A stretch of DNA of 64,000 bases. It comes from an uncultured candidate division Zixibacteria bacterium. Its GTDB lineage: Bacteria; Zixibacteria; MSB-5A5; RBG-16-43-9. The position numbers and the translations under genes are program-made. Positions 1 to 64,000 of the stretch are shown in pieces (position 1 is the first letter of the stretch; each line of letters opens with the position of its first letter). Location of the stretch: NCBI GenBank assembly GCA_963713865.1, contig OY970208.1, forward strand, positions 2,659,047 to 2,723,046, read 5' to 3'. The notes below the pieces were generated by a model. That model was not told where the DNA came from. It saw only the letters and a program-made list of their open reading frames with translations, and did no database searches.

Positions 1-2
1 AA

Positions 3-980
3 GTCGTTAAAGCTGCAGTTGAGTCCGGCTTGGATATCGTTGATATGCTGGAAGAGTATCACCGCAGACCAGACGCTTATGAGACTGAGGGGTTGGAAGT
101 TCCTAAAGGGATGATGCTGGATGAATATGGAGATTGGCTTCATAATAAAGCTATTGAGAACGATGTAACATTCGTTGACGGGATGGGATTTGCACCCGGT
201 CTAAGTAACGTAACCGTCGGAGAAGGAATCAGGAAATTGGATACCACTGAGATTGCCATCGCCAGGGTTGGGGGGATTCCCTGCAAGGAGGTTGCCCAAA
301 AAAAACCCTTACGTTATATGATCACCTGGGCATTCGACCATGTACTAAGAGAATATATGATTAAGGTGAAGGTGATTAAAAATGGTAAAGCGGTAGAGGT
401 AGACGCAACCAGCGATCTGGAAAGCTTTAGATTCAAGCAGTTAGGTAAAGATGAAGAGTTACAGTGTGCAATTACCCCCGGTATGCCCAGTTTTCTTTAT
501 ACCCGACCACAGCTTAAAGAATTTGCCGAGAAAACTGTCCGCTGGCCCGGGCACTGGCAGGGAGTACTGACCTTGAAGGAGTGTGGACTGCTTGACATTA
601 CGCCAACCAAATTCAAAGGTGTAAAAATTATGCCGCGAGAGTTTTTATTGTCTCTAATAACCCCTAAGCTCCAGCAGCGTGAAGGTGATACGGATGTATG
701 TGTGATGTATAACAACCTGACCGGAGTAAAAGACGGCAAGAAAATGAAAATAGAATACTTTATGTGGGATGAAGCAGACAAAAAGAACGGTATCTCCTCT
801 ATGGCAAGAGTAACCGGTTTCCCCTGCGCCATAACTGCCAAGCTTTTACTGGAAAAAAAGATAAAGGAAAAAGGGATAGTTCCACCTGAGGACTGCATAA
901 AAGGAGCGCTTTACCCGGAATTTATGCAGGAGTTAAAAAAGAGAAACATCAACATACTCGAGGTTATTACAGCTTTATAA
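3..980 (+). CDS. Saccharopine dehydrogenase / lysine 6-dehydrogenase family protein, 5'-partial
   Basis: Frame open from window start; motifs GMGFAPGLSN, KTVRWPGH, SSMARVTGFP and GIVPPE typical of the family. Confidence 0.8.
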   Translation, partial: VVKAAVESGLDIVDMLEEYHRRPDAYETEGLEVPKGMMLDEYGDWLHNKAIENDVTFVDGMGFAPGLSNVTVGEGIRKLDTTEIAIARVGGIPCKEVAQKKPLRYMITWAFDHVLREYMIKVKVIKNGKAVEVDATSDLESFRFKQLGKDEELQCAITPGMPSFLYTRPQLKEFAEKTVRWPGHWQGVLTLKECGLLDITPTKFKGVKIMPREFLLSLITPKLQQREGDTDVCVMYNNLTGVKDGKKMKIEYFMWDEADKKNGISSMARVTGFPCAITAKLLLEKKIKEKGIVPPEDCIKGALYPEFMQELKKRNINILEVITAL

Positions 981-1022
981 AATAACTGGAGTATAAACCT
1001 TTCAGGTTTATAAAATTAAATA

Positions 1023-1158
1023 GTAGGGACAGGGCTTGTCCCTGTCCGAACCTTAATGCGGACAGCCACAAGGGCTGTCCCTACATTAACTAATATTTAG
1101 GTGACCGTCGGGTCCCCTGACCCGACGGTAGCCTTGCCAGGTCAGGGGACCTGGCAAG
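1023..1158. repeat. Cluster of REP-like palindromes
   Basis: gtagggacagggcttgtccctgtccg...cggacagccacaagggctgtccctac (1023-1084), accgtcgggtcccctgacccgacggt (1104-1129), cttgccaggtcaggggacctggcaag (1133-1158). Confidence 0.8.
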
Positions 1159-1219
1159 CACTGTAAAAAGCTTTACATTACAGAAGTATCTTATAAACAC
1201 TTTCAAGGAAGAATATAAC

Positions 1220-2116
1220 ATGAGCCTTAAAACCTATTTTCTCGAAACCCGTCCTCAGTTTCTTATACTTTCCCTGGTCCTGATAATCTTAGCCACATCC
1301 ATGGCCTGGTATGATGGAATTTTTAACTTGAAATATACACTTTTAACTTTCTTAGGACTTCTCCTCCTGCATATTTCCGTCAACACCCTGAATGACTATT
1401 ACGACTACAAAAGCGGAATCGATTTAAAGGTTAACCGAACACCTTTCAGTGGTGGAAGTGGATTACTCCCATCTGGAAAAATTTCTGCCAGACAAACCTT
1501 CTGGCTGGGGATGACCTCATTTATCCTGGCTGTACCCATAGGAGTTTACTTCGTTTTGAACAAGGGATTTTATCTTCTCCCCATTTTCATCCTCGGTGCT
1601 ATTTTAGTTCTCTTTTATACCAGCCATTTAGCTAAGTTCGGGTTAGGAGTATCCGAAATCTCCGCGGGTTTAGGCTTGGGCACCTTGCCGGTCTTAGGGG
1701 TATATCTGATCCTGAATAAAGGCTTTTCCTTCCCTGTCCTTTTTGCCTGTATCCCTTCTGGAATCTTGGTATGCAATCTTCTGTACTTGAACGAATTTCC
1801 GGACGTGGAGGCAGATATAACCGGCAGGAGAAAAACCCTGCCCATCATATTAGGCAAAGATAGAGCCGCCATATTATATTCCGCCTTAACCCTGCTGGTT
1901 TATCTCTGGATTATCTTAGGAGTGATATTAAAATTTATGCCGCCCTTCACCCTGATTGCCTTACTCACCTTACCCTTTGCCTTCAAAGCCATTGGTGGCT
2001 CGCTTGCCCATAAAGACCTCAGCAAGTTGGTTCCAGCACAAGGTGCCAATGTAATGGTGGTATTGCTTACTCAGCTTCTTTTAGGGGTAGGGTATATCCT
2101 GGCGAGAGTGATTTAA
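1220..2116 (+). CDS. menA: UbiA-family prenyltransferase, MenA-like (1,4-dihydroxy-2-naphthoate octaprenyltransferase)
   Basis: ETRP N-terminus, NDYYDYKSGID and NEFPDVEAD...GRRKTL Asp-rich motifs, multiple TM helices. Confidence 0.75.
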   Translation: MSLKTYFLETRPQFLILSLVLIILATSMAWYDGIFNLKYTLLTFLGLLLLHISVNTLNDYYDYKSGIDLKVNRTPFSGGSGLLPSGKISARQTFWLGMTSFILAVPIGVYFVLNKGFYLLPIFILGAILVLFYTSHLAKFGLGVSEISAGLGLGTLPVLGVYLILNKGFSFPVLFACIPSGILVCNLLYLNEFPDVEADITGRRKTLPIILGKDRAAILYSALTLLVYLWIILGVILKFMPPFTLIALLTLPFAFKAIGGSLAHKDLSKLVPAQGANVMVVLLTQLLLGVGYILARVI

Positions 2117-2299
2117 AGCAGTTGTTTTGGAGTATCAACCTCTCCTGCGGTGGCTACGATCCCGCCCCCCCGTGGGGCGCCAGAACATAGTCTCCGTTTC
2201 TCGGACAGGTTTATCAAATCCGGCAGGTCAAAAGCCCCGCGCTTCTGACATAATGAACAGTGTAAGTAATAGTTCCTGACAGAACAAGAAGAATTGCTA

Positions 2300-3763
2300 T
2301 TATCTTTGTGTATTCTCATCAAGTGTAACAAATTCATAACCTTCTTTTTTCAACTCCTTTATAATTACAATTAGTGCCCTTATCATGTTTTCTCTATTAA
2401 TCTCATGTTTTAAATTCACACCGTCGTGCAGAACAATTATAGAACCTGGATGAACTTTTGAGAGAATTTTTTTTGCTATTTCTCTTTCCGTTGTTCCCTG
2501 CACATAATCTGTCGTCATATCATCCCAAGTAAACATAGTGTATCCTTTTTGATGTATGACCTCATCCAACCAGATCGATCTTAATCCATGAGGTGGACGA
2601 AATATTTTAGGCGATTCTCCCGTTGCATTGTAAATTGCTTCTTCAGCTTTATCAACCTCGCTTAGAATTAACTTTTTGCTCTCCAATGGTAATAACCAAG
2701 GATGTGTGTAGCTATGATTCCCAATAGCATGTCCATGAACTGCTATTTCCTTGGCGATTTCCGGATATGTTTCAACATTTTTCCCTATAAGAAAAAATGT
2801 TGCTTTGACACCCTCTCTATCAAGAATGTCTATAACTTCCTTTGTGTATTTACCGCTAGGCCCATCATCAAATGTAAGTGCCACTAATTTTTTATGAGTG
2901 CTAATATTATAAATCACTTTTCCAAAGACTTCTGATTTTGGTGAAGTGGATGCGTATACAAAAAACACAACTGACCCCAGTACACACATTATTGTTGCAA
3001 ATCTAAATAGCCATTTATGATTGGTCAGGCTAAACGATCTAACTGGAAGATAATTAGAAAAAAATATAGAGAAATGATTAAATAGGTATATAGATTGGGT
3101 TTTCAGCAATCCCTGTCTAATATATCTTCTTGCTGATGTTGAAGTATATAGGTTAGGTAGAAAGGCAATGGATCCTTCTTTTGAAATTCTTATTGATATG
3201 TCAGTATCCTCGCCATAGAATTTTATATTTGTATTAAAACCGCCAATTTTTTCAAGAATGTACTTTCTAACAGCGAAATTACCGCCTATAACAAATTTGG
3301 GTAAATTGAAAGTATCAAGTATTTTACTATAGAGAGGACGAGCAACTTTGAATGCGAACCATATAAAAATATTCGTTTTCCAATTACCATCATAAAAGAA
3401 AAAGGGATTCGTTATTGCAGATATTTCGCTATGATTCTCAAAGAACTCAAAGACTTTTGAAAGATACGATGGTGGAATAACGGTATCTGCATCTATATAC
3501 AAGAGTATATCACCATTTGCCATTCTCCGACCTGTTTCTCTTGCTTGAGGCAGTCCAACCCGTGGTTCGAAAACTACATTAGCTCCAAGTTTTTTTGCTA
3601 TTTCAGATGTTTTATCCGTGCTTCCATTATCAACTACTATTATCTCATAATCGCTAAAGTCTTGTGATTTGACAGACCTGATGCAAGATTCAATGTACTT
3701 CTCTTCATTACGAGCCGGTATAATGACAGAAATTTTTTCTTGGTTAACTTTTGAATCGATCAT
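2300..3763 (-). CDS. GT2 glycosyltransferase fused to NodB-type polysaccharide deacetylase
   Basis: N-terminal SVIIPARNEE, VVDNGSTD, DADT, GEDTD; central TM; C-terminal LTFDDGP, NHSYTH, FRPPHG, IVLHDG. Confidence 0.9.
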   Translation of the reverse strand: MIDSKVNQEKISVIIPARNEEKYIESCIRSVKSQDFSDYEIIVVDNGSTDKTSEIAKKLGANVVFEPRVGLPQARETGRRMANGDILLYIDADTVIPPSYLSKVFEFFENHSEISAITNPFFFYDGNWKTNIFIWFAFKVARPLYSKILDTFNLPKFVIGGNFAVRKYILEKIGGFNTNIKFYGEDTDISIRISKEGSIAFLPNLYTSTSARRYIRQGLLKTQSIYLFNHFSIFFSNYLPVRSFSLTNHKWLFRFATIMCVLGSVVFFVYASTSPKSEVFGKVIYNISTHKKLVALTFDDGPSGKYTKEVIDILDREGVKATFFLIGKNVETYPEIAKEIAVHGHAIGNHSYTHPWLLPLESKKLILSEVDKAEEAIYNATGESPKIFRPPHGLRSIWLDEVIHQKGYTMFTWDDMTTDYVQGTTEREIAKKILSKVHPGSIIVLHDGVNLKHEINRENMIRALIVIIKELKKEGYEFVTLDENTQR

Positions 3764-4354
3764 TCATGTTCCCATAGCATTTTTTAAATATTCATAAAGT
3801 TCATATCATTATTAAAAATGTCCTTGTCCAATTCGTTATTCTACCCACCAGTTCATCCATAAAAATTAAGAATTTTTTCATATCCATTTTCCCCCCGAAT
3901 CTATTCTTGAAAATCGCTTCTTAAATATTATTCTATTTTCTTGAAGAATCCCGAATCTCCTTGATTGGGTTAACCATTCTTATTTTTTAAGATTCTGTCT
4001 CTCTTTCCGACTTTTGGTTTTGTGGTTTTTATCTGATTCTGCTTCACGCCTATTTATCGTCCCCATCTTCTTCACTCCTGGCAAGCCCTTTAGACTTTAT
4101 CTCCTTCGGTTCTTCATCTCACATGCCTATCTCTTGCTTATATGGTTTCCTCTAAGAACCTTTGTCTGCTTTGAGGCTAGCCCCGAACCCTCGCAGGACA
4201 GGTGCCCGGCATACCTGACAAATCAGTAGATCAGGAACATAAAGTTCCTGATCTACCATTAAACTCCTCAACTTTTCAACCGTTTTTCTGAGGTTGTGGA
4301 CGAGTTTAGCAATTTTCTCATTCAAAATTCTAAGTCCGTCGCCACTATAGTCTG

Positions 4355-4765
4355 TTATTTCTTGGTGACGTGCTCTCTTTTCACCGGCTGAACTTTCATA
4401 CTAATCCGAGTGGCTATCTTTTCAGCTGCTTCAGTTTTATAGCTTATACTGACCTTTTCCCCAGTAGAGAAGTTTTTGAGAGTTGCAGTTTTCCCTGCTT
4501 TTCTGAAAGTAGCCTTAGGGTCAATTTTGAAAGTCTCCCCCTTACCAGATTTATCTTTCACGGTAATTGTAGAAGTAGTGGTATCTATCGAGAGTATCTC
4601 TCCTGATAAAACTAATGCTTTCTCAACCTGAGTTCCTTTGACTGGTTGACCACTTTTCTTTGGCTGTTCCGGAGTGGTTTGCTGTTGACCCCACACAGAT
4701 GCTACGCATCCGAAAACAAATAACAGCGCTAGTATTAATGTCAGGGTTTTCATTATTCTGTTCAC
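4355..4765 (-). CDS. Secreted hypothetical protein with small beta-barrel (DUF5666-like) domain
   Basis: Strong RBS aggagg, signal peptide ending VWG, beta-rich GEILSID...GEKVSISY region. Confidence 0.6.
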   Translation of the reverse strand: MNRIMKTLTLILALLFVFGCVASVWGQQQTTPEQPKKSGQPVKGTQVEKALVLSGEILSIDTTTSTITVKDKSGKGETFKIDPKATFRKAGKTATLKNFSTGEKVSISYKTEAAEKIATRISMKVQPVKREHVTKK

Positions 4766-5235
4766 CTCCTTTCATGGTTTTTGAGGTTACCTGGTTACCC
4801 TAAAGTTTTTCTCGTTTCTTATTGTTAATTTTAGTGCAGAAAGTATTTCAGTCTAAAAAACTATTTAAGCTATATTACGTTGATAAAGTTTGGTATGATT
4901 GAAAGAAAATATTCAATTATAACTACTGAGGAAATAAGATTGTAGACAAAAATTTTCCTGCAGAGGTGATCTCGAAAAATATCGGAAGTTTGAAACGGGA
5001 TAGGACAGGATTTTTCTGACAGTGTTTGTAGAAAACTTCCTATAGCATAATCATTAATTTGCCATTCTTCTTAAGCTCAGCCTTTCAGATCATTTTAGTT
5101 CGCTTACGGACCTTTTATCCTTCTACTCGTTTCAGGTACACCAAAATAGACACTAGAACCAATACTTCAAAAAAAAATGAGAAAAACGAGAAATACAAGT
5201 GCCTGTCAAGTTATTTTTCAAGCACTTAAATTTTC

Positions 5236-5301
5236 TGGCAATGCTACGGGGAGTCGAACCCTGGTTTGTGCGAATGCATCTTGAGAATGGTTGAGAACCA
5301 C
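5236..5301 (-). repeat. Degenerate 3' copy of tRNA-Glu (att-like) with 18-nt insert
   Basis: tggcaatgctacggggagtcgaaccctggtttg[tgcgaatgcatcttgaga]atggttgagaaccac matches tRNA-Glu at 17003-17075. Confidence 0.85.
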
Positions 5302-5571
5302 TGAACTAACTATAGTCGTTTTGTAACTCCTTTATTTGCAAGAAATAACAATTTAAAACTTTATTTTTCTCCAGTTTTCATTTTTTTTTGTTTCTTTGTG
5401 TTTGTTTATGTCTTTTTATCTATTTATGCTCTGGTTGGGACACAAAATGGTCACAAGATTGATAGAAAATAATTGTGAAGTTTTTTTACGGGATTACCCC
5501 TAAATATCTTTTCCGATTCTCTTTACATCTGATTTTTTGCTGCTATGAGATTTTTTGGTTTAAGTTTTTTC

Positions 5572-5599
5572 TTGACAGGATTCAATTCGTTTCTATATT
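5572..5599 (+). promoter_or_regulatory. sigma70-type promoter upstream of amtB
   Basis: TTGACA-16nt-TATATT. Confidence 0.55.
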
Positions 5600-5650
5600 C
5601 CTTTCTGTTTTATTTTAAAATTAAATCAACTTCAACAAATGGAGGAATGG

Positions 5651-6870
5651 ATGTTCGACACCGGCAATACAGGTTTTATGCTCGTGGCAACCAGCCTGGT
5701 GATGTTGATGACTCCGGGGTTGGCTTTCTTTTACGGTGGCTTGGTGGGTCGCAAGAATGTATTGACCATCATGATTCAGAGTTTCGTCTCCATGGGAGTC
5801 ACCACGATTATCTGGTGGGCCTACGGCTATTCCCTCTGCTTCAGCGGTGGGGTTGGAGGTATCATCGGGAATCTCGACAAAGCGTTTATGATCGGTGTGA
5901 CCCTAAATACACTATCCCCTTTCGGAAGCGGAAATATACCTGAATTCGTTTTCATGGCGTACCAGATGATGTTCGCCATCATCACACCCGCGCTGATCAC
6001 GGGTGCCTTCTCCAACCGCATTCGTTTCGGGGCTTATTTGATGTTCCTGGTAGCCTGGTTGACACTGGTCTATTTCCCTTTTGTGCATATGGTTTGGGGT
6101 AATGGCCTACTCGCAAAGATGGGAGTGCTCGATTTTGCCGGGGGAATCGTTGTTCACAACATTGCCGGTGTGGCGGCTCTGGCATCCGTTCTATATGTCG
6201 GACGAAGGCGCATCGGCGACAGCATTCCGCACAGCATTCCGCTGGTTGCACTAGGTGCCGGGCTTCTCTGGTTCGGATGGTATGGGTTCAATGCCGGCAG
6301 CGAGTTGAGGGTTGATGCGGTGACTGGTTTGGCGTTCCTGAATACTGACATTGCTGCATCTTTTGCCGGTCCGGTCTGGATGTTACTGGCATGGATCTTT
6401 GAAAAGAAACCGAAATTCCTGGGTCTGCTGACTGGTGCTGTGGCCGGCCTGGCGACCATTACTCCCTGTGCGGGTTACGTTACGCCCACCAGTGCTGCGA
6501 TTATCGGTATTCTCGCGGGCACCGCGTTTGCTATTTCGCCGTTAATCTGAAAAACCGTCTTAAATGGGACGATGCTCTGGATGTCTGGGGTGTGCACGGA
6601 GTCGGCGGAATGCTGGGAATCATTATGCTGGGGCTGATGGCGAGCAAAGCCGTCAATGCAGGCGGAGCAAATGGCTTATTCCATGGCAATGCCAGCTTCT
6701 TTGTCAAGCAACTGCTGGCAGTTATCGCGTCATCGATCTATGCTTTCGGTTTCACCTTCTTGATGCTGCTGATCATTAATAAGATCACCCGGGTTAAAAC
6801 ATCCGAAGGCGAAGAAGAAAGGGGTCTAGATCAATCGCTACATGGTGAGACGGCTTATGAAGGAATGTGA
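5651..6870 (+). CDS. amtB: Ammonium transporter, split by a frameshift near 6522
   Basis: MTPGLAFFYGG, DFAGGIVVH, WFGWYGFNAGS; second frame continues WDDALDVWGVHG; RBS ggagg before ATG 5651. Confidence 0.92.
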
Positions 6871-7199
6871 TCAAAGCCACACGTAAATCGATAGCCGTGA
6901 TAGCCCGCTCTCTCGTGTCTGCGCCGAAGCCATTAATGGAAGGTGACTCGGCGCTGTTGACTGACCCAACGAGTTGGTTGCTGAGACCGGCTTGTGAAAT
7001 TCGACCATCCAAAGCCAAAGGAGAATGATATAGCAACTTTTCAGGTGGATATTGATTTCTAACGTTTACAACTGAAGTTTATAAAGATTCCCCTGAAATG
7101 TTTGACAAAATGGACACAAGCGTTAACACTTCAATAAAATCTGGGGAAAATAAGAAAAACAAATGCCTGTCATTTTTTTTGACAGGCACTTAAGATTTC

Positions 7200-7268
7200 T
7201 GGTAGCGCTACAGGGAGTCGAACCCCGGTTTGTGCGAATGCATCTTGAGAATGGCTGAGAACCACCCG
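7200..7268 (-). repeat. 3' copy of tRNA-Glu including CCA (att-like) with the same 18-nt insert
   Basis: tggtagcgctacagggagtcgaaccccggtttg[tgcgaatgcatcttgaga]atggctgagaaccacccg. Confidence 0.9.
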
Positions 7269-7384
7269 AACCAATCAGGGGTATCTTCTTTACTATCTTT
7301 GTGTCTATTTATACTCTGTTCGGTCACAAAATGGACACAAGAGATGGTTATAGAATTCAGAGTACCCTGCTATGTTAGATAAGG

Positions 7385-10300
7385 CTATTCAACTACAATC
7401 TCGTCCACAAAAAGCCATGCCTTGTTCCCTTTGCCTGAATGCCAATCCGGGAGGGTCCCTATGTTTTTTGCCTTAATGCGGATGTATCTTCCGTCTACTT
7501 TTTTCAGGCTCAGGGTTAAATCTCTGACAAAATTCCCTTGATTCTCTTTCGGAGTTTCATAGGTCTCAACTGCTGCGATTTTAAACTTTTTTCCATCATT
7601 CGAAACTGCCATTTCTACAGTAGTCGGCAGAAAAATCCAGCTAGGGTTATCAGATAAACAACCTAGGCTGATCTTATTCAATTTTCTCTTCTCGCCTAAA
7701 TCTAAAACTACTTCCAGGTCGTTCCCCTCAAACCCCTGCCAGGCTTTGTCTGAATAAGAACTTGACCCTCTTTTCGAGTCAATCAAAGCCTTATCCCCGG
7801 CAGCGGAATAGTCGGGAGAATAAGTAGATAGATATTGAACCCCTTTGATGATATAAGCATTGTAGTAATTAGCAGTCGATATCGGGCTGGGATTTTTTCC
7901 TTTAGCCAGGGCAAGAGCTTTCACTGTGATAGGTTTATCAATCCTGAATGGTTCTGAATATAAGGGAGAATTACTCGTGGGCTCACTTCCGTCCAGAGTG
8001 TACCTTATCCCTGCTCCAGAATCTTCAGGCACAATACCTGCAACAGTTGACTTACCTTTCTCAATTATATAAAACTCCGGAGATATCTTAGGTGGCGCGC
8101 AGACTTGAAACCTCTCATAATCTGCCTGGTTGTAGTTGAGCGTGTCAAAAAGAGTGCTCGCAGGAAAAGTGGCATCATTTTCATTCTCAGCCAGAGAGAC
8201 TGCTAAGATCTTTATCTTTTCATTCTGGGGCAGGGTAATTTCCTTTGCGCCTGCGGGTAGATTAAGCTTGCATTTATACAGATAGGCATAACTGTAAGGG
8301 TCGTCTTCACCGTTTTTGAGATGACGATGCGTGGTAAAATAAGCAACATCACCTTTTCTGACGTAACCAGGAACAAGTCCCGTGAAGAAAATGTTATCCC
8401 ATTCATAGTCCCATTCCTGCCATTTGTAACCGTACCATTTGCGATTGTCCCACTGGCCTATAAAACCATCCCACTTTGGGATATCAACTTCATTAGATTT
8501 CCCGTCGAGCTTGAAGTCTCCCCTTGTGTCATTCTCAGTTGAGGCGGCAAGAAAATAAATTCGGTTGAATTTGCCTGCAGGCAGAAAAATCGATTGCCCA
8601 TTGCAGGAAAGCGCATTCTTATCACCATCCTTTTTTGAACCAAGGCTGAACACGATTCCTTCACTTATTATCGTGTCAGGTAAAATCTCAGCCGGCAGGG
8701 AATTTCCAGAAAGGTCAAAACTCCCATCTGATCTATTATCATTAGTGCTGATAACATCAGCATTATAGTTAAGCTGAACTGTCTGACATGTGGGTGGGCT
8801 TAATTTCTTAGAGGGGGGAGCAAGTTTGACCGCAAATGCCTTAATATGATAAGGCTTCATATCAAAAACCAGTTCCCCCTTCTTAATCACAGCCTCAGCT
8901 AAAGTTTGTTCCTGTCCGTTCACTTCTTTTGCCGAGATAAGAGGCTTAGCTATTGTAAGCCTTATATCTTTAGAGAAGACCCCCTTGGTTTCCTGAAGGC
9001 GAATTATGATCTCATCGCTATTCTCTCCCTTCTTAAGGGCAGTAACAGCTATATCCGGATTACTTAGATGAAGAAATGAAAAAGTTTTTCCCAAGAATCC
9101 TTTGTGCGATATGGTTTGAAACGCTAAAAGGGGCTGATTAAGTCTTGCACCCTGCCAGTTTGAATTCCCAGCTCTCCAATCTCCTCTGTGTCCATAAAGG
9201 GCGTAGCAGATCTCGTGTTTGCCAAAATCCTGAGTTGCCTGATCCTTGTAGTCGTTTCTTACACCAGGCGTATACAGGAGGGTGAGACGCAGAACATTGT
9301 CTGCTGGCTTATCCGAGCCGTACTTGCAGTCTTCTAGGATTGAAACACCGTAGGTTCCACTTGAATCTGTCAGGTCGAACCACTGATGGGATGGCACCTC
9401 GAATTTCTTAGGGTCGTTATTTCCTCGTTGGACAATCCCCACACCAGTATTATAAGAAGCCAGATGATTTGAGACCGCGAGAGGAAATGAGGCTTTGAGA
9501 GATGACTCTTTTGTGAACCAGTCTATGTAGTTATAAAATACAATCTGATCTGCACTTCCTCCTGCAGACAGACGAATAAGCTGAACGAATTTTGAGCCGC
9601 GTGATTCACGCTCTATTTCCAGAGCAACCCGTTCAGGACCTGATTCAACTATGCAAATGGATGCTGGACCTTCAACATAATCGACCGGAGGATTTTGTCT
9701 ATCGTTCCAGTCCATATTCCAGGCAGGCCACTGTTGCGGGCGTTCATGCAGGAAAGCAAGTCGTGCTGGCTCGGATAAGAGTTCACGATTTGCCCTTTTA
9801 TCATAGATACTTTCAACATCTCCTGAAGAATTCACCTTCACAATATATCTCGAATTCTCCAAAGACGAATTTGTAATTTTCAATCCCGCTTCAATTGTGC
9901 AGCCTGTTTCTGAAGGACGAACATCGTAAGCCCTGAAACCTAAGGAGGGAACAGTCGCCAGAAATAAGATCTCCAGCTTGTTTCCTTCGGTTTTGGTGAT
10001 CTGTGATGGAACTTCATGCTGATCTGGGTCAAAAACCTGTATGGCCTTTGGCACGGTCGGAAAGGTTATTCGGGCTTCGACTACCTCTTCTCGTTCTATA
10101 GATAAAGGATTGAATACTACCAGTGGAATTCCTTTCACCTGCGTATCCAGATCCCTGACAACCACACCAACCGCATCTGACAGGACTCCACTGAATTGAT
10201 TGGCTGCAAGCAGCTCATCATTCCAGGAATATTCATATGCCTTGGGTACACAGGTGCCTGCCATGATGTCGTGAAACTGAGCACCCAGAACCAACCGCCA

Positions 10301-11388
10301 TGCCTCATTAATTTTGTTTCGAGGATAGGTGATCCCCCCAACCACTCACCAATAACAGAAGAGGCCTCTGCAGAATAAGCTAAAAGCTCATTTTTACGAT
10401 TCCATCGTTTCATATAAGCTTCCGAAGATATTGAGCCTGCAGAGTGGTTGGTGAGCAGAAGCTCGCCCTGATAGGTAGGGAGTTTCGATTTCTGCTCAGT
10501 TGACAGGTCACTAAAGAATTTGTCAGCCGGCGATGAAATGACATGAATCCCTTTATCACTGGTAACGCTTTTCTCAATCCAGTTCACTGACTCCTCTGTG
10601 GGTGAGCCTCCCATATCCCCGGTGCCATAATACATATATTCGCAAAAGATTCCAGCCCTGCTCCCCAGATCAGAAATCCTTTTGGACCATTTTGGACTCT
10701 GGCTCAGATCATCTTTAACCTCAGTGCCGTAACTCCCAGGATTGAAGACCGAAACCACTGATTCGGAATCCGGCCCTATCCAGGAACCGATATTGAAAGG
10801 CAGGCTAACTGCCAGACCCCAGGAAAGTTTCTGGGTGGAGAACCCTTTTATGCCGCAATGTGCTAAGATGGACGGAAGCGAGGCTGGAAAACCGAAGCAG
10901 TCAGGGAGCATATATTCGGAACTGGCTTTGCCAAATTCCTTTCTGAAGTAATCGTTGCCGTAGAGGACCTGACGGATAATCGATTCAGGAGAAGGTATCA
11001 GGGCATCGTTTTCCTCTATGGATGAGCCGCAGGGAAACCACCTGTTTGCAGCAACGTATTCCTTGAGCTTTTGGTATTCCTGGGGATAATACTCTTTCAT
11101 CATCCGGTATCTGTTGGCCCCGCTGAAATTGAAAATGTAATGAGGATATTTCTGGAAAAGCTTGAAGTTATCCAGCAGGGTGTTTTTTACATACTTGCTT
11201 ATGGTGGTCTGATAATCCCAGCGCCATTCGGTATCCAGATGACTGTATCCGATGGTATAAAGTACGGTGTCTCTGGAGAGATCAACCCTGGGTAAATTGA
11301 GAACTTCAATTCCGGTCTGGGCAGCCACTGCGGATAGTACAAAATACTGCAGAAAGATCGCAATTAAGAATCTTTTCAAAGGTTTCAT
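7385..11388 (-). CDS. Secreted GH38 alpha-mannosidase with C-terminal chitobiase/Fn3-like and discoidin-like domains, split by a homopolymer frameshift near 10335
   Basis: Signal peptide, SHLDTEWRW, LPDCFG, YGTGDMGG, QFHDIMAGT; IRYTLDGSEPT and WLFVDEI C-terminal motifs; one G missing in the WLGGITYP run. Confidence 0.9.
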
Positions 11389-11453
11389 CTGGTTCCTCCT
11401 TTGGTCTTAAGATGAATTTTGAAAACACCAGAACGTCAAAATTAAGAGACCTC

Positions 11454-12422
11454 TCATCTTCCTCTTAACTGGTCAAGCAGAACTGCCAGAAGAATAACCA
11501 CCCCTAATACCACCATCTGCACGTAGGAGCCTACATTCAGCAAATTCAAACCATTTCTCAAAATCCCGATCAGCATTGCACCCAAAAACGTGCCGACGAT
11601 CGAACCTCTGCCGCCAAAAAGACTCGTGCCCCCGACCACCACTGCGGCAATGACGTCCATCTCATACATCAGTCCGGCATTCGGCTGTCCTGAGTTCATA
11701 CGGGAGGCTAAGAGCACTCCGCTGATGGCGGAAAGCACTCCACAGATCAGGTAGACTGACCACAGCACCCGATTTATGTTTATGCCTGCCAGTCGAGCAG
11801 CTTCTTTGTTTCCGCCCACCGCATATACGTAACGACCGAATTTTGTGTGCCTGAGCACCACGAAAGCACTCAGATAAATACAAAGCATGATAATGGTAGG
11901 AACGGGTATGCCGAATGCTCTACCGCTTCCTAAAAAGCTGAACTCCTCAGGCAGTCCCCAGATCGGTCTGCCCCCGGTGTATATATATGCTCCCCCTCTC
12001 AAAATAGTCATCAAAGCCAGGGTGACTATGAATGGAGTAATATTGAATCGGGTAACAAATAGCCCAGCTATAGACCCTGAGCATATTCCGATTAAAATTC
12101 CACCCAGAAGACAAAGTGGAAATGATAATGAGAATGGTATTCCCAATTTGAGTATGCTGGTTACTACCACCCCGCTGAAAGCAACCATTGCCCCAACCGA
12201 AAGGTCGATGCCCGCGGTAAGAATGACAAAGGTCATTCCCGCCGCTATGATTGCGGTGATAGAAGTCTGAAGTGTGACGTTCAGGATATTTTCCGCAGTA
12301 AAAAAATAAGGAGAAAAAACTGAAAAAAGAATCACTTCCAAAAGTAAAGCAGTTGAGATCCCTAGATCTCCAAATACTGTCTTGAGGCGTTTTTTTTCAG
12401 GCTTGATAGCAGTCCCGAACAT
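11454..12422 (-). CDS. rbsC: Sugar ABC transporter permease (RbsC-like)
   Basis: GIDLSVG, YAVGGNKEAARLAGI (EAA loop), AAVVVGGTSLFGGRG. Confidence 0.85.
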   Translation of the reverse strand: MFGTAIKPEKKRLKTVFGDLGISTALLLEVILFSVFSPYFFTAENILNVTLQTSITAIIAAGMTFVILTAGIDLSVGAMVAFSGVVVTSILKLGIPFSLSFPLCLLGGILIGICSGSIAGLFVTRFNITPFIVTLALMTILRGGAYIYTGGRPIWGLPEEFSFLGSGRAFGIPVPTIIMLCIYLSAFVVLRHTKFGRYVYAVGGNKEAARLAGININRVLWSVYLICGVLSAISGVLLASRMNSGQPNAGLMYEMDVIAAVVVGGTSLFGGRGSIVGTFLGAMLIGILRNGLNLLNVGSYVQMVVLGVVILLAVLLDQLRGR

Positions 12423-12425
12423 ATT

Positions 12426-13925
12426 CTACCCCGGCTTGGTGCCAGTTGCTAAGGTCATCATTTTTTCCTGGGTTGCTTCCTGACTCGAGAGTACTCCGGT
12501 TATACTCCCTTCCCACATCACCGCAAGGCGATGACAAATACCAAGAAGTTCAGGCAGATCAGAGGATATAACAATGATTCCAATCCCCTCTTTAGCCAGC
12601 TGGTTAATCAGGTTATAAATCTCAAGTTTTACCCCAACGTCGATCCCCGCAGTAGGCTCGTCGAAAATCAGAAGCTTCGATTTTGTGAAAAGCCAGCGGG
12701 CCAGAACGACTTTCTGTCTGTTACCTCCACTGAGATTTTCCACTTTCTGGTTGATTGAAGGTGTTCTAATTCGCAAAGTCTGTTTAAACTTTTCCGCAAC
12801 TGAGTTCTCCTTGGCCTGGTCGATAAAAAATCGACTTGCTACCTGGCTGAGATTTGAAAGGGAGATATTTTCCCTGACGTTCATCTGCATTATAAGCCCG
12901 TATTTGTTTCGATCCTCAGTGAGCAAGCCAATTCCTAGGTCAATCGCCTCACGAGGTGTACTAACCAAAATTTCTTTCCCTTCTAAAAAGATCCTCCCTT
13001 TTTCTTTTGGGTCTGCACCAAATATAAGCCTTGCCAGCTCGCTCCTGCCTGCACCCACCAAACCGGCCAATCCCAAGATTTCTCCCCGATATACCGTCAG
13101 GCTGACATCTTTTAAGATTCCCGAACTTAAGCCCTCTATTCTCAGGACTTCCTTTCCCTGGTCAGGTTCGATCCTGGGGAACTCCTGCTCTAATTCTCGC
13201 CCCACCATCCAGAGGATTAAGCTTCTGCGGTCAGTTTCAGACACCGGGCAACTATGTATGAACCTCCCGTCACGAAGTATTGTAAGGCGATCACCGATCT
13301 CGAAGACCTCTTCCAGGCGATGAGATATATAAATGATACCCACCCCTTCGGTTTTCAATTTACGGATCACCGCGAACAGCCCTTTCAGTTCGTTCTGGCT
13401 AAGGGATGTGGAGGGTTCATCCATGACTAAGATCTTGACCCGCCTGGATAATGCCCGGGCAATTTCGACAATCTGTCTCTGTGCCACACTCAAGGAGCTT
13501 ATCCTGGCTGTAGTTGGAATTTCCTCTTCCAGTTGAGCAAGTATTTTCTGGGCATCTCTGTGCATCTTCCTGTGATCAACTAATAATAACTTCCCCTTAG
13601 TCGGTTCGTTGCCCAGAAGAATATTCTCCGCTACAGAAAGCTCAGGCACAAGTTTGAATTCCTGATAAATCATGCTGATTCCATATTTCTGGGCATCAGC
13701 AGGTGAATTATACTCGATTTCTTCCCTTTCGATAAGAATTGAGCCCGCATCCTTTTTAACGGCACCGGACAATATCTTCATCAAGGTAGATTTGCCAGCA
13801 CCATTTTCTCCCAAAAGGCAATGAACCTCGCCCGCATAAAGCTCGAAATTCACATCTGCCAGCGCCACCACCCCGGGGTAGTGCTTGTAAATCCCTTTCA
13901 TCTGCAAGAGAGGCAGAGCGTTCAC
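12426..13925 (-). CDS. rbsA: Sugar ABC transporter ATP-binding protein with two ABC domains (RbsA-like)
   Basis: GENGAGKST, MDEPS, LSGGNRQK, FDEPTAGIDVG. Confidence 0.88.
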   Translation of the reverse strand: MNALPLLQMKGIYKHYPGVVALADVNFELYAGEVHCLLGENGAGKSTLMKILSGAVKKDAGSILIEREEIEYNSPADAQKYGISMIYQEFKLVPELSVAENILLGNEPTKGKLLLVDHRKMHRDAQKILAQLEEEIPTTARISSLSVAQRQIVEIARALSRRVKILVMDEPSTSLSQNELKGLFAVIRKLKTEGVGIIYISHRLEEVFEIGDRLTILRDGRFIHSCPVSETDRRSLILWMVGRELEQEFPRIEPDQGKEVLRIEGLSSGILKDVSLTVYRGEILGLAGLVGAGRSELARLIFGADPKEKGRIFLEGKEILVSTPREAIDLGIGLLTEDRNKYGLIMQMNVRENISLSNLSQVASRFFIDQAKENSVAEKFKQTLRIRTPSINQKVENLSGGNRQKVVLARWLFTKSKLLIFDEPTAGIDVGVKLEIYNLINQLAKEGIGIIVISSDLPELLGICHRLAVMWEGSITGVLSSQEATQEKMMTLATGTKPG

Positions 13926-14854
13926 TTATTGGTTTCCTTTTGCAGGGCTTCCCGGTCAACAATCCCTACTTCCACCGGAACGATTTTCGGCACCTGGATG
14001 CCGGAGAAGTAGTCTTTGATTTTATCTATGGTAATCTCACCTATTTTCTTGGGGTACTGGATCACGTCGGCTTTGAGTGGCGTTTCTTTCAAAATGGCAT
14101 CCACTGCAGGCGGTGTGGCATCATAACCCACGATTTTGACCTTGGACCGCTTGAACTGCTGGACCGCATCCAGCGCACCCAGCGCGCAGTCGTCATTGAT
14201 CGCAAAAATCCCTTCCAGGTCAGGATGAGCCTGAAGAATATCAGAGGTTACTTGCATGGCTCTATCCCTTACCCCTTCACCGTTCACCTCAGCCACAATT
14301 TTTAGACTGGGGTATTTCCCTATTGCTTCTTTAAACCCCCGGGTGCGATCAAGCACTGAAGTGACTGTTGGTTGTCCAATGATAGCTACATTCCCCTTGT
14401 CGTTCAAGGTCTTGGCAAGATATTCACCTGCTAATTTTCCTCCTGCAACATTGTCGGATGCAACATGACAGACCACTTCTCCCTCTTGCGAGGCGATATC
14501 CGCACTAAAAACCGGGATCTTAGCCTCATTTGCCTTCCGGATTGCAGGTCCTACTCCACGCGAATCCACCGGGCAGACGATGATCGCATCCACTTTCTGG
14601 GTTACGAAATCCTCGATCTGGGAGCTTTGCTTGCCTAAATCGAAATCACCGGCTGTGATAATCAACTTATAGTCATACTTTTTTGCCTCATTCTGCAACC
14701 CCTCTTCCAGGTCCTTATAGAAAACATGTGCTCGAGTCAAGAGAGTAACCCCTATGGTTTTCTGGAATTCTTTTTTCCTGACACACCCGGAAAATAGGAT
14801 GGTCAGAGCTAAGAATAATAAAACTAAGTTTTTCAGGATACTATTTTTTCTCAT
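13922..14854 (-). CDS. rbsB: Sugar ABC transporter substrate-binding lipoprotein (RbsB-like)
   Basis: Lipobox-like FSGC, VDAIIVCPVD, FAINDD, VGYD; RBS aaggag before ATG 14854. Confidence 0.8.
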   Translation of the reverse strand: MRKNSILKNLVLLFLALTILFSGCVRKKEFQKTIGVTLLTRAHVFYKDLEEGLQNEAKKYDYKLIITAGDFDLGKQSSQIEDFVTQKVDAIIVCPVDSRGVGPAIRKANEAKIPVFSADIASQEGEVVCHVASDNVAGGKLAGEYLAKTLNDKGNVAIIGQPTVTSVLDRTRGFKEAIGKYPSLKIVAEVNGEGVRDRAMQVTSDILQAHPDLEGIFAINDDCALGALDAVQQFKRSKVKIVGYDATPPAVDAILKETPLKADVIQYPKKIGEITIDKIKDYFSGIQVPKIVPVEVGIVDREALQKETNK

Positions 14855-15474
14855 TTTTCTTCTCCTTTCAAGACTTTTCATTTTTTATTTTGCCAGGAAA
14901 CTGAAAATTTGCTCTAAGAAAGTCGTTTTTTAATATATATTGAGCGATTCATAAGTCAACAGTTTTATCGAAGGAATTATACTTCACGAGAGCAGTCAGT
15001 GCATCTGACAGATTTTCAAGTTTTACTTGATTGCGGTTTATCTCTTTTCAGATACTGGGTATAAACTGAAATAAATTGATTGCCAATTATAAATATATTT
15101 TGAATAACCCTCTACAACTGACAACAACCAAGAAAAACTTTAAGATTTTAATAGCCTTTAATATCTTGTAAAAGTGGGCTATAGAACGGGAAAAAACTGA
15201 AACACATAAGTGGGAAATAACTTGAAAAAATCCGAGGACCTGCAAGGATGGAACTTGCCATCTTTTTTTTCGTAAGGCAAGGAACTTTAACAAAACCGTG
15301 ATAATATGCTACTCTATGAATTCGAATCTCCTGCCAAACGCCTGTTGGTATGAGTCCTTTTACCCGTTTCTGGTACACCAAAATGATCACAAGCGAACAA
15401 ACTCTAAAAAAATTTGAGAAAAATGAAAAAAGCTATTTCTGTTAATTCTCTCCCCGGTAGGCACTTATAAATAT

Positions 15475-15517
15475 TGGTAGCGCTACAGGGAGTCGAACCC
15501 CGGTTTGATGGCTGAGA
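15475..15517 (-). repeat. 3' copy of tRNA-Glu including CCA (att-like), no insert
   Basis: tggtagcgctacagggagtcgaaccccggtttgatggctgaga, near-identical to the tRNA-Glu 3' half. Confidence 0.9.
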
Positions 15518-15568
15518 GGCAAGTTTTTCAAAGGTTTTTCAAAAGGCATTTGAATTCCCTGGTTATGT

Positions 15569-16921
15569 TCATCCTCTCTCAAACAGAACCGTCACTAACA
15601 GAGCGAAAATCCAAATACCCAGAGCGGCTTCAATACCCACAAAAATCCTCGCCCAGCGAACAGGTTTATATTCAACTGACTCTAAACGGAAAAACTGTAG
15701 CCATTGTCTTGGTTGTAATGCTCCATAACCGAAGGTGACAAAGGAAAGAAGACTGAAGTAAAAACAATCAACAAACAGATATCCTTTACGGAAAGTCAAA
15801 ATCTCTTCTTTGTCGTTCCATGCACCTGTTTTAACAAAATAGATTCCAGATTTTGTCTTTGGGAATATGGTAAAGAGCACATAGATGACACTGAAAAGAA
15901 CGATAACAACGAGTGAATACCAGAAAAGCCAGGTCGGCCGTGAACCATATCCAAATGTTTCTCTTAAGAAGATATATCGTAAAAGACCCAAGAAATAATC
16001 CCAAGGGTCTTTGATAGTTCTCAAGTATCTCTTGGTCAGAACTTCGTTCTCCCTAAAATGGAACTCCTTAGCGACCTCATCCATATACTCCTTTTTGTAT
16101 AGATTTTTTAAATCCCGGTATGTGATCTCTGCATTAAAAAAATCTTCATCTGATTTTGTAGAGTCGGCATGTATTTCATCACCTGTAATATAACGACTCT
16201 TGAATCTATCTCCCCAATTGATATATCTTATATTCTTTGCTTCTCCTAAATTAACCATCCATAAATACGTGAAATCGAAGTATATGCCGAAGAGATTAGC
16301 ATTTAGTAAATTAGCTTCTCTTAAATTGGCACCTCGCAGTTCAGCACTTCTCATATCCACTTCTTGTAAAATGGTCTTGGAAAGATCTGCCCATTGCAGT
16401 TTAGTATTAAAGAGATCTGCACCCTTCAAATTGCACCCACTAAGGTCAGCACCCTGTAAATTAGCTGCGCTTAAGTTCGATCCTTGAAGATTGATATCGT
16501 TAAGTAATGCCCCTTGAAGTTTCAGTCCACTAAAGTTAATATATAACGAATCTTCCAAAAAACGAAGATCGATTCCTCGAAGGTCATCTCCACGATCATC
16601 TTGTGGGTGGATTATTGGATCAAGTTGAGGCACCCAGTTAGGTAGATAGTCTCCCTTTATAAGTCCCTCTATCACCAACTTTCTAGTTATCTCAGACCAT
16701 CTGTTTCTTAAGATATCCTTTTCTTTATCTGTATATTGCGACCATTCTCTTAGTTCCACAGGAGGCGAGTTACGTGAAGATACCCATCCACTCTCGGTAT
16801 TTATTCCAGCCTGAGTAACAGAAAGTACAGTAATAATACAACAGATGAAACAAAAGATCACAAAACAGAGGAATTTGAGAGATTTATACTTCACTGAAAC
16901 TTTATTTCTCACCTTTTCCAC
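15569..16921 (-). CDS. Pentapeptide-repeat protein with C-terminal two-TM ion-channel domain
   Basis: A(D/N)LxG repeats (GSNLSAANLQGADLSGCNLKGADL); YFSLLSFVTFGYG pore helix and filter. Confidence 0.85.
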   Translation of the reverse strand: MEKVRNKVSVKYKSLKFLCFVIFCFICCIITVLSVTQAGINTESGWVSSRNSPPVELREWSQYTDKEKDILRNRWSEITRKLVIEGLIKGDYLPNWVPQLDPIIHPQDDRGDDLRGIDLRFLEDSLYINFSGLKLQGALLNDINLQGSNLSAANLQGADLSGCNLKGADLFNTKLQWADLSKTILQEVDMRSAELRGANLREANLLNANLFGIYFDFTYLWMVNLGEAKNIRYINWGDRFKSRYITGDEIHADSTKSDEDFFNAEITYRDLKNLYKKEYMDEVAKEFHFRENEVLTKRYLRTIKDPWDYFLGLLRYIFLRETFGYGSRPTWLFWYSLVVIVLFSVIYVLFTIFPKTKSGIYFVKTGAWNDKEEILTFRKGYLFVDCFYFSLLSFVTFGYGALQPRQWLQFFRLESVEYKPVRWARIFVGIEAALGIWIFALLVTVLFERG

Positions 16922-17002
16922 CCCTTTTTAGCCACTTAATCAGAAGTCAGATAAGAAAGAGCAAAATCAATTTTGCTTTTAATTTCAATCAAAATAATCT
17001 CT

Positions 17003-17075
17003 TAGCGCTACGGGGAGTCGAACCCCGGTTTGATGGCTGAGAACCACCCGTCCTGGGCCACTAGACGATAGCGCC
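17003..17075 (-). tRNA. tRNA-Glu (CTC)
   Basis: GGCGCTATCGTCTAGTGGCCCAGGAC...GGTGG-TTCTCAG-CCATC...GGTTCGACTCC...TAGCGCTA cloverleaf; CCA not encoded. Confidence 0.95.
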
Positions 17076-17304
17076 ACGCGAGCAAGCTGGTTAGCTGGTT
17101 AATAGTTCATAGTGGATAGTTCATAGTTAAAACAAATTCCTCTATTCTACCATGAACTATGAACTAACCACCATTTACCAGTTTCCGGCCGCCACTAATA
17201 TAATATCGGCTTGAAATTAGGCAAGAGAAAAATCAAGTCTTGCAGGGGACGCCTGGTTAGACGACGTCAGAACCCAATTTATTCAACTACTTACCGATAA
17301 GAAA

Positions 17305-18051
17305 TCAAATCTGGATCCTGGAAAAAAGGTAGCTGCCCAGCATCAATATCAGGGCGGTTATAATACTCAAAACAAAAAAATCGGTAAGCAGGCCAAAGTG
17401 AGAAACATTTACCAGTGTACCCCGCAGACCATCGACACCATATGAAAGGGGATCAACGCTTGCAACCAGGTGTAATGCTTTTGGCAACCCCTGCAGGGGA
17501 AATAAGGCTCCGGAAAGAAAAAAGAGCGGCATTACCAAGAAGTTCATGATGAACTGGAACCCCTGCATATCTTCTAAAACCGAAGCAATGGCTGTTCCAA
17601 AAGCTGTGAAAAGCAAGGCGATAAGAAATACAAAGGCAAAAGTAACTGGTAGAAAACTTATACTCTGGGGTCTAAAACCTACCAAAAAAGAAAGAATAAG
17701 CGTTATCAGACCCTGAAATGAAGCTACGGTTGCCCCTCCCAGAGTTCTGCCAATCATAATGTATAAACGAGAGGTAGGAGCAACCAGCGTTTCTTTTAAG
17801 AACCCGAATTGCCTGTCCCAGATGATTTCTATCCCGGAAAAAACCGCAGAGAAAAGGACCCCCATGGCAATAATACCAGGCGCCAGAAATTGAATATAAC
17901 TACCTTCGCCCGCTTTTTTGTAAATAGGATTTAAACCAAAACCCAATGCCACCAGAAAAAGAATTGGCTGGCCAAGAGAGCCTACGATCCTCGCTCTCGA
18001 ACGGGAGTATCTTTTTAATTGTCGCAACCAGAGAATATAAATCGTGCTCAT
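17305..18051 (-). CDS. ABC-2 type exporter permease (DrrB-like)
   Basis: DRQFGFLKETLVAP, FLSGALFP, DPLSYGVDGLR. Confidence 0.9.
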   Translation of the reverse strand: MSTIYILWLRQLKRYSRSRARIVGSLGQPILFLVALGFGLNPIYKKAGEGSYIQFLAPGIIAMGVLFSAVFSGIEIIWDRQFGFLKETLVAPTSRLYIMIGRTLGGATVASFQGLITLILSFLVGFRPQSISFLPVTFAFVFLIALLFTAFGTAIASVLEDMQGFQFIMNFLVMPLFFLSGALFPLQGLPKALHLVASVDPLSYGVDGLRGTLVNVSHFGLLTDFFVLSIITALILMLGSYLFSRIQI

Positions 18052-18066
18052 GATTTTTATTTCGTC

Positions 18067-18852
18067 TTATCTCCGAAATATTCTTCTTCTCATTCTCATG
18101 CGATCAATAACATTAGCTTCTTCTTCCCGGATAACCGTACCGGTCAAAGCTAAAAACGCATCTTCTAAAGAAGTAGTCTTCGTGTTTTGCTTCAGCTCTT
18201 CTGGTGTTCCTTTGGCAATAATTTTCCCGTGATCGATAATGGCGATTTTTTGAGCGACCCTTTCTGCTTCTTCCATGTAATGCGTAGTAAAAAAAACTGT
18301 CATCTGCTCCCCGGAGTTTAGATTTTTGATATAGTTCCAAATATGGCTTCTGGTTTGAGGATCTAAACCCAAAGTTGGCTCGTCTAAAAATAGTATTTTC
18401 GGATGATGGATCAACCCCCTGGCAACCTCAAGCCGTCGCTTCATTCCTCCTGAGTACTTTTTTACAAGCTCGTCTTTTCTATCCCAGAGTTCAACAAATT
18501 TTAGCAAGTGTTCTATTCTTTTTCTGCGAATTTCCTTCGGCACTTTATAAAGCACGCCGTGAAATTCCATATTTTCATAGGCGGTAAGCTCATCATCTAA
18601 ACTCGGGTCTTGAAATACAATACCGAAAGAGCAGCGAGCTGCATTTTGCTCTTTGGAAGGATCGCTTCCATTTAAAGAAATTTTTCCGCTGGTGGGACGC
18701 AAAAGTGTAGCTAGTATTTTTATGGTGGTAGTTTTTCCTGCACCATTCGGCCCAAGAAATGCAAATATCTCCCCCTTACCAACAGAAAAAGAGATATTGT
18801 CAACCGCAGTAAAACCATCAAATTTTTTTGTCAAATTTAGAACGTCAATCAT
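18067..18852 (-). CDS. ABC exporter ATP-binding protein (DrrA-like)
   Basis: GPNGAGKTT, YSGGMKRRL, LDEPTLGLDP, TTHYMEEA. Confidence 0.92.
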   Translation of the reverse strand: MIDVLNLTKKFDGFTAVDNISFSVGKGEIFAFLGPNGAGKTTTIKILATLLRPTSGKISLNGSDPSKEQNAARCSFGIVFQDPSLDDELTAYENMEFHGVLYKVPKEIRRKRIEHLLKFVELWDRKDELVKKYSGGMKRRLEVARGLIHHPKILFLDEPTLGLDPQTRSHIWNYIKNLNSGEQMTVFFTTHYMEEAERVAQKIAIIDHGKIIAKGTPEELKQNTKTTSLEDAFLALTGTVIREEEANVIDRMRMRRRIFRR

Positions 18853-19303
18853 AATATTATCTTATCATACCCCCCATTAACGATTTTTGTTGGCTCTTCT
18901 GCTAAAGATCAAACCAGAACCGGAGGTAGTGGACGATTTTAGAGCTTTTCTGATTCACAATCCCCAGTTTATTGACACTAATATAGCATCTGTTAGAGAT
19001 CAGGCAAGAGAAAAATCAATCTTTCCAAGGGAGTGATGCTACAATCTTACGTCCTTTTCAATGGTTTTATTACTATGATAAGCTAAACACTCCCTGGCAG
19101 GATGGTTTCAAGCGTTATTTTACTGGTCAAACGACATAGGAATAATTCTACATGCCCCAAAACACCTGAGATTTATACAAAAAATGAAACATTTCCATCA
19201 AATAACTGTATATTTTAAAAGACCGAGTTGAGGATATTGAAACATTAGAGTACTTTTCAAATGTTCACTAAAACATCTACCTTTAAGCTGAGAGAACTAT
19301 AGT

Positions 19304-21730
19304 ATGAAAAATCGAAAAAGGTTTCTTGGTTTATTCTTCCTGCTCCTTCTTTTTATCACCACGGACCTGCTGGCCGATGCACCTGAGGAGGACAGAGTAA
19401 AAAGCATCGCCGCTTTCAGGTTAAATGATGGAGTTAAGATAGATGGGGTATTAGATGAGGACTGCTGGAGCAAAGCGGAAAAATCAGGCGGTTTTGTTCA
19501 GGCAGACCCTCACGACGGTGAGCCTGCCACTGAATCGACCTACGTGCAGGTTTGCTATGATAACGATGCACTTTACGCTGCGGTTACCTGTATGGAGAAC
19601 GAGCCTGAGAAGATAATAAAAATCCTGACCCGCAGAGACCGGTTCAGCGAAAGCGATGCGGTTAATCTCGGTATTGATTCTTACCACGACCACCAGACCG
19701 GTTATATGTTCAAAACCTATGCTTCCGGCACTCAATGCGATCTATATTATTATAGTGATGGCGCAGAGGACGATTCCTGGGATGCGGTTTGGGAGTCCGC
19801 GGTCAAGATTGGAAAAGACCACTGGACCGTTGAATATAAGATCCCTTTTTCCTGTTTGAGATTTCCCAAAAGTGACAGCTACACCTGGGGATTCTACGTT
19901 TCCCGGAATTTGTGCCATAATCAGGAAACCGCCCGCTGGGTGAGGATTCCTTCAAATCAAGCCGGATACGTGTCCAGATGGGGACATCTGACCGGGATCA
20001 AAGATATCGACCCTCCGGTGCATTTAGAGATTTTACCCTACGTAGTCTCCACGGAAAAAACCGAGCCTGAAAGATTGGGAAATCCTGATGGCAGAGAGCT
20101 TTTCGGAAATGTCGGGGTCGATATAAAATACGGCTTAACCTCGAATCTGACTCTGGATGCCACAGTTAACCCTGATTTTGGACAGGTGGAAATAGATGAG
20201 ATCGTGTTAAACCTCTCCAATTACGAGACTTTTTATCCGGAGAAAAGACCATTTTTCTTAGAGGGAAGCAAGATTTTCGAGCCGATCCAGAACCGACCTG
20301 TGTCAGCTTTTTTATTCGAGAAGAATCGGCAAAGACCCTGGATATGCGGATTCAGCCGAATACTATTTTCACCGTCCTACCTCCACCACGATTTTAGCCG
20401 CGGCAAAAATCACCGGCAAGACAAAAGGAGGGACGACTATCGGATTCCTCAACGCGGTCACTGACCGGGAAAATGCGGACTTCTGGCATGTAGACGGGTT
20501 CCGCACCAAAAGAGTAATCGAGCCAGAAGCAAATTATAACGTCATCAGACTCAGCCAGGACATCTTTAATAATTCATCCATCGGAATAATGAGCACTGCT
20601 GTCAACCAAAAAGGAAAAATCCCCTCGTATACCGGCGGGGTAGACTGGAACTTGCGTTTCCTAAAGCAAAACTATTCTTTTATAGGTCAGACCTACGGGA
20701 GCTCTAACGGAGAAAAGGAAAAAGGTCTGGGGTATTTGACCGCTCTGGGAAAAGATGGGGGGAAACACTGGAGGGGGAATATTGTCTGGTTTTATCTGGA
20801 CAAGAAAATCAATACCAATAGTCTGGGATATATGAAAAGGAACGATCTGCAGGGTGGCAGTGTGTGGATTCAATATAAGACCCAGAAAGAAGCCTGGATA
20901 ATAAGAAACTCCTGGAATAATTTCAACTTATCCTATGACTGCAACTTGAATCATGACCGTTCTGGATTGGGGTTTTAATTTTAACAGCTCAGTCGAGCTA
21001 ACCAATGGCTGGAATGTGGGAGGGGGGTTCTACAGTGATCTGGGCGTGACTTATACAGACTGGGAAGTTCCTTCCCAGCTTTTAAAAATCCCGATCGGAC
21101 GAAGCGGCTGGTTCAATTTATACACGGATGAAAGAAAAAAAGTCTCCGGAGGAATTGATTACAACCTGGGAAATTACTGGGATGGGCTTTCCGAGACTGT
21201 TGATCTCTGGGTTACCTTAAAACCCCGCTCCAATTTTGAGGTTACCCTGGAGCCAAATTGGAATCATATGTGGGACATAAGCCGGTTCGTCGGATATGCC
21301 CGGGATGCTTCTGATTCCTCCTCCCTTAATATCTTTGGGAAACAGAGAGTCAATCGAGCTGGTTTGGATCTGAGAGGAACTTATACTTTTACCAGGAATC
21401 TTACTATCCAGCTTTACACCCAATTCTTTCTCGCCACCGGAGAATACGATAACCTCGAGAGATTTTACCCAGTAGACAGGTTCTCTCCTTTGGGAAATAT
21501 TATTAATTTCTCCCCTTTCCGTGGAGATTTCAATCGAAGGGAATTTGCTTCCAACTTTATTCTGAGATGGGAGTATCGACCCGGCAGCACCTTGTATCTG
21601 GTTCTGGACCCAGGGAAGATATAATTATGACCCCGGTGATTTTAACCTGAGAAAGGGTTTCTCGCATTTGTTTGACACGATATCAGACAATATCTTTTTA
21701 ATCAAAGCCAATTACTGGTGGAACCTCTAA
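19304..21730 (+). CDS. DUF5916 / CBM9-like outer-membrane protein, split by several frameshifts
   Basis: Signal peptide, IDGVLDE, DDSWDAVW, TVNPDFGQVE, FYPEKRPFFLEG, RWEYRPGSTLYLV, terminal IKANYWWNL-stop at 21730; ORF pieces 19304, 20589, 20953. Confidence 0.8.
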
Positions 21731-21804
21731 CAAAACAAAGCAGGTCAGGAACCACAAGCTCCTGACCTACCGCTAATCACTCAATCACTCAATCACTAAA
21801 AAAG

Positions 21805-21875
21805 CTGGGGGACAGGGATTCGAACCCCGGTTTTGTGGTCCAGAGCCACACGTCCTGCCTCTGGACGATCCCCCA
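21805..21875 (-). tRNA. tRNA-Gln (CTG)
   Basis: TGGGGGATCGTCCAGAGGCAGGAC-GTGTGG-CTCTGGA-CCACA...GGTTCGAATCCCTGTCCCCCAG. Confidence 0.95.
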
Positions 21876-21977
21876 GTGAATTAATATACGCTCCCTGCCG
21901 ATATTATATATGGCTATAAAGAGCTTTTTAAAAATAAAACTTGAAATCCTTTTGTCAAGCACAATCTGTGAGGTATT

Positions 21978-22368
21978 ATGGAAGACTTAAAAAATATCCT
22001 GGTAGTAGATAATCACCAGAACATCCTGGAGCTTATCAGCAATCTTCTGCAGATGTTTAAATATCAGACCTTCTGTGCTCTGGATACCCAGAACCGCCCT
22101 GAAGCTCTTAGACGAGAAAAGGGTCGATTGCATAATCACTGACGTGGAGATGCCCAAGCCCGGCGGGTTTGACTTGTTGAACGAGGTCAAGAGTAAATAT
22201 CCAGAACTCCCGGTCATAATGATCTCCTCCTATGCCAATCCCAAGATGGAAAAGCAGGCAGAGGAAAGCGGAGCTTCCGGCTTTACCGCTAAGCCTTTCA
22301 AGATAGAAACCCTGCAGAAGATGATAGAGAAGGCTCTGGAAAAAAAGGAAAAGGTCAAGGTCTGTTAA
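21978..22368 (+). CDS. Single-domain response regulator, frameshift near 22090
   Basis: ATG 21978 gives MEDLKNILVVDN...; second frame gives CIITDVEMP, PVIMIS, AKPF. Confidence 0.8.
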
Positions 22369-22663
22369 AAAATTCCTTGGTTGAGAAGCAGGGATATACT
22401 GCAATAAATCATTACTAAACTTTTATCCTTGAGCTATAGGGGCAGGTTTCAAACCTGCCCCTGTCTTTATAATTAATGACTGCCGAAAGGAACCCAATTC
22501 TATAGGTAACGCAAAATTATCAGATTTTCTTCTGGCGTAGAAACTATAATATGATATATTGATTTCGTAAAAACGTGAAAATTAGTTACCAACACAGCGA
22601 AACATGAAATAAAAAAGTTGTCAATCCAAAAACAAGAATCAAAAAACAAAAAAAGATAGAAAT

Positions 22664-24364
22664 ATGAATATGAACAAGACCAGTTCTGCACACCCTTCCG
22701 ATTTTATCCGGGAGATTATCAATGAAGACCTGAGAACCAGCAAATACGGCGGGCGGGTGCAAACCCGATTCCCTCCGGAACCAAATGGCTACCTGCACAT
22801 TGGACACGCCAAATCGATCTGTCTCAATTTTGGTATTGCTGCTCAATACGGAGGTCTATGCAATCTAAGATTTGACGATACTAACCCCAGCAAAGAGGAA
22901 ATCGAATATGTGAAATCGATTAAAGAAGACGTGAGATGGCTTGGGTTCGACTGGGAAGACCGAGAGTTCTATGCTTCAGATTATTTTGACAAGCTTTACG
23001 GCTTTTCAATACAGTTAATCAAAAAAGGTAAAGCTTATGTAGATGATTTAAGTGCAGATGAAATCCGTGAAACCCGGGGAACTTTAACTGAACCCGGTAA
23101 GGAAAGCCCCTATCGTAACCGTTCGGTAGAGGAAAACCTGGACCTGTTTGAAAAGATGCGAAAAGGTAAATATCTGGATGGTTCACGCGTCCTTCGGGCT
23201 AAAATAGATATGGCTTCTGGAAATATAAATATGCGGGACCCGGTTATGTACCGCATCCTTTTTGCAACCCATCACCGCACCGGCGATAAATGGTGCATCT
23301 ACCCGATGTATGATTGGGCACATGGACAGTCGGATTCTATCGAAGGTATCACTCATTCGATATGCACCCTTGAATTTGAGGACCATCGACCTCTGTACGA
23401 CTGGTACGTCGAGCAATTGAGTATCCATCACCCGCAGCAAATAGAATTCGCCCGCCTGAATCTCAGCTATACAGTACTCAGCAAGAGAAAACTTTTACGA
23501 TTAGTAAATGAGGGTTATGTCAGAGGCTGGAATGACCCGCGAATGCCTACCATTTCTGGTTTTAGAAGACGCGGCTACACACCGGAGTCAATCCGGGATT
23601 TTTGTGAGCGTATTGGAGTAGCTAAGCGTGACAGTATCGTTGATATCGCTTTGCTCGAGCACTGCCTGCGGGAAGATCTGAATAAAAGGGCACCAAGGGT
23701 TATGGCAGTATTGCGACCCTTGAAAGTGATTATAGACAATTATCCTGAAGGTCAAGTAGAAGAGCTAGAGGCAATCAATAATCCTGAAGATGCCAGCATG
23801 GGGACTCGCAAGCTTCCTTTTTCACGAGTGCTGTATATCGAGCAGGATGATTTCAGAGAAGTTCCGCCAAAAGGATTTTTCCGACTTTCACCCGGGAACG
23901 AAGTTCGTCTGAAGCACGCCTATATTATCAAATGTGAGCGTGTAGTTAAGGATGAAAAGAGTGGAGAGGTCATTGAACTGCACTGCACTTATGACCCTGA
24001 GACCAAAAGCGGCGAACCCAAAGCTGACCGCAAAGTAAAATCTACTCTTCACTGGGTTTCCGCTCTCCATGCTCTTGAAGCTGAAGTCCGTTTGTTCGAA
24101 CACCTTTTCCTGAAATCAGACCCGGATGACATACCTGAAGGACAGGATTTCAAAACCAATTTGAACCCTAAATCATTGGAGACTTTGACCTCCTGCAAGA
24201 TAGAGCCAGGCTTGAAAATAGCAAAACCAGGAAACAAATATCAGTTCTTAAGACTGGGTTATTTCTGCGTTGACCCTGATTCAACCGAAAAGAAACTCGT
24301 CTTCAACCGGACAGTAACCTTACAGGATACCTGGGCGAAAATTGAGAAAGCACAGAAAAGATAG
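22664..24364 (+). CDS. glnS: Glutamine--tRNA ligase
   Basis: [44 protein letters not shown]. Confidence 0.97.
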
Positions 24365-24576
24365 CAGAGAGCAGGTAGCAAGGAGCGAAAAACGAAAAAA
24401 GACTTTGCTTTCGCTGAATGTTATCATCCAGCGATGTAACTATCTCTGTTCTGCCAAGTGAATTTTTCAAGCAAGACCCCCCTGTTCCATTTGGAATTCG
24501 ATTCTGAATGTCCTGGTCTTTTCTTCATGAAAAAATCTGGAAATAGTGAAGGACTAAAAAAACAAAAAAAATTTTC

Positions 24577-24605
24577 TTGACAGACGATATGAGTGGTTTT
24601 ATACT
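24577..24605 (+). promoter_or_regulatory. sigma70-type promoter upstream of the mod-res operon
   Basis: TTGACA-17nt-TATACT. Confidence 0.6.
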
Positions 24606-24735
24606 GGTGCTATAAAAAGAGCAAGGGTTCATTAAATAAATTATATTATGCGCAGAAGCCACCGTGACCGCAGCAGGCTTTGTAGAATTAGTGTGCAAAA
24701 TCGCAGAGTTCATTTCCCATTTACCGTCTTGAATC

Positions 24736-26717
24736 ATGAGTGAGCAAAACAACAAATACATCTTCGGCCCGGACAACCCGCACCCTTTAAGTACACGCAG
24801 GACTGAGCTTATCTGGGAAGGCAAGTATGACGAGTATGGCAACCGCCGTGAGGTGGATATAGCCGGCATGGCGATGCCCATGCAGAAGATTGAAACCATT
24901 GACGAGCCGGCAAGCCTGATGAAAGCCGCAGGTGACCAATTTGGACTTGACCTGCTTGAGAAGAAAAAGAAAGATGATTTCCGCAACATGCTCATCTGGG
25001 GCGATAACAAGCTCGTGATGGCGAGCCTACTCAAAGACTTCAAAGGCAAGATTGACCTCATTTATATTGACCCGCCGTTCGATGTTGGCGCCGATTTTAC
25101 GATGGATATTGCCATTGGCGACGGCAAGGAGACACTTGAGAAAGACCAGAGCACGCTTGAGATGGTTGCATACAGAGATATGTGGGGAAAGGGAACAGAC
25201 TCGTATCTGCATATGATGTACGAACGATTCACTCTCATGAAAGATTTATTGAATGAGAGCGGGAGCATTTACGTGCATTGCGACTGGCGGATGAACACTT
25301 ATCTAAAGTTGGTGCTTGGCGAAGTATTCGGAGAAGACCGTTTTCAGAATGAGGTAGTGTGGAAACGTTCAACGCCCACCGGTGGAAAAACAAAATCAAA
25401 AATGTTCCCAAGAGACTACGACTCAATACTTCTCTACTCAAAGACCGATAATCGGGTCTTCAAAAATCTATATGTACCATATACCCAAGAGTACATTGAT
25501 AAATTCTTTCACTACAAGGATGAAAACGGGAGAAGATTTATGTCCCAGACTCTGGGTGACTATTCCCAAGAATCCATATAACTAAGGGTGGGAGTAAGAG
25601 GCTGAAATATTATCTCGATGAGGCAAAAGGATTGCTCGTGGATGACTTTTGGAGTGATATTCGAAATGTAAGACAGGAAGCCGTTAGAAATATGCATGAA
25701 AGCGAGATGGTAGATTTTCCAACTCAAAAACCGGAATCCTTGATTGAAAGAATTATCTTAGCTTCTTCAAATGAAGATGCTATTATTGCTGACTTCTTCT
25801 GTGGCTCAGGCACGACTGGCGCAGTTGCGGAACGGCTTGGTCGGCGATGGATAATGAGCGACCTCGGTCGCTTTGCCATCCACTCGTCCCGTAAACGTCT
25901 CATCGAGTTGCAGCGCAAGTTGCACGATGAAGACAAGCCATATCGTGCGTTTGATGTCTTCAATCTTGGTCGGTACGAGAGGCAATGGTGGCAAAAGGAA
26001 CGGCTTAAAGGTGCAGATGAAGAACATCGCAAGGTCGTGCTCGGATTCTACAAGGCGGAACTTCTCACAAACGCACGCTCACCATTGCTCCACGGCAGAA
26101 AGGGTCCTGCTCTCGTACACGTGGATGGAATCGACAGCATGCTCAGTCGCAGCGAAGTACGAGCCGTTGCCGCTGCTGCCAAGGAAGCTGGAGCGAAAGA
26201 AGTACATTGCCTTGCATGGGAATTCGAGATGGACTTGCGGCTCGTCTGCAACGAGATCGAGCATGCCGAGGGAATTAAGATCAAACTCATTCCCATCCCT
26301 CGTGAGATCATGGAAAAGAACCGGACGAGCCCGCCGCCGTTCCTTGAGGTTGCGATCCTTGAGGCACAGCCCGTGTATCACAAACAAGATGGCAAACGAA
26401 CAGTGGACATAAAGCTCACGAAATTCTTACCATCACTCGCTGAAGTGCCAAGCAAAGAGTTAGAGGTACTTCGTGAGCGGGTCATCAAGAGCGGATTCGA
26501 CTTTATCGACTTCTGGGCAGTGGACTTTGACTATCAGGATGGGCAACCCTTTGAACATCATTGGCAAGCATACCGCACTCGCAAAGATAGAAGCTTGCCG
26601 CTTGTTTCGAATCAAGAATATATTTATCCGAAGTCAGGAAATTACACAGCGTGTGTGAAAGTGATTGACGTCTTTGGATGCGATACCTCTATTTCGGTGG
26701 AGGTGAAGTATGAGTAG
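24736..26717 (+). pseudogene. mod: Type III R-M methyltransferase (Mod, beta-class N6-adenine), disrupted near 25575
   Basis: IYIDPPF (motif IV) in first piece; FPTQKPE and DFFCGSGTT (motif I) in second; second frame open from [15 protein letters not shown]. Confidence 0.85.
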
Positions 26718-29700
26718 TCCGGTAGTCAATGTATCCGCACTCGAACCTTTGTTCGCTCCTCATGAAGAACCAACCAAGCATCGTATGCGTGCACTGCGTG
26801 AAGGAGAACCGGCACAGATCGTTCCCATCCGCCGTCCAAGTCCTATTCAAATTGCACAAAATCTCCGCCATGCCGTCCGAGAATGGCGTGAAAATGATTA
26901 CCCAGGTGCATCAGATACCACAAGAGAATTGCTTCATCACTGGTTTTTCCGTGATCATACATTTACAGCACCTGATGGGGAAACATATCCTTTCCGCTAC
27001 TACTTCTGTCAGCGTGAAGCGATTGAATCGCTTATTTACCTGATGGAAGTCCGTAGCCTCACAACAATCTCCGGTATAACAGCCGAGTTTGGCGGTGAGA
27101 ATAGTGAAACAGCCGCACTTGGAATCGATCCAGACGAAGACCGCTGGGCTAAATATGCTTTCAAGCTCGCAACCGGAGCAGGGAAAACTAAGGTGATGAG
27201 TTTGGCAATCGTTTGGAGCTACTTTCATACTTTGCGTGAGTCTGATTCTCCAATGGTAAAACACTTCGTTGTCATAGCTCCCAACCTCACCGTGTTCGAA
27301 CGCTTGCGCCAAGACTTTGGCAACGGTAAGATATTTGATGATGATCCATTGATACCTGTTGCATGGAAAGGCGATTGGAATCTATCAGTTGTTCTCCAAG
27401 ATGAAGCCAGTGGCGCCGCCACTGGTGGCGTACTCTACCTGACAAACATTCATCGGCTCTACGACCCCAACAAAAAGGGCAAGAGAGAAGCAGATACATA
27501 TGAATTTGTGGGTCCACCCGTCTCAAAGGCAAGAGCTTTGGATACCGGTGAGGAATTGAGAGATCGGATCACCTCTCATCGAAAGGTGATGCTACTTAAT
27601 GATGAGGCTCACCATGTATGGGATCCCGATTCGGCATGGAACGAAGCAATAGTTTATCTTCATGGTACGTTGCAGAAGCGTGGAGGCAATGGATTGATAG
27701 CACAGATGGACTTCTCTGCAACTCCCAAAGACAACAAGGGACGAATCTTTAAGCATGTCATATGCGATACACCGCTGGGTGAAGCAGTTGATGGTGGAAT
27801 CATAAAGACTCCGATTATTGGGCGAGGTCAAAAACTTACCGAGCGAGCAAGCGATGATGCTTCACTCAAGTACGAGCAACATTTGAGGATTGGCTACGAA
27901 CGATGGTTGAAGTCAAAGGAGGAATGGGAACAAAGTGGCAAGAAGGCGTTGATGTTCGTGATGACCAATGACACCGATGACGCTAATGCGATTGCGAGGA
28001 GGCTCGATAGTGATCCTGTTTTCAAAGAACTCAATGGCAAGACCGTTAATCTGCACACCAACCTGAAAGGAAAGCTGAAGAAGGTTGGCAAAGGTGAGAG
28101 TGCAACAGTTGTCTTCATTGAAGACGAGAAGGCAATCAGCGACGAAGACCTCAAGGAACTTCGGAAGCTTTCTCGTGAGCTTGATTCGAACAAAAGCCCG
28201 TACCGCTGCATTGTCTCGGTCTTGATGTTGCGAGAAGGTTGGGACGTTCGCAATGTCACTACAATCGTTCCGCTGAGACCGTACAGCTCGAAGGCAAACA
28301 TCCTACCTGAACAGACTCTTGGTCGTGGCTTGCGTCGCATGACACCGCCGGGACCAGAACAAGCGAACGAGATTGTAACAGTTGTTGAGCACAGTGCTTT
28401 TGTTAGTCTCTACAAAGAGCAATTGAGTCAAGAGGGTCTTGACATCGAAGTCATCGATGTTGAAAAAGTACCGAAAACCACGGTTACGGTATTTGTCGAT
28501 AAGAACAAAGACCTAAAGAAGCTTGATCTGTTGTTGCCTCAGTTAAGCGGTGGGTTCAGGCGAATACCGGTAATTGATAACCTGACTCTTGATGATGTGA
28601 AGAAAGAGTTCTCAAAATACAAACCGCTACCAGTGGGAGAAATAAGGTCGACCGAAATACAATATGAAGGAAGACATCTCATCACGAACGAGATTGTCGA
28701 GCAAATGAAGATACAGCTTCCGCTGCTTGAGAGCGGCATCGGAGCCATCTCATTCTTCAGAGAAGAGTTGGAGAAGCTGGCAAGTCTCAAAGGCACTCAT
28801 CAGGTATTGGCTCCACTCATAGAAAGTTTTCTGACGGAAATCCTCTTTGAGCAAAAGCTCGATCTCTTCAATCAACGGCTCGTCAATCGCCTTGCTGATG
28901 CAGACGTGCGAGAGCATGTTCGGGCAACATTTGTTCCCCTCCTTCTGGCGAAGACAACTTTCGTTCAAGAACGTTTACCGGAAGAACAACCAATTTCAGT
29001 GACAACGTGGAAGCCGTTTCAAGTCACGCATTCAGAAAACCACCCAACCATACCAGCCGACAATACGCCGTTCAACCTTGTGCCGTGTAACAGGGAATTC
29101 GAAGTAGCAATGACATCATTCCTCGATAAAGCCCCGGACGTTGCGGCATTCTGCAAGAATGCTGGGCCGCAGTGCCTGAGGATAGACACCTTGACAGGAA
29201 GCGGACGGTTGGCATTCTACACTGCTGATTTTATCGTGCGCAAGTCCGACGGCCATTACCTCTTGGTCGAAACAAAGGGACGTGAGGACAAGGACGTTTC
29301 ACTCAAGGCACGTGCGGCAATGGGATGGTGCAAGGCAGCGTCGGGCAAGGTTAAATGGGAATATCTTTATGTGCCGCAAGAAATCTTCCACATGTTCGAC
29401 TCGAACAAGATTGGTGATCTCGTCAGAACCTGTGTCCCATCTTTGACCAGACTAATAGAAGAAGATGTCAGGCCCCAGCTGGCGCTTGCCTTTGAGGAGC
29501 CAACGTCCGCCGAAGTTGCCGGGATTGAAGCATTTATCAATCGAGAGGCTTTCCAGAAGCTGCCTACCCGATATCAAAAAGCTATTGAACAAGCAGTAGT
29601 GCTTTTTAAATTTCTTGAGAAGAAAAAGGATGTATCCTTTTCGCCTGCATTCACTTCGCTTCTTGGACCGTTAGACGAAGCTGCTCGTGGTTTGATTTTG

Positions 29701-30111
29701 GATGCGCTGTTGCCTTACGTCCCAAAGACGACTCAAGACCAAAAATCATTCTTTGACCCATACTACAAAAACCTACACGAAAGGGATCAGCTCTGGCTTA
29801 AACGTCATGGAAGCAACTTGAAACGCACGTTGATCGATAGAAACGGTCTATGGCCCTCGGGCTTGCTGCAATTCTGCCTTGAGTATGCTCTTAACAGAAA
29901 ATATGAAGTTGGCGGTGTGTTTGAGGCTGTAATAGAAGCCTTTTTAGAGTATGTAAAGCAAGGATTACTTCAAACTATAAGCCAGATTACAGATTTCAGA
30001 AACAAATATGTGGCGCATCAAGAGATGGAGCTTACAGACCCGACTATTGCTTCCGATGGTCTGAAGATGTGGGTGAATGGACTCTTGAAGTTATACATAG
30101 CACACCATTGA
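26710..30111 (+). CDS. res: Type III restriction endonuclease Res subunit (SF2 helicase plus PD-(D/E)xK nuclease)
   Basis: [36 protein letters not shown]...LVETKG; overlaps mod stop. Confidence 0.88.
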
Positions 30112-30209
30112 GCAAGTAAGTCAGATTTCTTAAGCACATTACAGATTAGCAAGTCAGGAACACAGGCTCCTGACCTACGGAATGTTTTAATCCAACATGG
30201 GGATAATCT

Positions 30210-30554
30210 ATGTATGAACACAAGACCCAACCGCTACTTCCTAAACATCTTTACATTCGCCGCCTAATTGGGCACATACTAATTGCTGTATTGGTGATTT
30301 TTGCATCACTATTAATTGGAATCGTCGGTTACCATTTTACCGAGGGCCTCCCTTGGCTCGACTCTCTTTTGAATGCCTCGATGATCTTAGGCGGTATGGG
30401 ACCGGTGAATGAGCTTCATACCAATGGAGGTAAATTTTTTGCGTCCTTCTACTCCCTCTTTTCCGGGATTATCTTCTTAGTAACCGTAGGAATCCTTATA
30501 GCCCCAGTTGTCCATCGTTTTCTACATCGCTTGCACCTGGAGGAAAAAGACTAA
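30210..30554 (+). CDS. Small two-TM protein resembling a K-channel pore module
   Basis: TM-GYHFTEGLPWLDSLLNASMILGGMG-TM architecture. Confidence 0.6.
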   Translation: MYEHKTQPLLPKHLYIRRLIGHILIAVLVIFASLLIGIVGYHFTEGLPWLDSLLNASMILGGMGPVNELHTNGGKFFASFYSLFSGIIFLVTVGILIAPVVHRFLHRLHLEEKD

Positions 30555-30559
30555 TAGAC

Positions 30560-30898
30560 ATGAAAGCAGAAATGCAAAAAACATCTCAATGCTCTTCTTT
30601 TAGCCAGAAAGTAAAAAAAATCATCCAGAAGATACCCAAAGGCAAAGTTACCACCTACGGTCAGATTGCGGCACTGGCAGGTGACCCCCGTGCAACTCGT
30701 CAGGTTGTGTGGATACTAAATTCTTCTTCTCAAAAAGATAAATTGCCCTGGCATAGGGTGGTCAACCGTAAAGGACGGATATCTTTGAAACCAAACTATG
30801 GTTACGAAATTCAGAAGATGCTATTACAGAAAGAAGGTATAAAGTTTAACAAAAATGATATTATAGATTTCGACCTTTATCTTTGGATTCCTTCTTAA
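30560..30898 (+). CDS. MGMT-family alkyltransferase-like protein (Atl/YbaZ-type)
   Basis: IPKGKVTTYGQIA and LPWHRVVN (Trp in place of the catalytic Cys of PCHR). Confidence 0.9.
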   Translation: MKAEMQKTSQCSSFSQKVKKIIQKIPKGKVTTYGQIAALAGDPRATRQVVWILNSSSQKDKLPWHRVVNRKGRISLKPNYGYEIQKMLLQKEGIKFNKNDIIDFDLYLWIPS

Positions 30899-30983
30899 AG
30901 GTAGCCGCAGGCTTTAGCCTGCGTAAACACAACCTGTCCAAATGGATACATTCTGGAAAGATTGCGGTTACTATGTAATACTT

Positions 30984-31805
30984 TATATGTGCCTGTCGGG
31001 TCCCCTGACCCGACAGATAATTTCGTCCTAAGCGTGAAGAAAAGCTGTCCGCCAGCTCGGTGGACCTGACAGCCACAACTACAATATCTGTTTAATGCCA
31101 ATTATTAGGTGTCAGGAACACAGGACTCCTGACCCATTACTTAAAACGGATAAAATGACCCAGCCACAGCATAAATCCAATCATCACCACGTGCAAAATC
31201 CACCACCCGGTTCGTCCGCGAATAAAATATTTCAGCATTGGTTTATCTCCATAAAAAATGTCCCAGGGAAAACACCGCGGTAAGATAGATAAAATGTCTT
31301 ATCCACCAGCTGAGGGTAAACATCCGGCCTAATCCCGCGGGGTAAAAATGCGATAAAATCATCTGCCCGATGAAAAGCTTTGAGAAAAGAATCAGAATAT
31401 CCGCCAAGGTGGTTTTGAATATTACGCTGGCAAAAGTCAACGGCTCTGGCAATGCGTAAAGGCTGAAGGTGGCCATAGCAACTGCACCAATTATCACTCC
31501 CACCCCATTAAATAGATAGGCGATGATGACCGTTTTTTTGTAGTTGAACAACAGTGGCGTAAGAAGGACATCGAATAACCCAAGTAAAAAAGGTACAAAA
31601 TTGGATGGATTTACCGAAATGTGATGAATGCGAAAATGAAGCATCCATCCACCTAAAGATAAAAACACAAGTGCCAGGATCGGTCCTCTGATTTCTTTTT
31701 TGAATGTCATATCTTGCCTCCTTTCTGATAGTGCGGGAATATATGTGCCTGTTGGGTCCCCTGACCCGACAGGTAATTTCGTTCCGAGAGTGGACAAAAA
31801 CTGCT
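30984..31805. repeat. About 65-bp direct repeats (30984-31049, 31740-31805) built on the gtcgggtcccctgacccgac palindrome
   Basis: tatatgtgcctgt(c/t)gggtcccctgacccgacag(a/g)taatttcgt in both copies. Confidence 0.85.
31243..31710 (-). CDS. Hypothetical integral membrane protein
   Basis: RBS ggagg before ATG 31710 (MTFKKEIRG); about 5 hydrophobic segments. Confidence 0.7.
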   Translation of the reverse strand: MTFKKEIRGPILALVFLSLGGWMLHFRIHHISVNPSNFVPFLLGLFDVLLTPLLFNYKKTVIIAYLFNGVGVIIGAVAMATFSLYALPEPLTFASVIFKTTLADILILFSKLFIGQMILSHFYPAGLGRMFTLSWWIRHFIYLTAVFSLGHFLWR

Positions 31806-31923
31806 CACCTTACCCTCTTTAGTCCCCCTCTCTTTCTAAGAGAGGGGGCAGGGGTGAGTTCAAAAATCTCTCTTGCATCAGAATAGTGTCAAAAGCATAG
31901 AGTTCTTGCCCTTCATTACTTAG

Positions 31924-32481
31924 TTAAGGCAATGGATGGTAATCCGTATAACCTTCCGGTGGAGGCTGGGCTTTGTTCATGCGAATGATGGAATAGCCAA
32001 GATTGGAATTTATTACCGCCTCTCTCAGCTTCCACAACGATGGCATAATTCTCAACTCAACGTCGTGTTCCAGTAATGCAGCCAGAATATTATCGATTTT
32101 AGTCTCAGCCATGGGAATAGCTGGTTTGCGTGAAATCCAGTAGCCCGCAACTTCATCCACCAGAATGAAGCCTTTGGGATCGAATTCATATTTGTATAGA
32201 CATTTTTTTTGAATCTCAGACAAACAGCCAGCTTCTATGGCTACAATATGCTTGGCAGAGGTTTCACCCATCAACCTCTTTACATCTTCCGGGTCACTGT
32301 TAGGTGCGGTAAAAAAGGTCACCCTGGGACAATTTCGCGGGAGCAGGTAATTGTGCAGATGTTCAAAATCGACAGCCCAAACCATCAAGCCTTTTTGCCT
32401 GGCACTCGGGTGTGGTGCGGGTCGAGGATCAAACTGTTTAATCCCTGGTTTATCGCTAATATGATATAGTCTGATTTTCAT
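31924..32481 (-). CDS. Conserved hypothetical protein (DUF6886-like)
   Basis: LYHISDKPGI..F.PR, VWAVD, NYLLPRNCPRV, SIIRM motifs. Confidence 0.65.
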   Translation of the reverse strand: MKIRLYHISDKPGIKQFDPRPAPHPSARQKGLMVWAVDFEHLHNYLLPRNCPRVTFFTAPNSDPEDVKRLMGETSAKHIVAIEAGCLSEIQKKCLYKYEFDPKGFILVDEVAGYWISRKPAIPMAETKIDNILAALLEHDVELRIMPSLWKLREAVINSNLGYSIIRMNKAQPPPEGYTDYHPLP

Positions 32482-32623
32482 CTGTTGTCAAATTGGATTT
32501 GCAGGTCAAACATTTTTTTGGTCTTGTCAGGAGCACACTGCTTTTGAACTACACCTTTCTATTAGGTGTCATCAAAGATAACCGCAGTTTCTATCCTGTA
32601 CAAGCTTGACCTAAAGATTGCGG

Positions 32624-34084
32624 CTACCTTGTTTTAATAAACTCCACCGCTTTTTCAATCCTTTTTAGCACTTCCTCTTTTCCTAAAAGCTCTAAGATGT
32701 CAAAAAGCGGAGGTCCACCTGAGACTCCAGTAGTTGCGAGTCGAAGAGGGTGAATCAATAATGATGGCTCTATTTTCAAATCCTCTGCAAATTTACGCAG
32801 TGTCTCTTCTATCTTATCTTTCTTGAAATCAGACAGAGCAGACAATCGCTCTGCAAAAACATTCAACCTATTCGCAGATTCAGGCGAATTGAAGGTTTTA
32901 CTTGCCGCTATTGGCTCATACTGATAGTCAAACCCAAAAAGGTATTTACCCTTTTCTGCGAAATCTTTCAAGGTTTTACATCTTTCCTTGAGAATGGAAA
33001 CGTATTTCAAAAACCAGTCTTTTTTCTGTTCAATTATTTCTTTAGTCGCCAAATTCTCCTGAATCAGGAAAGGAGCAATCAGGTCAACCAGCTTTTCATT
33101 ATCACATGCTCTGATATACTCCCCGTTCATCCACAAAAGCTTCTCCATATCGAAAATGGGATTGGAGGGATTTACTGCCTCCAAAGAAAAAAGCTCGATC
33201 ATTTCATTTTTAGAGAGGAGCTCCCTTTCATCTTTGGGCGACCAGCCCAGAAGAGCCAGGAAATTCAAAAGCACTTCCGGAAGGAAACCGAGATTCCGAT
33301 AATCGGTAACTGCCACCGCTCCATGCCTTTTCGATATTTTTGCCCTGTCCTTTCCTAAAATCAACGGGATATGCGCAAATTGAGGTGGTTCAATTTTCAA
33401 AGCTCTATAGATCAAGACCTGCTTGAAAGTATTGGCAATATGGTCATTCCCCCGGATCACATGAGAGATTTTCATCTCAATATCATCCACCACGCAGGCC
33501 AAGTTGTAAGTGGGAGTCCCATTTGATCTTAAGATAACCAGATCATCAAGATCATTGTTTCCTTTTTTCAGCTCCCCGTATACTATATCTTTGAAAGTGG
33601 TCTCTACTTCTGGAACCAACAGCCTGACTGCTTTGGGGATTCCGCTTTTTTCCTTTTCCTCTCTTTCTTTATCCGAAAGCTTAAGGCAGGTGCGGTCGTA
33701 TTTTGCGTCAATCTTTTCCGCCATTGCCTTTTTTCTTTTCTCTTCTAAAATTTCAGGTGCGCAGAAACAGAAATAAGCCTTTTTCTCGGCTAAAAGCTTC
33801 TGGACGTATTCCTGATACTTTTTTAATCTCTGGGATTGATAATAGGGTCCCTCATCCCAGTCCAAACCCAACCATCTCAAGCTGTCCAGGATTACATCCA
33901 CCATCTCCGGCGTGGACCTGGCTACATCCGTATCCTCGATCCTCAGGATAAATTTCCCCTGATTATGCCTGGCAAAAAGATAGTTGTAGATATTGGTGCG
34001 GGCATTACCCACGTGCAGAAAACCGGTTGGACTGGGGGCAATCCTTACTCTTATTTCTGTAAGGTTTTTAGCTATTTTATTCAT
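32624..34084 (-). CDS. gltX: Glutamate--tRNA ligase
   Basis: RIAPSPTGFLHVGN, LRIEDTD, KISKRHG, ALLGWS. Confidence 0.96.
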   Translation of the reverse strand: MNKIAKNLTEIRVRIAPSPTGFLHVGNARTNIYNYLFARHNQGKFILRIEDTDVARSTPEMVDVILDSLRWLGLDWDEGPYYQSQRLKKYQEYVQKLLAEKKAYFCFCAPEILEEKRKKAMAEKIDAKYDRTCLKLSDKEREEKEKSGIPKAVRLLVPEVETTFKDIVYGELKKGNNDLDDLVILRSNGTPTYNLACVVDDIEMKISHVIRGNDHIANTFKQVLIYRALKIEPPQFAHIPLILGKDRAKISKRHGAVAVTDYRNLGFLPEVLLNFLALLGWSPKDERELLSKNEMIELFSLEAVNPSNPIFDMEKLLWMNGEYIRACDNEKLVDLIAPFLIQENLATKEIIEQKKDWFLKYVSILKERCKTLKDFAEKGKYLFGFDYQYEPIAASKTFNSPESANRLNVFAERLSALSDFKKDKIEETLRKFAEDLKIEPSLLIHPLRLATTGVSGGPPLFDILELLGKEEVLKRIEKAVEFIKTR

Positions 34085-34086
34085 AC

Positions 34087-34447
34087 TTAAAACTTTTTGG
34101 CGAGCTTCTCCTCTTTCAGCTCAAGCCTTTCCCCTTCAAAATCAAATCTGATCCCTCCTACTGCTTTTGCTAAAATATTATAGAGCCAGAACGAAAAAGG
34201 CAGTGAAGAGCGAGCCGACCACTGCATAAAATAAAGCCAGGAAAAAAGCGGTGAAGACTCCCACAAAACCTGAAAAAAGCCCGCTTAAGGAGCCAAATTC
34301 TTTCCCTCCAAAACTGCTTAAAATCCCTCCCACAAAAGTCAAAAGGATGGCATAGAATATCCCGATGATTAAGCCGAAAATCCCATACAGGATAAACGTG
34401 ATTTTCACGCAGGACCAGATATCGATCTTTTTAAGCTCTAAGTTCAT
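34087..34447 (-). CDS. DUF3566-type membrane protein, frameshift near 34190
   Basis: LKKIDIWSCVK N-terminus; alternate frame continues WLYNILAKAVGGIRFDFE to stop at 34087. Confidence 0.7.
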
Positions 34448-34587
34448 ACCTCCCCCGGGTTATAGGGTTAATTTTAAGTTGTTTTCTAGATAAATTGAAA
34501 TTGAAACCTTATTTTTTACTTTATCTCATAAAAGTTAAATTTATGCTCAATCAATCAGGTTGTCAAGAAATTACTTTTACATCTTGC

Positions 34588-34672
34588 TGTCATTGCAAGC
34601 GACTAAGAGGAGCGAAGCAATCTTTTTACTCTGTTAGGATAGCTTCGTCGTTTAGGCTCCCCGCAATGACAG
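34588..34672. repeat. tgtcattgc...gcaatgaca palindromic element
   Basis: Same family as 51469-51560. Confidence 0.75.
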
Positions 34673-34842
34673 TGTTGTTGTCTGAGAAGCGGATCCAGAG
34701 CAAGTCTCCGCAGGATAGGAAAGGTTTACACCCCAGAGCCAAATTGTTAATAAAATCTAACTATAATCCCTATATTCTCCATTGCTTAAATGAAAACTTT
34801 CGTATAAATTCTTAATATATGAACCTTTTGAAAGGAGCCCTT

Positions 34843-35577
34843 ATGTCCTTTAAACGAAGATTCTCCTGGTTAATACCTGTTATCCTGCTGGTATTAATAC
34901 CCGTTACAACCTATGCCGTAAACAAAGAAGCCAAGAAGCATTTCGATGAAGCTATGAAGCTTCAGAATAAAGCTATCTCAAATGCTATTGATGAGCTCAA
35001 ACTGGCTATTAAGATCGATCCGAAATATACAGAAGCTCATTATCACTTAGGCACCCTCTATCATCAAAAGAAACTTTTTGATGAAGCTATGAAAGAATAC
35101 AAGATAGTGCAGAAACTAAATCCCAGATTCCCCAAACTAAATTATGTTATCGGGGCATTTTACTACACCCAGGGAGTCCTTGCCTGGACCAGAGCAGTTC
35201 AAATCGATAATAACTATCTTTACAAAGATGATGGTAAGCAGGTGTTTTACAAAAAAGGGACTGACCCGGAAAAAGCCATAAATCAATATAAAGAAATCAC
35301 AGATAAAGATACTATGGCTGTCTTAGCCTACTATAATCTGCGGGGAGTATATTACGATTTAGCCATCATAGAATATGAAAAAGCAGTCAAAGCTAACCCT
35401 AAGGATACCTCAGCCCAGTATGATTTAGGTCTGGTTTATTTAGAAAGAGGCAGACCCGACAAAGTCAAAGAACAATTAAAAATCCTTGAAAACCTTTCCC
35501 CTGGCCATGTCCAGGGACTGCAGCAGATGATTGATATGGAAGAAGCCCAGAAAAAAATGCTGAAAGGAAAGAAATAA
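34843..35577 (+). CDS. Secreted TPR-repeat protein
   Basis: RBS aaggag, signal peptide ending TYA, TPR motifs (EAHYHLGTLY, SAQYDLGLVY). Confidence 0.85.
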   Translation: MSFKRRFSWLIPVILLVLIPVTTYAVNKEAKKHFDEAMKLQNKAISNAIDELKLAIKIDPKYTEAHYHLGTLYHQKKLFDEAMKEYKIVQKLNPRFPKLNYVIGAFYYTQGVLAWTRAVQIDNNYLYKDDGKQVFYKKGTDPEKAINQYKEITDKDTMAVLAYYNLRGVYYDLAIIEYEKAVKANPKDTSAQYDLGLVYLERGRPDKVKEQLKILENLSPGHVQGLQQMIDMEEAQKKMLKGKK

Positions 35578-35636
35578 AAAGTGACATAATCAAGGATTTC
35601 TTAAAATAAATTTTCAATCCAGCTTTTTACAAAAAT

Positions 35637-35668
35637 AAAGAGCCAGTTAATTTTCACTGGCTCTTTTT
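35637..35668 (+). terminator. Intrinsic terminator, probably bidirectional
   Basis: aaagagccagt-loop-actggctcttttt. Confidence 0.75.
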
Positions 35669-35765
35669 ATCTATTGTTCATCCTTGGATTATTTTATTTA
35701 GACCATCTTGCGGATTTAAGTTAGAAAATAGAATAACCACAAAGGATGAATCTTTAAAAAAATAA

Positions 35766-35783
35766 GCGGAGAGGCAGGGATTT
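35766..35783 (-). repeat. tRNA-Ser 3'-end fragment, distal att-like boundary
   Basis: gcggagaggcagggattt versus cggagaggccgggattc of tRNA-Ser; adjacent ggtacaaaatggacaaaa arm-like repeat near 35914. Confidence 0.6.
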
Positions 35784-35962
35784 CTCTTAGGGTATTCGTG
35801 TAAGTCTTTATTTATCTTATAATCTCACATTTAAGTTTCGTTTCGCTTGGACTTAACTTTTTTGTTTCTTTTTGTTTGTTTTTGTCTCTTTTTATCTATT
35901 GATACTTCGTTCAGGTACAAAATGGACAAAAATAAAAAAACGAAAAACTATTTCCTACCCGT

Positions 35963-36424
35963 TTATTCTTTTCTATTGTTACGACTAAGAGCTATTCTCC
36001 ATAAGTCCAGTATTGGAGAATGGTTTGAATCTTGGTTTGGAAGTTTAAGCTCGCTATCTATTTTTTCCTTGATCTCCAGGTAATCATTTTTCACATTTTC
36101 CGGCATCAAAGACTCAAGTTTTGTTATGATCCTTTTCCGGGAGTCTCTCAGGACTGGATCCGATTCGATAATCTTGGAGTTCAATCCCAGATAGAGCGCC
36201 AAATATTCTTCTAAGGTAAAGTTTAAAGGTGGCAGGAAGGCATCCGTAAGATATTTATATCCGTTTTCAAAATAAATCGGTATATTAGCCCCAGAAATCG
36301 CCTTAATATCCCGGTAGATAGTCCTCTCCGACACCCCGCATTCTGAAGCCAAATCTTCAGCCCGCAGGTTTCTCCTTGCTCTCATTAGATTTAGAATCAG
36401 GAGCAACCGCTCTGCTTTATTCAT
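35963..36424 (-). CDS. HTH_11 transcriptional regulator of PafB/YafY (WYL) type, lacking the WYL domain
   Basis: MNKAERLL..., LASECGVSERTIYRDI, LPPLNFTLEE; stops where the WYL domain would begin. Confidence 0.8.
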   Translation of the reverse strand: MNKAERLLLILNLMRARRNLRAEDLASECGVSERTIYRDIKAISGANIPIYFENGYKYLTDAFLPPLNFTLEEYLALYLGLNSKIIESDPVLRDSRKRIITKLESLMPENVKNDYLEIKEKIDSELKLPNQDSNHSPILDLWRIALSRNNRKE

Positions 36425-36449
36425 TCAGGTTCCGTCTCAATGAATCAGA

Positions 36450-37199
36450 TCACATAACCGTTAATTCCAAAAATTTTTGATGCTTGATTAACCTTTCCGA
36501 AATAACCTGGCGTTTTATTAAATCATTGTCCCTGGTCAATGTTAACATTCTTTCTATCTCGCTCCCTAGCTCGTCAATATTGTTAGGCCAGTCATAATCT
36601 GAAAATAAGCAGAAAGCATCGATTGAGAATCCCAGCACCATGCGATTCTGCTTTTTATTCACAGACTCCAGAATGGTGCGCATTAAAGAAAAGAGCTCTT
36701 CCTTCCTGTGTCTTAAAGCCGGTATCTTGATCATCAGGGGGAAGAATTCCAAAAAGTGACCAAATGTAAAATCGTTCTTCTTGTTTCCGTTGCCATTCTT
36801 CTTCTCCTGGGAAGCAATTAAACCCAGCTGGTGGAACTGACTTCTGGAAAGCCCGAATCTTTTTGACTCGTTCTCCAGGAGCTCATAAATCTGGAGCTGT
36901 GCTTTTGAGTTCAAAAGGTCAATCCTTCGGAAAAAATAAGTATTCCTTTTCTGGTTGCTTAAATCTATTATTTTAGTTAAATGATTTTTAAACAGATCAT
37001 CTAAGACTTTGAGCTGGCTGGAATAGTCACATTCCCAGTCGAAAATAATAAAGTCCTTAGTCCAATTTCTTCTATCATGAATTAACTTGGCAAAATATTC
37101 TTTTCCTACTCCATTTTCACCTTCCAGGATCATATTTAAAGGCTGGGTTATTGCTAAGTCTAATTTTTTGTGAAACTCGTTAATTTTACTGTTGCTCAC
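36450..37199 (-). CDS. Degenerate sigma54-activator AAA+ domain protein without HTH
   Basis: GENGVGKE Walker A, IPALRHRKEE, YDWPNNIDEL; no GAFTGA, no Walker B DE, no HTH. Confidence 0.75.
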   Translation of the reverse strand: MSNSKINEFHKKLDLAITQPLNMILEGENGVGKEYFAKLIHDRRNWTKDFIIFDWECDYSSQLKVLDDLFKNHLTKIIDLSNQKRNTYFFRRIDLLNSKAQLQIYELLENESKRFGLSRSQFHQLGLIASQEKKNGNGNKKNDFTFGHFLEFFPLMIKIPALRHRKEELFSLMRTILESVNKKQNRMVLGFSIDAFCLFSDYDWPNNIDELGSEIERMLTLTRDNDLIKRQVISERLIKHQKFLELTVM

Positions 37200-37371
37200 T
37201 TTATTTTCGCTCCAAAAAAGTTATTCTTCTCTGTTAAAGCTTCGTTTTTTAAAAAGCCCCCCTTTTCACCTGGTCGTTTATGCCCATCTGAATCCTCCTT
37301 GACACAAACTCGATAAGCCTCTACCCCGACCAAGAGATAAAAAGAGTGGGTCCACCTTTTTTTCACGTCCC

Positions 37372-37584
37372 TTAACTCAGTGTTGTATAAAGAACTAAGG
37401 ATTCAAGAAAAGTGAGCGGTTGCTCAATTCCTAATGGAGGTGCCGAGTCAAGCCCATCCGCTGGCTGACCAATTCCATCCCCTCCATAAACTATTACTGG
37501 AACTGTTAAGACTAAGATTGCCAACAGTAGCACGGCCAAAATTAACCCGGCTACTCCCTTTTTCCTCTGAACAAGCTTTAGCAT
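37372..37584 (-). CDS. 70-aa secreted pre-peptide
   Basis: RBS aaaggag, MLKLVQRKK basic n-region, long hydrophobic h-region, VYG/GDG probable cleavage, Gly/Pro/Asp-rich mature part. Confidence 0.7.
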   Translation of the reverse strand: MLKLVQRKKGVAGLILAVLLLAILVLTVPVIVYGGDGIGQPADGLDSAPPLGIEQPLTFLESLVLYTTLS

Positions 37585-37640
37585 CTGTTTCTCCTTTAGA
37601 TGAAGTTGAAAAAACATTACTTTCTCTAAAGGTGAAGTAT

Positions 37641-37656
37641 TGCAAGAATGATACCA
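37641..37656 (-). promoter_or_regulatory. sigma54 (-24/-12) promoter
   Basis: TGGTATCATTCTTGCA = GG-N10-GC, about 56 nt upstream of the peptide ATG. Confidence 0.75.
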
Positions 37657-37923
37657 CTGTTCAGTTTTTTCAGAAGAGAATTAAAATAAACAGTTTATTT
37701 CATTGTGACAGTTATGGTTATGAGGTTGGTGATAGATTGAAAAAAAAGTAATTAATCAATCATCAGTGCTTATAACTCGCCGATTTCGACGAGCAAAATG
37801 AAGATAAGAATTTAATCAGTTGTAAAACTTAGAGTTAAGGAAGAGGAATTTATGACTTGATGGTTTCTTCTATAATAACACAGTCTAATTAATTGTTACT
37901 AAAGGAGATTACCTGATTGCTCG

Positions 37924-40900
37924 TCACTTTTGACGAATACCGGTTCGTGGTTTCTTAAATCTATGCTTTGCCATTTTTCTTCTTAAGGTAGCCTCACCTA
38001 TTCCCAATTGAAAAGCTGCCTTAACTTGATTCCAATTATTTTTCATTAATGCCTGGAGGAGCACCTCTCTTTCCAGATTCCCCAAAACTCTGGGCAAGCT
38101 CTCCTTTGAGGTAAGTAGTTTTATATCTCTTTGGATTTGTGATTTTGTTGGAAGGTATTCTTTTGGGAAGGAACCATCCTCGGAGAAGAGGACTGCTTTC
38201 TCCATTAAATTGGCCAGCTCTCTCACATTACCGGGCCAGGGATGATCGATTAAGACATTCATTACCTTCATCGGAATTGTTATCTTGGGTTTGTTGTTTT
38301 CCTGGGAGAACTTATCTAAGAAATAATCAATCAGATAAGGAATGTCCTCTTTTCTCTCACGTAAAGGTGGGATTTTAATTGTCACTGGATTTAATCTATA
38401 AAAAAGGTCTTTCCTGAAAACACCTTTCTTAATGCATTCCTCTAAATCTTTATTAGTGGCTGAGATTACCCGGATATCAACTTTGATAGTTTTGCTCCCA
38501 CCTACCCTCTCGAACTCTCTTTCCTGCAGCACTCTCAAAACCTTGGCTTGGGTGGAAAGACTCATGTCTCCGATCTCATCAAAGAATATAGTCCCTCCAT
38601 CTGCGTGCTTGAACTTTCCGTCTCTCATCGCTACCCCGGTTGCCACCTTTTCTTCTACACCAAAAAGCTCACTTTCTAAAATAGATTCAGGTAAGGCCGC
38701 ACAATTAACCTTTACAAAAGGCTTGCCTTTGCGAACACTGGTATGATGAATCAGATTGGCAATTAGCTCTTTACCCGTCCCGCTTTCTCCTAAAACCAGG
38801 ATACTGGTTTTGCTGTTAGCTACCTTGTCAACCATATGGAAAACATCCTGCATCTTCTTATTCTTGCCTACTATATTGGGAAAGCTGTAGGTTTTCCTCA
38901 GGTCTTTTTTCAACTGAAAGACTTCTTCATTCAGCTCGTTGTAAAGCTGGGCTTTTTCCAGGGCAACCGCTATCAAGTTAGCAAAAGCTTTAAGAAAATC
39001 TAGATCTTCTTTAGAGAGATTCCGCTCAGAGACCGGTGATCTACGTAGATTGTGCCTAAAATTTTGTTCTTGGTAGTTAAGGGTACACATAGAATAGAAA
39101 GTATATTATGGGTTATCACACTTTTATATAAACTGATCTCTGGATCGCGTCTGGTATCCTCAATTATTAAGGGTTCTTGAGTTCTGAGTACATCTTTGAT
39201 CACCTTTCGACTAATCTTTAAAGCGTCTGTTTTTGTTTCTATTTCTATCCCTCTTGTCATTTTCAGTTCTAAACCGTCATCTTTAGGGTTATAGAGTATA
39301 ACTGCTGCTCTCTCCGCGCTCAGATGTTCTATCGCTAAGTCTAAAATCTTGACTAAAAGCTCATCTAAATCTGTGATATTGTTTAAAAGTTCACTGATTT
39401 GATAAAGAACCTGGGCCCTCTGCTTGTCTATCTGGGTGGAATCAGAAAGCCCTCTAATCAAACTTTCACAATCGGAAACTTTTGCGGGGATTTCAAGGTC
39501 CTTGAATATAGCTAAAGCTTCTTTTAAGTATCCTTTGGCTTCTCTGTACTTTCCCTGTTCTGATCTTATTCTGCCAATATCCAGATAAGATATCCCGATA
39601 TCATATCTCATCTTTAAAGCTTTGAAAGCATCAACTGCTTCCAGTAATTCTCTCAAACCTTCTCCTGGTTTACCTTTTCGAATCAATAAGGCTCCGGTCA
39701 TTCTTTTGAATTTACCTGTTAGAGCTTTATCCTCAACCGATTTCAAAAGTTTTTCGGCATAGTTTAGATGTATCTCAGCTTCGATGGTATTATTCTGCCG
39801 GAGCTCTAATTCTGTTAAAGCAAGTGAAACCTCTAACATCTTCTTCACATTTTCCAGCGAATCATATAGCCTTAGACTTTCCTTCAGCTGAGACAAAGCT
39901 GTGGCAAAATCGCCAGCTTCCAGATTCAATTTCCCTAAAAGGTTAAAGCTGTCAGCCAACCCTGATTTATCATTCAATTCCTGTCTTAATCTCAAGCTTC
40001 TTTTCAGATAATTTCCAGATTTAGACCATTCTCCTTTCAAAAGATATATTTCACCAAGCCTGACGCAGGAATGAGCTACTCCCGGTTTATCTTCAAGATC
40101 CTGGAACAACCTTAAAGCTTTAGAATAATCTTCCAGGGATTTATTTAGCGACCCTCTCCTTAAACGAATTAGCCCCATATTGCAAAGGGTTATAGCCGTT
40201 CCGCTTTGATCTCCTGTTCTCTCTTTTAATTCATAGCTTTTCAGGTGGCATTCTAAAGACCTATCCCATTCGTATAGGCTTTCCCAGGTTATGGCTAAGT
40301 TATTATACAGAAAAGAGAGGTTAGTTATATTTCCATATTTTTGTTCAAGACGCAATGATTTTTCAAAATAGTCTAACGCTTCCTTTGACTCACCTTTACT
40401 GGTGCAAAGTAGTCCTAAGTTTATATAAACTATAGTTATACCTTTTTCATCCTTTAGTTCCTCGAAAACTTCTAAGCTCTTATTATAATAACTCAAGGCT
40501 TTATTGAACTCACTCAATTCCCAATTAACCACACCCAGAACCATTTAAGGCTAATCCTAACTCTTTAGAGTTTTCCTTCCCCAGTAACCCGATTGACTGC
40601 TGAAAACACAAGATGGCTTGGGGATGAGCTGACTTTCTCTGATAAGCCCAGCCTAAAGTGATATTCAATTCAACTGCTACTCTGGGAAATCGGACCCCAT
40701 CGCATAAAGAAAGACCTTCCGTTAAAATCTCAACGGCTTTCTCATATTCACCTTTCCTGAAATAAAGGAGTCCTGTTTCTTGATAAAGCTTTGCTATCCT
40801 ATCTGGGGTTTGTTCTTCTTGTTTACAGATTTTGACCGCTTCGGAATAATACGCCAAAGCTTTATCGAAATTTCCCGTGACAACATATTGTTTGCCAAGT

Positions 40901-42954
40901 TTAGCCAATACCTCTTCTTTTGAGGAAAGGATACCCTTAATTCCAAACTCGTAGAGCTTTAACGCATTTTCATAATGTTTGATAGCATCCAGATGGTTAT
41001 TCTCTTTTTCAGCTTTTCCCCCGGCTAAAAAGGAATACTTCAAAGCCTGCTCTTTATTTTCAGCCTGGAAGAAATGGTAAGCCAGACTATTGACCATTAA
41101 ATCATCTCCAGAAGAATAAAACTTTTCCAGAACTTCGCCACACTTTTCGTGTAACCCTTTTCTTTTACCTTCATCCATTTTAAGGTAAATAAAATCTTTT
41201 ACCAAACCGTTAACGAACCCCAGTTTTTTCCCAACTGAAGTTAATTTTTCTTCCAAAAGCCTCTCTGAGAACAATAATGTCAGACCTTCCTCTATCTCCT
41301 CTTTACCATAACCTGCAACCTGATGTAGTATCTCCAGTTCAAATTCTTCTCCTAAAACTGAAGCTGTTTCTATTAAATTAAAAGTCCCAGGAGACAGCCG
41401 GGCTAATCTTCCTTTAATCTGTGAACCATAACTTTCCGGGACATTTATCTTATTAAATCCCTCTGGATTTAACTCCCAGCTGTAACCTGACCTTTTCAGG
41501 TATCCCTGCTCTGCTAATGAGTTCAACGAGGAGACGATTAAGAGAGGGTTCCCACCGGTCTTTCTATGAATGTTCTGACCGATTTTTCCCGGGTCATTCT
41601 TCCATGTTATTATCGAACTTATTAACTGCATAGTCTTTTTTTCACTAAAAGGCTTTAAAGCTATTTTAGTGAGAGATTTCTTTAAATTGGAGCCTAATAT
41701 TGCACCAACCTCCTGTGCCTTTTTATCATCTTCTGAAAGGGTCAGGTTGTTATCCAGGGCAAAACAGATTAAAAATTTCTCTTTTTTCGTTTGGTTCAAC
41801 CAGTTAATCAAGGAATCAAGAAGTTTCAAATTTACCTTTTGAAAATCATCCATAATCAAGACCAGAGGATGGGTCTGAATTGAAAGACTTTGAAGCTCTG
41901 GAAAAAGCATCTCACCAGATTCAGCCATATTTTTCCAGATAACTAACCCTCCCTGAATCTGGACAAAATTTTTGAACTCTTTTAAAAGTCTTGTTTTTCC
42001 AACTCCCCATTCACCTTCCAAGCGGATAACCTCTGCCCGCCCGCACTTCACCTCTTCAAAATGATGTTTAAACAGTGAAAAATCTTCTTCCCGTCCGATG
42101 AAGTCATCTGAAGCCGTCAAGCTTTTGATAAGATTTGAATCAACCTCTTCCAGTTTAATCCCGGAAGCCTGCTCGATCTCTTCTCTAAGCTCTCTGGCTG
42201 AATAACACCGATCTAAAGGGTCCTTTTTAAGTAATTTCAAAACCTGCTGCTTGAGTGATTCGGGAATATTCAAATCCCCTGGGAATTCTGGTTCTTTTTC
42301 CAGATGACCTTTGGCGATGCTCATTAGATCAGATTCCTCAAACGGGAGTCTGCCAGCCAAAACCTCATACAGCATCACTCCTAAGGAGTACAGGTCAACC
42401 TGATGGTTATACTCTTCCCCCCTGATGATCTCCGGAGCAAGGTAAGGGATAGTGCCTTTCCAATAAGGCTGTTCAGCCACTTTTCCATATTCAGCAAAAC
42501 CGAAATCGGTGAATTTTACTGCTGGATTGCCTTCTTCATCCGAGGAAATCAAAACATTGGAAGGCTTGATGTCGCCATGGATTATTCCTTTGCTGTGGAG
42601 AAACTCTAAAGTCTTCAATATCCCGATTAAAATCTGATGAAACTTTTGGTAATCTACCTCCTTGAAATATCCCCTAAAATCCTTTCCCTCAATAAAGTCC
42701 ATTGAGAAAAAAGGGTTGCCATCACTCGTAAACCCAAAATCAAATACTTCGACCAGGTTGGGATGTTCGATCTGGCTTAAGAGGAGAAATTCCTTTTTAA
42801 ATCGTTCGACATCTTCCTGTTCTTCAGAGCAAAGCACTTTCAGCGCAACTATCCTCTGTTCTATGACATCCCGAGCTTTGAAGACGTTACATATAGTTCC
42901 CTTCCCTGTTAACTGAGCGATTTCGTATCTCGAAGAAATATGATAATCAGACAT
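37924..42954 (-). CDS. Multidomain protein of about 1670 aa: Ser/Thr kinase, P-loop NTPase (STAND-like), TPR array, GAF, sigma54 AAA+, Fis HTH; split by frameshifts near 40535 and 39015
   Basis: HGDIKPSN/DFG/APE; GEWGVGKT; many TPRs; GAF (SILCVPL...GTIYVD); GESGTGKE, FFDEIGDM, FRKDLFYRL, WPGNVREL; NWNQVKAAFQLGI. Confidence 0.88.
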
Positions 42955-43130
42955 AGCTATATATTTAGCTGGTTTAGCTCTTTCTTATATGGTTCTTTGT
43001 AAATATAAGGATTTCTATTATTTTTATCCAGCTTTTTTTACATAATTTTATGTCATTAAGATATTTTGACAATCTATTTAAAAATCAGACTGTGATGGGG
43101 AATATCAAAATATTTGCAGAAAATAAAAAA

Positions 43131-43148
43131 CGGAGAGGCCGGGATTCG
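43131..43148 (-). repeat. tRNA-Ser 3'-end fragment
   Basis: cggagaggccgggattcg identical to 47623-47640. Confidence 0.85.
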
Positions 43149-43176
43149 TCCTCAGATTCTGTCTTCGACCATGAGC

Positions 43177-43472
43177 TCAGACCGAATGGAGCGAATCCGC
43201 AGGATGAGTCGAAGAAAACCTATCTATTAACCATCCTTTTTTCCCCGACGCCAGCTTTTAAGTTGAGCCTCTTTTTTGCGGGCGCTTGCGTAGTTTTCTT
43301 GCTATTCCGTATAAACTAATTTAACTGGTTTTCGCTTTTTTGTAAAAGCTGACCCCTGTCCAGCATTATGCTCTCTAACTCTATCCTCAACATCTGTTGC
43401 AACGCCAACATAATAAGAGCCATCGTTACAACTTAAGATATAAGCAAACCATGATCGAGAAATATTGTTCAT
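43177..43472 (-). pseudogene. GIY-YIG nuclease pseudogene (not in ORF track)
   Basis: Manual translation MNNISRSWFAYILSCNDGSYYVGVATDVEDRVREHNAGQGSAFTKKRKPVKLVYTE*QENYASARKKEAQLKSWRR; TAG at 43302-43304 plus frameshift near 43240. Confidence 0.85.
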
Positions 43473-43735
43473 TTCAGCCATTCGGCAAGCTCAGGGCCAT
43501 TGTCTTCGACAATGGCGGGGAGTTTGGGACAACTTTAGAGTTTCTTTACTCTGAAGTAAAGAGGTTATGGAGATGCCTTCTTTTTAATCGTCCAGTGTTT
43601 TCCAGGCGAATAAACTCTATCAAACCAAGAGTTCTCATTCTTTAGTCTGAAGCCAGAAATCTCTTGCATTTTGTATCCGTTTTTCGTATAAAACACTGAT
43701 TATGTCTACCGAAATTCAGTCAAAGGAGGTGACCG

Positions 43736-44383
43736 ATGAGGTCCACGAAAGCAGTAGCAACGATTGAGGTGATTCTAATTTTGGCCGTGGTAGTTTCACT
43801 TATGGTCGTGGGTGGCTGTGGCTCGACTCAGCTCGTCAATCTTTGGAAGGATTCCTCATACAATGCCGCACCATTGAAAAAGGTCCTGGTTGTCGCTATG
43901 CGCAAGGATCAACTCAGGCGCCGCATGTGGGAAGATGCCTTCGTTTTAGCGATTGAAGGTCACAAAGCTGGAACGGTTGTAGTCCCTTCTTACCAGCTCT
44001 TCCCGGAGGGAGTTCCCGACACCCTGGCCATACAGACGAAGACGAGAGAGGAAGGTTTCGATGGTGTTCTGGTAGTCGCCAGGGTCAAGCGTGATACGCT
44101 CAAGACAGATGTGCCAAGCTTCACAACGTATGAGCCTGTCTCTGTATATAAGCCAAGGTGGAAGACCTATGTAACGTATTATGATAGCGTGTACCATCCT
44201 GGTTACACTGAGTCTCAAGCCGAAGTCAGTGTGCGAACAGATCTCCTGCTGGCACAAAAAGAGGGCAGGCTGGTGTGGTCAGCCACAAGTAAGGAGATAG
44301 ATCCGGCTTCTCCTGACCAATTCAGAAATTCCGTTGCCGATATAGTGACGGATCAACTGATGAAAGCCCGTATTGTCCATTAA
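43736..44383 (+). CDS. Hypothetical lipoprotein
   Basis: RBS aaggagg, lipobox-like GGC, KKVLVVAM, GFDGVLV, LVWSATS. Confidence 0.75.
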   Translation: MRSTKAVATIEVILILAVVVSLMVVGGCGSTQLVNLWKDSSYNAAPLKKVLVVAMRKDQLRRRMWEDAFVLAIEGHKAGTVVVPSYQLFPEGVPDTLAIQTKTREEGFDGVLVVARVKRDTLKTDVPSFTTYEPVSVYKPRWKTYVTYYDSVYHPGYTESQAEVSVRTDLLLAQKEGRLVWSATSKEIDPASPDQFRNSVADIVTDQLMKARIVH

Positions 44384-44564
44384 TCGTGCTTCATTATTCT
44401 GAATATTGGTCAATTGCTAGGTCCAAGGCAGACTGAATGCTTGAAAGAAACTTGGGTGTGCTGATAGAATGGCTGAATAGTAGGTCTTTCGGCTGAGACT
44501 TAATGTCTTTTCAGATATTAAGTTGGACTACGTGAATAACATTGCTTCCCGTTCCTTGCCATAC

Positions 44565-44587
44565 GTGGGGCCGACGAGACTCGAACT
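44565..44587 (-). repeat. 3'-end fragment of a different tRNA
   Basis: Reverse complement AGTTCGAGTCTCGTCGGCCCCAC (T-loop plus acceptor strand only). Confidence 0.5.
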
Positions 44588-44657
44588 ACTCACCCAGTAG
44601 TTCCTGTAAAGGTCAAATCTGAATGTGCTCTTAAGTTGTTATGGGGCAAATAATCAA

Positions 44658-44809
44658 GCGGAGAGGCCGGAATTCACCGTTAGGTCCTGTCTTCAACCAT
44701 GAGCTCAGACCGAATGGAGCGAATCCGCAGGATGAGCCGAATGGAATCCGCTAATTAACCAGTCTTCCTTTTCTCTTCGCCAGTCTTGAAGTTGAGCCTC
44801 TCTTTTTAG
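44658..44809 (-). pseudogene. 3' remnant of a GIY-YIG gene (44705-44809) plus palindrome and tRNA-Ser 3' fragment (44658-44675)
   Basis: LKREAQLQDWRREKEDWLISGFHSAHPADSLHSV*; about 150-bp repeat of 43131-43277. Confidence 0.8.
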
Positions 44810-44932
44810 TGTTCTGTCAGGTCCTAGAACTGACAGCAATCTGTGTCAGGAGTAGCTCCTGACACAACTGGTAAAATCCAACCAGTGTCGCCACAATCAA
44901 TAAACAATAAATTGCATCATTTGTCCCGCAAA

Positions 44933-45532
44933 TTACACATCCAATACCATAATCCTACGGGAGAAATCAAAGTAATAGTGTTGGCGAGGGGGTCTTTGTA
45001 TTAAACTCTTATTTGCAGAAGGATGATACCAAAACTCGATATCAAGTGTTAGGAGTTTTTCCGTAGAAGTACCATATTCCATGTCTTCAATATCCTCCAA
45101 AACATGACCTGCTTTCTCTAAAATGCCCCTTATATCGAAATGCCCTCTAGCGCCACTCATCGGCTGAACAGTGAATGGCCACTCGCCATTATAAAACCCA
45201 CCCAGTGATACGGGTTTGTCGAGGACAAGTGCATGGAGGTTACACCAACAGTCTACTGTATGTTTGCTAGGGTTGTTAATGATAAAAAGCAAATGGTAAG
45301 GGTCGTTGGGGAGTGGTTCTAGTATGAAAGATGAGCTTAGAGTCCAAGCATCCTTTGCCAGTAGATATGTGAAGTACACGTAGGCCAATAGCGCTGCTAA
45401 AGTGAGAACTAAAGCAAAGTCCGCAAAATCTCTAAGAGGTTCAAAATTATTGAAAATTTTGAGGAGTAAACCTATAACCCCCATACTGAGCAATAACACT
45501 ATGGCTGCTATAAGCGACTTCGGAAGTTTCAT
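44933..45532 (-). CDS. Hypothetical membrane-anchored protein
   Basis: 199-aa ORF, two N-terminal TMs, RBS aggag. Confidence 0.65.
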   Translation of the reverse strand: MKLPKSLIAAIVLLLSMGVIGLLLKIFNNFEPLRDFADFALVLTLAALLAYVYFTYLLAKDAWTLSSSFILEPLPNDPYHLLFIINNPSKHTVDCWCNLHALVLDKPVSLGGFYNGEWPFTVQPMSGARGHFDIRGILEKAGHVLEDIEDMEYGTSTEKLLTLDIEFWYHPSANKSLIQRPPRQHYYFDFSRRIMVLDV

Positions 45533-45596
45533 TTTAAATTATCATCTCCTATTTTTATTAAAGATATCTGTCAAAATAAAATCCATTTTACCCAAG

Positions 45597-46289
45597 TCAT
45601 GGCCCAATCAAATGAATGAATTTCCCAAGTAGATTTTTAACAAGTTCCCAAAGTCGGCTCGCTTCTTGAGGAGCCATAGCAAGTCCCATTGCAATTGTTA
45701 TAAGAACACCTATGCAGGTATGAACCCAATCGAAACGACCTTGACGCTTAGCAGCGTCTGCTAAATAGTCGAGTTTTTGACTTACAAATTCATTTTGTTC
45801 GCTTGATAGCTTAAATTGTTTTTTTATCTCTCGTTTCAACAAGTTCAATGCTTTAATAATTTGTTCCACTTCATATGCAGGTATGGGTTCATTCAAGAGC
45901 TTAAACTTGGTAGGCAAAGATAACGAAAATGTAGTCTGATATTTTTCCAGTTCCTGCCAAAAGTCTGGAGCATCAATTCCTTTCTTTAGGCAGGATGCCC
46001 AAATTTTTGCAAAGTATAATTGACTATCCCAATCGAGCGGTTCAGCGGTCTGGACCTTCATATCATTCCCAGGTGAATATTCGCAGAGGTGATACCCATC
46101 CTTACCAGAAAAATCAAATTGATAATAAAAGTCAGTATCTCGATATGTTAACCTATTAACAATTAAATAACTTGCATATATACTGGCTTCTTCAGACCAT
46201 CTAAAATCAGCGGATTCTAAACCTTCCTTCTGAAGTATCTCGAATATTTTATTCTTTTGTGTTTTTAGAAGTAATAGTTTTTCAGCCAT
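45597..46289 (-). CDS. Hypothetical protein with C-terminal hydrophobic segment
   Basis: 230-aa AT-rich ORF; no family recognised. Confidence 0.65.
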   Translation of the reverse strand: MAEKLLLLKTQKNKIFEILQKEGLESADFRWSEEASIYASYLIVNRLTYRDTDFYYQFDFSGKDGYHLCEYSPGNDMKVQTAEPLDWDSQLYFAKIWASCLKKGIDAPDFWQELEKYQTTFSLSLPTKFKLLNEPIPAYEVEQIIKALNLLKREIKKQFKLSSEQNEFVSQKLDYLADAAKRQGRFDWVHTCIGVLITIAMGLAMAPQEASRLWELVKNLLGKFIHLIGP

Positions 46290-46414
46290 CTATTCTTGCC
46301 TTTCTACTAAATTATTGATTAGCTTCTTTAAATCGCATGCCTAATACCATGCCCAAAATATCTCGTGTTTGAAAAGAATCAAATCCCTTTTCAATAATTA
46401 ACCCGAAAGAGCGA

Positions 46415-47212
46415 CTATTTAGTTGGTTTTTTGGCTTTAGTTTTCAAAAATCTTAAAATGTCTTCAGCTTCTTCCCTTGAATATACTTTTGACGATGTGT
46501 TGTGCTCGTGCAATTCGAGGTACTTTGTCAATTGATTTTTATCCAACAGCATATGTTGGGTAAGCTGTCCATTAATTACTACAAATTCTGGCTTTACTAC
46601 TATCGGAGTCGTAGTATAACGAGCCCAATAATAAGTATCGTACAAGACATGGGATTCATTCTCGTAAAGAAAAAGAAAATGCATCGTAAATTTGTTCTTT
46701 TCAATGAACCTTACAGTATGCGATACAACAAAAGATGTTGTATCACCCGGTCTGACTTCTCTGAGCCAGAAATAGTCCAAAAAAGGAGAGACTTTAATTC
46801 CTTTTTCTCTTGCCTTCTTGTCCAAAAGGAGTTCTCTAATTTTTGGCTCACCCGATAAAGTATCCTGCCAGGCAAATGCATACACTCTGGCTCTTGAATT
46901 GCCAACATTAGTTACTTTTAATTTGGCATGTATTGTAAGAAAAGAACGAATATCAATTGTATCTGAGCGTGACTCATATAACTTTGATACAGGCATTTTC
47001 TCACTCGCAAGCTCAAAGGAATCAATTTCAGGGCTTCCAATTACATCTAAACAAGGTCTAAACTCTAAAGCTTTACTTGTGTAGTTTAATTCTTCAATCT
47101 TTTTATCCTGAGAGCATCCACGAATCAAAGCAATTGATGAAAAAATCAATGAAATTAAGACTGCAGATAACGACACCCAGTCTTTAAATTCGAGTTTTTT
47201 TATAAATATCAT
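46415..47212 (-). CDS. Hypothetical protein with N-terminal TM
   Basis: 265-aa AT-rich ORF; no family recognised. Confidence 0.65.
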   Translation of the reverse strand: MIFIKKLEFKDWVSLSAVLISLIFSSIALIRGCSQDKKIEELNYTSKALEFRPCLDVIGSPEIDSFELASEKMPVSKLYESRSDTIDIRSFLTIHAKLKVTNVGNSRARVYAFAWQDTLSGEPKIRELLLDKKAREKGIKVSPFLDYFWLREVRPGDTTSFVVSHTVRFIEKNKFTMHFLFLYENESHVLYDTYYWARYTTTPIVVKPEFVVINGQLTQHMLLDKNQLTKYLELHEHNTSSKVYSREEAEDILRFLKTKAKKPTK

Positions 47213-47254
47213 AGCAGAGTATTTGTGAATTCGATTTGCAAGTAATTAGCAAAA

Positions 47255-47334
47255 TGGCGGAGAGGCCGGGATTCGAACCCGGGGTACCGTTTCCGGTACA
47301 ACTGCTTATCCCGCCAGCGGCGGGACTTCAGCCA
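47255..47334 (-). repeat. tRNA-Ser pseudo-copy with anticodon region replaced by a palindrome
   Basis: tggcggagaggccgggattcgaacccggggtaccgtttccggtacaactgctta[tcccgccagcggcggga]cttcagcca. Confidence 0.9.
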
Positions 47335-47606
47335 TCTTGTTTATTGTTAATTTTACGTTTAGAGAAACTGGACAACAATCGTATGAATGCTTCCCCTCCT
47401 TTGTAACTTTTTATCTCCTTTTCCCGTCTCATGGCATCAGCTCGAGATGAACATTCCTCCACGTAAACCACCTCAAACTCACCGCGATTTTTCATTGATT
47501 TGGTCTCACCACGGGAATGTTTCTCTAAACGTTTTGCTATATTTTGTGTTTGTCCTATGTAATGCCGTCCCGTTTTCTTTATCCTGAGCACATATACGTA
47601 ATACAT
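47328..47606 (-). CDS. GIY-YIG nuclease family protein (92 aa)
   Basis: MYYVYVLR...HYIGQT...RLEKH...AMRREKEIK; true start ATG 47606. Confidence 0.9.
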   Translation of the reverse strand: MYYVYVLRIKKTGRHYIGQTQNIAKRLEKHSRGETKSMKNRGEFEVVYVEECSSRADAMRREKEIKSYKGGEAFIRLLSSFSKRKINNKQDG

Positions 47607-47622
47607 AGCGGTTAGCAAAAAA

Positions 47623-47709
47623 CGGAGAGGCCGGGATTCGAACCCGGGGTACCGTTTCCGGTACAACTGCTTAGCAGGCAGCTGCCTTCAGCCACTCGGC
47701 CACCTCTCC
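47623..47709 (-). tRNA. tRNA-Ser (GCT)
   Basis: GGAGAGGTGGCCGAGTGGCTGAAGGCA-GCTGC-CTGCTAA-GCAGT, long variable arm, GGTTCGAATCC, CCTCTCCG. Confidence 0.95.
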
Positions 47710-47955
47710 GGAAGACAGTTTGGAGTTGGGAGTCTGGAGTTTGAAGAATCCATCTCCCCCACCCCCAAAATGATATGATTAAATGCTATATAAAAAGAAA
47801 AACATCGAAAAGCAAATTCTTTTTGTTCTATTTGTCCTCGAGTATAATCTTATCTGACTGATTTTAGCTATCAGTGAAATGGGTGGAGACCCTAAAATCT
47901 GGCTTTCTCAAAGCTCAACCAGCTCCACCCCTAAACAATATCTCACAAGTTACTT

Positions 47956-49092
47956 CTATTCCAGAACAAATATATTCTTCTTCCGGCACATCTCCTTGAG
48001 AATTTTTGGCCATACGGTAACGCTGACCTCACCCAGGTGTGCTGTTCTCAACAGGTACATATAGGTTCTAGACTGCCCGATACCGCCACCGATGCTGAGA
48101 GGAATCTCATCGTTTAAAATCGCCTGATGATATGGCAGTTTCAGGAAATCAAGCTGACCAGTCATTTCCAACTGCTTCTTAAGTGTTTCTTTGGTTACCC
48201 GGATACCCATTGAAGTAAGCTCGTGGCGCCGCTTGGTCACCGGGTTCCACACAAGGATGTCTCCATTCAGACCGTGCGTGGGTTTTCCGCTCTCTGACTT
48301 GGTCTCGGTGACCCAATCGTCATAGTCTGCCGCCCTCATCTCATGAGGATAACCATCCTTAAGAGTCCAGCCAATTCCGATAATGAATACTGCAGGGTAT
48401 TTCTGCAGAACTGCGGTTTCGCGCTGCTTGCGCGGAAGGTCCGGGTACATATTCAGGATCTCCTCAGCATGAAGGAAAGTAAGCTCCTCAGGTAAGTCAG
48501 GATATTTACTTTTCTTTAGCTGAGGGAAAAGCTCCTGGGCGTGCTTCCCAGCACCATATATCACCTTCCAGATCTTACGAACGGTATCCTTGAGGTATTT
48601 CAGATTACGCTGATCCGCTGTCATTACTTTCTCCCAGTCCCACTGGTCAACATAGGAGCTGTGGTCATGGTCAAGAAAGTAATCCTTGCGCACCGCTTTC
48701 ATATCAGTGCAAATACCCTCTCCTGTTTTGCATCCGAACTGTCTTAATGCCGGACGTTTCCATTTAGTTGCCGCCTGCACCACCTGGGCATCGATCGGAT
48801 TCTTATTATAATCGTTTGAAATATGGAACTGAATGGGAGTGCGTGAGCCATCCCGGTCCAGCATGTCGTTCACTCCACTTTCGACATCCACGATTAAGGG
48901 AACTTGAACCATCTGCAGGTTCAGCTCCTTGCACAGGTTCTTCTCGATATACTCCTTGATCGCAAACAAAGCCTTCATCCTCTCCAGTGGAGGCAGGAGC
49001 GGTTTGTAATCATTCGGCAGGATTTTCTCCAACTCTTCATAATTACCTATACCAGGTCCTGCCAGATCTGCCTTCTTATCTGATACTGCCAT
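47956..49092 (-). CDS. asnA: Aspartate--ammonia ligase
   Basis: TKWKR, HSSYVDQWDWEK, RAADYDDW, LNGDILVWN, SIGGGIGQSR. Confidence 0.95.
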   Translation of the reverse strand: MAVSDKKADLAGPGIGNYEELEKILPNDYKPLLPPLERMKALFAIKEYIEKNLCKELNLQMVQVPLIVDVESGVNDMLDRDGSRTPIQFHISNDYNKNPIDAQVVQAATKWKRPALRQFGCKTGEGICTDMKAVRKDYFLDHDHSSYVDQWDWEKVMTADQRNLKYLKDTVRKIWKVIYGAGKHAQELFPQLKKSKYPDLPEELTFLHAEEILNMYPDLPRKQRETAVLQKYPAVFIIGIGWTLKDGYPHEMRAADYDDWVTETKSESGKPTHGLNGDILVWNPVTKRRHELTSMGIRVTKETLKKQLEMTGQLDFLKLPYHQAILNDEIPLSIGGGIGQSRTYMYLLRTAHLGEVSVTVWPKILKEMCRKKNIFVLE

Positions 49093-49368
49093 TAAGTTTT
49101 ACCTCCTTTGAATCGATTAGTTAAACGTTACTAATGTTTATTCTGCATAACTTTATATTTTACGGTATTAATCACCTAAAAGCAAGCAAAAAAGAAAACC
49201 CCCCTATCATCTTGGAAACCTTCCTTGCTTTCAAATCAGGTTGTACGACTTAACGTAGGGTAACCCTTCAGGGGTTGCGGTTTTTCTTTATGTTGCGTTT
49301 GAATTGGATTTACTTTACATCAAAAAATTGAAAGCAAGGCTGAAGCCTTGCCCTGCGAATATATTTAT

Positions 49369-51030
49369 CTACAACATCAACAAAGTTGTCACGATAATTT
49401 GTGCCAGAAGAATCTTGGCAATCATCGATGCCGGATAAACCGTGGCATACCAGAGGTTGGGCAGGTCGTTTTGTGCCTGCTGGTTAGCATAAGTCAGGCA
49501 GGCAGGTTGGGTCTGCATTCCGGACATCATACCCATTACCGCAGACATAGGCAATTTTAAAAATCTATATGCAACCAGAATGGTTCCCGCTGCTACGAAG
49601 GTCGTGATTATCGCACCTGCCACAATCAACCCCCAACCACCGGTTTTAAAAATCTCTCCAAACCCGAATCCTGCTTTTGTCCCTATTGCTGCCAGGAAAA
49701 AGACCAGCCCGATCTGACGCAAAACCAGATTGGCATTAAATGGTAAACTCCAGATGATCGGTCCGGTCCGCTCCAGTCTTCCCAGAATGATTCCAACTAT
49801 GAGTGGACCGCCGGCAAATCCGAGTTTAAAGGTCATTCCGTGAGGCAAAGGAAGTGGAATCATCCCCGCAAAAACTCCTAAGACTATTCCCAAAGATAAC
49901 GATAGATAATCGGTCTCGGAGATTGCCTGGACCGAATCTCCGAAAAAGCTGGTTATGCGGTCAACCTGTTCACGCGAAGAGACCACTAAAACCCTATCCC
50001 CGATCTCTAAGATCGTATCAGGAGTTGGAACGAAATCAACATCCCCGCGCTGCAAACGGGTTATAGTTCCATCAAACTCCTTACGGAGGTGCAATTCCTG
50101 AATGGTTTTCCCGGCCACAGCTTTGTTGGAGACAAAATAGCGCCTGTAACTGGTATCATCCCGTCGTTCTTCAATCTGTTCTTTTGCTTCTTCGCCAAAC
50201 AGGATTGAAGCTTTCAACTGCGCCTCTGCCATCCCAACCGCCACAATCAGGTCCTGTGCTAAAAGAACCGTGTCCGGTGCAACGATTTTTACCTCTTTCC
50301 CTCTCTTTATCCGGCTTAGAACAAATCCGGGATGGCCCAAGGCATTTAAAGCCTGCTCAACCGTTTTTCCGATTACTGCCGGATTGGTTACTTTATACGT
50401 GCGGCTGAGAATGGTATCCGAGCCGTATTCTTTCAAACGCTCAATTTTCTCCTTAGTAAAATTTATCTTGAATACTTTTGTAAAAACGAAAAACCAGAAA
50501 ATCACACCAAAGACTCCAAAGGGATATGCCAGGCCGTATGTCACCACCGGACTCTGCAAGTATAATCCCACCAGTTCAGGAGGCAATCCGGGCGAAAGAT
50601 TTTTGATTGTTTCGACCGTGGCTGCCAGCGCCGGGGTATTGGTTAACGCGCCGCAGAACATCCCGGCAATACTCGGGGGTGAAAGCCCCATAAGTTTCCC
50701 TAAAACCACTGCTACAACTGCTCCAGCTCCAAGAAGTAACACTGCAATTAGACTGAAACGTAAACCTCGTTTCTGGAAGGAAGCGAAAAACCCTGGACCA
50801 GCCTGGAGCCCTATAGCATAAACAAAAAGCACCAGCCCGAAAATATAGACATACTCAGGCAGACTGAGCCTGGGATCAATCGCCCCAAAAGCAATCCCCA
50901 CGAACAAAACCGCCGCCACCCCCAGCTTAAATCCGAAGATTCTGATGTTACCAACAAGATAACCCAGCCCGATAACCGTAAAAAGCAGAACCAGCTGATT
51001 AGTAGCAAATAAATCTATAATCGATTGCAT
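49369..51030 (-). CDS. AspT/YidE/YbjL family transporter with two TrkA-C domains
   Basis: GALTNTPAL, YGLAYPFG, GFAGGPL, YATVYP. Confidence 0.9.
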   Translation of the reverse strand: MQSIIDLFATNQLVLLFTVIGLGYLVGNIRIFGFKLGVAAVLFVGIAFGAIDPRLSLPEYVYIFGLVLFVYAIGLQAGPGFFASFQKRGLRFSLIAVLLLGAGAVVAVVLGKLMGLSPPSIAGMFCGALTNTPALAATVETIKNLSPGLPPELVGLYLQSPVVTYGLAYPFGVFGVIFWFFVFTKVFKINFTKEKIERLKEYGSDTILSRTYKVTNPAVIGKTVEQALNALGHPGFVLSRIKRGKEVKIVAPDTVLLAQDLIVAVGMAEAQLKASILFGEEAKEQIEERRDDTSYRRYFVSNKAVAGKTIQELHLRKEFDGTITRLQRGDVDFVPTPDTILEIGDRVLVVSSREQVDRITSFFGDSVQAISETDYLSLSLGIVLGVFAGMIPLPLPHGMTFKLGFAGGPLIVGIILGRLERTGPIIWSLPFNANLVLRQIGLVFFLAAIGTKAGFGFGEIFKTGGWGLIVAGAIITTFVAAGTILVAYRFLKLPMSAVMGMMSGMQTQPACLTYANQQAQNDLPNLWYATVYPASMIAKILLAQIIVTTLLML

Positions 51031-51181
51031 CGATGCTTATCAAAAAAGTTCAAATGCTCAAATGTTCAAAAGCTCAAAGGTTTTTTCTCCAAACTTCAAA
51101 CTTACAAACTCCAAACTGTTCTTTTGGGCTGGGAAAGGGGTCTTCAAACCCCAAACTAACAAACTCCAAACTATATTTCAG

Positions 51182-51263
51182 CGGAGGGCGCAGGATTCGA
51201 ACCCGCAAGTCCTTGCGGACGGTGGATTTCAAGTCCACTGCCATACCATTAGGCGAGCCCTCC
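51182..51263 (-). tRNA. tRNA-Ser (TGA)
   Basis: GGAGGGCTCGCCTAATGGTATGGCA-GTGGA-CTTGAAA-TCCAC, long variable arm, GGTTCGAATCC, CCCTCCG. Confidence 0.93.
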
Positions 51264-51442
51264 GATAATTTACATAATTAACCTCTACTCCTCTTAGTAA
51301 AAATCCCTTTAGTCTTCACTAAAATACGTTTAAAAATCCCCTGATATATAACTTTACTTTTTTGAGTTGTCAATGGTTTTGGTTGAAAAAAAATGAGGAG
51401 TGCATCTCTACAGTCCTGGTATTTCGCAGTGCGACCCTTTCA

Positions 51443-51584
51443 GGGACTGTTGAAAAAGTTCAGAAGACTGTCATTGCGAGCGAAGCGAAGCAATCTTGCT
51501 TCATATTATTCAATAGTTTAAAGATTGCTTCGTCGGTCAAGCGACCTCCTCGCAATGACATCAAAAGGGTTTTTCAAAACACCC
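51443..51584. mobile_element. MITE-like element
   Basis: Imperfect TIRs gggactgttgaaaaa / tttttcaaaacaccc, tttca duplicated on both sides, internal tgtcattgcgag...ctcgcaatgaca hairpin. Confidence 0.6.
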
Positions 51585-51748
51585 TTTCAGGGTCGCTCAG
51601 AGGAATGCAAGTTGTCTTACATTTACCGAGATTTGTGTCAATTTTATATTGAAATCTACCTTTAGAAAAACTAAATTCTTTTTAAATCAACTTTTTTAGA
51701 GGTGGCAGAACTTTATCAACTAATTTTCAAAAAACTAAAGGAATAAAG

Positions 51749-52024
51749 ATGCTCGCTCGTGTCTTATCCAGCGCAGTATTAGGGATTGAGGCTTATATAG
51801 TTGAAGTGGAAACTGATTTATTCCCTTTGGAAAAGGGTTCTGTGACAGATGAGAAGTTAAGAGAGAAAATGAACGGTTATTTAGCGAAGGCTGGCTTAAA
51901 AAAAGTAGATCAGAATCAAAAGGGAGTTATTAGGGATTTTAGAGGTAATGATAAAACAGAGGAGAAAGAGGAAGAAATCACTCCCAATCTACAACCTAAG
52001 AAAGGATTTACGTGGCAAATTTGA
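51749..52024 (+). pseudogene. comM: 5' fragment of ComM/YifB Mg-chelatase-like ATPase fused to unrelated sequence
   Basis: MLARVLSSAVLGIEAYIVEVETDL resembles the YifB N-terminus, then diverges. Confidence 0.6.
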
Positions 52025-52406
52025 CCAGAATCACTGTTTAGCTTTAGACAAAAATCTTAAGGATAAAATCTTATCTCAACTAAAAACATACAAGATAGAG
52101 ACTGAAAAAGTTAGGGTGGAGTCTATTTCTGATTTTCTTTCCAGTATAAGCTTAAACACTTTTAAACTCGAAAATTAATTTGCCAAGCATGCGGATAGGT
52201 TATAAAGATTCACCCCTTCATTTATTATTGAGAAAAGCATTCTTGAAATTTCAATTAATATGCTAAAGATGTTTTAACTTAGGTCGATACAAAAAATACA
52301 AAGAAGACAAACCCACAAAAAGTGGGGGGCTATATAGATCAAGAATATTCAGCAGGATAAAAATTTTCATTAAGCCAATTCTTTAGCCCAAAACAGGGGG
52401 GGCAAA

Positions 52407-52829
52407 GTGGTTCGAAACAAACCACGCATATTGATTCTGAATGATTTTCCAGAAATGGGATGGGTTTTAAGCAGGATTTTAAATTCAAAAGGTTACTCTG
52501 CAGATTCACTCACCTATCCTCCAAATGGAATAGATATAATAGAGAAAGAAAGACCAGACCTCTTAATCTTCGATTTATATTTTTCAGAAGCAATTATACT
52601 TAGAATGCTACAGAAGATAAGGGAGAGTAATCCCTCATTACCGATATTTATCTATTCAGATTTAGTCACTGAGCAATTTGAAAATCAAGTTACCAAATTG
52701 GAGGGCACTGTCTTCTTTCCAAAAGCAGTGAAACAAATATTAGATAGGATCGAAAAATTGTTGCTGAACAATAAAGAAAGTAAATTGGATACTCTTTGTG
52801 TGTCTAAAGATGAAAAAGAGGGGAGGTGA
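52407..52829 (+). CDS. Atypical single-domain response regulator
   Basis: RILILND, PDLLIFDL, LPIFIYS, FFPK. Confidence 0.75.
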   Translation: MVRNKPRILILNDFPEMGWVLSRILNSKGYSADSLTYPPNGIDIIEKERPDLLIFDLYFSEAIILRMLQKIRESNPSLPIFIYSDLVTEQFENQVTKLEGTVFFPKAVKQILDRIEKLLLNNKESKLDTLCVSKDEKEGR

Positions 52830-52835
52830 TAAAAG

Positions 52836-53048
52836 ATGGCAGTCGAAAAAAACATTGGCTCTTCCAGCTTAGTGGAAGTAGTTGACAGAATCCTGGATAA
52901 GGGTATCGTTATCGATGCCTGGGTCAGGGTCTCCCTGGTGGGAATCGAGCTTCTGGCAGTTGAGGCAAGAGTTGTGTGTGCAGGTGTGGAGACCTTCTTG
53001 AAGTATGCTGAGGCTATCGGTCTTACCCCGACAGCAGCTACAGCCTAA
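52836..53048 (+). CDS. gvpA: Major gas vesicle structural protein
   Basis: [39 protein letters not shown]...[12 protein letters not shown]. Confidence 0.97.
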
Positions 53049-53223
53049 GGTTTATCACCGAAGGGTCTGGAGGAATTTTTGTCGAGGTGTCCTCAGGGGG
53101 GCTAAACCGGAAAGTATACCTCGCCAGAGATTCTTCCAAATAATGGAGTGCAAAACCGTCAAGGTCTTCGACTTGAGCTTTGCCCGTTATAATTGGTAAA
53201 CCTAAAGGTTTACATTCCAAAGG

Positions 53224-54234
53224 ATGGAAAAAGAGATTAGGGAAATGATAACAGTTGAACAGATGAGAGATGTGGCACGGGATTTGATTTCCTCTTATGA
53301 TGCCCGAGTGGATGCTATAGGGACAATAATAGATAACACTTACGAAATTTTGGAGGGTTTTAGAGATAAAAGAGCCAAGCTGAGCAGGGAATTAAAGGAA
53401 ACCCTGGCTAAAAGAGAATCCCTGCGAAGAAAAGATTTCGACAGGATGATGAACGAGATTCTTTCAGATCAGGAAAAAAGAGAGAAGGAGATAAAACAAA
53501 GCTTAAAGAATTTTCTTGAAGAGCAAAAAATACAAGCCGGTGAATTAAGAGACGCTCTGATGAAAGACGAAGCTGACAGGATGAGAAAAGCTCAAATTAA
53601 GATAGAGAAGGGGATAGAGGATATTAAAGTATTATTAAAAAACTTTTGCATACAGCAAGAAGGATTAACAGAAGAGTTAAGGAAACTTTTGAATAAAGAG
53701 AACAATTTGAAAATAAAAGATTTCAGGGATATGATAAAAAACCTATCAACGGGATCCAAATTCGGACAAACCTTAAACAGAGAAAAGGAGGTGAAAAGGA
53801 TGGGATTACAAGATGTGGCAACTGATATTAAGAGCCTGGGACAGGATATGGCTGCCTCTTATGTTGACAGAAAAAGAATGATCGAAGCTCTCCAAAAGGA
53901 GACGAAGTTGAGAGTGAAGGAGGTCAGCGATCTTTTGAGGGGATTCCAGGAAGAGCACGCGGAAAGGAAATCCGAAGTTGCTCAGATGCTGGATACCTTC
54001 GTAGAAGACCTGCATTCTGAGATCGCACAGTTAAGAAAAGAAGTCAGAAAACTCATGGGGGGCATACAAAAAGAAAGCGAGCAAAGGAAGGATGAGGTTG
54101 GCGAAGTCGAAGCGGCAGTGAAAGAGATGCACTCAAGTGTGGCAAAGGTAAAAAGCGGTGCCAGAAAAGTAAGTGCACACAGTCTGGCAGAGATGGGGGA
54201 GAAAAAGCCAGCCAGAAGGGCAAAAGGGAAATAA
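53224..54234 (+). CDS. Long helical repeat / coiled-coil protein, GvpC-like by position
   Basis: Charged helical sequence with two related halves; lies between gvpA and gvpN. Confidence 0.6.
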   Translation: MEKEIREMITVEQMRDVARDLISSYDARVDAIGTIIDNTYEILEGFRDKRAKLSRELKETLAKRESLRRKDFDRMMNEILSDQEKREKEIKQSLKNFLEEQKIQAGELRDALMKDEADRMRKAQIKIEKGIEDIKVLLKNFCIQQEGLTEELRKLLNKENNLKIKDFRDMIKNLSTGSKFGQTLNREKEVKRMGLQDVATDIKSLGQDMAASYVDRKRMIEALQKETKLRVKEVSDLLRGFQEEHAERKSEVAQMLDTFVEDLHSEIAQLRKEVRKLMGGIQKESEQRKDEVGEVEAAVKEMHSSVAKVKSGARKVSAHSLAEMGEKKPARRAKGK

Positions 54235-54406
54235 AAAAAGGGATAGGCATCAAGACGAGATGATTAGAAAAAAAAGATTACCACCGGTTAGTTAGTTGAA
54301 GGCTTTACGGCTAACAAAGTTTTAGTGCTATCCTATGGATGAGGGCAGGGTAAACTTCTAATCGGTGGTAATCTCAGGCTTCTGTTGAAAAACGGGGGGT
54401 ATAATA

Positions 54407-54772
54407 ATGAAAGAGATAAAATGTGTTTTTTGTAAAGGGAAAGGGATAGATCCTTTCAAGATATTATCATCCATATCCATCTGCCCCATCTGTGAAGGGA
54501 AAGGGAAAGTTAAGGTAGAGGAACCATATATAGACTGTGCCTTTTGCCATGGAACCGGAGTATATCCTCATACCAGACTGAACTGCACTGTATGTAAGGG
54601 CGTAGGGGTGGTTACTTTGATAGAACCAAGAATAACCTGCCCGGAGTGTAAAGGAAAGGGTCAGAAACTTGCGACCAGTTATCCCTGTCTTAGATGCGGA
54701 GGCAAGGGGATAATAAAAAAAGAGGAAAAAATTACGCGAAGACGGGCAGGTGCTTTTACCAACAGGGCTTAA
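54407..54772 (+). CDS. Stand-alone DnaJ-type zinc-finger protein
   Basis: Six CxxCxGxG repeats. Confidence 0.85.
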   Translation: MKEIKCVFCKGKGIDPFKILSSISICPICEGKGKVKVEEPYIDCAFCHGTGVYPHTRLNCTVCKGVGVVTLIEPRITCPECKGKGQKLATSYPCLRCGGKGIIKKEEKITRRRAGAFTNRA

Positions 54773-55013
54773 AGATTTAGTGAAGAGCCCTAAAAGATAA
54801 TGAGTAAGGAATCTATGGTAAGAGACAATAGAAAAAATAACTCAGAAGTCTCTGAAAAAGTGAAAGAGAGTGGTCAGGTAGGGATGCCCGACCTACGAAA
54901 AATCAATACTTTTTGCACTCGTAGGCCTCCTGCAATATGCGGGACAGCCATGTAAAACGAGTTTTTCAGAGATCTCACTCAAAGTTTAAAGCTTAAGAAA
55001 GGAGTCTTTTGAG

Positions 55014-55934
55014 ATGGTAATGATTGAAGAATCTACTGCGATATTGGAGCCTTCTCCTTTGCCTGATTTTGTAGAGACCAAAGCGATAAAAGGGATAACC
55101 GAACGTGCCTTAGCCTATATCAAAGCAGGGTTTCCAGTTCATTTCAGAGGGCCTTCTGGAACCGGAAAGACCAGTTTGGCTATGCATATTGCCAGCAAGA
55201 TCGGTCGACCGGTAGTAATGTTTCATGGGGATGAGGAGTTAACAACCTCGGATCTGATCGGTGCGGAATCTGGTATTAAAAGGAGAAAATTCGTGGACCA
55301 GTACGTATCGCGGGTTTATAAATTAGAGGAAAATACCCAAAAAAGCTGGATAGATAATCGTCTTACAGTTGCCTGTAAACATGGATTGACCCTGATCTAT
55401 GACGAGTTCACCCGCTCCAGGCCAGAAGCGAATAACGTTTTGCTTCCCATCTTACAGGAGAAAATGATTAATCTCCCTGCAGCCAGGGGGGAGGAAAGTT
55501 ACCTGAAAGTTCATCCGAATTTCTGTGCAATCTTCACCAGCAATCCGGAGGAGTATGCAGGCGTTCATAAAGGCGCGGATGCTTTACGAGACAGGATGAT
55601 TACTATAGATCTGGATCATTTTGATAAGGAGACTGAAATCGCCATAACTAAAGCTAAATCCAACGGTCTAAATCTCAAAGGAGTGGAAAAAATAGTCAAT
55701 GTGGTCAGAGGTTTAAGGGCACAGGGAACATGTGAGTTTGCTCCCACGGTTCGGGCATGTGTTATGATTGGCAGGACCCTTCAGGTTAAGAATCTTCCAG
55801 TCAGCGCTAAAAATGAAGAGTTTGTCAAAATCTGTGAGGACATCCTGGCTTCTGAGACCTCAAGAATTGGCAGGAAAAGCAAACGGGAGAAGGTCAAAGC
55901 CACGGTGAGACGTTTGATCTTAAAATATTGCTAA
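55014..55934 (+). CDS. gvpN: Gas vesicle AAA+ ATPase
   Basis: PVHFRGPSGTGKT, YDEFTRSRPEANN, FTSNPEEYAGVH, DALRDR. Confidence 0.95.
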   Translation: MVMIEESTAILEPSPLPDFVETKAIKGITERALAYIKAGFPVHFRGPSGTGKTSLAMHIASKIGRPVVMFHGDEELTTSDLIGAESGIKRRKFVDQYVSRVYKLEENTQKSWIDNRLTVACKHGLTLIYDEFTRSRPEANNVLLPILQEKMINLPAARGEESYLKVHPNFCAIFTSNPEEYAGVHKGADALRDRMITIDLDHFDKETEIAITKAKSNGLNLKGVEKIVNVVRGLRAQGTCEFAPTVRACVMIGRTLQVKNLPVSAKNEEFVKICEDILASETSRIGRKSKREKVKATVRRLILKYC

Positions 55935-56039
55935 ATGTAGAAAATTTGGAGTGCGAAAGCTTGCTTTCGCGATTTGAAAACCGCACCAGCCTCAAGGTCA
56001 AATTCGACAAGCTGGTGCTCTCCAGGAAGGGTGTAAAAA

Positions 56040-56258
56040 GTGACTCTAATGCGAACATTATCCAGAGTGGATGAAAAGGGGAAGATAACTTTTCCCAATA
56101 ATATTTGCCTCGAAGCCGGGCTTAAGCCTGGTCAATTGGTTGAGCTTAAGATCGTTGGAGCCAGCTCAGGAAAGAAAGTCTTGGTGTCACCAAAAAGACA
56201 GGGTGTGGATAAGCCTTTTAAAAAGTTGAATTATGTTTCTATCTTTAAGAGGAGGTGA
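56040..56258 (+). CDS. AbrB/MazE-type DNA-binding protein
   Basis: SRVDEKGKITFP...GLKPGQLVEL. Confidence 0.7.
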   Translation: MTLMRTLSRVDEKGKITFPNNICLEAGLKPGQLVELKIVGASSGKKVLVSPKRQGVDKPFKKLNYVSIFKRR

Positions 56259-56626
56259 AAAAGACTATGCCTAATATCCCCGGGATAGAGGAGATAAAAA
56301 CTCTAAAACCTAACAGCTCACGTTCTATGCCTCCTCATATGAACCAACCTTACATCGATATGTTCATGATGAGGAAAGAGAAGGAGAGATTGGAGAAAGA
56401 GGGAATAAGATTGAACAGCAGAATAGAGTCGGTTATCGGGCGGTTAAAAGAAATCGAAAAGGAAATGACAAAATTGGAGAAGAGGGATAAAAAAATTCAA
56501 AAGAAAAGGAGATTCGACTGGGATAAAGTCTGGATGGAGATGAAAGATGAAACTAACCAGGAAGAGTCGGAGAAGCCCAAAATCGAAACAGGATGGAAAA
56601 TTAAAAATTTAAGAAAAAAGAGCTGA
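56255..56626 (+). CDS. Coiled-coil gas-vesicle-cluster protein
   Basis: YIDMFMMRKEKERLEKE coiled coil; cluster context. Confidence 0.6.
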   Translation: MKKTMPNIPGIEEIKTLKPNSSRSMPPHMNQPYIDMFMMRKEKERLEKEGIRLNSRIESVIGRLKEIEKEMTKLEKRDKKIQKKRRFDWDKVWMEMKDETNQEESEKPKIETGWKIKNLRKKS

Positions 56627-56701
56627 GAGTTCTAACTCACCAATCCAGGAGATAGTATAAATGCAGTAAAGAGGGACTCAATCATGTAATTTAAAAAAGC
56701 T

Positions 56702-56875
56702 ATGGATGAACAAAGACTGAAAGAAAAAATTAGAGACTGTGAGCTCAAAATAAGTGACATGGAACAGCAGGTTTTCTTATTGAAAATGAAGATTGAAAAA
56801 GAAAAACAAATCCTAAAAAAATACCAGGGAAGTTTTGAGAACCGAAACTATGTGGCGATAAAGGAGAGGTTTTAA
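56702..56875 (+). CDS. Small coiled-coil protein (57 aa, not in ORF track)
   Basis: MDEQRLKEKIRDCELKISDMEQQ...KERF*, stop abuts next ATG. Confidence 0.5.
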   Translation: MDEQRLKEKIRDCELKISDMEQQVFLLKMKIEKEKQILKKYQGSFENRNYVAIKERF

Positions 56876-57421
56876 ATGGATAAAAAGAAGAAAAAAACAG
56901 AGGAAAAGGCTGGATTTGATATCGATTTGGGTGCTGGAGAACTTAACCTCGGAGGAGTATTTAAAGGAATAGGTAATTTGATCGACTTGGCTACTAAATT
57001 ACAACAGGAAGGGAAATCGGAATTTTCTCGCACCGGTGAGATAAAAGGTCTAGGTACCAAAGGGGTGAAAGGAGTCTACGGTTTCTCTGTAAAACTGGGG
57101 GGACTTGGGGGTGAGTCACCCCAGGTTGAAACTTTTGGAAACATCAAAAAGGATGAAAAGGGAGCTCCGGTAGTGGATGAGGTCAGAGAACCATTGGTGG
57201 ATCTTTTTGATGAGTCCAACAAAATAATAATTGTTGCTGAAATACCGGGAGTGGAGGAGGAAAAGATAAAAATAGAAGTAAAAGGTGACATTTTAGAACT
57301 TAACGCAGTGAATTCAGATAAGAAATATCACAAAGAGATTCTTTTACCTTCGAAAGTTAAAAAGGAGTCAGTTCGTTCAACTTACAAAAACGGAGTTTTG
57401 GAGATCACGCTAACCAAATAA
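56876..57421 (+). CDS. Hsp20/alpha-crystallin protein (GvpH-like)
   Basis: KGVYGFSVK, ETFGNI, REPLVDLFDE, AEIPGV, YKNGVLEI. Confidence 0.85.
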   Translation: MDKKKKKTEEKAGFDIDLGAGELNLGGVFKGIGNLIDLATKLQQEGKSEFSRTGEIKGLGTKGVKGVYGFSVKLGGLGGESPQVETFGNIKKDEKGAPVVDEVREPLVDLFDESNKIIIVAEIPGVEEEKIKIEVKGDILELNAVNSDKKYHKEILLPSKVKKESVRSTYKNGVLEITLTK

Positions 57422-57617
57422 AGTTGGCGGGTTTTGGAATTTTTTAGGTTAGAGATCGATGGAGGAAATTCAATTCCTGCGGATGGGTTCAAAAACAATG
57501 TCTTTCTTCACCAATTTTTGGTTTTTAGAAAAGGTATTAGTCCTAAGAAAAGTTAAATCCAGAGAAAAAAGAAGAAGGAAAGGAAGATAGAGCAAGAAAA
57601 TCTTTAGGGGAGGAAAT

Positions 57618-59800
57618 GTGGCAATCGATAAAACTGGTTCACTTAGCCTGAAAGTACAGGAAGCGTTTACCAAGGATGTAGGAAGAGTGATCGCCAGAAT
57701 AGATCCGGAAGATATGAAAATTATAGGGGCACAGGTAGGTGACATTATCCAGATTTCAGGGGAACGAAAAACTGTGGCTAAGGTTATGCCCGCCTATATG
57801 GAGGATAGGGGTAAAAAGATTATCCAGATAGATGGGATAACCAGGGAAAATGCTAAGGTGGGCTTAGACGAGAAGGTGAACATTCAAAAAGCTTCACATA
57901 GACCTGCTTTAAAAATAGTTCTATCTCCCCTCTCTTTTGTTGGACCAGTGGGAAAAGATAAAGATACCAGATATATTGGAAGACTTCTGGAAGGGATCCC
58001 TTTGGTTGAGGGAGACAGGGTAAGGGCGAGCCTTTTTGGAACCCGGTCACAGGATTTTGTAGTCTTGGATACTCATCCGCCTAAAGAGGTAGTTTTGATC
58101 CAGCCCACCACCTCCATCAGAATAAAGTCAGAGGAAGCAACTGAGGAAAAAGGACTTAAAGTGTCTTATGAAGATATTGGTGGTCTGCACAAGGAGATTC
58201 AAAGAATAAGAGAAATGATCGAGCTTCCCTTAAAATATCCTCAGATCTTCCAGAGATTGGGTATAGATGCACCTAAAGGGGTATTACTTCACGGTCCTCC
58301 TGGATGTGGAAAGACCCTGATTGCAAGAGCAGTTGCCAATGAGACTGATGCCTACTTTGTTCATATATCGGGGCCTGAGGTTATGGGTAAATTCTACGGT
58401 GAGAGCGAGGCAAGATTAAGAGCGGTATTTGAGGAGGGTTCAGCTAATGCTCCCTCAATAGTCTTTATCGATGAGATAGATGCCATCGCTCCTAAAAGAG
58501 AGGAGATGGGTGGCGAAAGACAGGTGGAGAGAAGAGTTGTGGCTCAGCTTCTGGCATTGATGGATGGTTTAGAGTCCAGAGGTCAGGTTATTGTCATAGG
58601 GGCAACCAACATCCCTAACACATTGGATCCAGCCTTGCGAAGACCTGGCAGATTTGACCGGGAGATCACTATTGGAATTCCAGATAAAAAAGGAAGGCTG
58701 GAGATATTGAATATTTATACCCGTGGTATGCCCTTAGCAAAAGACGTGGACTTGGAAAAATTAGCTGAGATCACCCATGGTTTTGTAGGAGCGGATTTAG
58801 AGGCTTTATGCCGGGAAGCGGCGATGTCGGCTTTAAGGAAGATTTTTCCAAAGATAGATTTTCAGTTGGATGAAATCCCGTATGAATTGATTCTCCAGTT
58901 AGAGGTTAGTATGGAAAACTTCTTTGAAGCATTAAAAGAGGTAGAGCCTTCAGCCACGAGAGAGGTTTTCGTAGAGATTCCCGAGGTGAAATGGGAGGAG
59001 GTAGGAGGTTTGGATGATATCAAACAAAAGCTTAAAGAATCTGTTGAATGGCCATTGAAATACCCTCACCTGTTCGAGAAAGCAAAGACTAATCCACCTA
59101 AAGGCATTTTGATCTATGGTTCCCCGGGAACCGGGAAAACACTCTTGGCTAAAGCTGTGGCTAACGAGAGTGGGATTAATTTTATCCCCATCAAAGGCCC
59201 TGCTCTGATGTCGAAATACATTGGGGAGAGCGAAAGAGCGGTGAGAGAAGCCTTTAAAAAGGCCAAGCAAGCTTCTCCCTGTATCCTCTTCTTCGACGAG
59301 ATCGATGCCGTAACTCCGGTGAGGGGGGAGGGGTAAGTGATGCTCACGTTTCCGAGCGGGTGATCAGCCAATTCTTAACAGAGATGGATGGAATAGAGGA
59401 GTTGAAAGGCGTGATAGTTCTTGCAGCTACCAATCGTTTGGACATACTGGATCCAGCACTTCTCCGTGCGGGGAGGTTTGATCTTCTATTGGAACTACCT
59501 GTTCCGAATGAAAAAACGAGACTGGAGATCTTTAAAATTCACACCCAGGGAAAACCATTAGCCCGGGAGGTGGATTTAAAAGCCTTAGCCCATACAACCG
59601 ACAACTGCGTTGGATCGGATATCGAATTTATCTGCCGCAGGGCATCTCTCTCTGCTATTCGGGATTATGTGGGAAAGGAAAAGTCCGAAGGATCCTCCGC
59701 CAAAGTCGGGGGGAAAAATTACTCTAATTTTGAGATCAAAGCCAGTCACTTTAATCAAGCCATTAAGGAGATGGCTGAAAGAAAGGGGGGAGTAAAGTGA
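57618..59800 (+). CDS. CDC48/VCP-family double AAA+ ATPase, frameshift in G-run near 59330
   Basis: N-domain, GPPGCGKT and [13 protein letters not shown] twice, ALRRPGRFD and ALLRAGRFD. Confidence 0.92.
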
Positions 59801-59976
59801 AGAATAATGCCCTAAAGTTCTGGGGAGTTGTTTTGTTTGTAGTGGGCATACTTTTCCTTTTGAGCAACTATGCGTTGATAATACCACAGACGCTGAGTAA
59901 ATTGTGGCCCGTGGTCTTATTGGGGATCGGATTAAAACTATTTTTTACTAAAGGAGAACAGGTTAGCCGGGCATAA
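59797..59976 (+). CDS. Small two-TM protein (DUF5668/LiaI-LiaF TM-like, 59 aa, not in ORF track)
   Basis: FWGVVLFVVGILFLLSN...KLWPVVLLGIG. Confidence 0.65.
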   Translation: MKNNALKFWGVVLFVVGILFLLSNYALIIPQTLSKLWPVVLLGIGLKLFFTKGEQVSRA

Positions 59977-60071
59977 AATCCAGGTTACTTTAGCCCTGTT
60001 CATTTCTGGGAAGGATGCCTTGGAAAGCATCCTTCCCCACAGAAAAAACAATCGTATCGAGAGGCAGTCAG

Positions 60072-61223
60072 ATGAATGAACACAGTTCGATTTCTCTCAC
60101 TATCCCTGAGTGGTTCGACTTCACTCACCACCCTGAGCCAATCGAAGGGCAAGGTCGAAGGGAAGGAAGATATATTTATGGAATAATCCAAACAAATGAA
60201 AAGAAAAACTTCTGTTCAATTGGATTAAATGATCCTGGAAAAGAGGTGTATACAGTTCCATACAAGGATATCAGTGCGGTGGTCAGCGATTCACCGATTA
60301 TAGCATACGATTCAATGACAAAAGACCGGGTGGTCAAGGATCTTTTTTCCCACCAGTGGGTTATCGAAAAAATTATGAAGGACCATACTATCATTCCCAT
60401 GAAATTCGGAACATTTGTTGAAAAAGAAGAGGAAGTTTTTGAGATTTTGAAAAAGGGTTTTAAACAGTTTAAAGAGACTTTTAGCTTAATAAACAACAAA
60501 ATAGAATTAGATTTGGTAGCTTTATGGAATAAAGAGATAATTTTCAAAGAGATTGCAGGGGAGAGGGAAATTAAAGTGCTTAAAGAAAAGATTGCCAGCG
60601 ATCCGGCTGATCCACAACTCGATGACCGAATAAAATTAGGCAGAATGGTCGAAAAGTCTCTGAAGAAAAAAAACCTCGAGTATGCAGAAGAAATCCTGGG
60701 AGCTTTAAAGAAAAAAACTTTTGATTTTTGCACCCACGATACCTTGGATAACATCATGATATTAAACTCCTCTTTTCTATTAGATAGAAACGGAGAAAAA
60801 GATTTCGATAAAAAGTTAAATGAACTGGATGAAAAATATGAAAAGAAGATTAACTTCAGATGTGTGGGACCCTTACCCCCCTACAGCTTTTGTACCATAG
60901 AGGTGAAAAAACTGCAATTTGAGGAAATCGATAAAGCAAGGAGGTTATTGGGATTGGGGGAAGAAATTACCCGCTCCGACATCAAAAATGCTCACCGCAA
61001 ACTGGCCTTTAAGTATCATCCGGATAAAAATCCTGAGGAAGCCCCTTTTGACAAAAATTTCAATGAGCTGACCAAATCTTATAAGCTCTTACTCGAGTAT
61101 TGTCAATCCGATCTCACGGCACAGAATACGTGCCGATGCTCCCTGCGAAAGGAAAACGTTGAGAACTCCATCCTGATTAAAATCCTGAAAATGGTGGAGG
61201 AGCCGGGAAGGAAGAGATATTGA
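60072..61223 (+). CDS. GvpL/GvpF family protein fused to a C-terminal J domain
   Basis: YIYGII, IPMKFGT, GPLPPYSF; then LLGL...IKNAHRKLAFKYHPDKN (HPD motif). Confidence 0.9.
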   Translation: MNEHSSISLTIPEWFDFTHHPEPIEGQGRREGRYIYGIIQTNEKKNFCSIGLNDPGKEVYTVPYKDISAVVSDSPIIAYDSMTKDRVVKDLFSHQWVIEKIMKDHTIIPMKFGTFVEKEEEVFEILKKGFKQFKETFSLINNKIELDLVALWNKEIIFKEIAGEREIKVLKEKIASDPADPQLDDRIKLGRMVEKSLKKKNLEYAEEILGALKKKTFDFCTHDTLDNIMILNSSFLLDRNGEKDFDKKLNELDEKYEKKINFRCVGPLPPYSFCTIEVKKLQFEEIDKARRLLGLGEEITRSDIKNAHRKLAFKYHPDKNPEEAPFDKNFNELTKSYKLLLEYCQSDLTAQNTCRCSLRKENVENSILIKILKMVEEPGRKRY

Positions 61224-61837
61224 GAAAACTGATCTATGCTCCGGTGATCCATACTGAGGCGGATATGGGCTCAGTAGCCGAGCCGTTAAAAAACGAATAT
61301 ATCAAAAGGTATGGTCTGAAAAGATGGGATGAACATATTGAAGCGATCAACAGCATGTGGCAGGGGATAAGACAAAAGATATTCGACTCAGGATTGGATT
61401 ACAGCAAGACAAAAGTTTATCAGGATGGACTGCCGGTTTGTAACAAAGAATTAGCCATAGCTTTTGATTTGGCTCAAGCAGGCAATGAAAACTTCAAGAT
61501 AATTTTTGAATTAGTTCAACGGGGAGCGAAGCTGGTAGGGACTGAGGATCCGGATCTGCTTTTAGAAGAGTACAGCTATATCAAAGCCGTTACCAAAATT
61601 GATAACTTAGAAGAAAAAGAAAAAGCCATCAGAAACTACGAAAAAAAAGCTTTGGATATACTCAAGCGAAGGGATGAATACATTGCTAACCGGATAAATC
61701 GAACGTTAATCGAGGGAGAAACTGGGATTCTTTTCATAGGGCTTAAACACAAAGTGGATGAAAAATTGTCCAAAGATATAGAAGTCAGTTATCTGATCTA
61801 TCGACTGCCATTTAAAGAAAGCTGTAAAAAATGGTGA
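61220..61837 (+). CDS. Conserved hypothetical protein in gas vesicle cluster
   Basis: IHTEADMGS, YQDGLPVC, GTEDPDLL, RDEYIA, GILFIG. Confidence 0.7.
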   Translation: MRKLIYAPVIHTEADMGSVAEPLKNEYIKRYGLKRWDEHIEAINSMWQGIRQKIFDSGLDYSKTKVYQDGLPVCNKELAIAFDLAQAGNENFKIIFELVQRGAKLVGTEDPDLLLEEYSYIKAVTKIDNLEEKEKAIRNYEKKALDILKRRDEYIANRINRTLIEGETGILFIGLKHKVDEKLSKDIEVSYLIYRLPFKESCKKW

Positions 61838-62376
61838 AGAATAGACGCCTTAAAGGGATCCATGATATCGTTACCACGGTTCATACGCTGAGAAGAAAAG
61901 ATAATGCTGTAATAGATGCCGGCGGTACAGGTTCAGGGGGTTTTGGTTCAGCAGACGAATCCCTAAAGAAGGTTAACCTGGTTAGTCCGCGTACCTGGGT
62001 CTTCTCCACTCGACCTAAATTTACCCGTCATCAAAAGCCAATTGAGAAATCGCTCCTGGTGGAAAAAGTCGAGGAACCGAAAGTTAATATCTTTGAGGAG
62101 ATAAAGGAGGTGGCAGTCCTGGCGGAGCTCCCCGGCGCAGAAAAGGATAACATTAATTGCAAAGTGAGAGATGACATTCTTTTTATATCGGCAGAGGCTA
62201 AAGATCAATGGGGAGCTAAAAAATATGAGAAGGAAGTCTTATTGCCTTTTATAGTCAGTCCGGGTAGTCTTGAAATTTCATATGAAAATCAAATCTTAGA
62301 GATTAAACTGAAAAGAGAGGAAAAGAGGAAGAGCAAAAGGAGGAGAAAAAATGAAACCCACTATTTTGATAGTTGA
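61831..62376 (+). CDS. Second Hsp20-family protein
   Basis: AELPGAEK, YEKEVLLP, YENQILEI. Confidence 0.8.
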   Translation: MVKNRRLKGIHDIVTTVHTLRRKDNAVIDAGGTGSGGFGSADESLKKVNLVSPRTWVFSTRPKFTRHQKPIEKSLLVEKVEEPKVNIFEEIKEVAVLAELPGAEKDNINCKVRDDILFISAEAKDQWGAKKYEKEVLLPFIVSPGSLEISYENQILEIKLKREEKRKSKRRRKNETHYFDS

Positions 62377-62725
62377 TGATGAAATAGAGATATGTGAACT
62401 TTTTCAAGATGTTCTAACCCAGGAGGGTTATAAGGTATTTACCGCCACGAACGGGTTAGAGGCGGTATCTTTAGGAAAACAAAATAGACTTGATCTGGCT
62501 CTCCTGGACCTAAAGATGCCCGGGATGGACGGAATAGAAACGTTACATGAGTTAAGAAAGTTTAAAAAGGACCTGGAGGTGATCGTCCTGACCGGTTACG
62601 GAACCTTAAATGCGGCTAAGGAAGCGATGAAACTGGGCGCTTATGATTTTCTAACTAAACCATTTGATTTGAGGTTAGTAAAAAACATCATCCAACAAGC
62701 ACTGGAAAGGAAAAAAGAGGGATAA
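62351..62725 (+). CDS. Response regulator receiver protein
   Basis: ILIVDDE, LLDLKMPGMDG, LTGYG, LTKPF. Confidence 0.92.
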   Translation: MKPTILIVDDEIEICELFQDVLTQEGYKVFTATNGLEAVSLGKQNRLDLALLDLKMPGMDGIETLHELRKFKKDLEVIVLTGYGTLNAAKEAMKLGAYDFLTKPFDLRLVKNIIQQALERKKEG

Positions 62726-62727
62726 AG

Positions 62728-63537
62728 GTGGTTGTGGATAGTAAACCTAAAGAAGGCATATATATTTATTGCGTTATAGATTTTGAAGAGGGAAAACCGG
62801 AAAAAAGCTTCGGTCCCTTAGGCATAGGGGGGAAAGGGGATGAGGTGCGTTCACTAAGCTGTGAAGATGTCGCAGTGGTGATCAGCAGTTCCCCCATTAA
62901 GAAATATCCGGTCTCCAGAGAATACTGTTTAGCCCATGAACGGGCAATCGAGGCGGTGATGAAAGAAGGTTTTACGGTTCTGCCGGTGAGATATTGTACT
63001 ATTGCTGAGGACGAGGTGCAAGTTAAAATAATTTTAAAAAGAGATCATAAAAGATTCAAAGAGCTGCTTCAAAAAATGGAAAACAAGGTGGAGCTCGGGT
63101 TGAAAGCAGTATTTGATGAAAAGTTGATCTATCAGGATCTCCTGGCTAAAAACAAAGAGATCAGGCTAAGGAAAGAAAGGCTGACAAACAAACCTGTGGA
63201 GAAGACTTATGTTCAGCGAATCGAGCTGGGGAGGATAGTCGAAGCGGCGCTGAATGTGGAAAAGGAAGAGGCAAAAAATTTAGCACTGAAAACCTTGAAA
63301 GGATTGTCAGAAAATCACGTGGTCAATGATAACTACGGGGAGAGGATGTTTTTAAATGCTTCCTTCTTAGTAGACAAGGAAAAAGAGCAAGAATTTAGCA
63401 AGAAGGTAGACGATTTAAATGAGAGGTTCGGGCAGAGGGTGAAGCTGAGGTATGTGGAGGGGATACCTCCATTTAATTTTGTCTGTTTGAAGATAGACCT
63501 GGAGGTAAAGGAGGTGGAGTTAGGTGTTGATCGTTGA
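62728..63537 (+). CDS. GvpL/GvpF family gas vesicle protein
   Basis: GIYIYCVI, AHERAIE, VLPVRY, FLNASFLV, PPFNFV. Confidence 0.9.
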   Translation: MVVDSKPKEGIYIYCVIDFEEGKPEKSFGPLGIGGKGDEVRSLSCEDVAVVISSSPIKKYPVSREYCLAHERAIEAVMKEGFTVLPVRYCTIAEDEVQVKIILKRDHKRFKELLQKMENKVELGLKAVFDEKLIYQDLLAKNKEIRLRKERLTNKPVEKTYVQRIELGRIVEAALNVEKEEAKNLALKTLKGLSENHVVNDNYGERMFLNASFLVDKEKEQEFSKKVDDLNERFGQRVKLRYVEGIPPFNFVCLKIDLEVKEVELGVDR

Positions 63538-63754
63538 CGATATACTGCTTTTACCCTTTAAGGGGCTTATGGGCGTTTTCAAAACCATTCATGATATGGC
63601 GAAAAAAGAGGTAAATGATGAAAAATATGCCTTGGAAAAATTGATGGAACTCCAGCTGCGCTACGAGATGGGCGAAATCAGCAAGGAGGAATATGAGAAA
63701 GAGGAGAATAAATTTCAAACAAAATTAAATGATATCAGAGAGGCTGAGAACTAA
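63524..63754 (+). CDS. gvpG: Gas vesicle protein GvpG
   Basis: DDILLLPFKGL...YEMGEISKEEYEKEE. Confidence 0.88.
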   Translation: MLIVDDILLLPFKGLMGVFKTIHDMAKKEVNDEKYALEKLMELQLRYEMGEISKEEYEKEENKFQTKLNDIREAEN

Positions 63755-63792
63755 GGTAGAATATAGCCACACTTTAAAAAGGAGTTAGCAAA

Positions 63793-64000
63793 ATGGAAGT
63801 AAACGTGTCGAAATTAATTAGACAAACGCGACAGGAATTAGCTGAGGCAACGGGGTTGAAGCTTTCCTCAACTCTTGGTGTTTCGAAAGATGACAAGGGC
63901 TGGCTTATCTCCGTGGAGATGATCGAGAAGAAATCGATTCCGGATGGAATGGACATCTTAGCAACCTACGAAGCCCGGGTAAACGATGAGGGTGAACTGT
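63793..64000 (+). CDS. gvpO: Gas vesicle protein GvpO family, 3'-partial (not in ORF track)
   Basis: GWLISVEMIEKKSIPDGMDILATYE...DEGEL. Confidence 0.85.
   Translation, partial: MEVNVSKLIRQTRQELAEATGLKLSSTLGVSKDDKGWLISVEMIEKKSIPDGMDILATYEARVNDEGEL

Follow-up and report, generated by a model that had tools for sequence, protein, structure and literature searches.

We asked whether a run of minus-strand genes on a 64-kb stretch of DNA from an uncultured Zixibacteria bacterium (the whole analysed stretch, hereafter the window) forms a genuine regulatory unit, how it is switched on and what it may sense. A sequence-only reading had described a giant kinase/P-loop/TPR/GAF/sigma-54 AAA+/Fis-HTH gene, followed by a GG-N10-GC promoter, a 70-aa signal-peptide ORF, a degenerate AAA+ protein and a WYL-family HTH gene, and had interpreted them as a peptide-controlled circuit on a tRNA-Ser island. 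ORFs, Pfam and sequence matches recovered all parts on the minus strand and in this order. The borders of the unit are marked by the following features:

35581-43119, minus strand: whole inserted cassette, ~7.5 kb (same site in sister genome G001 without cassette)
43131-43146, plus strand: tRNA-Ser 3′-end repeat on the activator side (exact match)
35767-35782, plus strand: tRNA-Ser 3′-end repeat on the HTH side (one mismatch)
35637-35666, no strand assigned: two-way terminator-like hairpin with an 11-bp stem past the HTH gene (from the sequence)

The unit thus lies between tRNA-Ser 3′ fragments, as had been claimed. Further copies of the fragment were found at 44659 and 47258, and the true tRNA-Ser(GCU) resides at 47622-47710; five tRNA-Ser 3′-end matches were observed versus 0.02 expected, a number reached by none of 100 shuffles. 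In G001 (locus L112), the match to window positions 34774-35580 is directly joined to the match to positions 43120-43170, and the repeat is present at this empty site in single copy. The cassette of G001 itself is located between tRNA-Lys and an AMP-binding gene; in the window's genome these two are only 167 nt apart, the site being empty. Since each genome is empty where the other is occupied, we concluded that a true insertion had taken place. In the genome G032, the cassette adjoins an integrase fragment and is flanked by perfect 45-nt tRNA-Met repeats, while G002 contains the same tRNA-Ser repeat ~180 nt upstream of the activator gene. The island interpretation was thereby borne out by G001 and G032 as mobile insertion at tRNA-derived repeats. 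The interior of the cassette has a GC content of 0.36-0.41 compared to 0.42-0.47 in its flanks, its activator shares 72-76% identity with genus mates versus 83-94% for five flanking core genes, and in a quick tree of the activator the genera g5 and g10 are split (SH-aLRT 99-100). These data establish the mobility of the cassette, a self-contained, horizontally mobile insertion of four regulatory genes.

Intact orthologues of the activator were detected in 22 of the 28 searched relatives belonging to two Zixibacteria families (f1 and f2), always in single copy, but in none of the 12 searched genomes of other families or classes. The cassette is therefore restricted to two families of uncultured Zixibacteria; inside the genus g3 its occurrence is patchy. 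The order activator, peptide gene (68-73 aa) and AAA+-like gene (~250 aa) was kept in all 15 loci fetched from the 22 relatives possessing the activator gene, and a homologue of the HTH gene follows immediately 3′ of the AAA+-like gene in 13 of them. This establishes the anatomy of the unit as well as its conservation.

The activator gene and its elements are arranged as follows:

37924-42954, minus strand: giant activator, ~1676 aa if read through, three ORFs here (Pfam, relatives)
43045-43072, minus strand: sigma-70-like promoter TTGTCA-16-TAAAAT, ~90 nt upstream of the activator ATG (10 of 12 consensus positions; consensus match only)
42202-42927, minus strand: protein kinase domain (Pfam Pkinase, E 2.8e-47, residues 10-251 of the first ORF)
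39495-41064, minus strand: TPR array spanning frameshift 1 (Pfam TPR_12, TPR_1, TPR_2, TPR_MalT)
39033-39374, minus strand: GAF domain (Pfam GAF, E 3e-11)
38137-38874, minus strand: sigma-54-type AAA+ domain and lid with a variant L1 loop (Pfam Sigma54_activat, E 1.2e-65)
37966-38082, minus strand: Fis-type HTH (Pfam HTH_8, E 3.9e-11)
40539, minus strand: frameshift 1, one extra base (T in GGTTCTG), absent in the X1, X4 and X7 contigs
39016-39018, minus strand: frameshift 2, one base missing in ATCTCTCT, extra base in the X1 and X8 contigs (a different base in each)

The gene combines a Hanks kinase, an AAA_16 (STAND) P-loop, a TPR array, a GAF domain, a sigma-54-type AAA+ domain and a Fis-type HTH. 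Here it is distributed over three abutting ORFs at 40525-42954 (809 aa; Pkinase, AAA_16, TPR), 39000-40544 (514 aa; TPR, GAF) and 37924-39090 (388 aa; Sigma54_activat, AAA_lid_14, HTH_8), but the relatives have it in one unbroken ORF of ~1650-1705 aa. The kinase K/E/HxD/DFG residues, both Walker A motifs and the Walker B motif of the enhancer-binding protein (EBP) are invariant in 14 orthologues. Residues ~390-1170 share 48-78% identity with genus mates, compared to 80-98% for the kinase, GAF and AAA+ parts; judged by these values, the TPR array is the fastest-evolving part of the activator.

The two frameshifts, which had been marked for repair, are indeed present as single-base indels, but a repair of the gene itself is not implied. 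Both occur in this assembly alone and probably represent indel errors of the assembly. If they were real, the activator would be a pseudogene and the circuit a decaying relic, dead in this strain. We regard this as rather unlikely, even though some data point that way. Apart from the frameshifts as such, a depth-2 X8 contig spans position 40539 without showing the one-base gap seen in three other runs; five other genes compared with genus mates are unbroken in this genome; and in the G032 copy the C-terminal HTH is likewise out of frame. Contigs of close strains, however, restore the frame at both sites (X1 with 195 other letters in 5701), and there is no other decay, the three pieces being open and 72-93% identical to genus mates. 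At least three further genes are split in this manner within the 64 kb (GH38, an ammonium transporter and a DUF5916 protein), and the completeness of this closed genome is 94% versus 98% for a genus mate in 90 contigs, which points to assembly indel errors.

Downstream of the activator gene, the following elements were found:

37641-37656, minus strand: -24/-12 (sigma-54) promoter TGGTATCATTCTTGCA, 72 nt upstream of the peptide ATG (conserved GG-N10-GC)
37921-37936, no strand assigned: dyad 1 TCGTCAAAAGTGACGA, over the activator stop codon, candidate enhancer site (unique in the genome)
37776-37793, no strand assigned: dyad 2 CTCGTCGAAATCGGCGAG, one arm degenerate, ~120 nt upstream of the -24 element (conserved place)

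The promoter TGGTATCATTCTTGCA is the sole match to TGGYAY-N5-TTGCW in the window, but with 0.24 matches expected and at least one in 22 of 100 shuffles, a single match is not significant alone. The promoter call owes its weight to conservation: GG-N10-GC occurs 63-74 nt upstream of the peptide ATG in 14 of 16 loci, and in the remaining two a single base in GG or GC is changed. The GG-N10-GC promoter proposed before was thus corroborated, and so was the expectation that homologues carry an adjacent peptide gene and a -24/-12 box. The unit is a conserved circuit with both lying immediately 3′ of the activator gene. Apart from dyad 1, the 2.72-Mb genome contains no exact TCGTC-N6-GACGA, as would suit a dedicated activator. 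An exact CGTC-N6-GACG was present at the place of dyad 1 in 13 of 16 loci and at that of dyad 2 in nine of 16, and the dyads are kept in both families, while other intergenic sequence is unalignable. Dyads and promoter dedicated to this unit are thereby established, and from their sequence and placement the TCGTC-N6-GACGA dyads look like an enhancer.

Direct action of the giant protein on sigma-54 is less certain. In all 16 activators, GAFTGA is replaced by E-E-K-x-A-T-G-V (E-E-K-V-A-T-G-V in the window, aligned to the NifA and ZraR chains), the conserved Phe being absent, whereas G[AS]FTGA is retained in five proteins that share the architecture but are more distant. According to an excerpt of PMC3162934, activation is mostly lost when the central Phe or Thr is altered, and TyrR, DhaR and HupR, homologues in which the motif is defective, act with sigma-70. 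By these published criteria, as far as the excerpt goes, such variants are classed as non-functional and a loss of sigma-54 activation is predicted. A co-adapted sigma-54 is unlikely, since the window's genome contains only one rpoN and at least eight of its 18 other full-length EBP matches are canonical in GAFTGA. The protein might instead be a dyad-bound repressor or a sigma-70-type regulator like TyrR, DhaR or VpsR, the -24/-12 promoter being fired by one of those canonical EBPs. To our mind this is improbable. The Thr-Gly of the L1 motif, both Walker motifs and the remaining AAA+ domain are strictly conserved, which is unexpected for a mere DNA binder. Promoter and dyads accompany the gene at every insertion site, so a host EBP would need to serve a mobile promoter; no site of another EBP was seen, and the exact dyad is found nowhere else in the genome.

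The promoter precedes three genes:

37372-37584, minus strand: 70-aa pre-peptide gene (ORF 37375-37584, stop 37372-37374)
36450-37199, minus strand: AAA+-like paralogue, 249 aa (partial Sigma54_activat and AAA_lid_14 matches)
35963-36424, minus strand: HTH_11 regulator, 153 aa (matches the N-terminal half of WYL-type regulators)

The peptide gene possesses the ribosome binding site AAAGGAG in the window, and a strong GGAGG was noted for the compared loci. Its product starts with a basic N-terminus and a hydrophobic core, continues with a small-x-small site (VYG|GDG in the window) and an acidic region rich in Gly and Pro, and ends in a hydrophobic tail. It shows a cleavable signal-peptide pattern, in line with the earlier call of a 70-aa signal-peptide ORF. 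A profile search of 1.84 billion proteins gave 42 representatives at E <= 0.001, nearly all 64-77 aa long and aligned end to end; no Pfam, NCBIfam, PADLOC or PHROGs family was assigned. Judged by these alignments, the pre-peptides constitute a genuine protein family in which the small-x-small cleavage pattern is conserved. In the family f2, 1-29 nt separate the peptide stop from the downstream AAA+-like start, so that the two genes look like one operon.

The AAA+-like protein has retained Walker A and the lid, but its L1 loop is deleted and the HTH is absent; across relatives, Walker A and an RR in place of the Walker B DE are invariant. It is therefore degenerate, as had been stated. The HTH protein belongs to the WYL family by descent, matching positions 1-122 of 229 of the PADLOC WYL-regulator model (E 7.7e-24), and six of six tested f2 orthologues contain the Pfam WYL domain. 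The earlier WYL-family assignment is therefore right by ancestry, although in this copy Pfam did not detect the WYL domain itself.

The best explanation of these data, to which we assign a probability of about 0.6, is a mobile regulatory cassette in which a giant activator switches the dyad-linked -24/-12 promoter of a three-gene operon. The cytoplasmic protein would be expressed from its own sigma-70-type promoter and receive signals via its Hanks kinase, its STAND P-loop with the fast-evolving TPR array and its GAF domain. Its Fis-type HTH would bind both dyads, the one over the activator stop codon and the one ~100-130 nt ahead of the promoter. We infer that its AAA+ ring then turns on the adjacent -24/-12 promoter, despite the odd L1 loop. 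The single operon driven by this promoter would provide a Sec-exported peptide of ~36-42 aa that ends in a hydrophobic tail, a catalytically dead AAA+ paralogue, which may join the activator ring and damp the output (negative feedback), and the HTH(-WYL) regulator, which may carry the output or close the loop.

As to the ligand of the sensor, the peptide is one candidate signal. It would be exported and processed, its hydrophobic C-terminal tail re-imported and bound by the TPR array, and the activator thus switched on would lead to more peptide. This quorum- or arbitrium-like loop is unproven, and we hold it to be doubtful. In its favor, the receptor gene adjoins a small peptide gene under its putative control in all 15 relatives, the pre-peptide shows the cleavable signal-peptide pattern, and the sensor region evolves fastest within the receptor. 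Among the SNPs listed for close strains, nine fall into the ~50 nt encoding the tail and none into the 190 nt before. The genome encodes an OPT-family oligopeptide transporter, but an Opp-type binding protein was not found in it, and processing protease and exporter are absent from the cassette. The host lineage is presumably diderm, and the peptide would need to cross two membranes, which counts against the loop.

Co-folding of TPR residues 600-1180 with the mature peptide gave 0.50 (runs 0.56, 0.50, 0.44), compared to 0.02 for the best of three controls. The runs share at least 63% of contacts, with a partner pLDDT of 46-48. The tool rates this as 'weak support'. Of 80 solved complexes, 58 reached its mark, as did two of 110 mismatched pairs, and passing scores of at most 0.60 were obtained with only seven of the 80 solved complexes and with both passing mismatches; by the tool's own statement, such a weak pass turns out wrong more often than right, unless the guess had been probable at the outset. 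The expected covariation of the peptide with the TPR region was not specific. In 55 f2 pairs, distances of the mature peptide correlated with those of the TPR array (r 0.77) no better than with those of the NTPase (0.76), and the signal-peptide part tracked the TPR equally well (0.79). The tails of the window and G004 are near-identical (distance 0.09), though their TPR arrays are 0.39 apart, whereas window and G002 differ in their tails (0.36), yet are closer in the TPR (0.30). The claim that the TPR array senses the processed peptide thus received weak support from the co-fold and none from TPR-specific covariation, which failed to appear.

The same parts could also serve conflict or defence, the STAND-TPR region detecting an invader protein, the hydrophobic-tailed peptide acting as a membrane-active effector, and the paralogue and a WYL-type repressor keeping the system off in uninfected cells. 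A mobile, low-GC cassette adjoining tRNA genes, its patchiness in g3 and its quickly diverging sensor region would agree with this, and defence loci often contain WYL-type regulators as well as STAND, TPR and kinase parts. Besides the PADLOC WYL match, PD-T4-6 and mad6 models were matched by the kinase; these are, however, generic Hanks-kinase matches, and neither the peptide nor the entire cassette fits any PADLOC model. Single-copy presence in 22 of 28 f1/f2 genomes is high for a defence system, the cleavable-signal pattern and acidic Gly/Pro-rich body of the peptide are unlike a two-helix membrane toxin, and the neighbouring insertion contains no recognisable defence or phage gene. We consider a defence role improbable.

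The literature searched on RRNPP proteins with sigma-54, on kinase/TPR/GAF EBPs and on sigma-54 in Zixibacteria contained no description of such a system, in line with the initial notion that this combination is undescribed. Rap-phr and arbitrium systems are mobile and polymorphic, as is the cassette, and if the peptide loop were true, it would amount to autoinduction of the quorum or arbitrium kind, carried by a mobile element. The activator as receptor differs from RRNPP and AimR proteins in that it has no sequence kinship to them, which speaks against such a loop. With its giant activator, the cassette is a real, mobile and undescribed variant of sigma-54 control.

The window makes up the final 64 kb of a single 2.72-Mb contig, and the six ORFs of the unit are located on its minus strand within positions 35963-42954. 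Three of them (809, 514 and 388 aa) abut one another, are parted by two single-base indels and together encode a giant activator with the domain order Pkinase, AAA_16 P-loop, long TPR array, GAF, Sigma54_activat with lid, and HTH_8. The activator gene is followed by these features:

37641-37656, minus strand: -24/-12 box (TGGTATCATTCTTGCA), 3' of the activator gene
Downstream of the box, minus strand: 70-aa ORF (peptide gene), preceded by the ribosome-binding site AAAGGAG
Downstream of the peptide ORF, minus strand: 249-aa ORF with partial matches to the AAA+ domain and lid of enhancer-binding proteins (EBPs)
Last of the unit, minus strand: 153-aa protein with an HTH_11 domain match

Every part of the unit named in the sequence-only reading was found at its place. 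Its description of the last protein as a WYL-family HTH was correct insofar as a PADLOC WYL model matched, but a WYL domain was undetectable in the window copy. The arrangement HTH_11 plus WYL was present in all six tested copies of the second Zixibacteria family (f2), while the proteins of the window's own family (f1; 132-153 aa) contained HTH_11 alone; neither the 153-aa protein of the window nor the two f1 orthologues examined gave a Pfam WYL match. In public annotations, genes of the cassette are called 'Nif-specific regulatory protein' or 'sigma 54-interacting transcriptional regulator'.

Orthologues of the activator were searched for in 40 relatives by use of its first ORF. As one open frame of ~1650-1705 aa where the contig permits, they were detected in five of eight f1 genomes and in 17 of 20 f2 genomes, but in none of 12 genomes belonging to other families or classes. 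Public names of activator-related proteins point to Zixibacteria as well. Out of 22 loci, 15 with long enough contigs were fetched (left out were those of G005, G014, G019, G020, G024, G028 and G030). All 15 showed the same order of giant gene, ORF of 68-73 aa and gene of ~250 aa, and in 13 of them a homologue of the HTH gene directly followed the AAA+-like gene. This homologue was placed elsewhere in locus L022 and was not found in locus L020, where a stretch is masked. The distance between the peptide stop codon and the next start codon was 1-29 nt in f2, whereas f1 has a spacer of ~150-500 nt. Furthermore, the AAA+-like gene occurred in 14 of 201 sampled genomes of the phylum, solely in f1 (5/7) and f2 (8/10), and in none of the 183 genomes from 17 other families. 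A contig scan with the AAA+-like alignment, whose back-translated patterns were too generic, left 80 loci, two of which were true cassettes and the remainder ordinary EBPs; two record titles name Zixiibacteriota, one being labelled Ignavibacteria. The locus of the relative G004 harbors a second copy of the AAA+-like gene (9421-10176 of the fetched locus), which lies ~850 nt past the first one and is 54% identical to that of the window.

Fourteen of 16 loci, the window counted, have a GG-N10-GC box of the type GGCAY-N5-TTGCA 63-74 nt 5' of the ATG of the peptide gene; the exceptions are L013 with TG for GG and L016 with GA for GC. Thus, both the adjacent peptide gene and the -24/-12 box, on whose presence in homologues the sequence-only reading depended, were recovered. 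Between f1 and f2, the intergenic regions can be aligned only at the promoter and at a TCGTC-N6-GACGA dyad. A copy of this dyad overlaps the stop codon of the activator gene and is exact (CGTC-N6-GACG) in 13/16 loci. Another one, situated ~100-130 nt upstream of the -24 element, is exact in nine loci out of the 16 and elsewhere, including the window, mostly has one degenerate arm. The f2 loci contain a third, weaker dyad between these two. In the genome of the window, the exact 16-mer dyad occurs a single time (37921-37936). Judged from these sequences, promoter and dyads would form the layout expected of a dedicated EBP with its candidate enhancer.

In the activator itself, the kinase Lys, Glu, HxD and DFG, the STAND P-loop G-x-G-K, and the EBP Walker A (G-x-G-K-E) and Walker B (D-E) were invariant across 14 orthologues. 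Its Sigma54_activat domain matched the Pfam family with an E value of 1.2e-65, and an AAA_16 match (E 4.1e-9) followed by TPR_MalT (E 1.2e-11) represents the AAA_16-type P-loop plus repeat sensor of STAND proteins. In comparisons with genus mates, identity is 80-91% for the kinase together with the beginning of the NTPase and 80-98% for the GAF-AAA+-HTH part, but 48-78% for residues ~390-1170, comprising the remaining STAND module and the TPR array. The first ORF, which bears the kinase, also had 27 matches in the genome, among them several kinase-STAND-TPR proteins of ~1250-1300 aa without an EBP part.

Of the features that characterize EBPs, the -24/-12 promoter, the upstream dyads and rpoN (one copy in the genome) are present, but the GAFTGA motif is not. 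In the alignment, G-H-E-K-G-A-F-T-G-A of NifA/ZraR faces G-V-E-E-K-V-A-T-G-V of the window activator, whose L1 loop is one residue shorter and retains Thr-Gly but has Ala instead of Phe. The pattern E-[ED]-[KR]-x-A-T-G-V was found in all 16 loci and in the 12 database relatives that have an AAA+ part and match with at least 33% identity, while G[AS]FTGA is retained in five proteins that share the overall architecture but are more distant. The genome of the window encodes 18 other full-length EBP-type AAA+ matches and contains eight exact GAFTGA-coding sites. In Francke et al. 2011 (PMC3162934), passages on this motif state that altering the central Phe and Thr mostly destroys activity and that EBP homologues with a defective motif work with sigma-70; additional file 3 of this paper is a list of EBP homologues with defective GAFTGA, which may include similar L1 variants. 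Our search of the literature on GAFTGA variants revealed nothing related.

By the textbook GAFTGA criterion, a Phe-less motor next to a strongly conserved -24/-12 promoter means that the cassette pairs this promoter with a motor not expected to engage sigma-54. The giant protein might therefore not be a sigma-54 activator at all, as the Phe-less loop in 16/16 loci would suggest when the criterion set out in parts of PMC3162934 is applied. We consider this quite improbable, since conservation extends over Thr-Gly and the entire ATPase, and promoter and dyads move together with the gene. For the same reasons, activation by way of the variant L1 loop is the more likely reading as far as can be judged from sequence. 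The cassettes represent a whole natural clade of EBP-type motors that are without the GAFTGA Phe and nevertheless remain coupled to a conserved -24/-12 promoter with its dyads. This would mean either that nature offers an exception to the rule of an indispensable Phe, or that such promoters are operated in some other way.

The interruption of the activator gene in the window was studied by comparing contigs of four public sequencing runs (X1, X4, X7 and X8) with positions 37300-43000. A 12-kb contig of X1 covers this stretch from end to end and differs from it by 195 letters in 5701. At position 40539 one base is absent in three runs, and a depth-2 contig of X8 covers this site without a gap. 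At 39016-39018, X1 and X8 contain one extra base, which is not the same in the two runs; X4 and X7 give no cover here. The same kind of split affects three further genes of the window, which suggests indel errors in the assembly: those of a GH38 mannosidase (7385-11388; N domain in one ORF, mid and C domains in the next, overlap of 210 nt), an ammonium transporter (5639-6550; cut at profile position 288 of 399) and a DUF5916 protein (20589-21624; two pieces). Five other genes checked elsewhere in the genome were unbroken. Completeness was 94% for this closed genome vs 98% for a fragmented genus mate. Overlapping ORF pairs on the same strand numbered 137 in 2.72 Mb (50 per Mb) and five in 0.196 Mb of the relatives' loci (26 per Mb), a crude count that is too noisy to serve as an error rate, high-GC loci giving 466 per Mb. 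Taken together, both frameshifts in the activator are probably assembly errors; a real and recent inactivation of the gene is the less probable, though still serious, explanation.

The products of the operon were analyzed by profile and motif searches. A peptide profile built from 16 sequences recovered 42 representatives (E ≤ 0.001) among 1.84 billion proteins, nearly all of them 64-77 aa long and matching end to end. They begin with a basic N-terminus followed by a hydrophobic core, then a helix breaker and a small-x-small site (VYA|DG, VLA|DG, AYG|GDG), a pattern which we read as a putative cleavable Sec signal peptide. The cleavage-like site is followed by a DGGGGQ(W)P-like motif and an acidic stretch rich in Gly, Pro and Ser, and the C-terminus is made up of 12-15 hydrophobic residues with no basic residues beyond. 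No family for the peptide was contained in Pfam, NCBIfam, PADLOC or PHROGs, and a Protein Atlas search returned unnamed clusters only, with scores of 0.80-0.84 that are under the lead level of 0.9. Two other assignments were rejected. A lipoprotein is not supported because the Cys of the hydrophobic core is missing in f1 and in some f2 members. In PEP-CTERM, LPXTG and GlyGly-CTERM sorting signals, basic residues follow the hydrophobic stretch; the peptide has none there, and this reading fails too.

The 249-aa protein has kept Walker A (GE-x-G-V-G-K-E) and the lid, but the D-E of Walker B is replaced by an invariant R-R, the region of the L1 loop is deleted and there is no HTH. The 27 clusters found for it are all metagenomic and bear generic EBP names. 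We presume that this paralogue joins the activator ring and damps the activator. If it is such a damper, this co-transcribed EBP paralogue, whose Walker B is dead and which has no L1 loop, would act as a poison subunit encoded by a gene of the cassette. To our knowledge, subunits of this kind exist only as laboratory mutants.

Several lines of evidence indicate that the cassette is mobile. In the window, 16-nt copies of the 3' end of tRNA-Ser(GCU) flank the unit at 43131 and 35767; further copies of this end lie at 44659 and 47258, the true tRNA gene being located at 47622-47710. Altogether there are five matches to the tRNA-Ser 3' end, vs 0.02 expected. In the sister genome G001, the gene ending at window position 35580 directly abuts the repeat of 43120-43170, which is followed by a GIY-YIG remnant, tRNA-Ser and asnA. 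This tRNA-Ser site is empty, and window positions 35581-43119 are thus an insertion, so that tRNA 3'-end repeats flanking an insert and an empty site in a relative, the marks of a tRNA island, were both found. The cassette of G001 itself resides between tRNA-Lys(UUU) and an AMP-binding gene. Its counterpart site in the window's genome is empty, with tRNA-Lys(UUU) at 983009-983082 and the AMP-binding gene at 981049-982842, 167 nt apart. A second relative, G002, carries its cassette at the tRNA-Ser site like the window's genome, and yet its activator is 90% identical to that of G001 vs 76% to the first ORF of the window. Five core genes flanking the G001 and G002 cassettes are 83-94% identical to their orthologues in the window's genome. 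Moreover, a quick maximum-likelihood tree of the activators (n=15) split the genera g5 and g10 across clades with SH-aLRT values of 99-100.

In the relative G032, the cassette is part of an 8.8-kb island (499-9417 of the fetched locus L017) between tRNA-Met and a perfect 45-nt copy of the 3' half of tRNA-Met, and a 203-aa Phage_integrase fragment adjoins it. Only here was an integrase fragment found next to a cassette, and no integrase gene was present among the ORFs of 35581-43119. Flanking direct repeats of at least 13 nt were likewise confined to G032 among the 15 relatives, several of whose contigs end too near the cassette for such repeats to be recognized. The G032 activator gene has its last ~27 HTH-encoding codons in another frame, and an OPT oligopeptide transporter gene (10169-12148) is situated just outside the island. 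What moves is a 7.5-kb unit composed only of regulators and a secreted peptide, hopping between tRNA sites inside one genus. In this respect the cassette looks like elements in communication with one another or with their host.

Window positions 43120-47710, on the 3' side of tRNA-Ser(GCU), form a hot spot for insertions. Besides an exact 51-nt copy of the tRNA-Ser 3' half (47258-47308), it contains a truncated GIY-YIG ORF (43302-43481) and a 111-nt repeat (43128-43238 and 44656-44766, 81% identical). A segment of ~3.8 kb (43495-47252) has no counterpart in the tRNA-Ser locus of G001, and its four ORFs belong to no family in PADLOC, PHROGs or Pfam. G002 has a phosphofructokinase gene between two tRNA-Ser fragments. 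A different repeat of 64 nt is present at 30984-31047 and 31740-31803 (86% identical), holds a GC-rich hairpin (CTGTCGGGTC...GACCCGACAG) and has one copy behind each member of a pair of adjacent ORFs (~185 aa); a DUF6886 protein is the product of one of them.

According to the sequence-only reading, the exported peptide is a signal sensed by the TPR array of the activator. Gene layout and export-like pattern fit this idea, as an adjacent small gene with a signal-peptide-like pattern, one mark of RRNPP and AimR systems, was found in 16/16 loci. The sensor region diverges fast, and the SNPs listed for close strains are concentrated where the peptide gene encodes the tail: at least 14 of those best supported fell within 86 nt (37342-37427, covering ~50 nt at the end of the gene plus its 3' flank), while the 190 nt of the signal-peptide and following-motif region (37428-37617) contained none among the SNPs listed. 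One OPT-family transporter, unlinked to the cassette, is encoded in the genome. Co-folding of TPR residues 600-1180 with the mature peptide (alignments of 14 rows) gave a score of 0.50 (0.56, 0.50 and 0.44), ranked as 'weak support', whereas the best of three controls reached 0.02; contacts agreed by at least 63% between runs, with a partner pLDDT of 46-48. The mark was attained by 58 of 80 solved complexes and by two of 110 mismatches, but scores of 0.60 or under comprised seven of those 80 complexes and both passing mismatches, and without a strong prior a score passing at this level is wrong in more cases than it is right.

Other observations argue against the idea. Pairwise distances of peptide parts and six activator regions were compared over the 16 loci. 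The correlations were high throughout (0.44-0.98) and unspecific to the TPR region, so that phylogeny dominates. G004 and the window have the tail in common but differ in their TPR sequence. No Opp-type binding protein (OppA) was found in the genome, and no RRNPP or AimR family was among the Pfam and NCBIfam matches of the three activator ORFs. PF18768, which we take to be the RNPP C-terminal family, was absent among the domains listed for the proteins P0070-P0083. In addition, the host envelope is presumably diderm. On balance, a role of the peptide as signal for the TPR array is doubtful. The complete circuit, to which we assign a probability of roughly 0.2, would run as follows: the pro-peptide is exported, its variable hydrophobic tail returns to the cytoplasm and is bound by the TPR array, the activator fires its own operon via the -24/-12 promoter and the Phe-less loop, and the whole moves as a 7.5-kb element with pherotype-like alleles. 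If this is true, peptide communication is wired to sigma-54 in a diderm uncultured phylum.

Known systems near to the cassette include EBPs of the NifA, NorR and FhlA type, which have GAF sensors at their N-terminus and act on -24/-12 promoters. They contain GAF, AAA+ and Fis-HTH in the same order, a NifA chain was the best solved match (E 5.9e-87), and the GG-N10-GC promoter has its upstream dyads and rpoN here too. In contrast to these proteins, the activator possesses ~1190 additional N-terminal residues (kinase, STAND P-loop, TPR array) and an L1 loop without the GAFTGA Phe, the whole unit is mobile, and the target operon in the cassette codes only for a small peptide and two regulators. 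Pkinase, AAA_16 and TPR_MalT connect the activator with STAND/TPR regulators such as MalT, AfsR and PknK, and other metagenomic proteins combine the same kinase-STAND-TPR chassis with GGDEF or cyclase outputs; here, however, GAF and an EBP motor are joined onto it, and it is linked with a dedicated promoter and a peptide gene.

The cassette is like RRNPP and arbitrium (AimR/AimP) systems in that a TPR-bearing cytoplasmic regulator adjoins a secreted pro-peptide gene apparently under its control, in being carried by a mobile element, and in the variability of peptide tail and sensor. However, there is no sequence kinship, the TPR array of the cassette is part of a STAND NTPase, a sigma-54-type AAA+ motor rather than a plain HTH or phosphatase provides the output, and the host is presumably a diderm non-Firmicute. 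The resemblance is one of layout only. No comparable regulator-plus-peptide elements outside Firmicutes and their phages were found in the literature reached. The combination seen here was undescribed in the literature on RRNPP and sigma54, on kinase/TPR/GAF EBPs and on Zixibacteria and sigma-54, subscription journals and supplements lying outside the scope of the search; the passages of PMC7159879 do not treat this architecture.

WYL regulators of defence and mobile loci agree with the cassette in the order HTH_11 then WYL of the f2 orthologues and in the PADLOC WYL match, but not with the window and f1 copies (132-153 aa), in which a WYL domain is undetectable.

In the Psp system, PspF is a dedicated EBP, PspA its inhibitor and PspB/C are small membrane proteins, while HrpR/HrpS are a pair of co-acting EBPs. 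The cassette shares with Psp a dedicated EBP and an operon coding for its own modulator and a small envelope protein, and with HrpR/HrpS the presence of two AAA+ paralogues in one system. Its modulator, however, is not a PspA-type coiled coil but an EBP-like AAA+ protein in which Walker B is dead and the L1 loop is missing, and searches of Pfam and NCBIfam revealed no homology to Psp proteins. Judged by its sequence, the cassette would thus work like an EBP-controlled sigma-54 operon with built-in feedback, though one whose activator fails the GAFTGA test of the EBP family.
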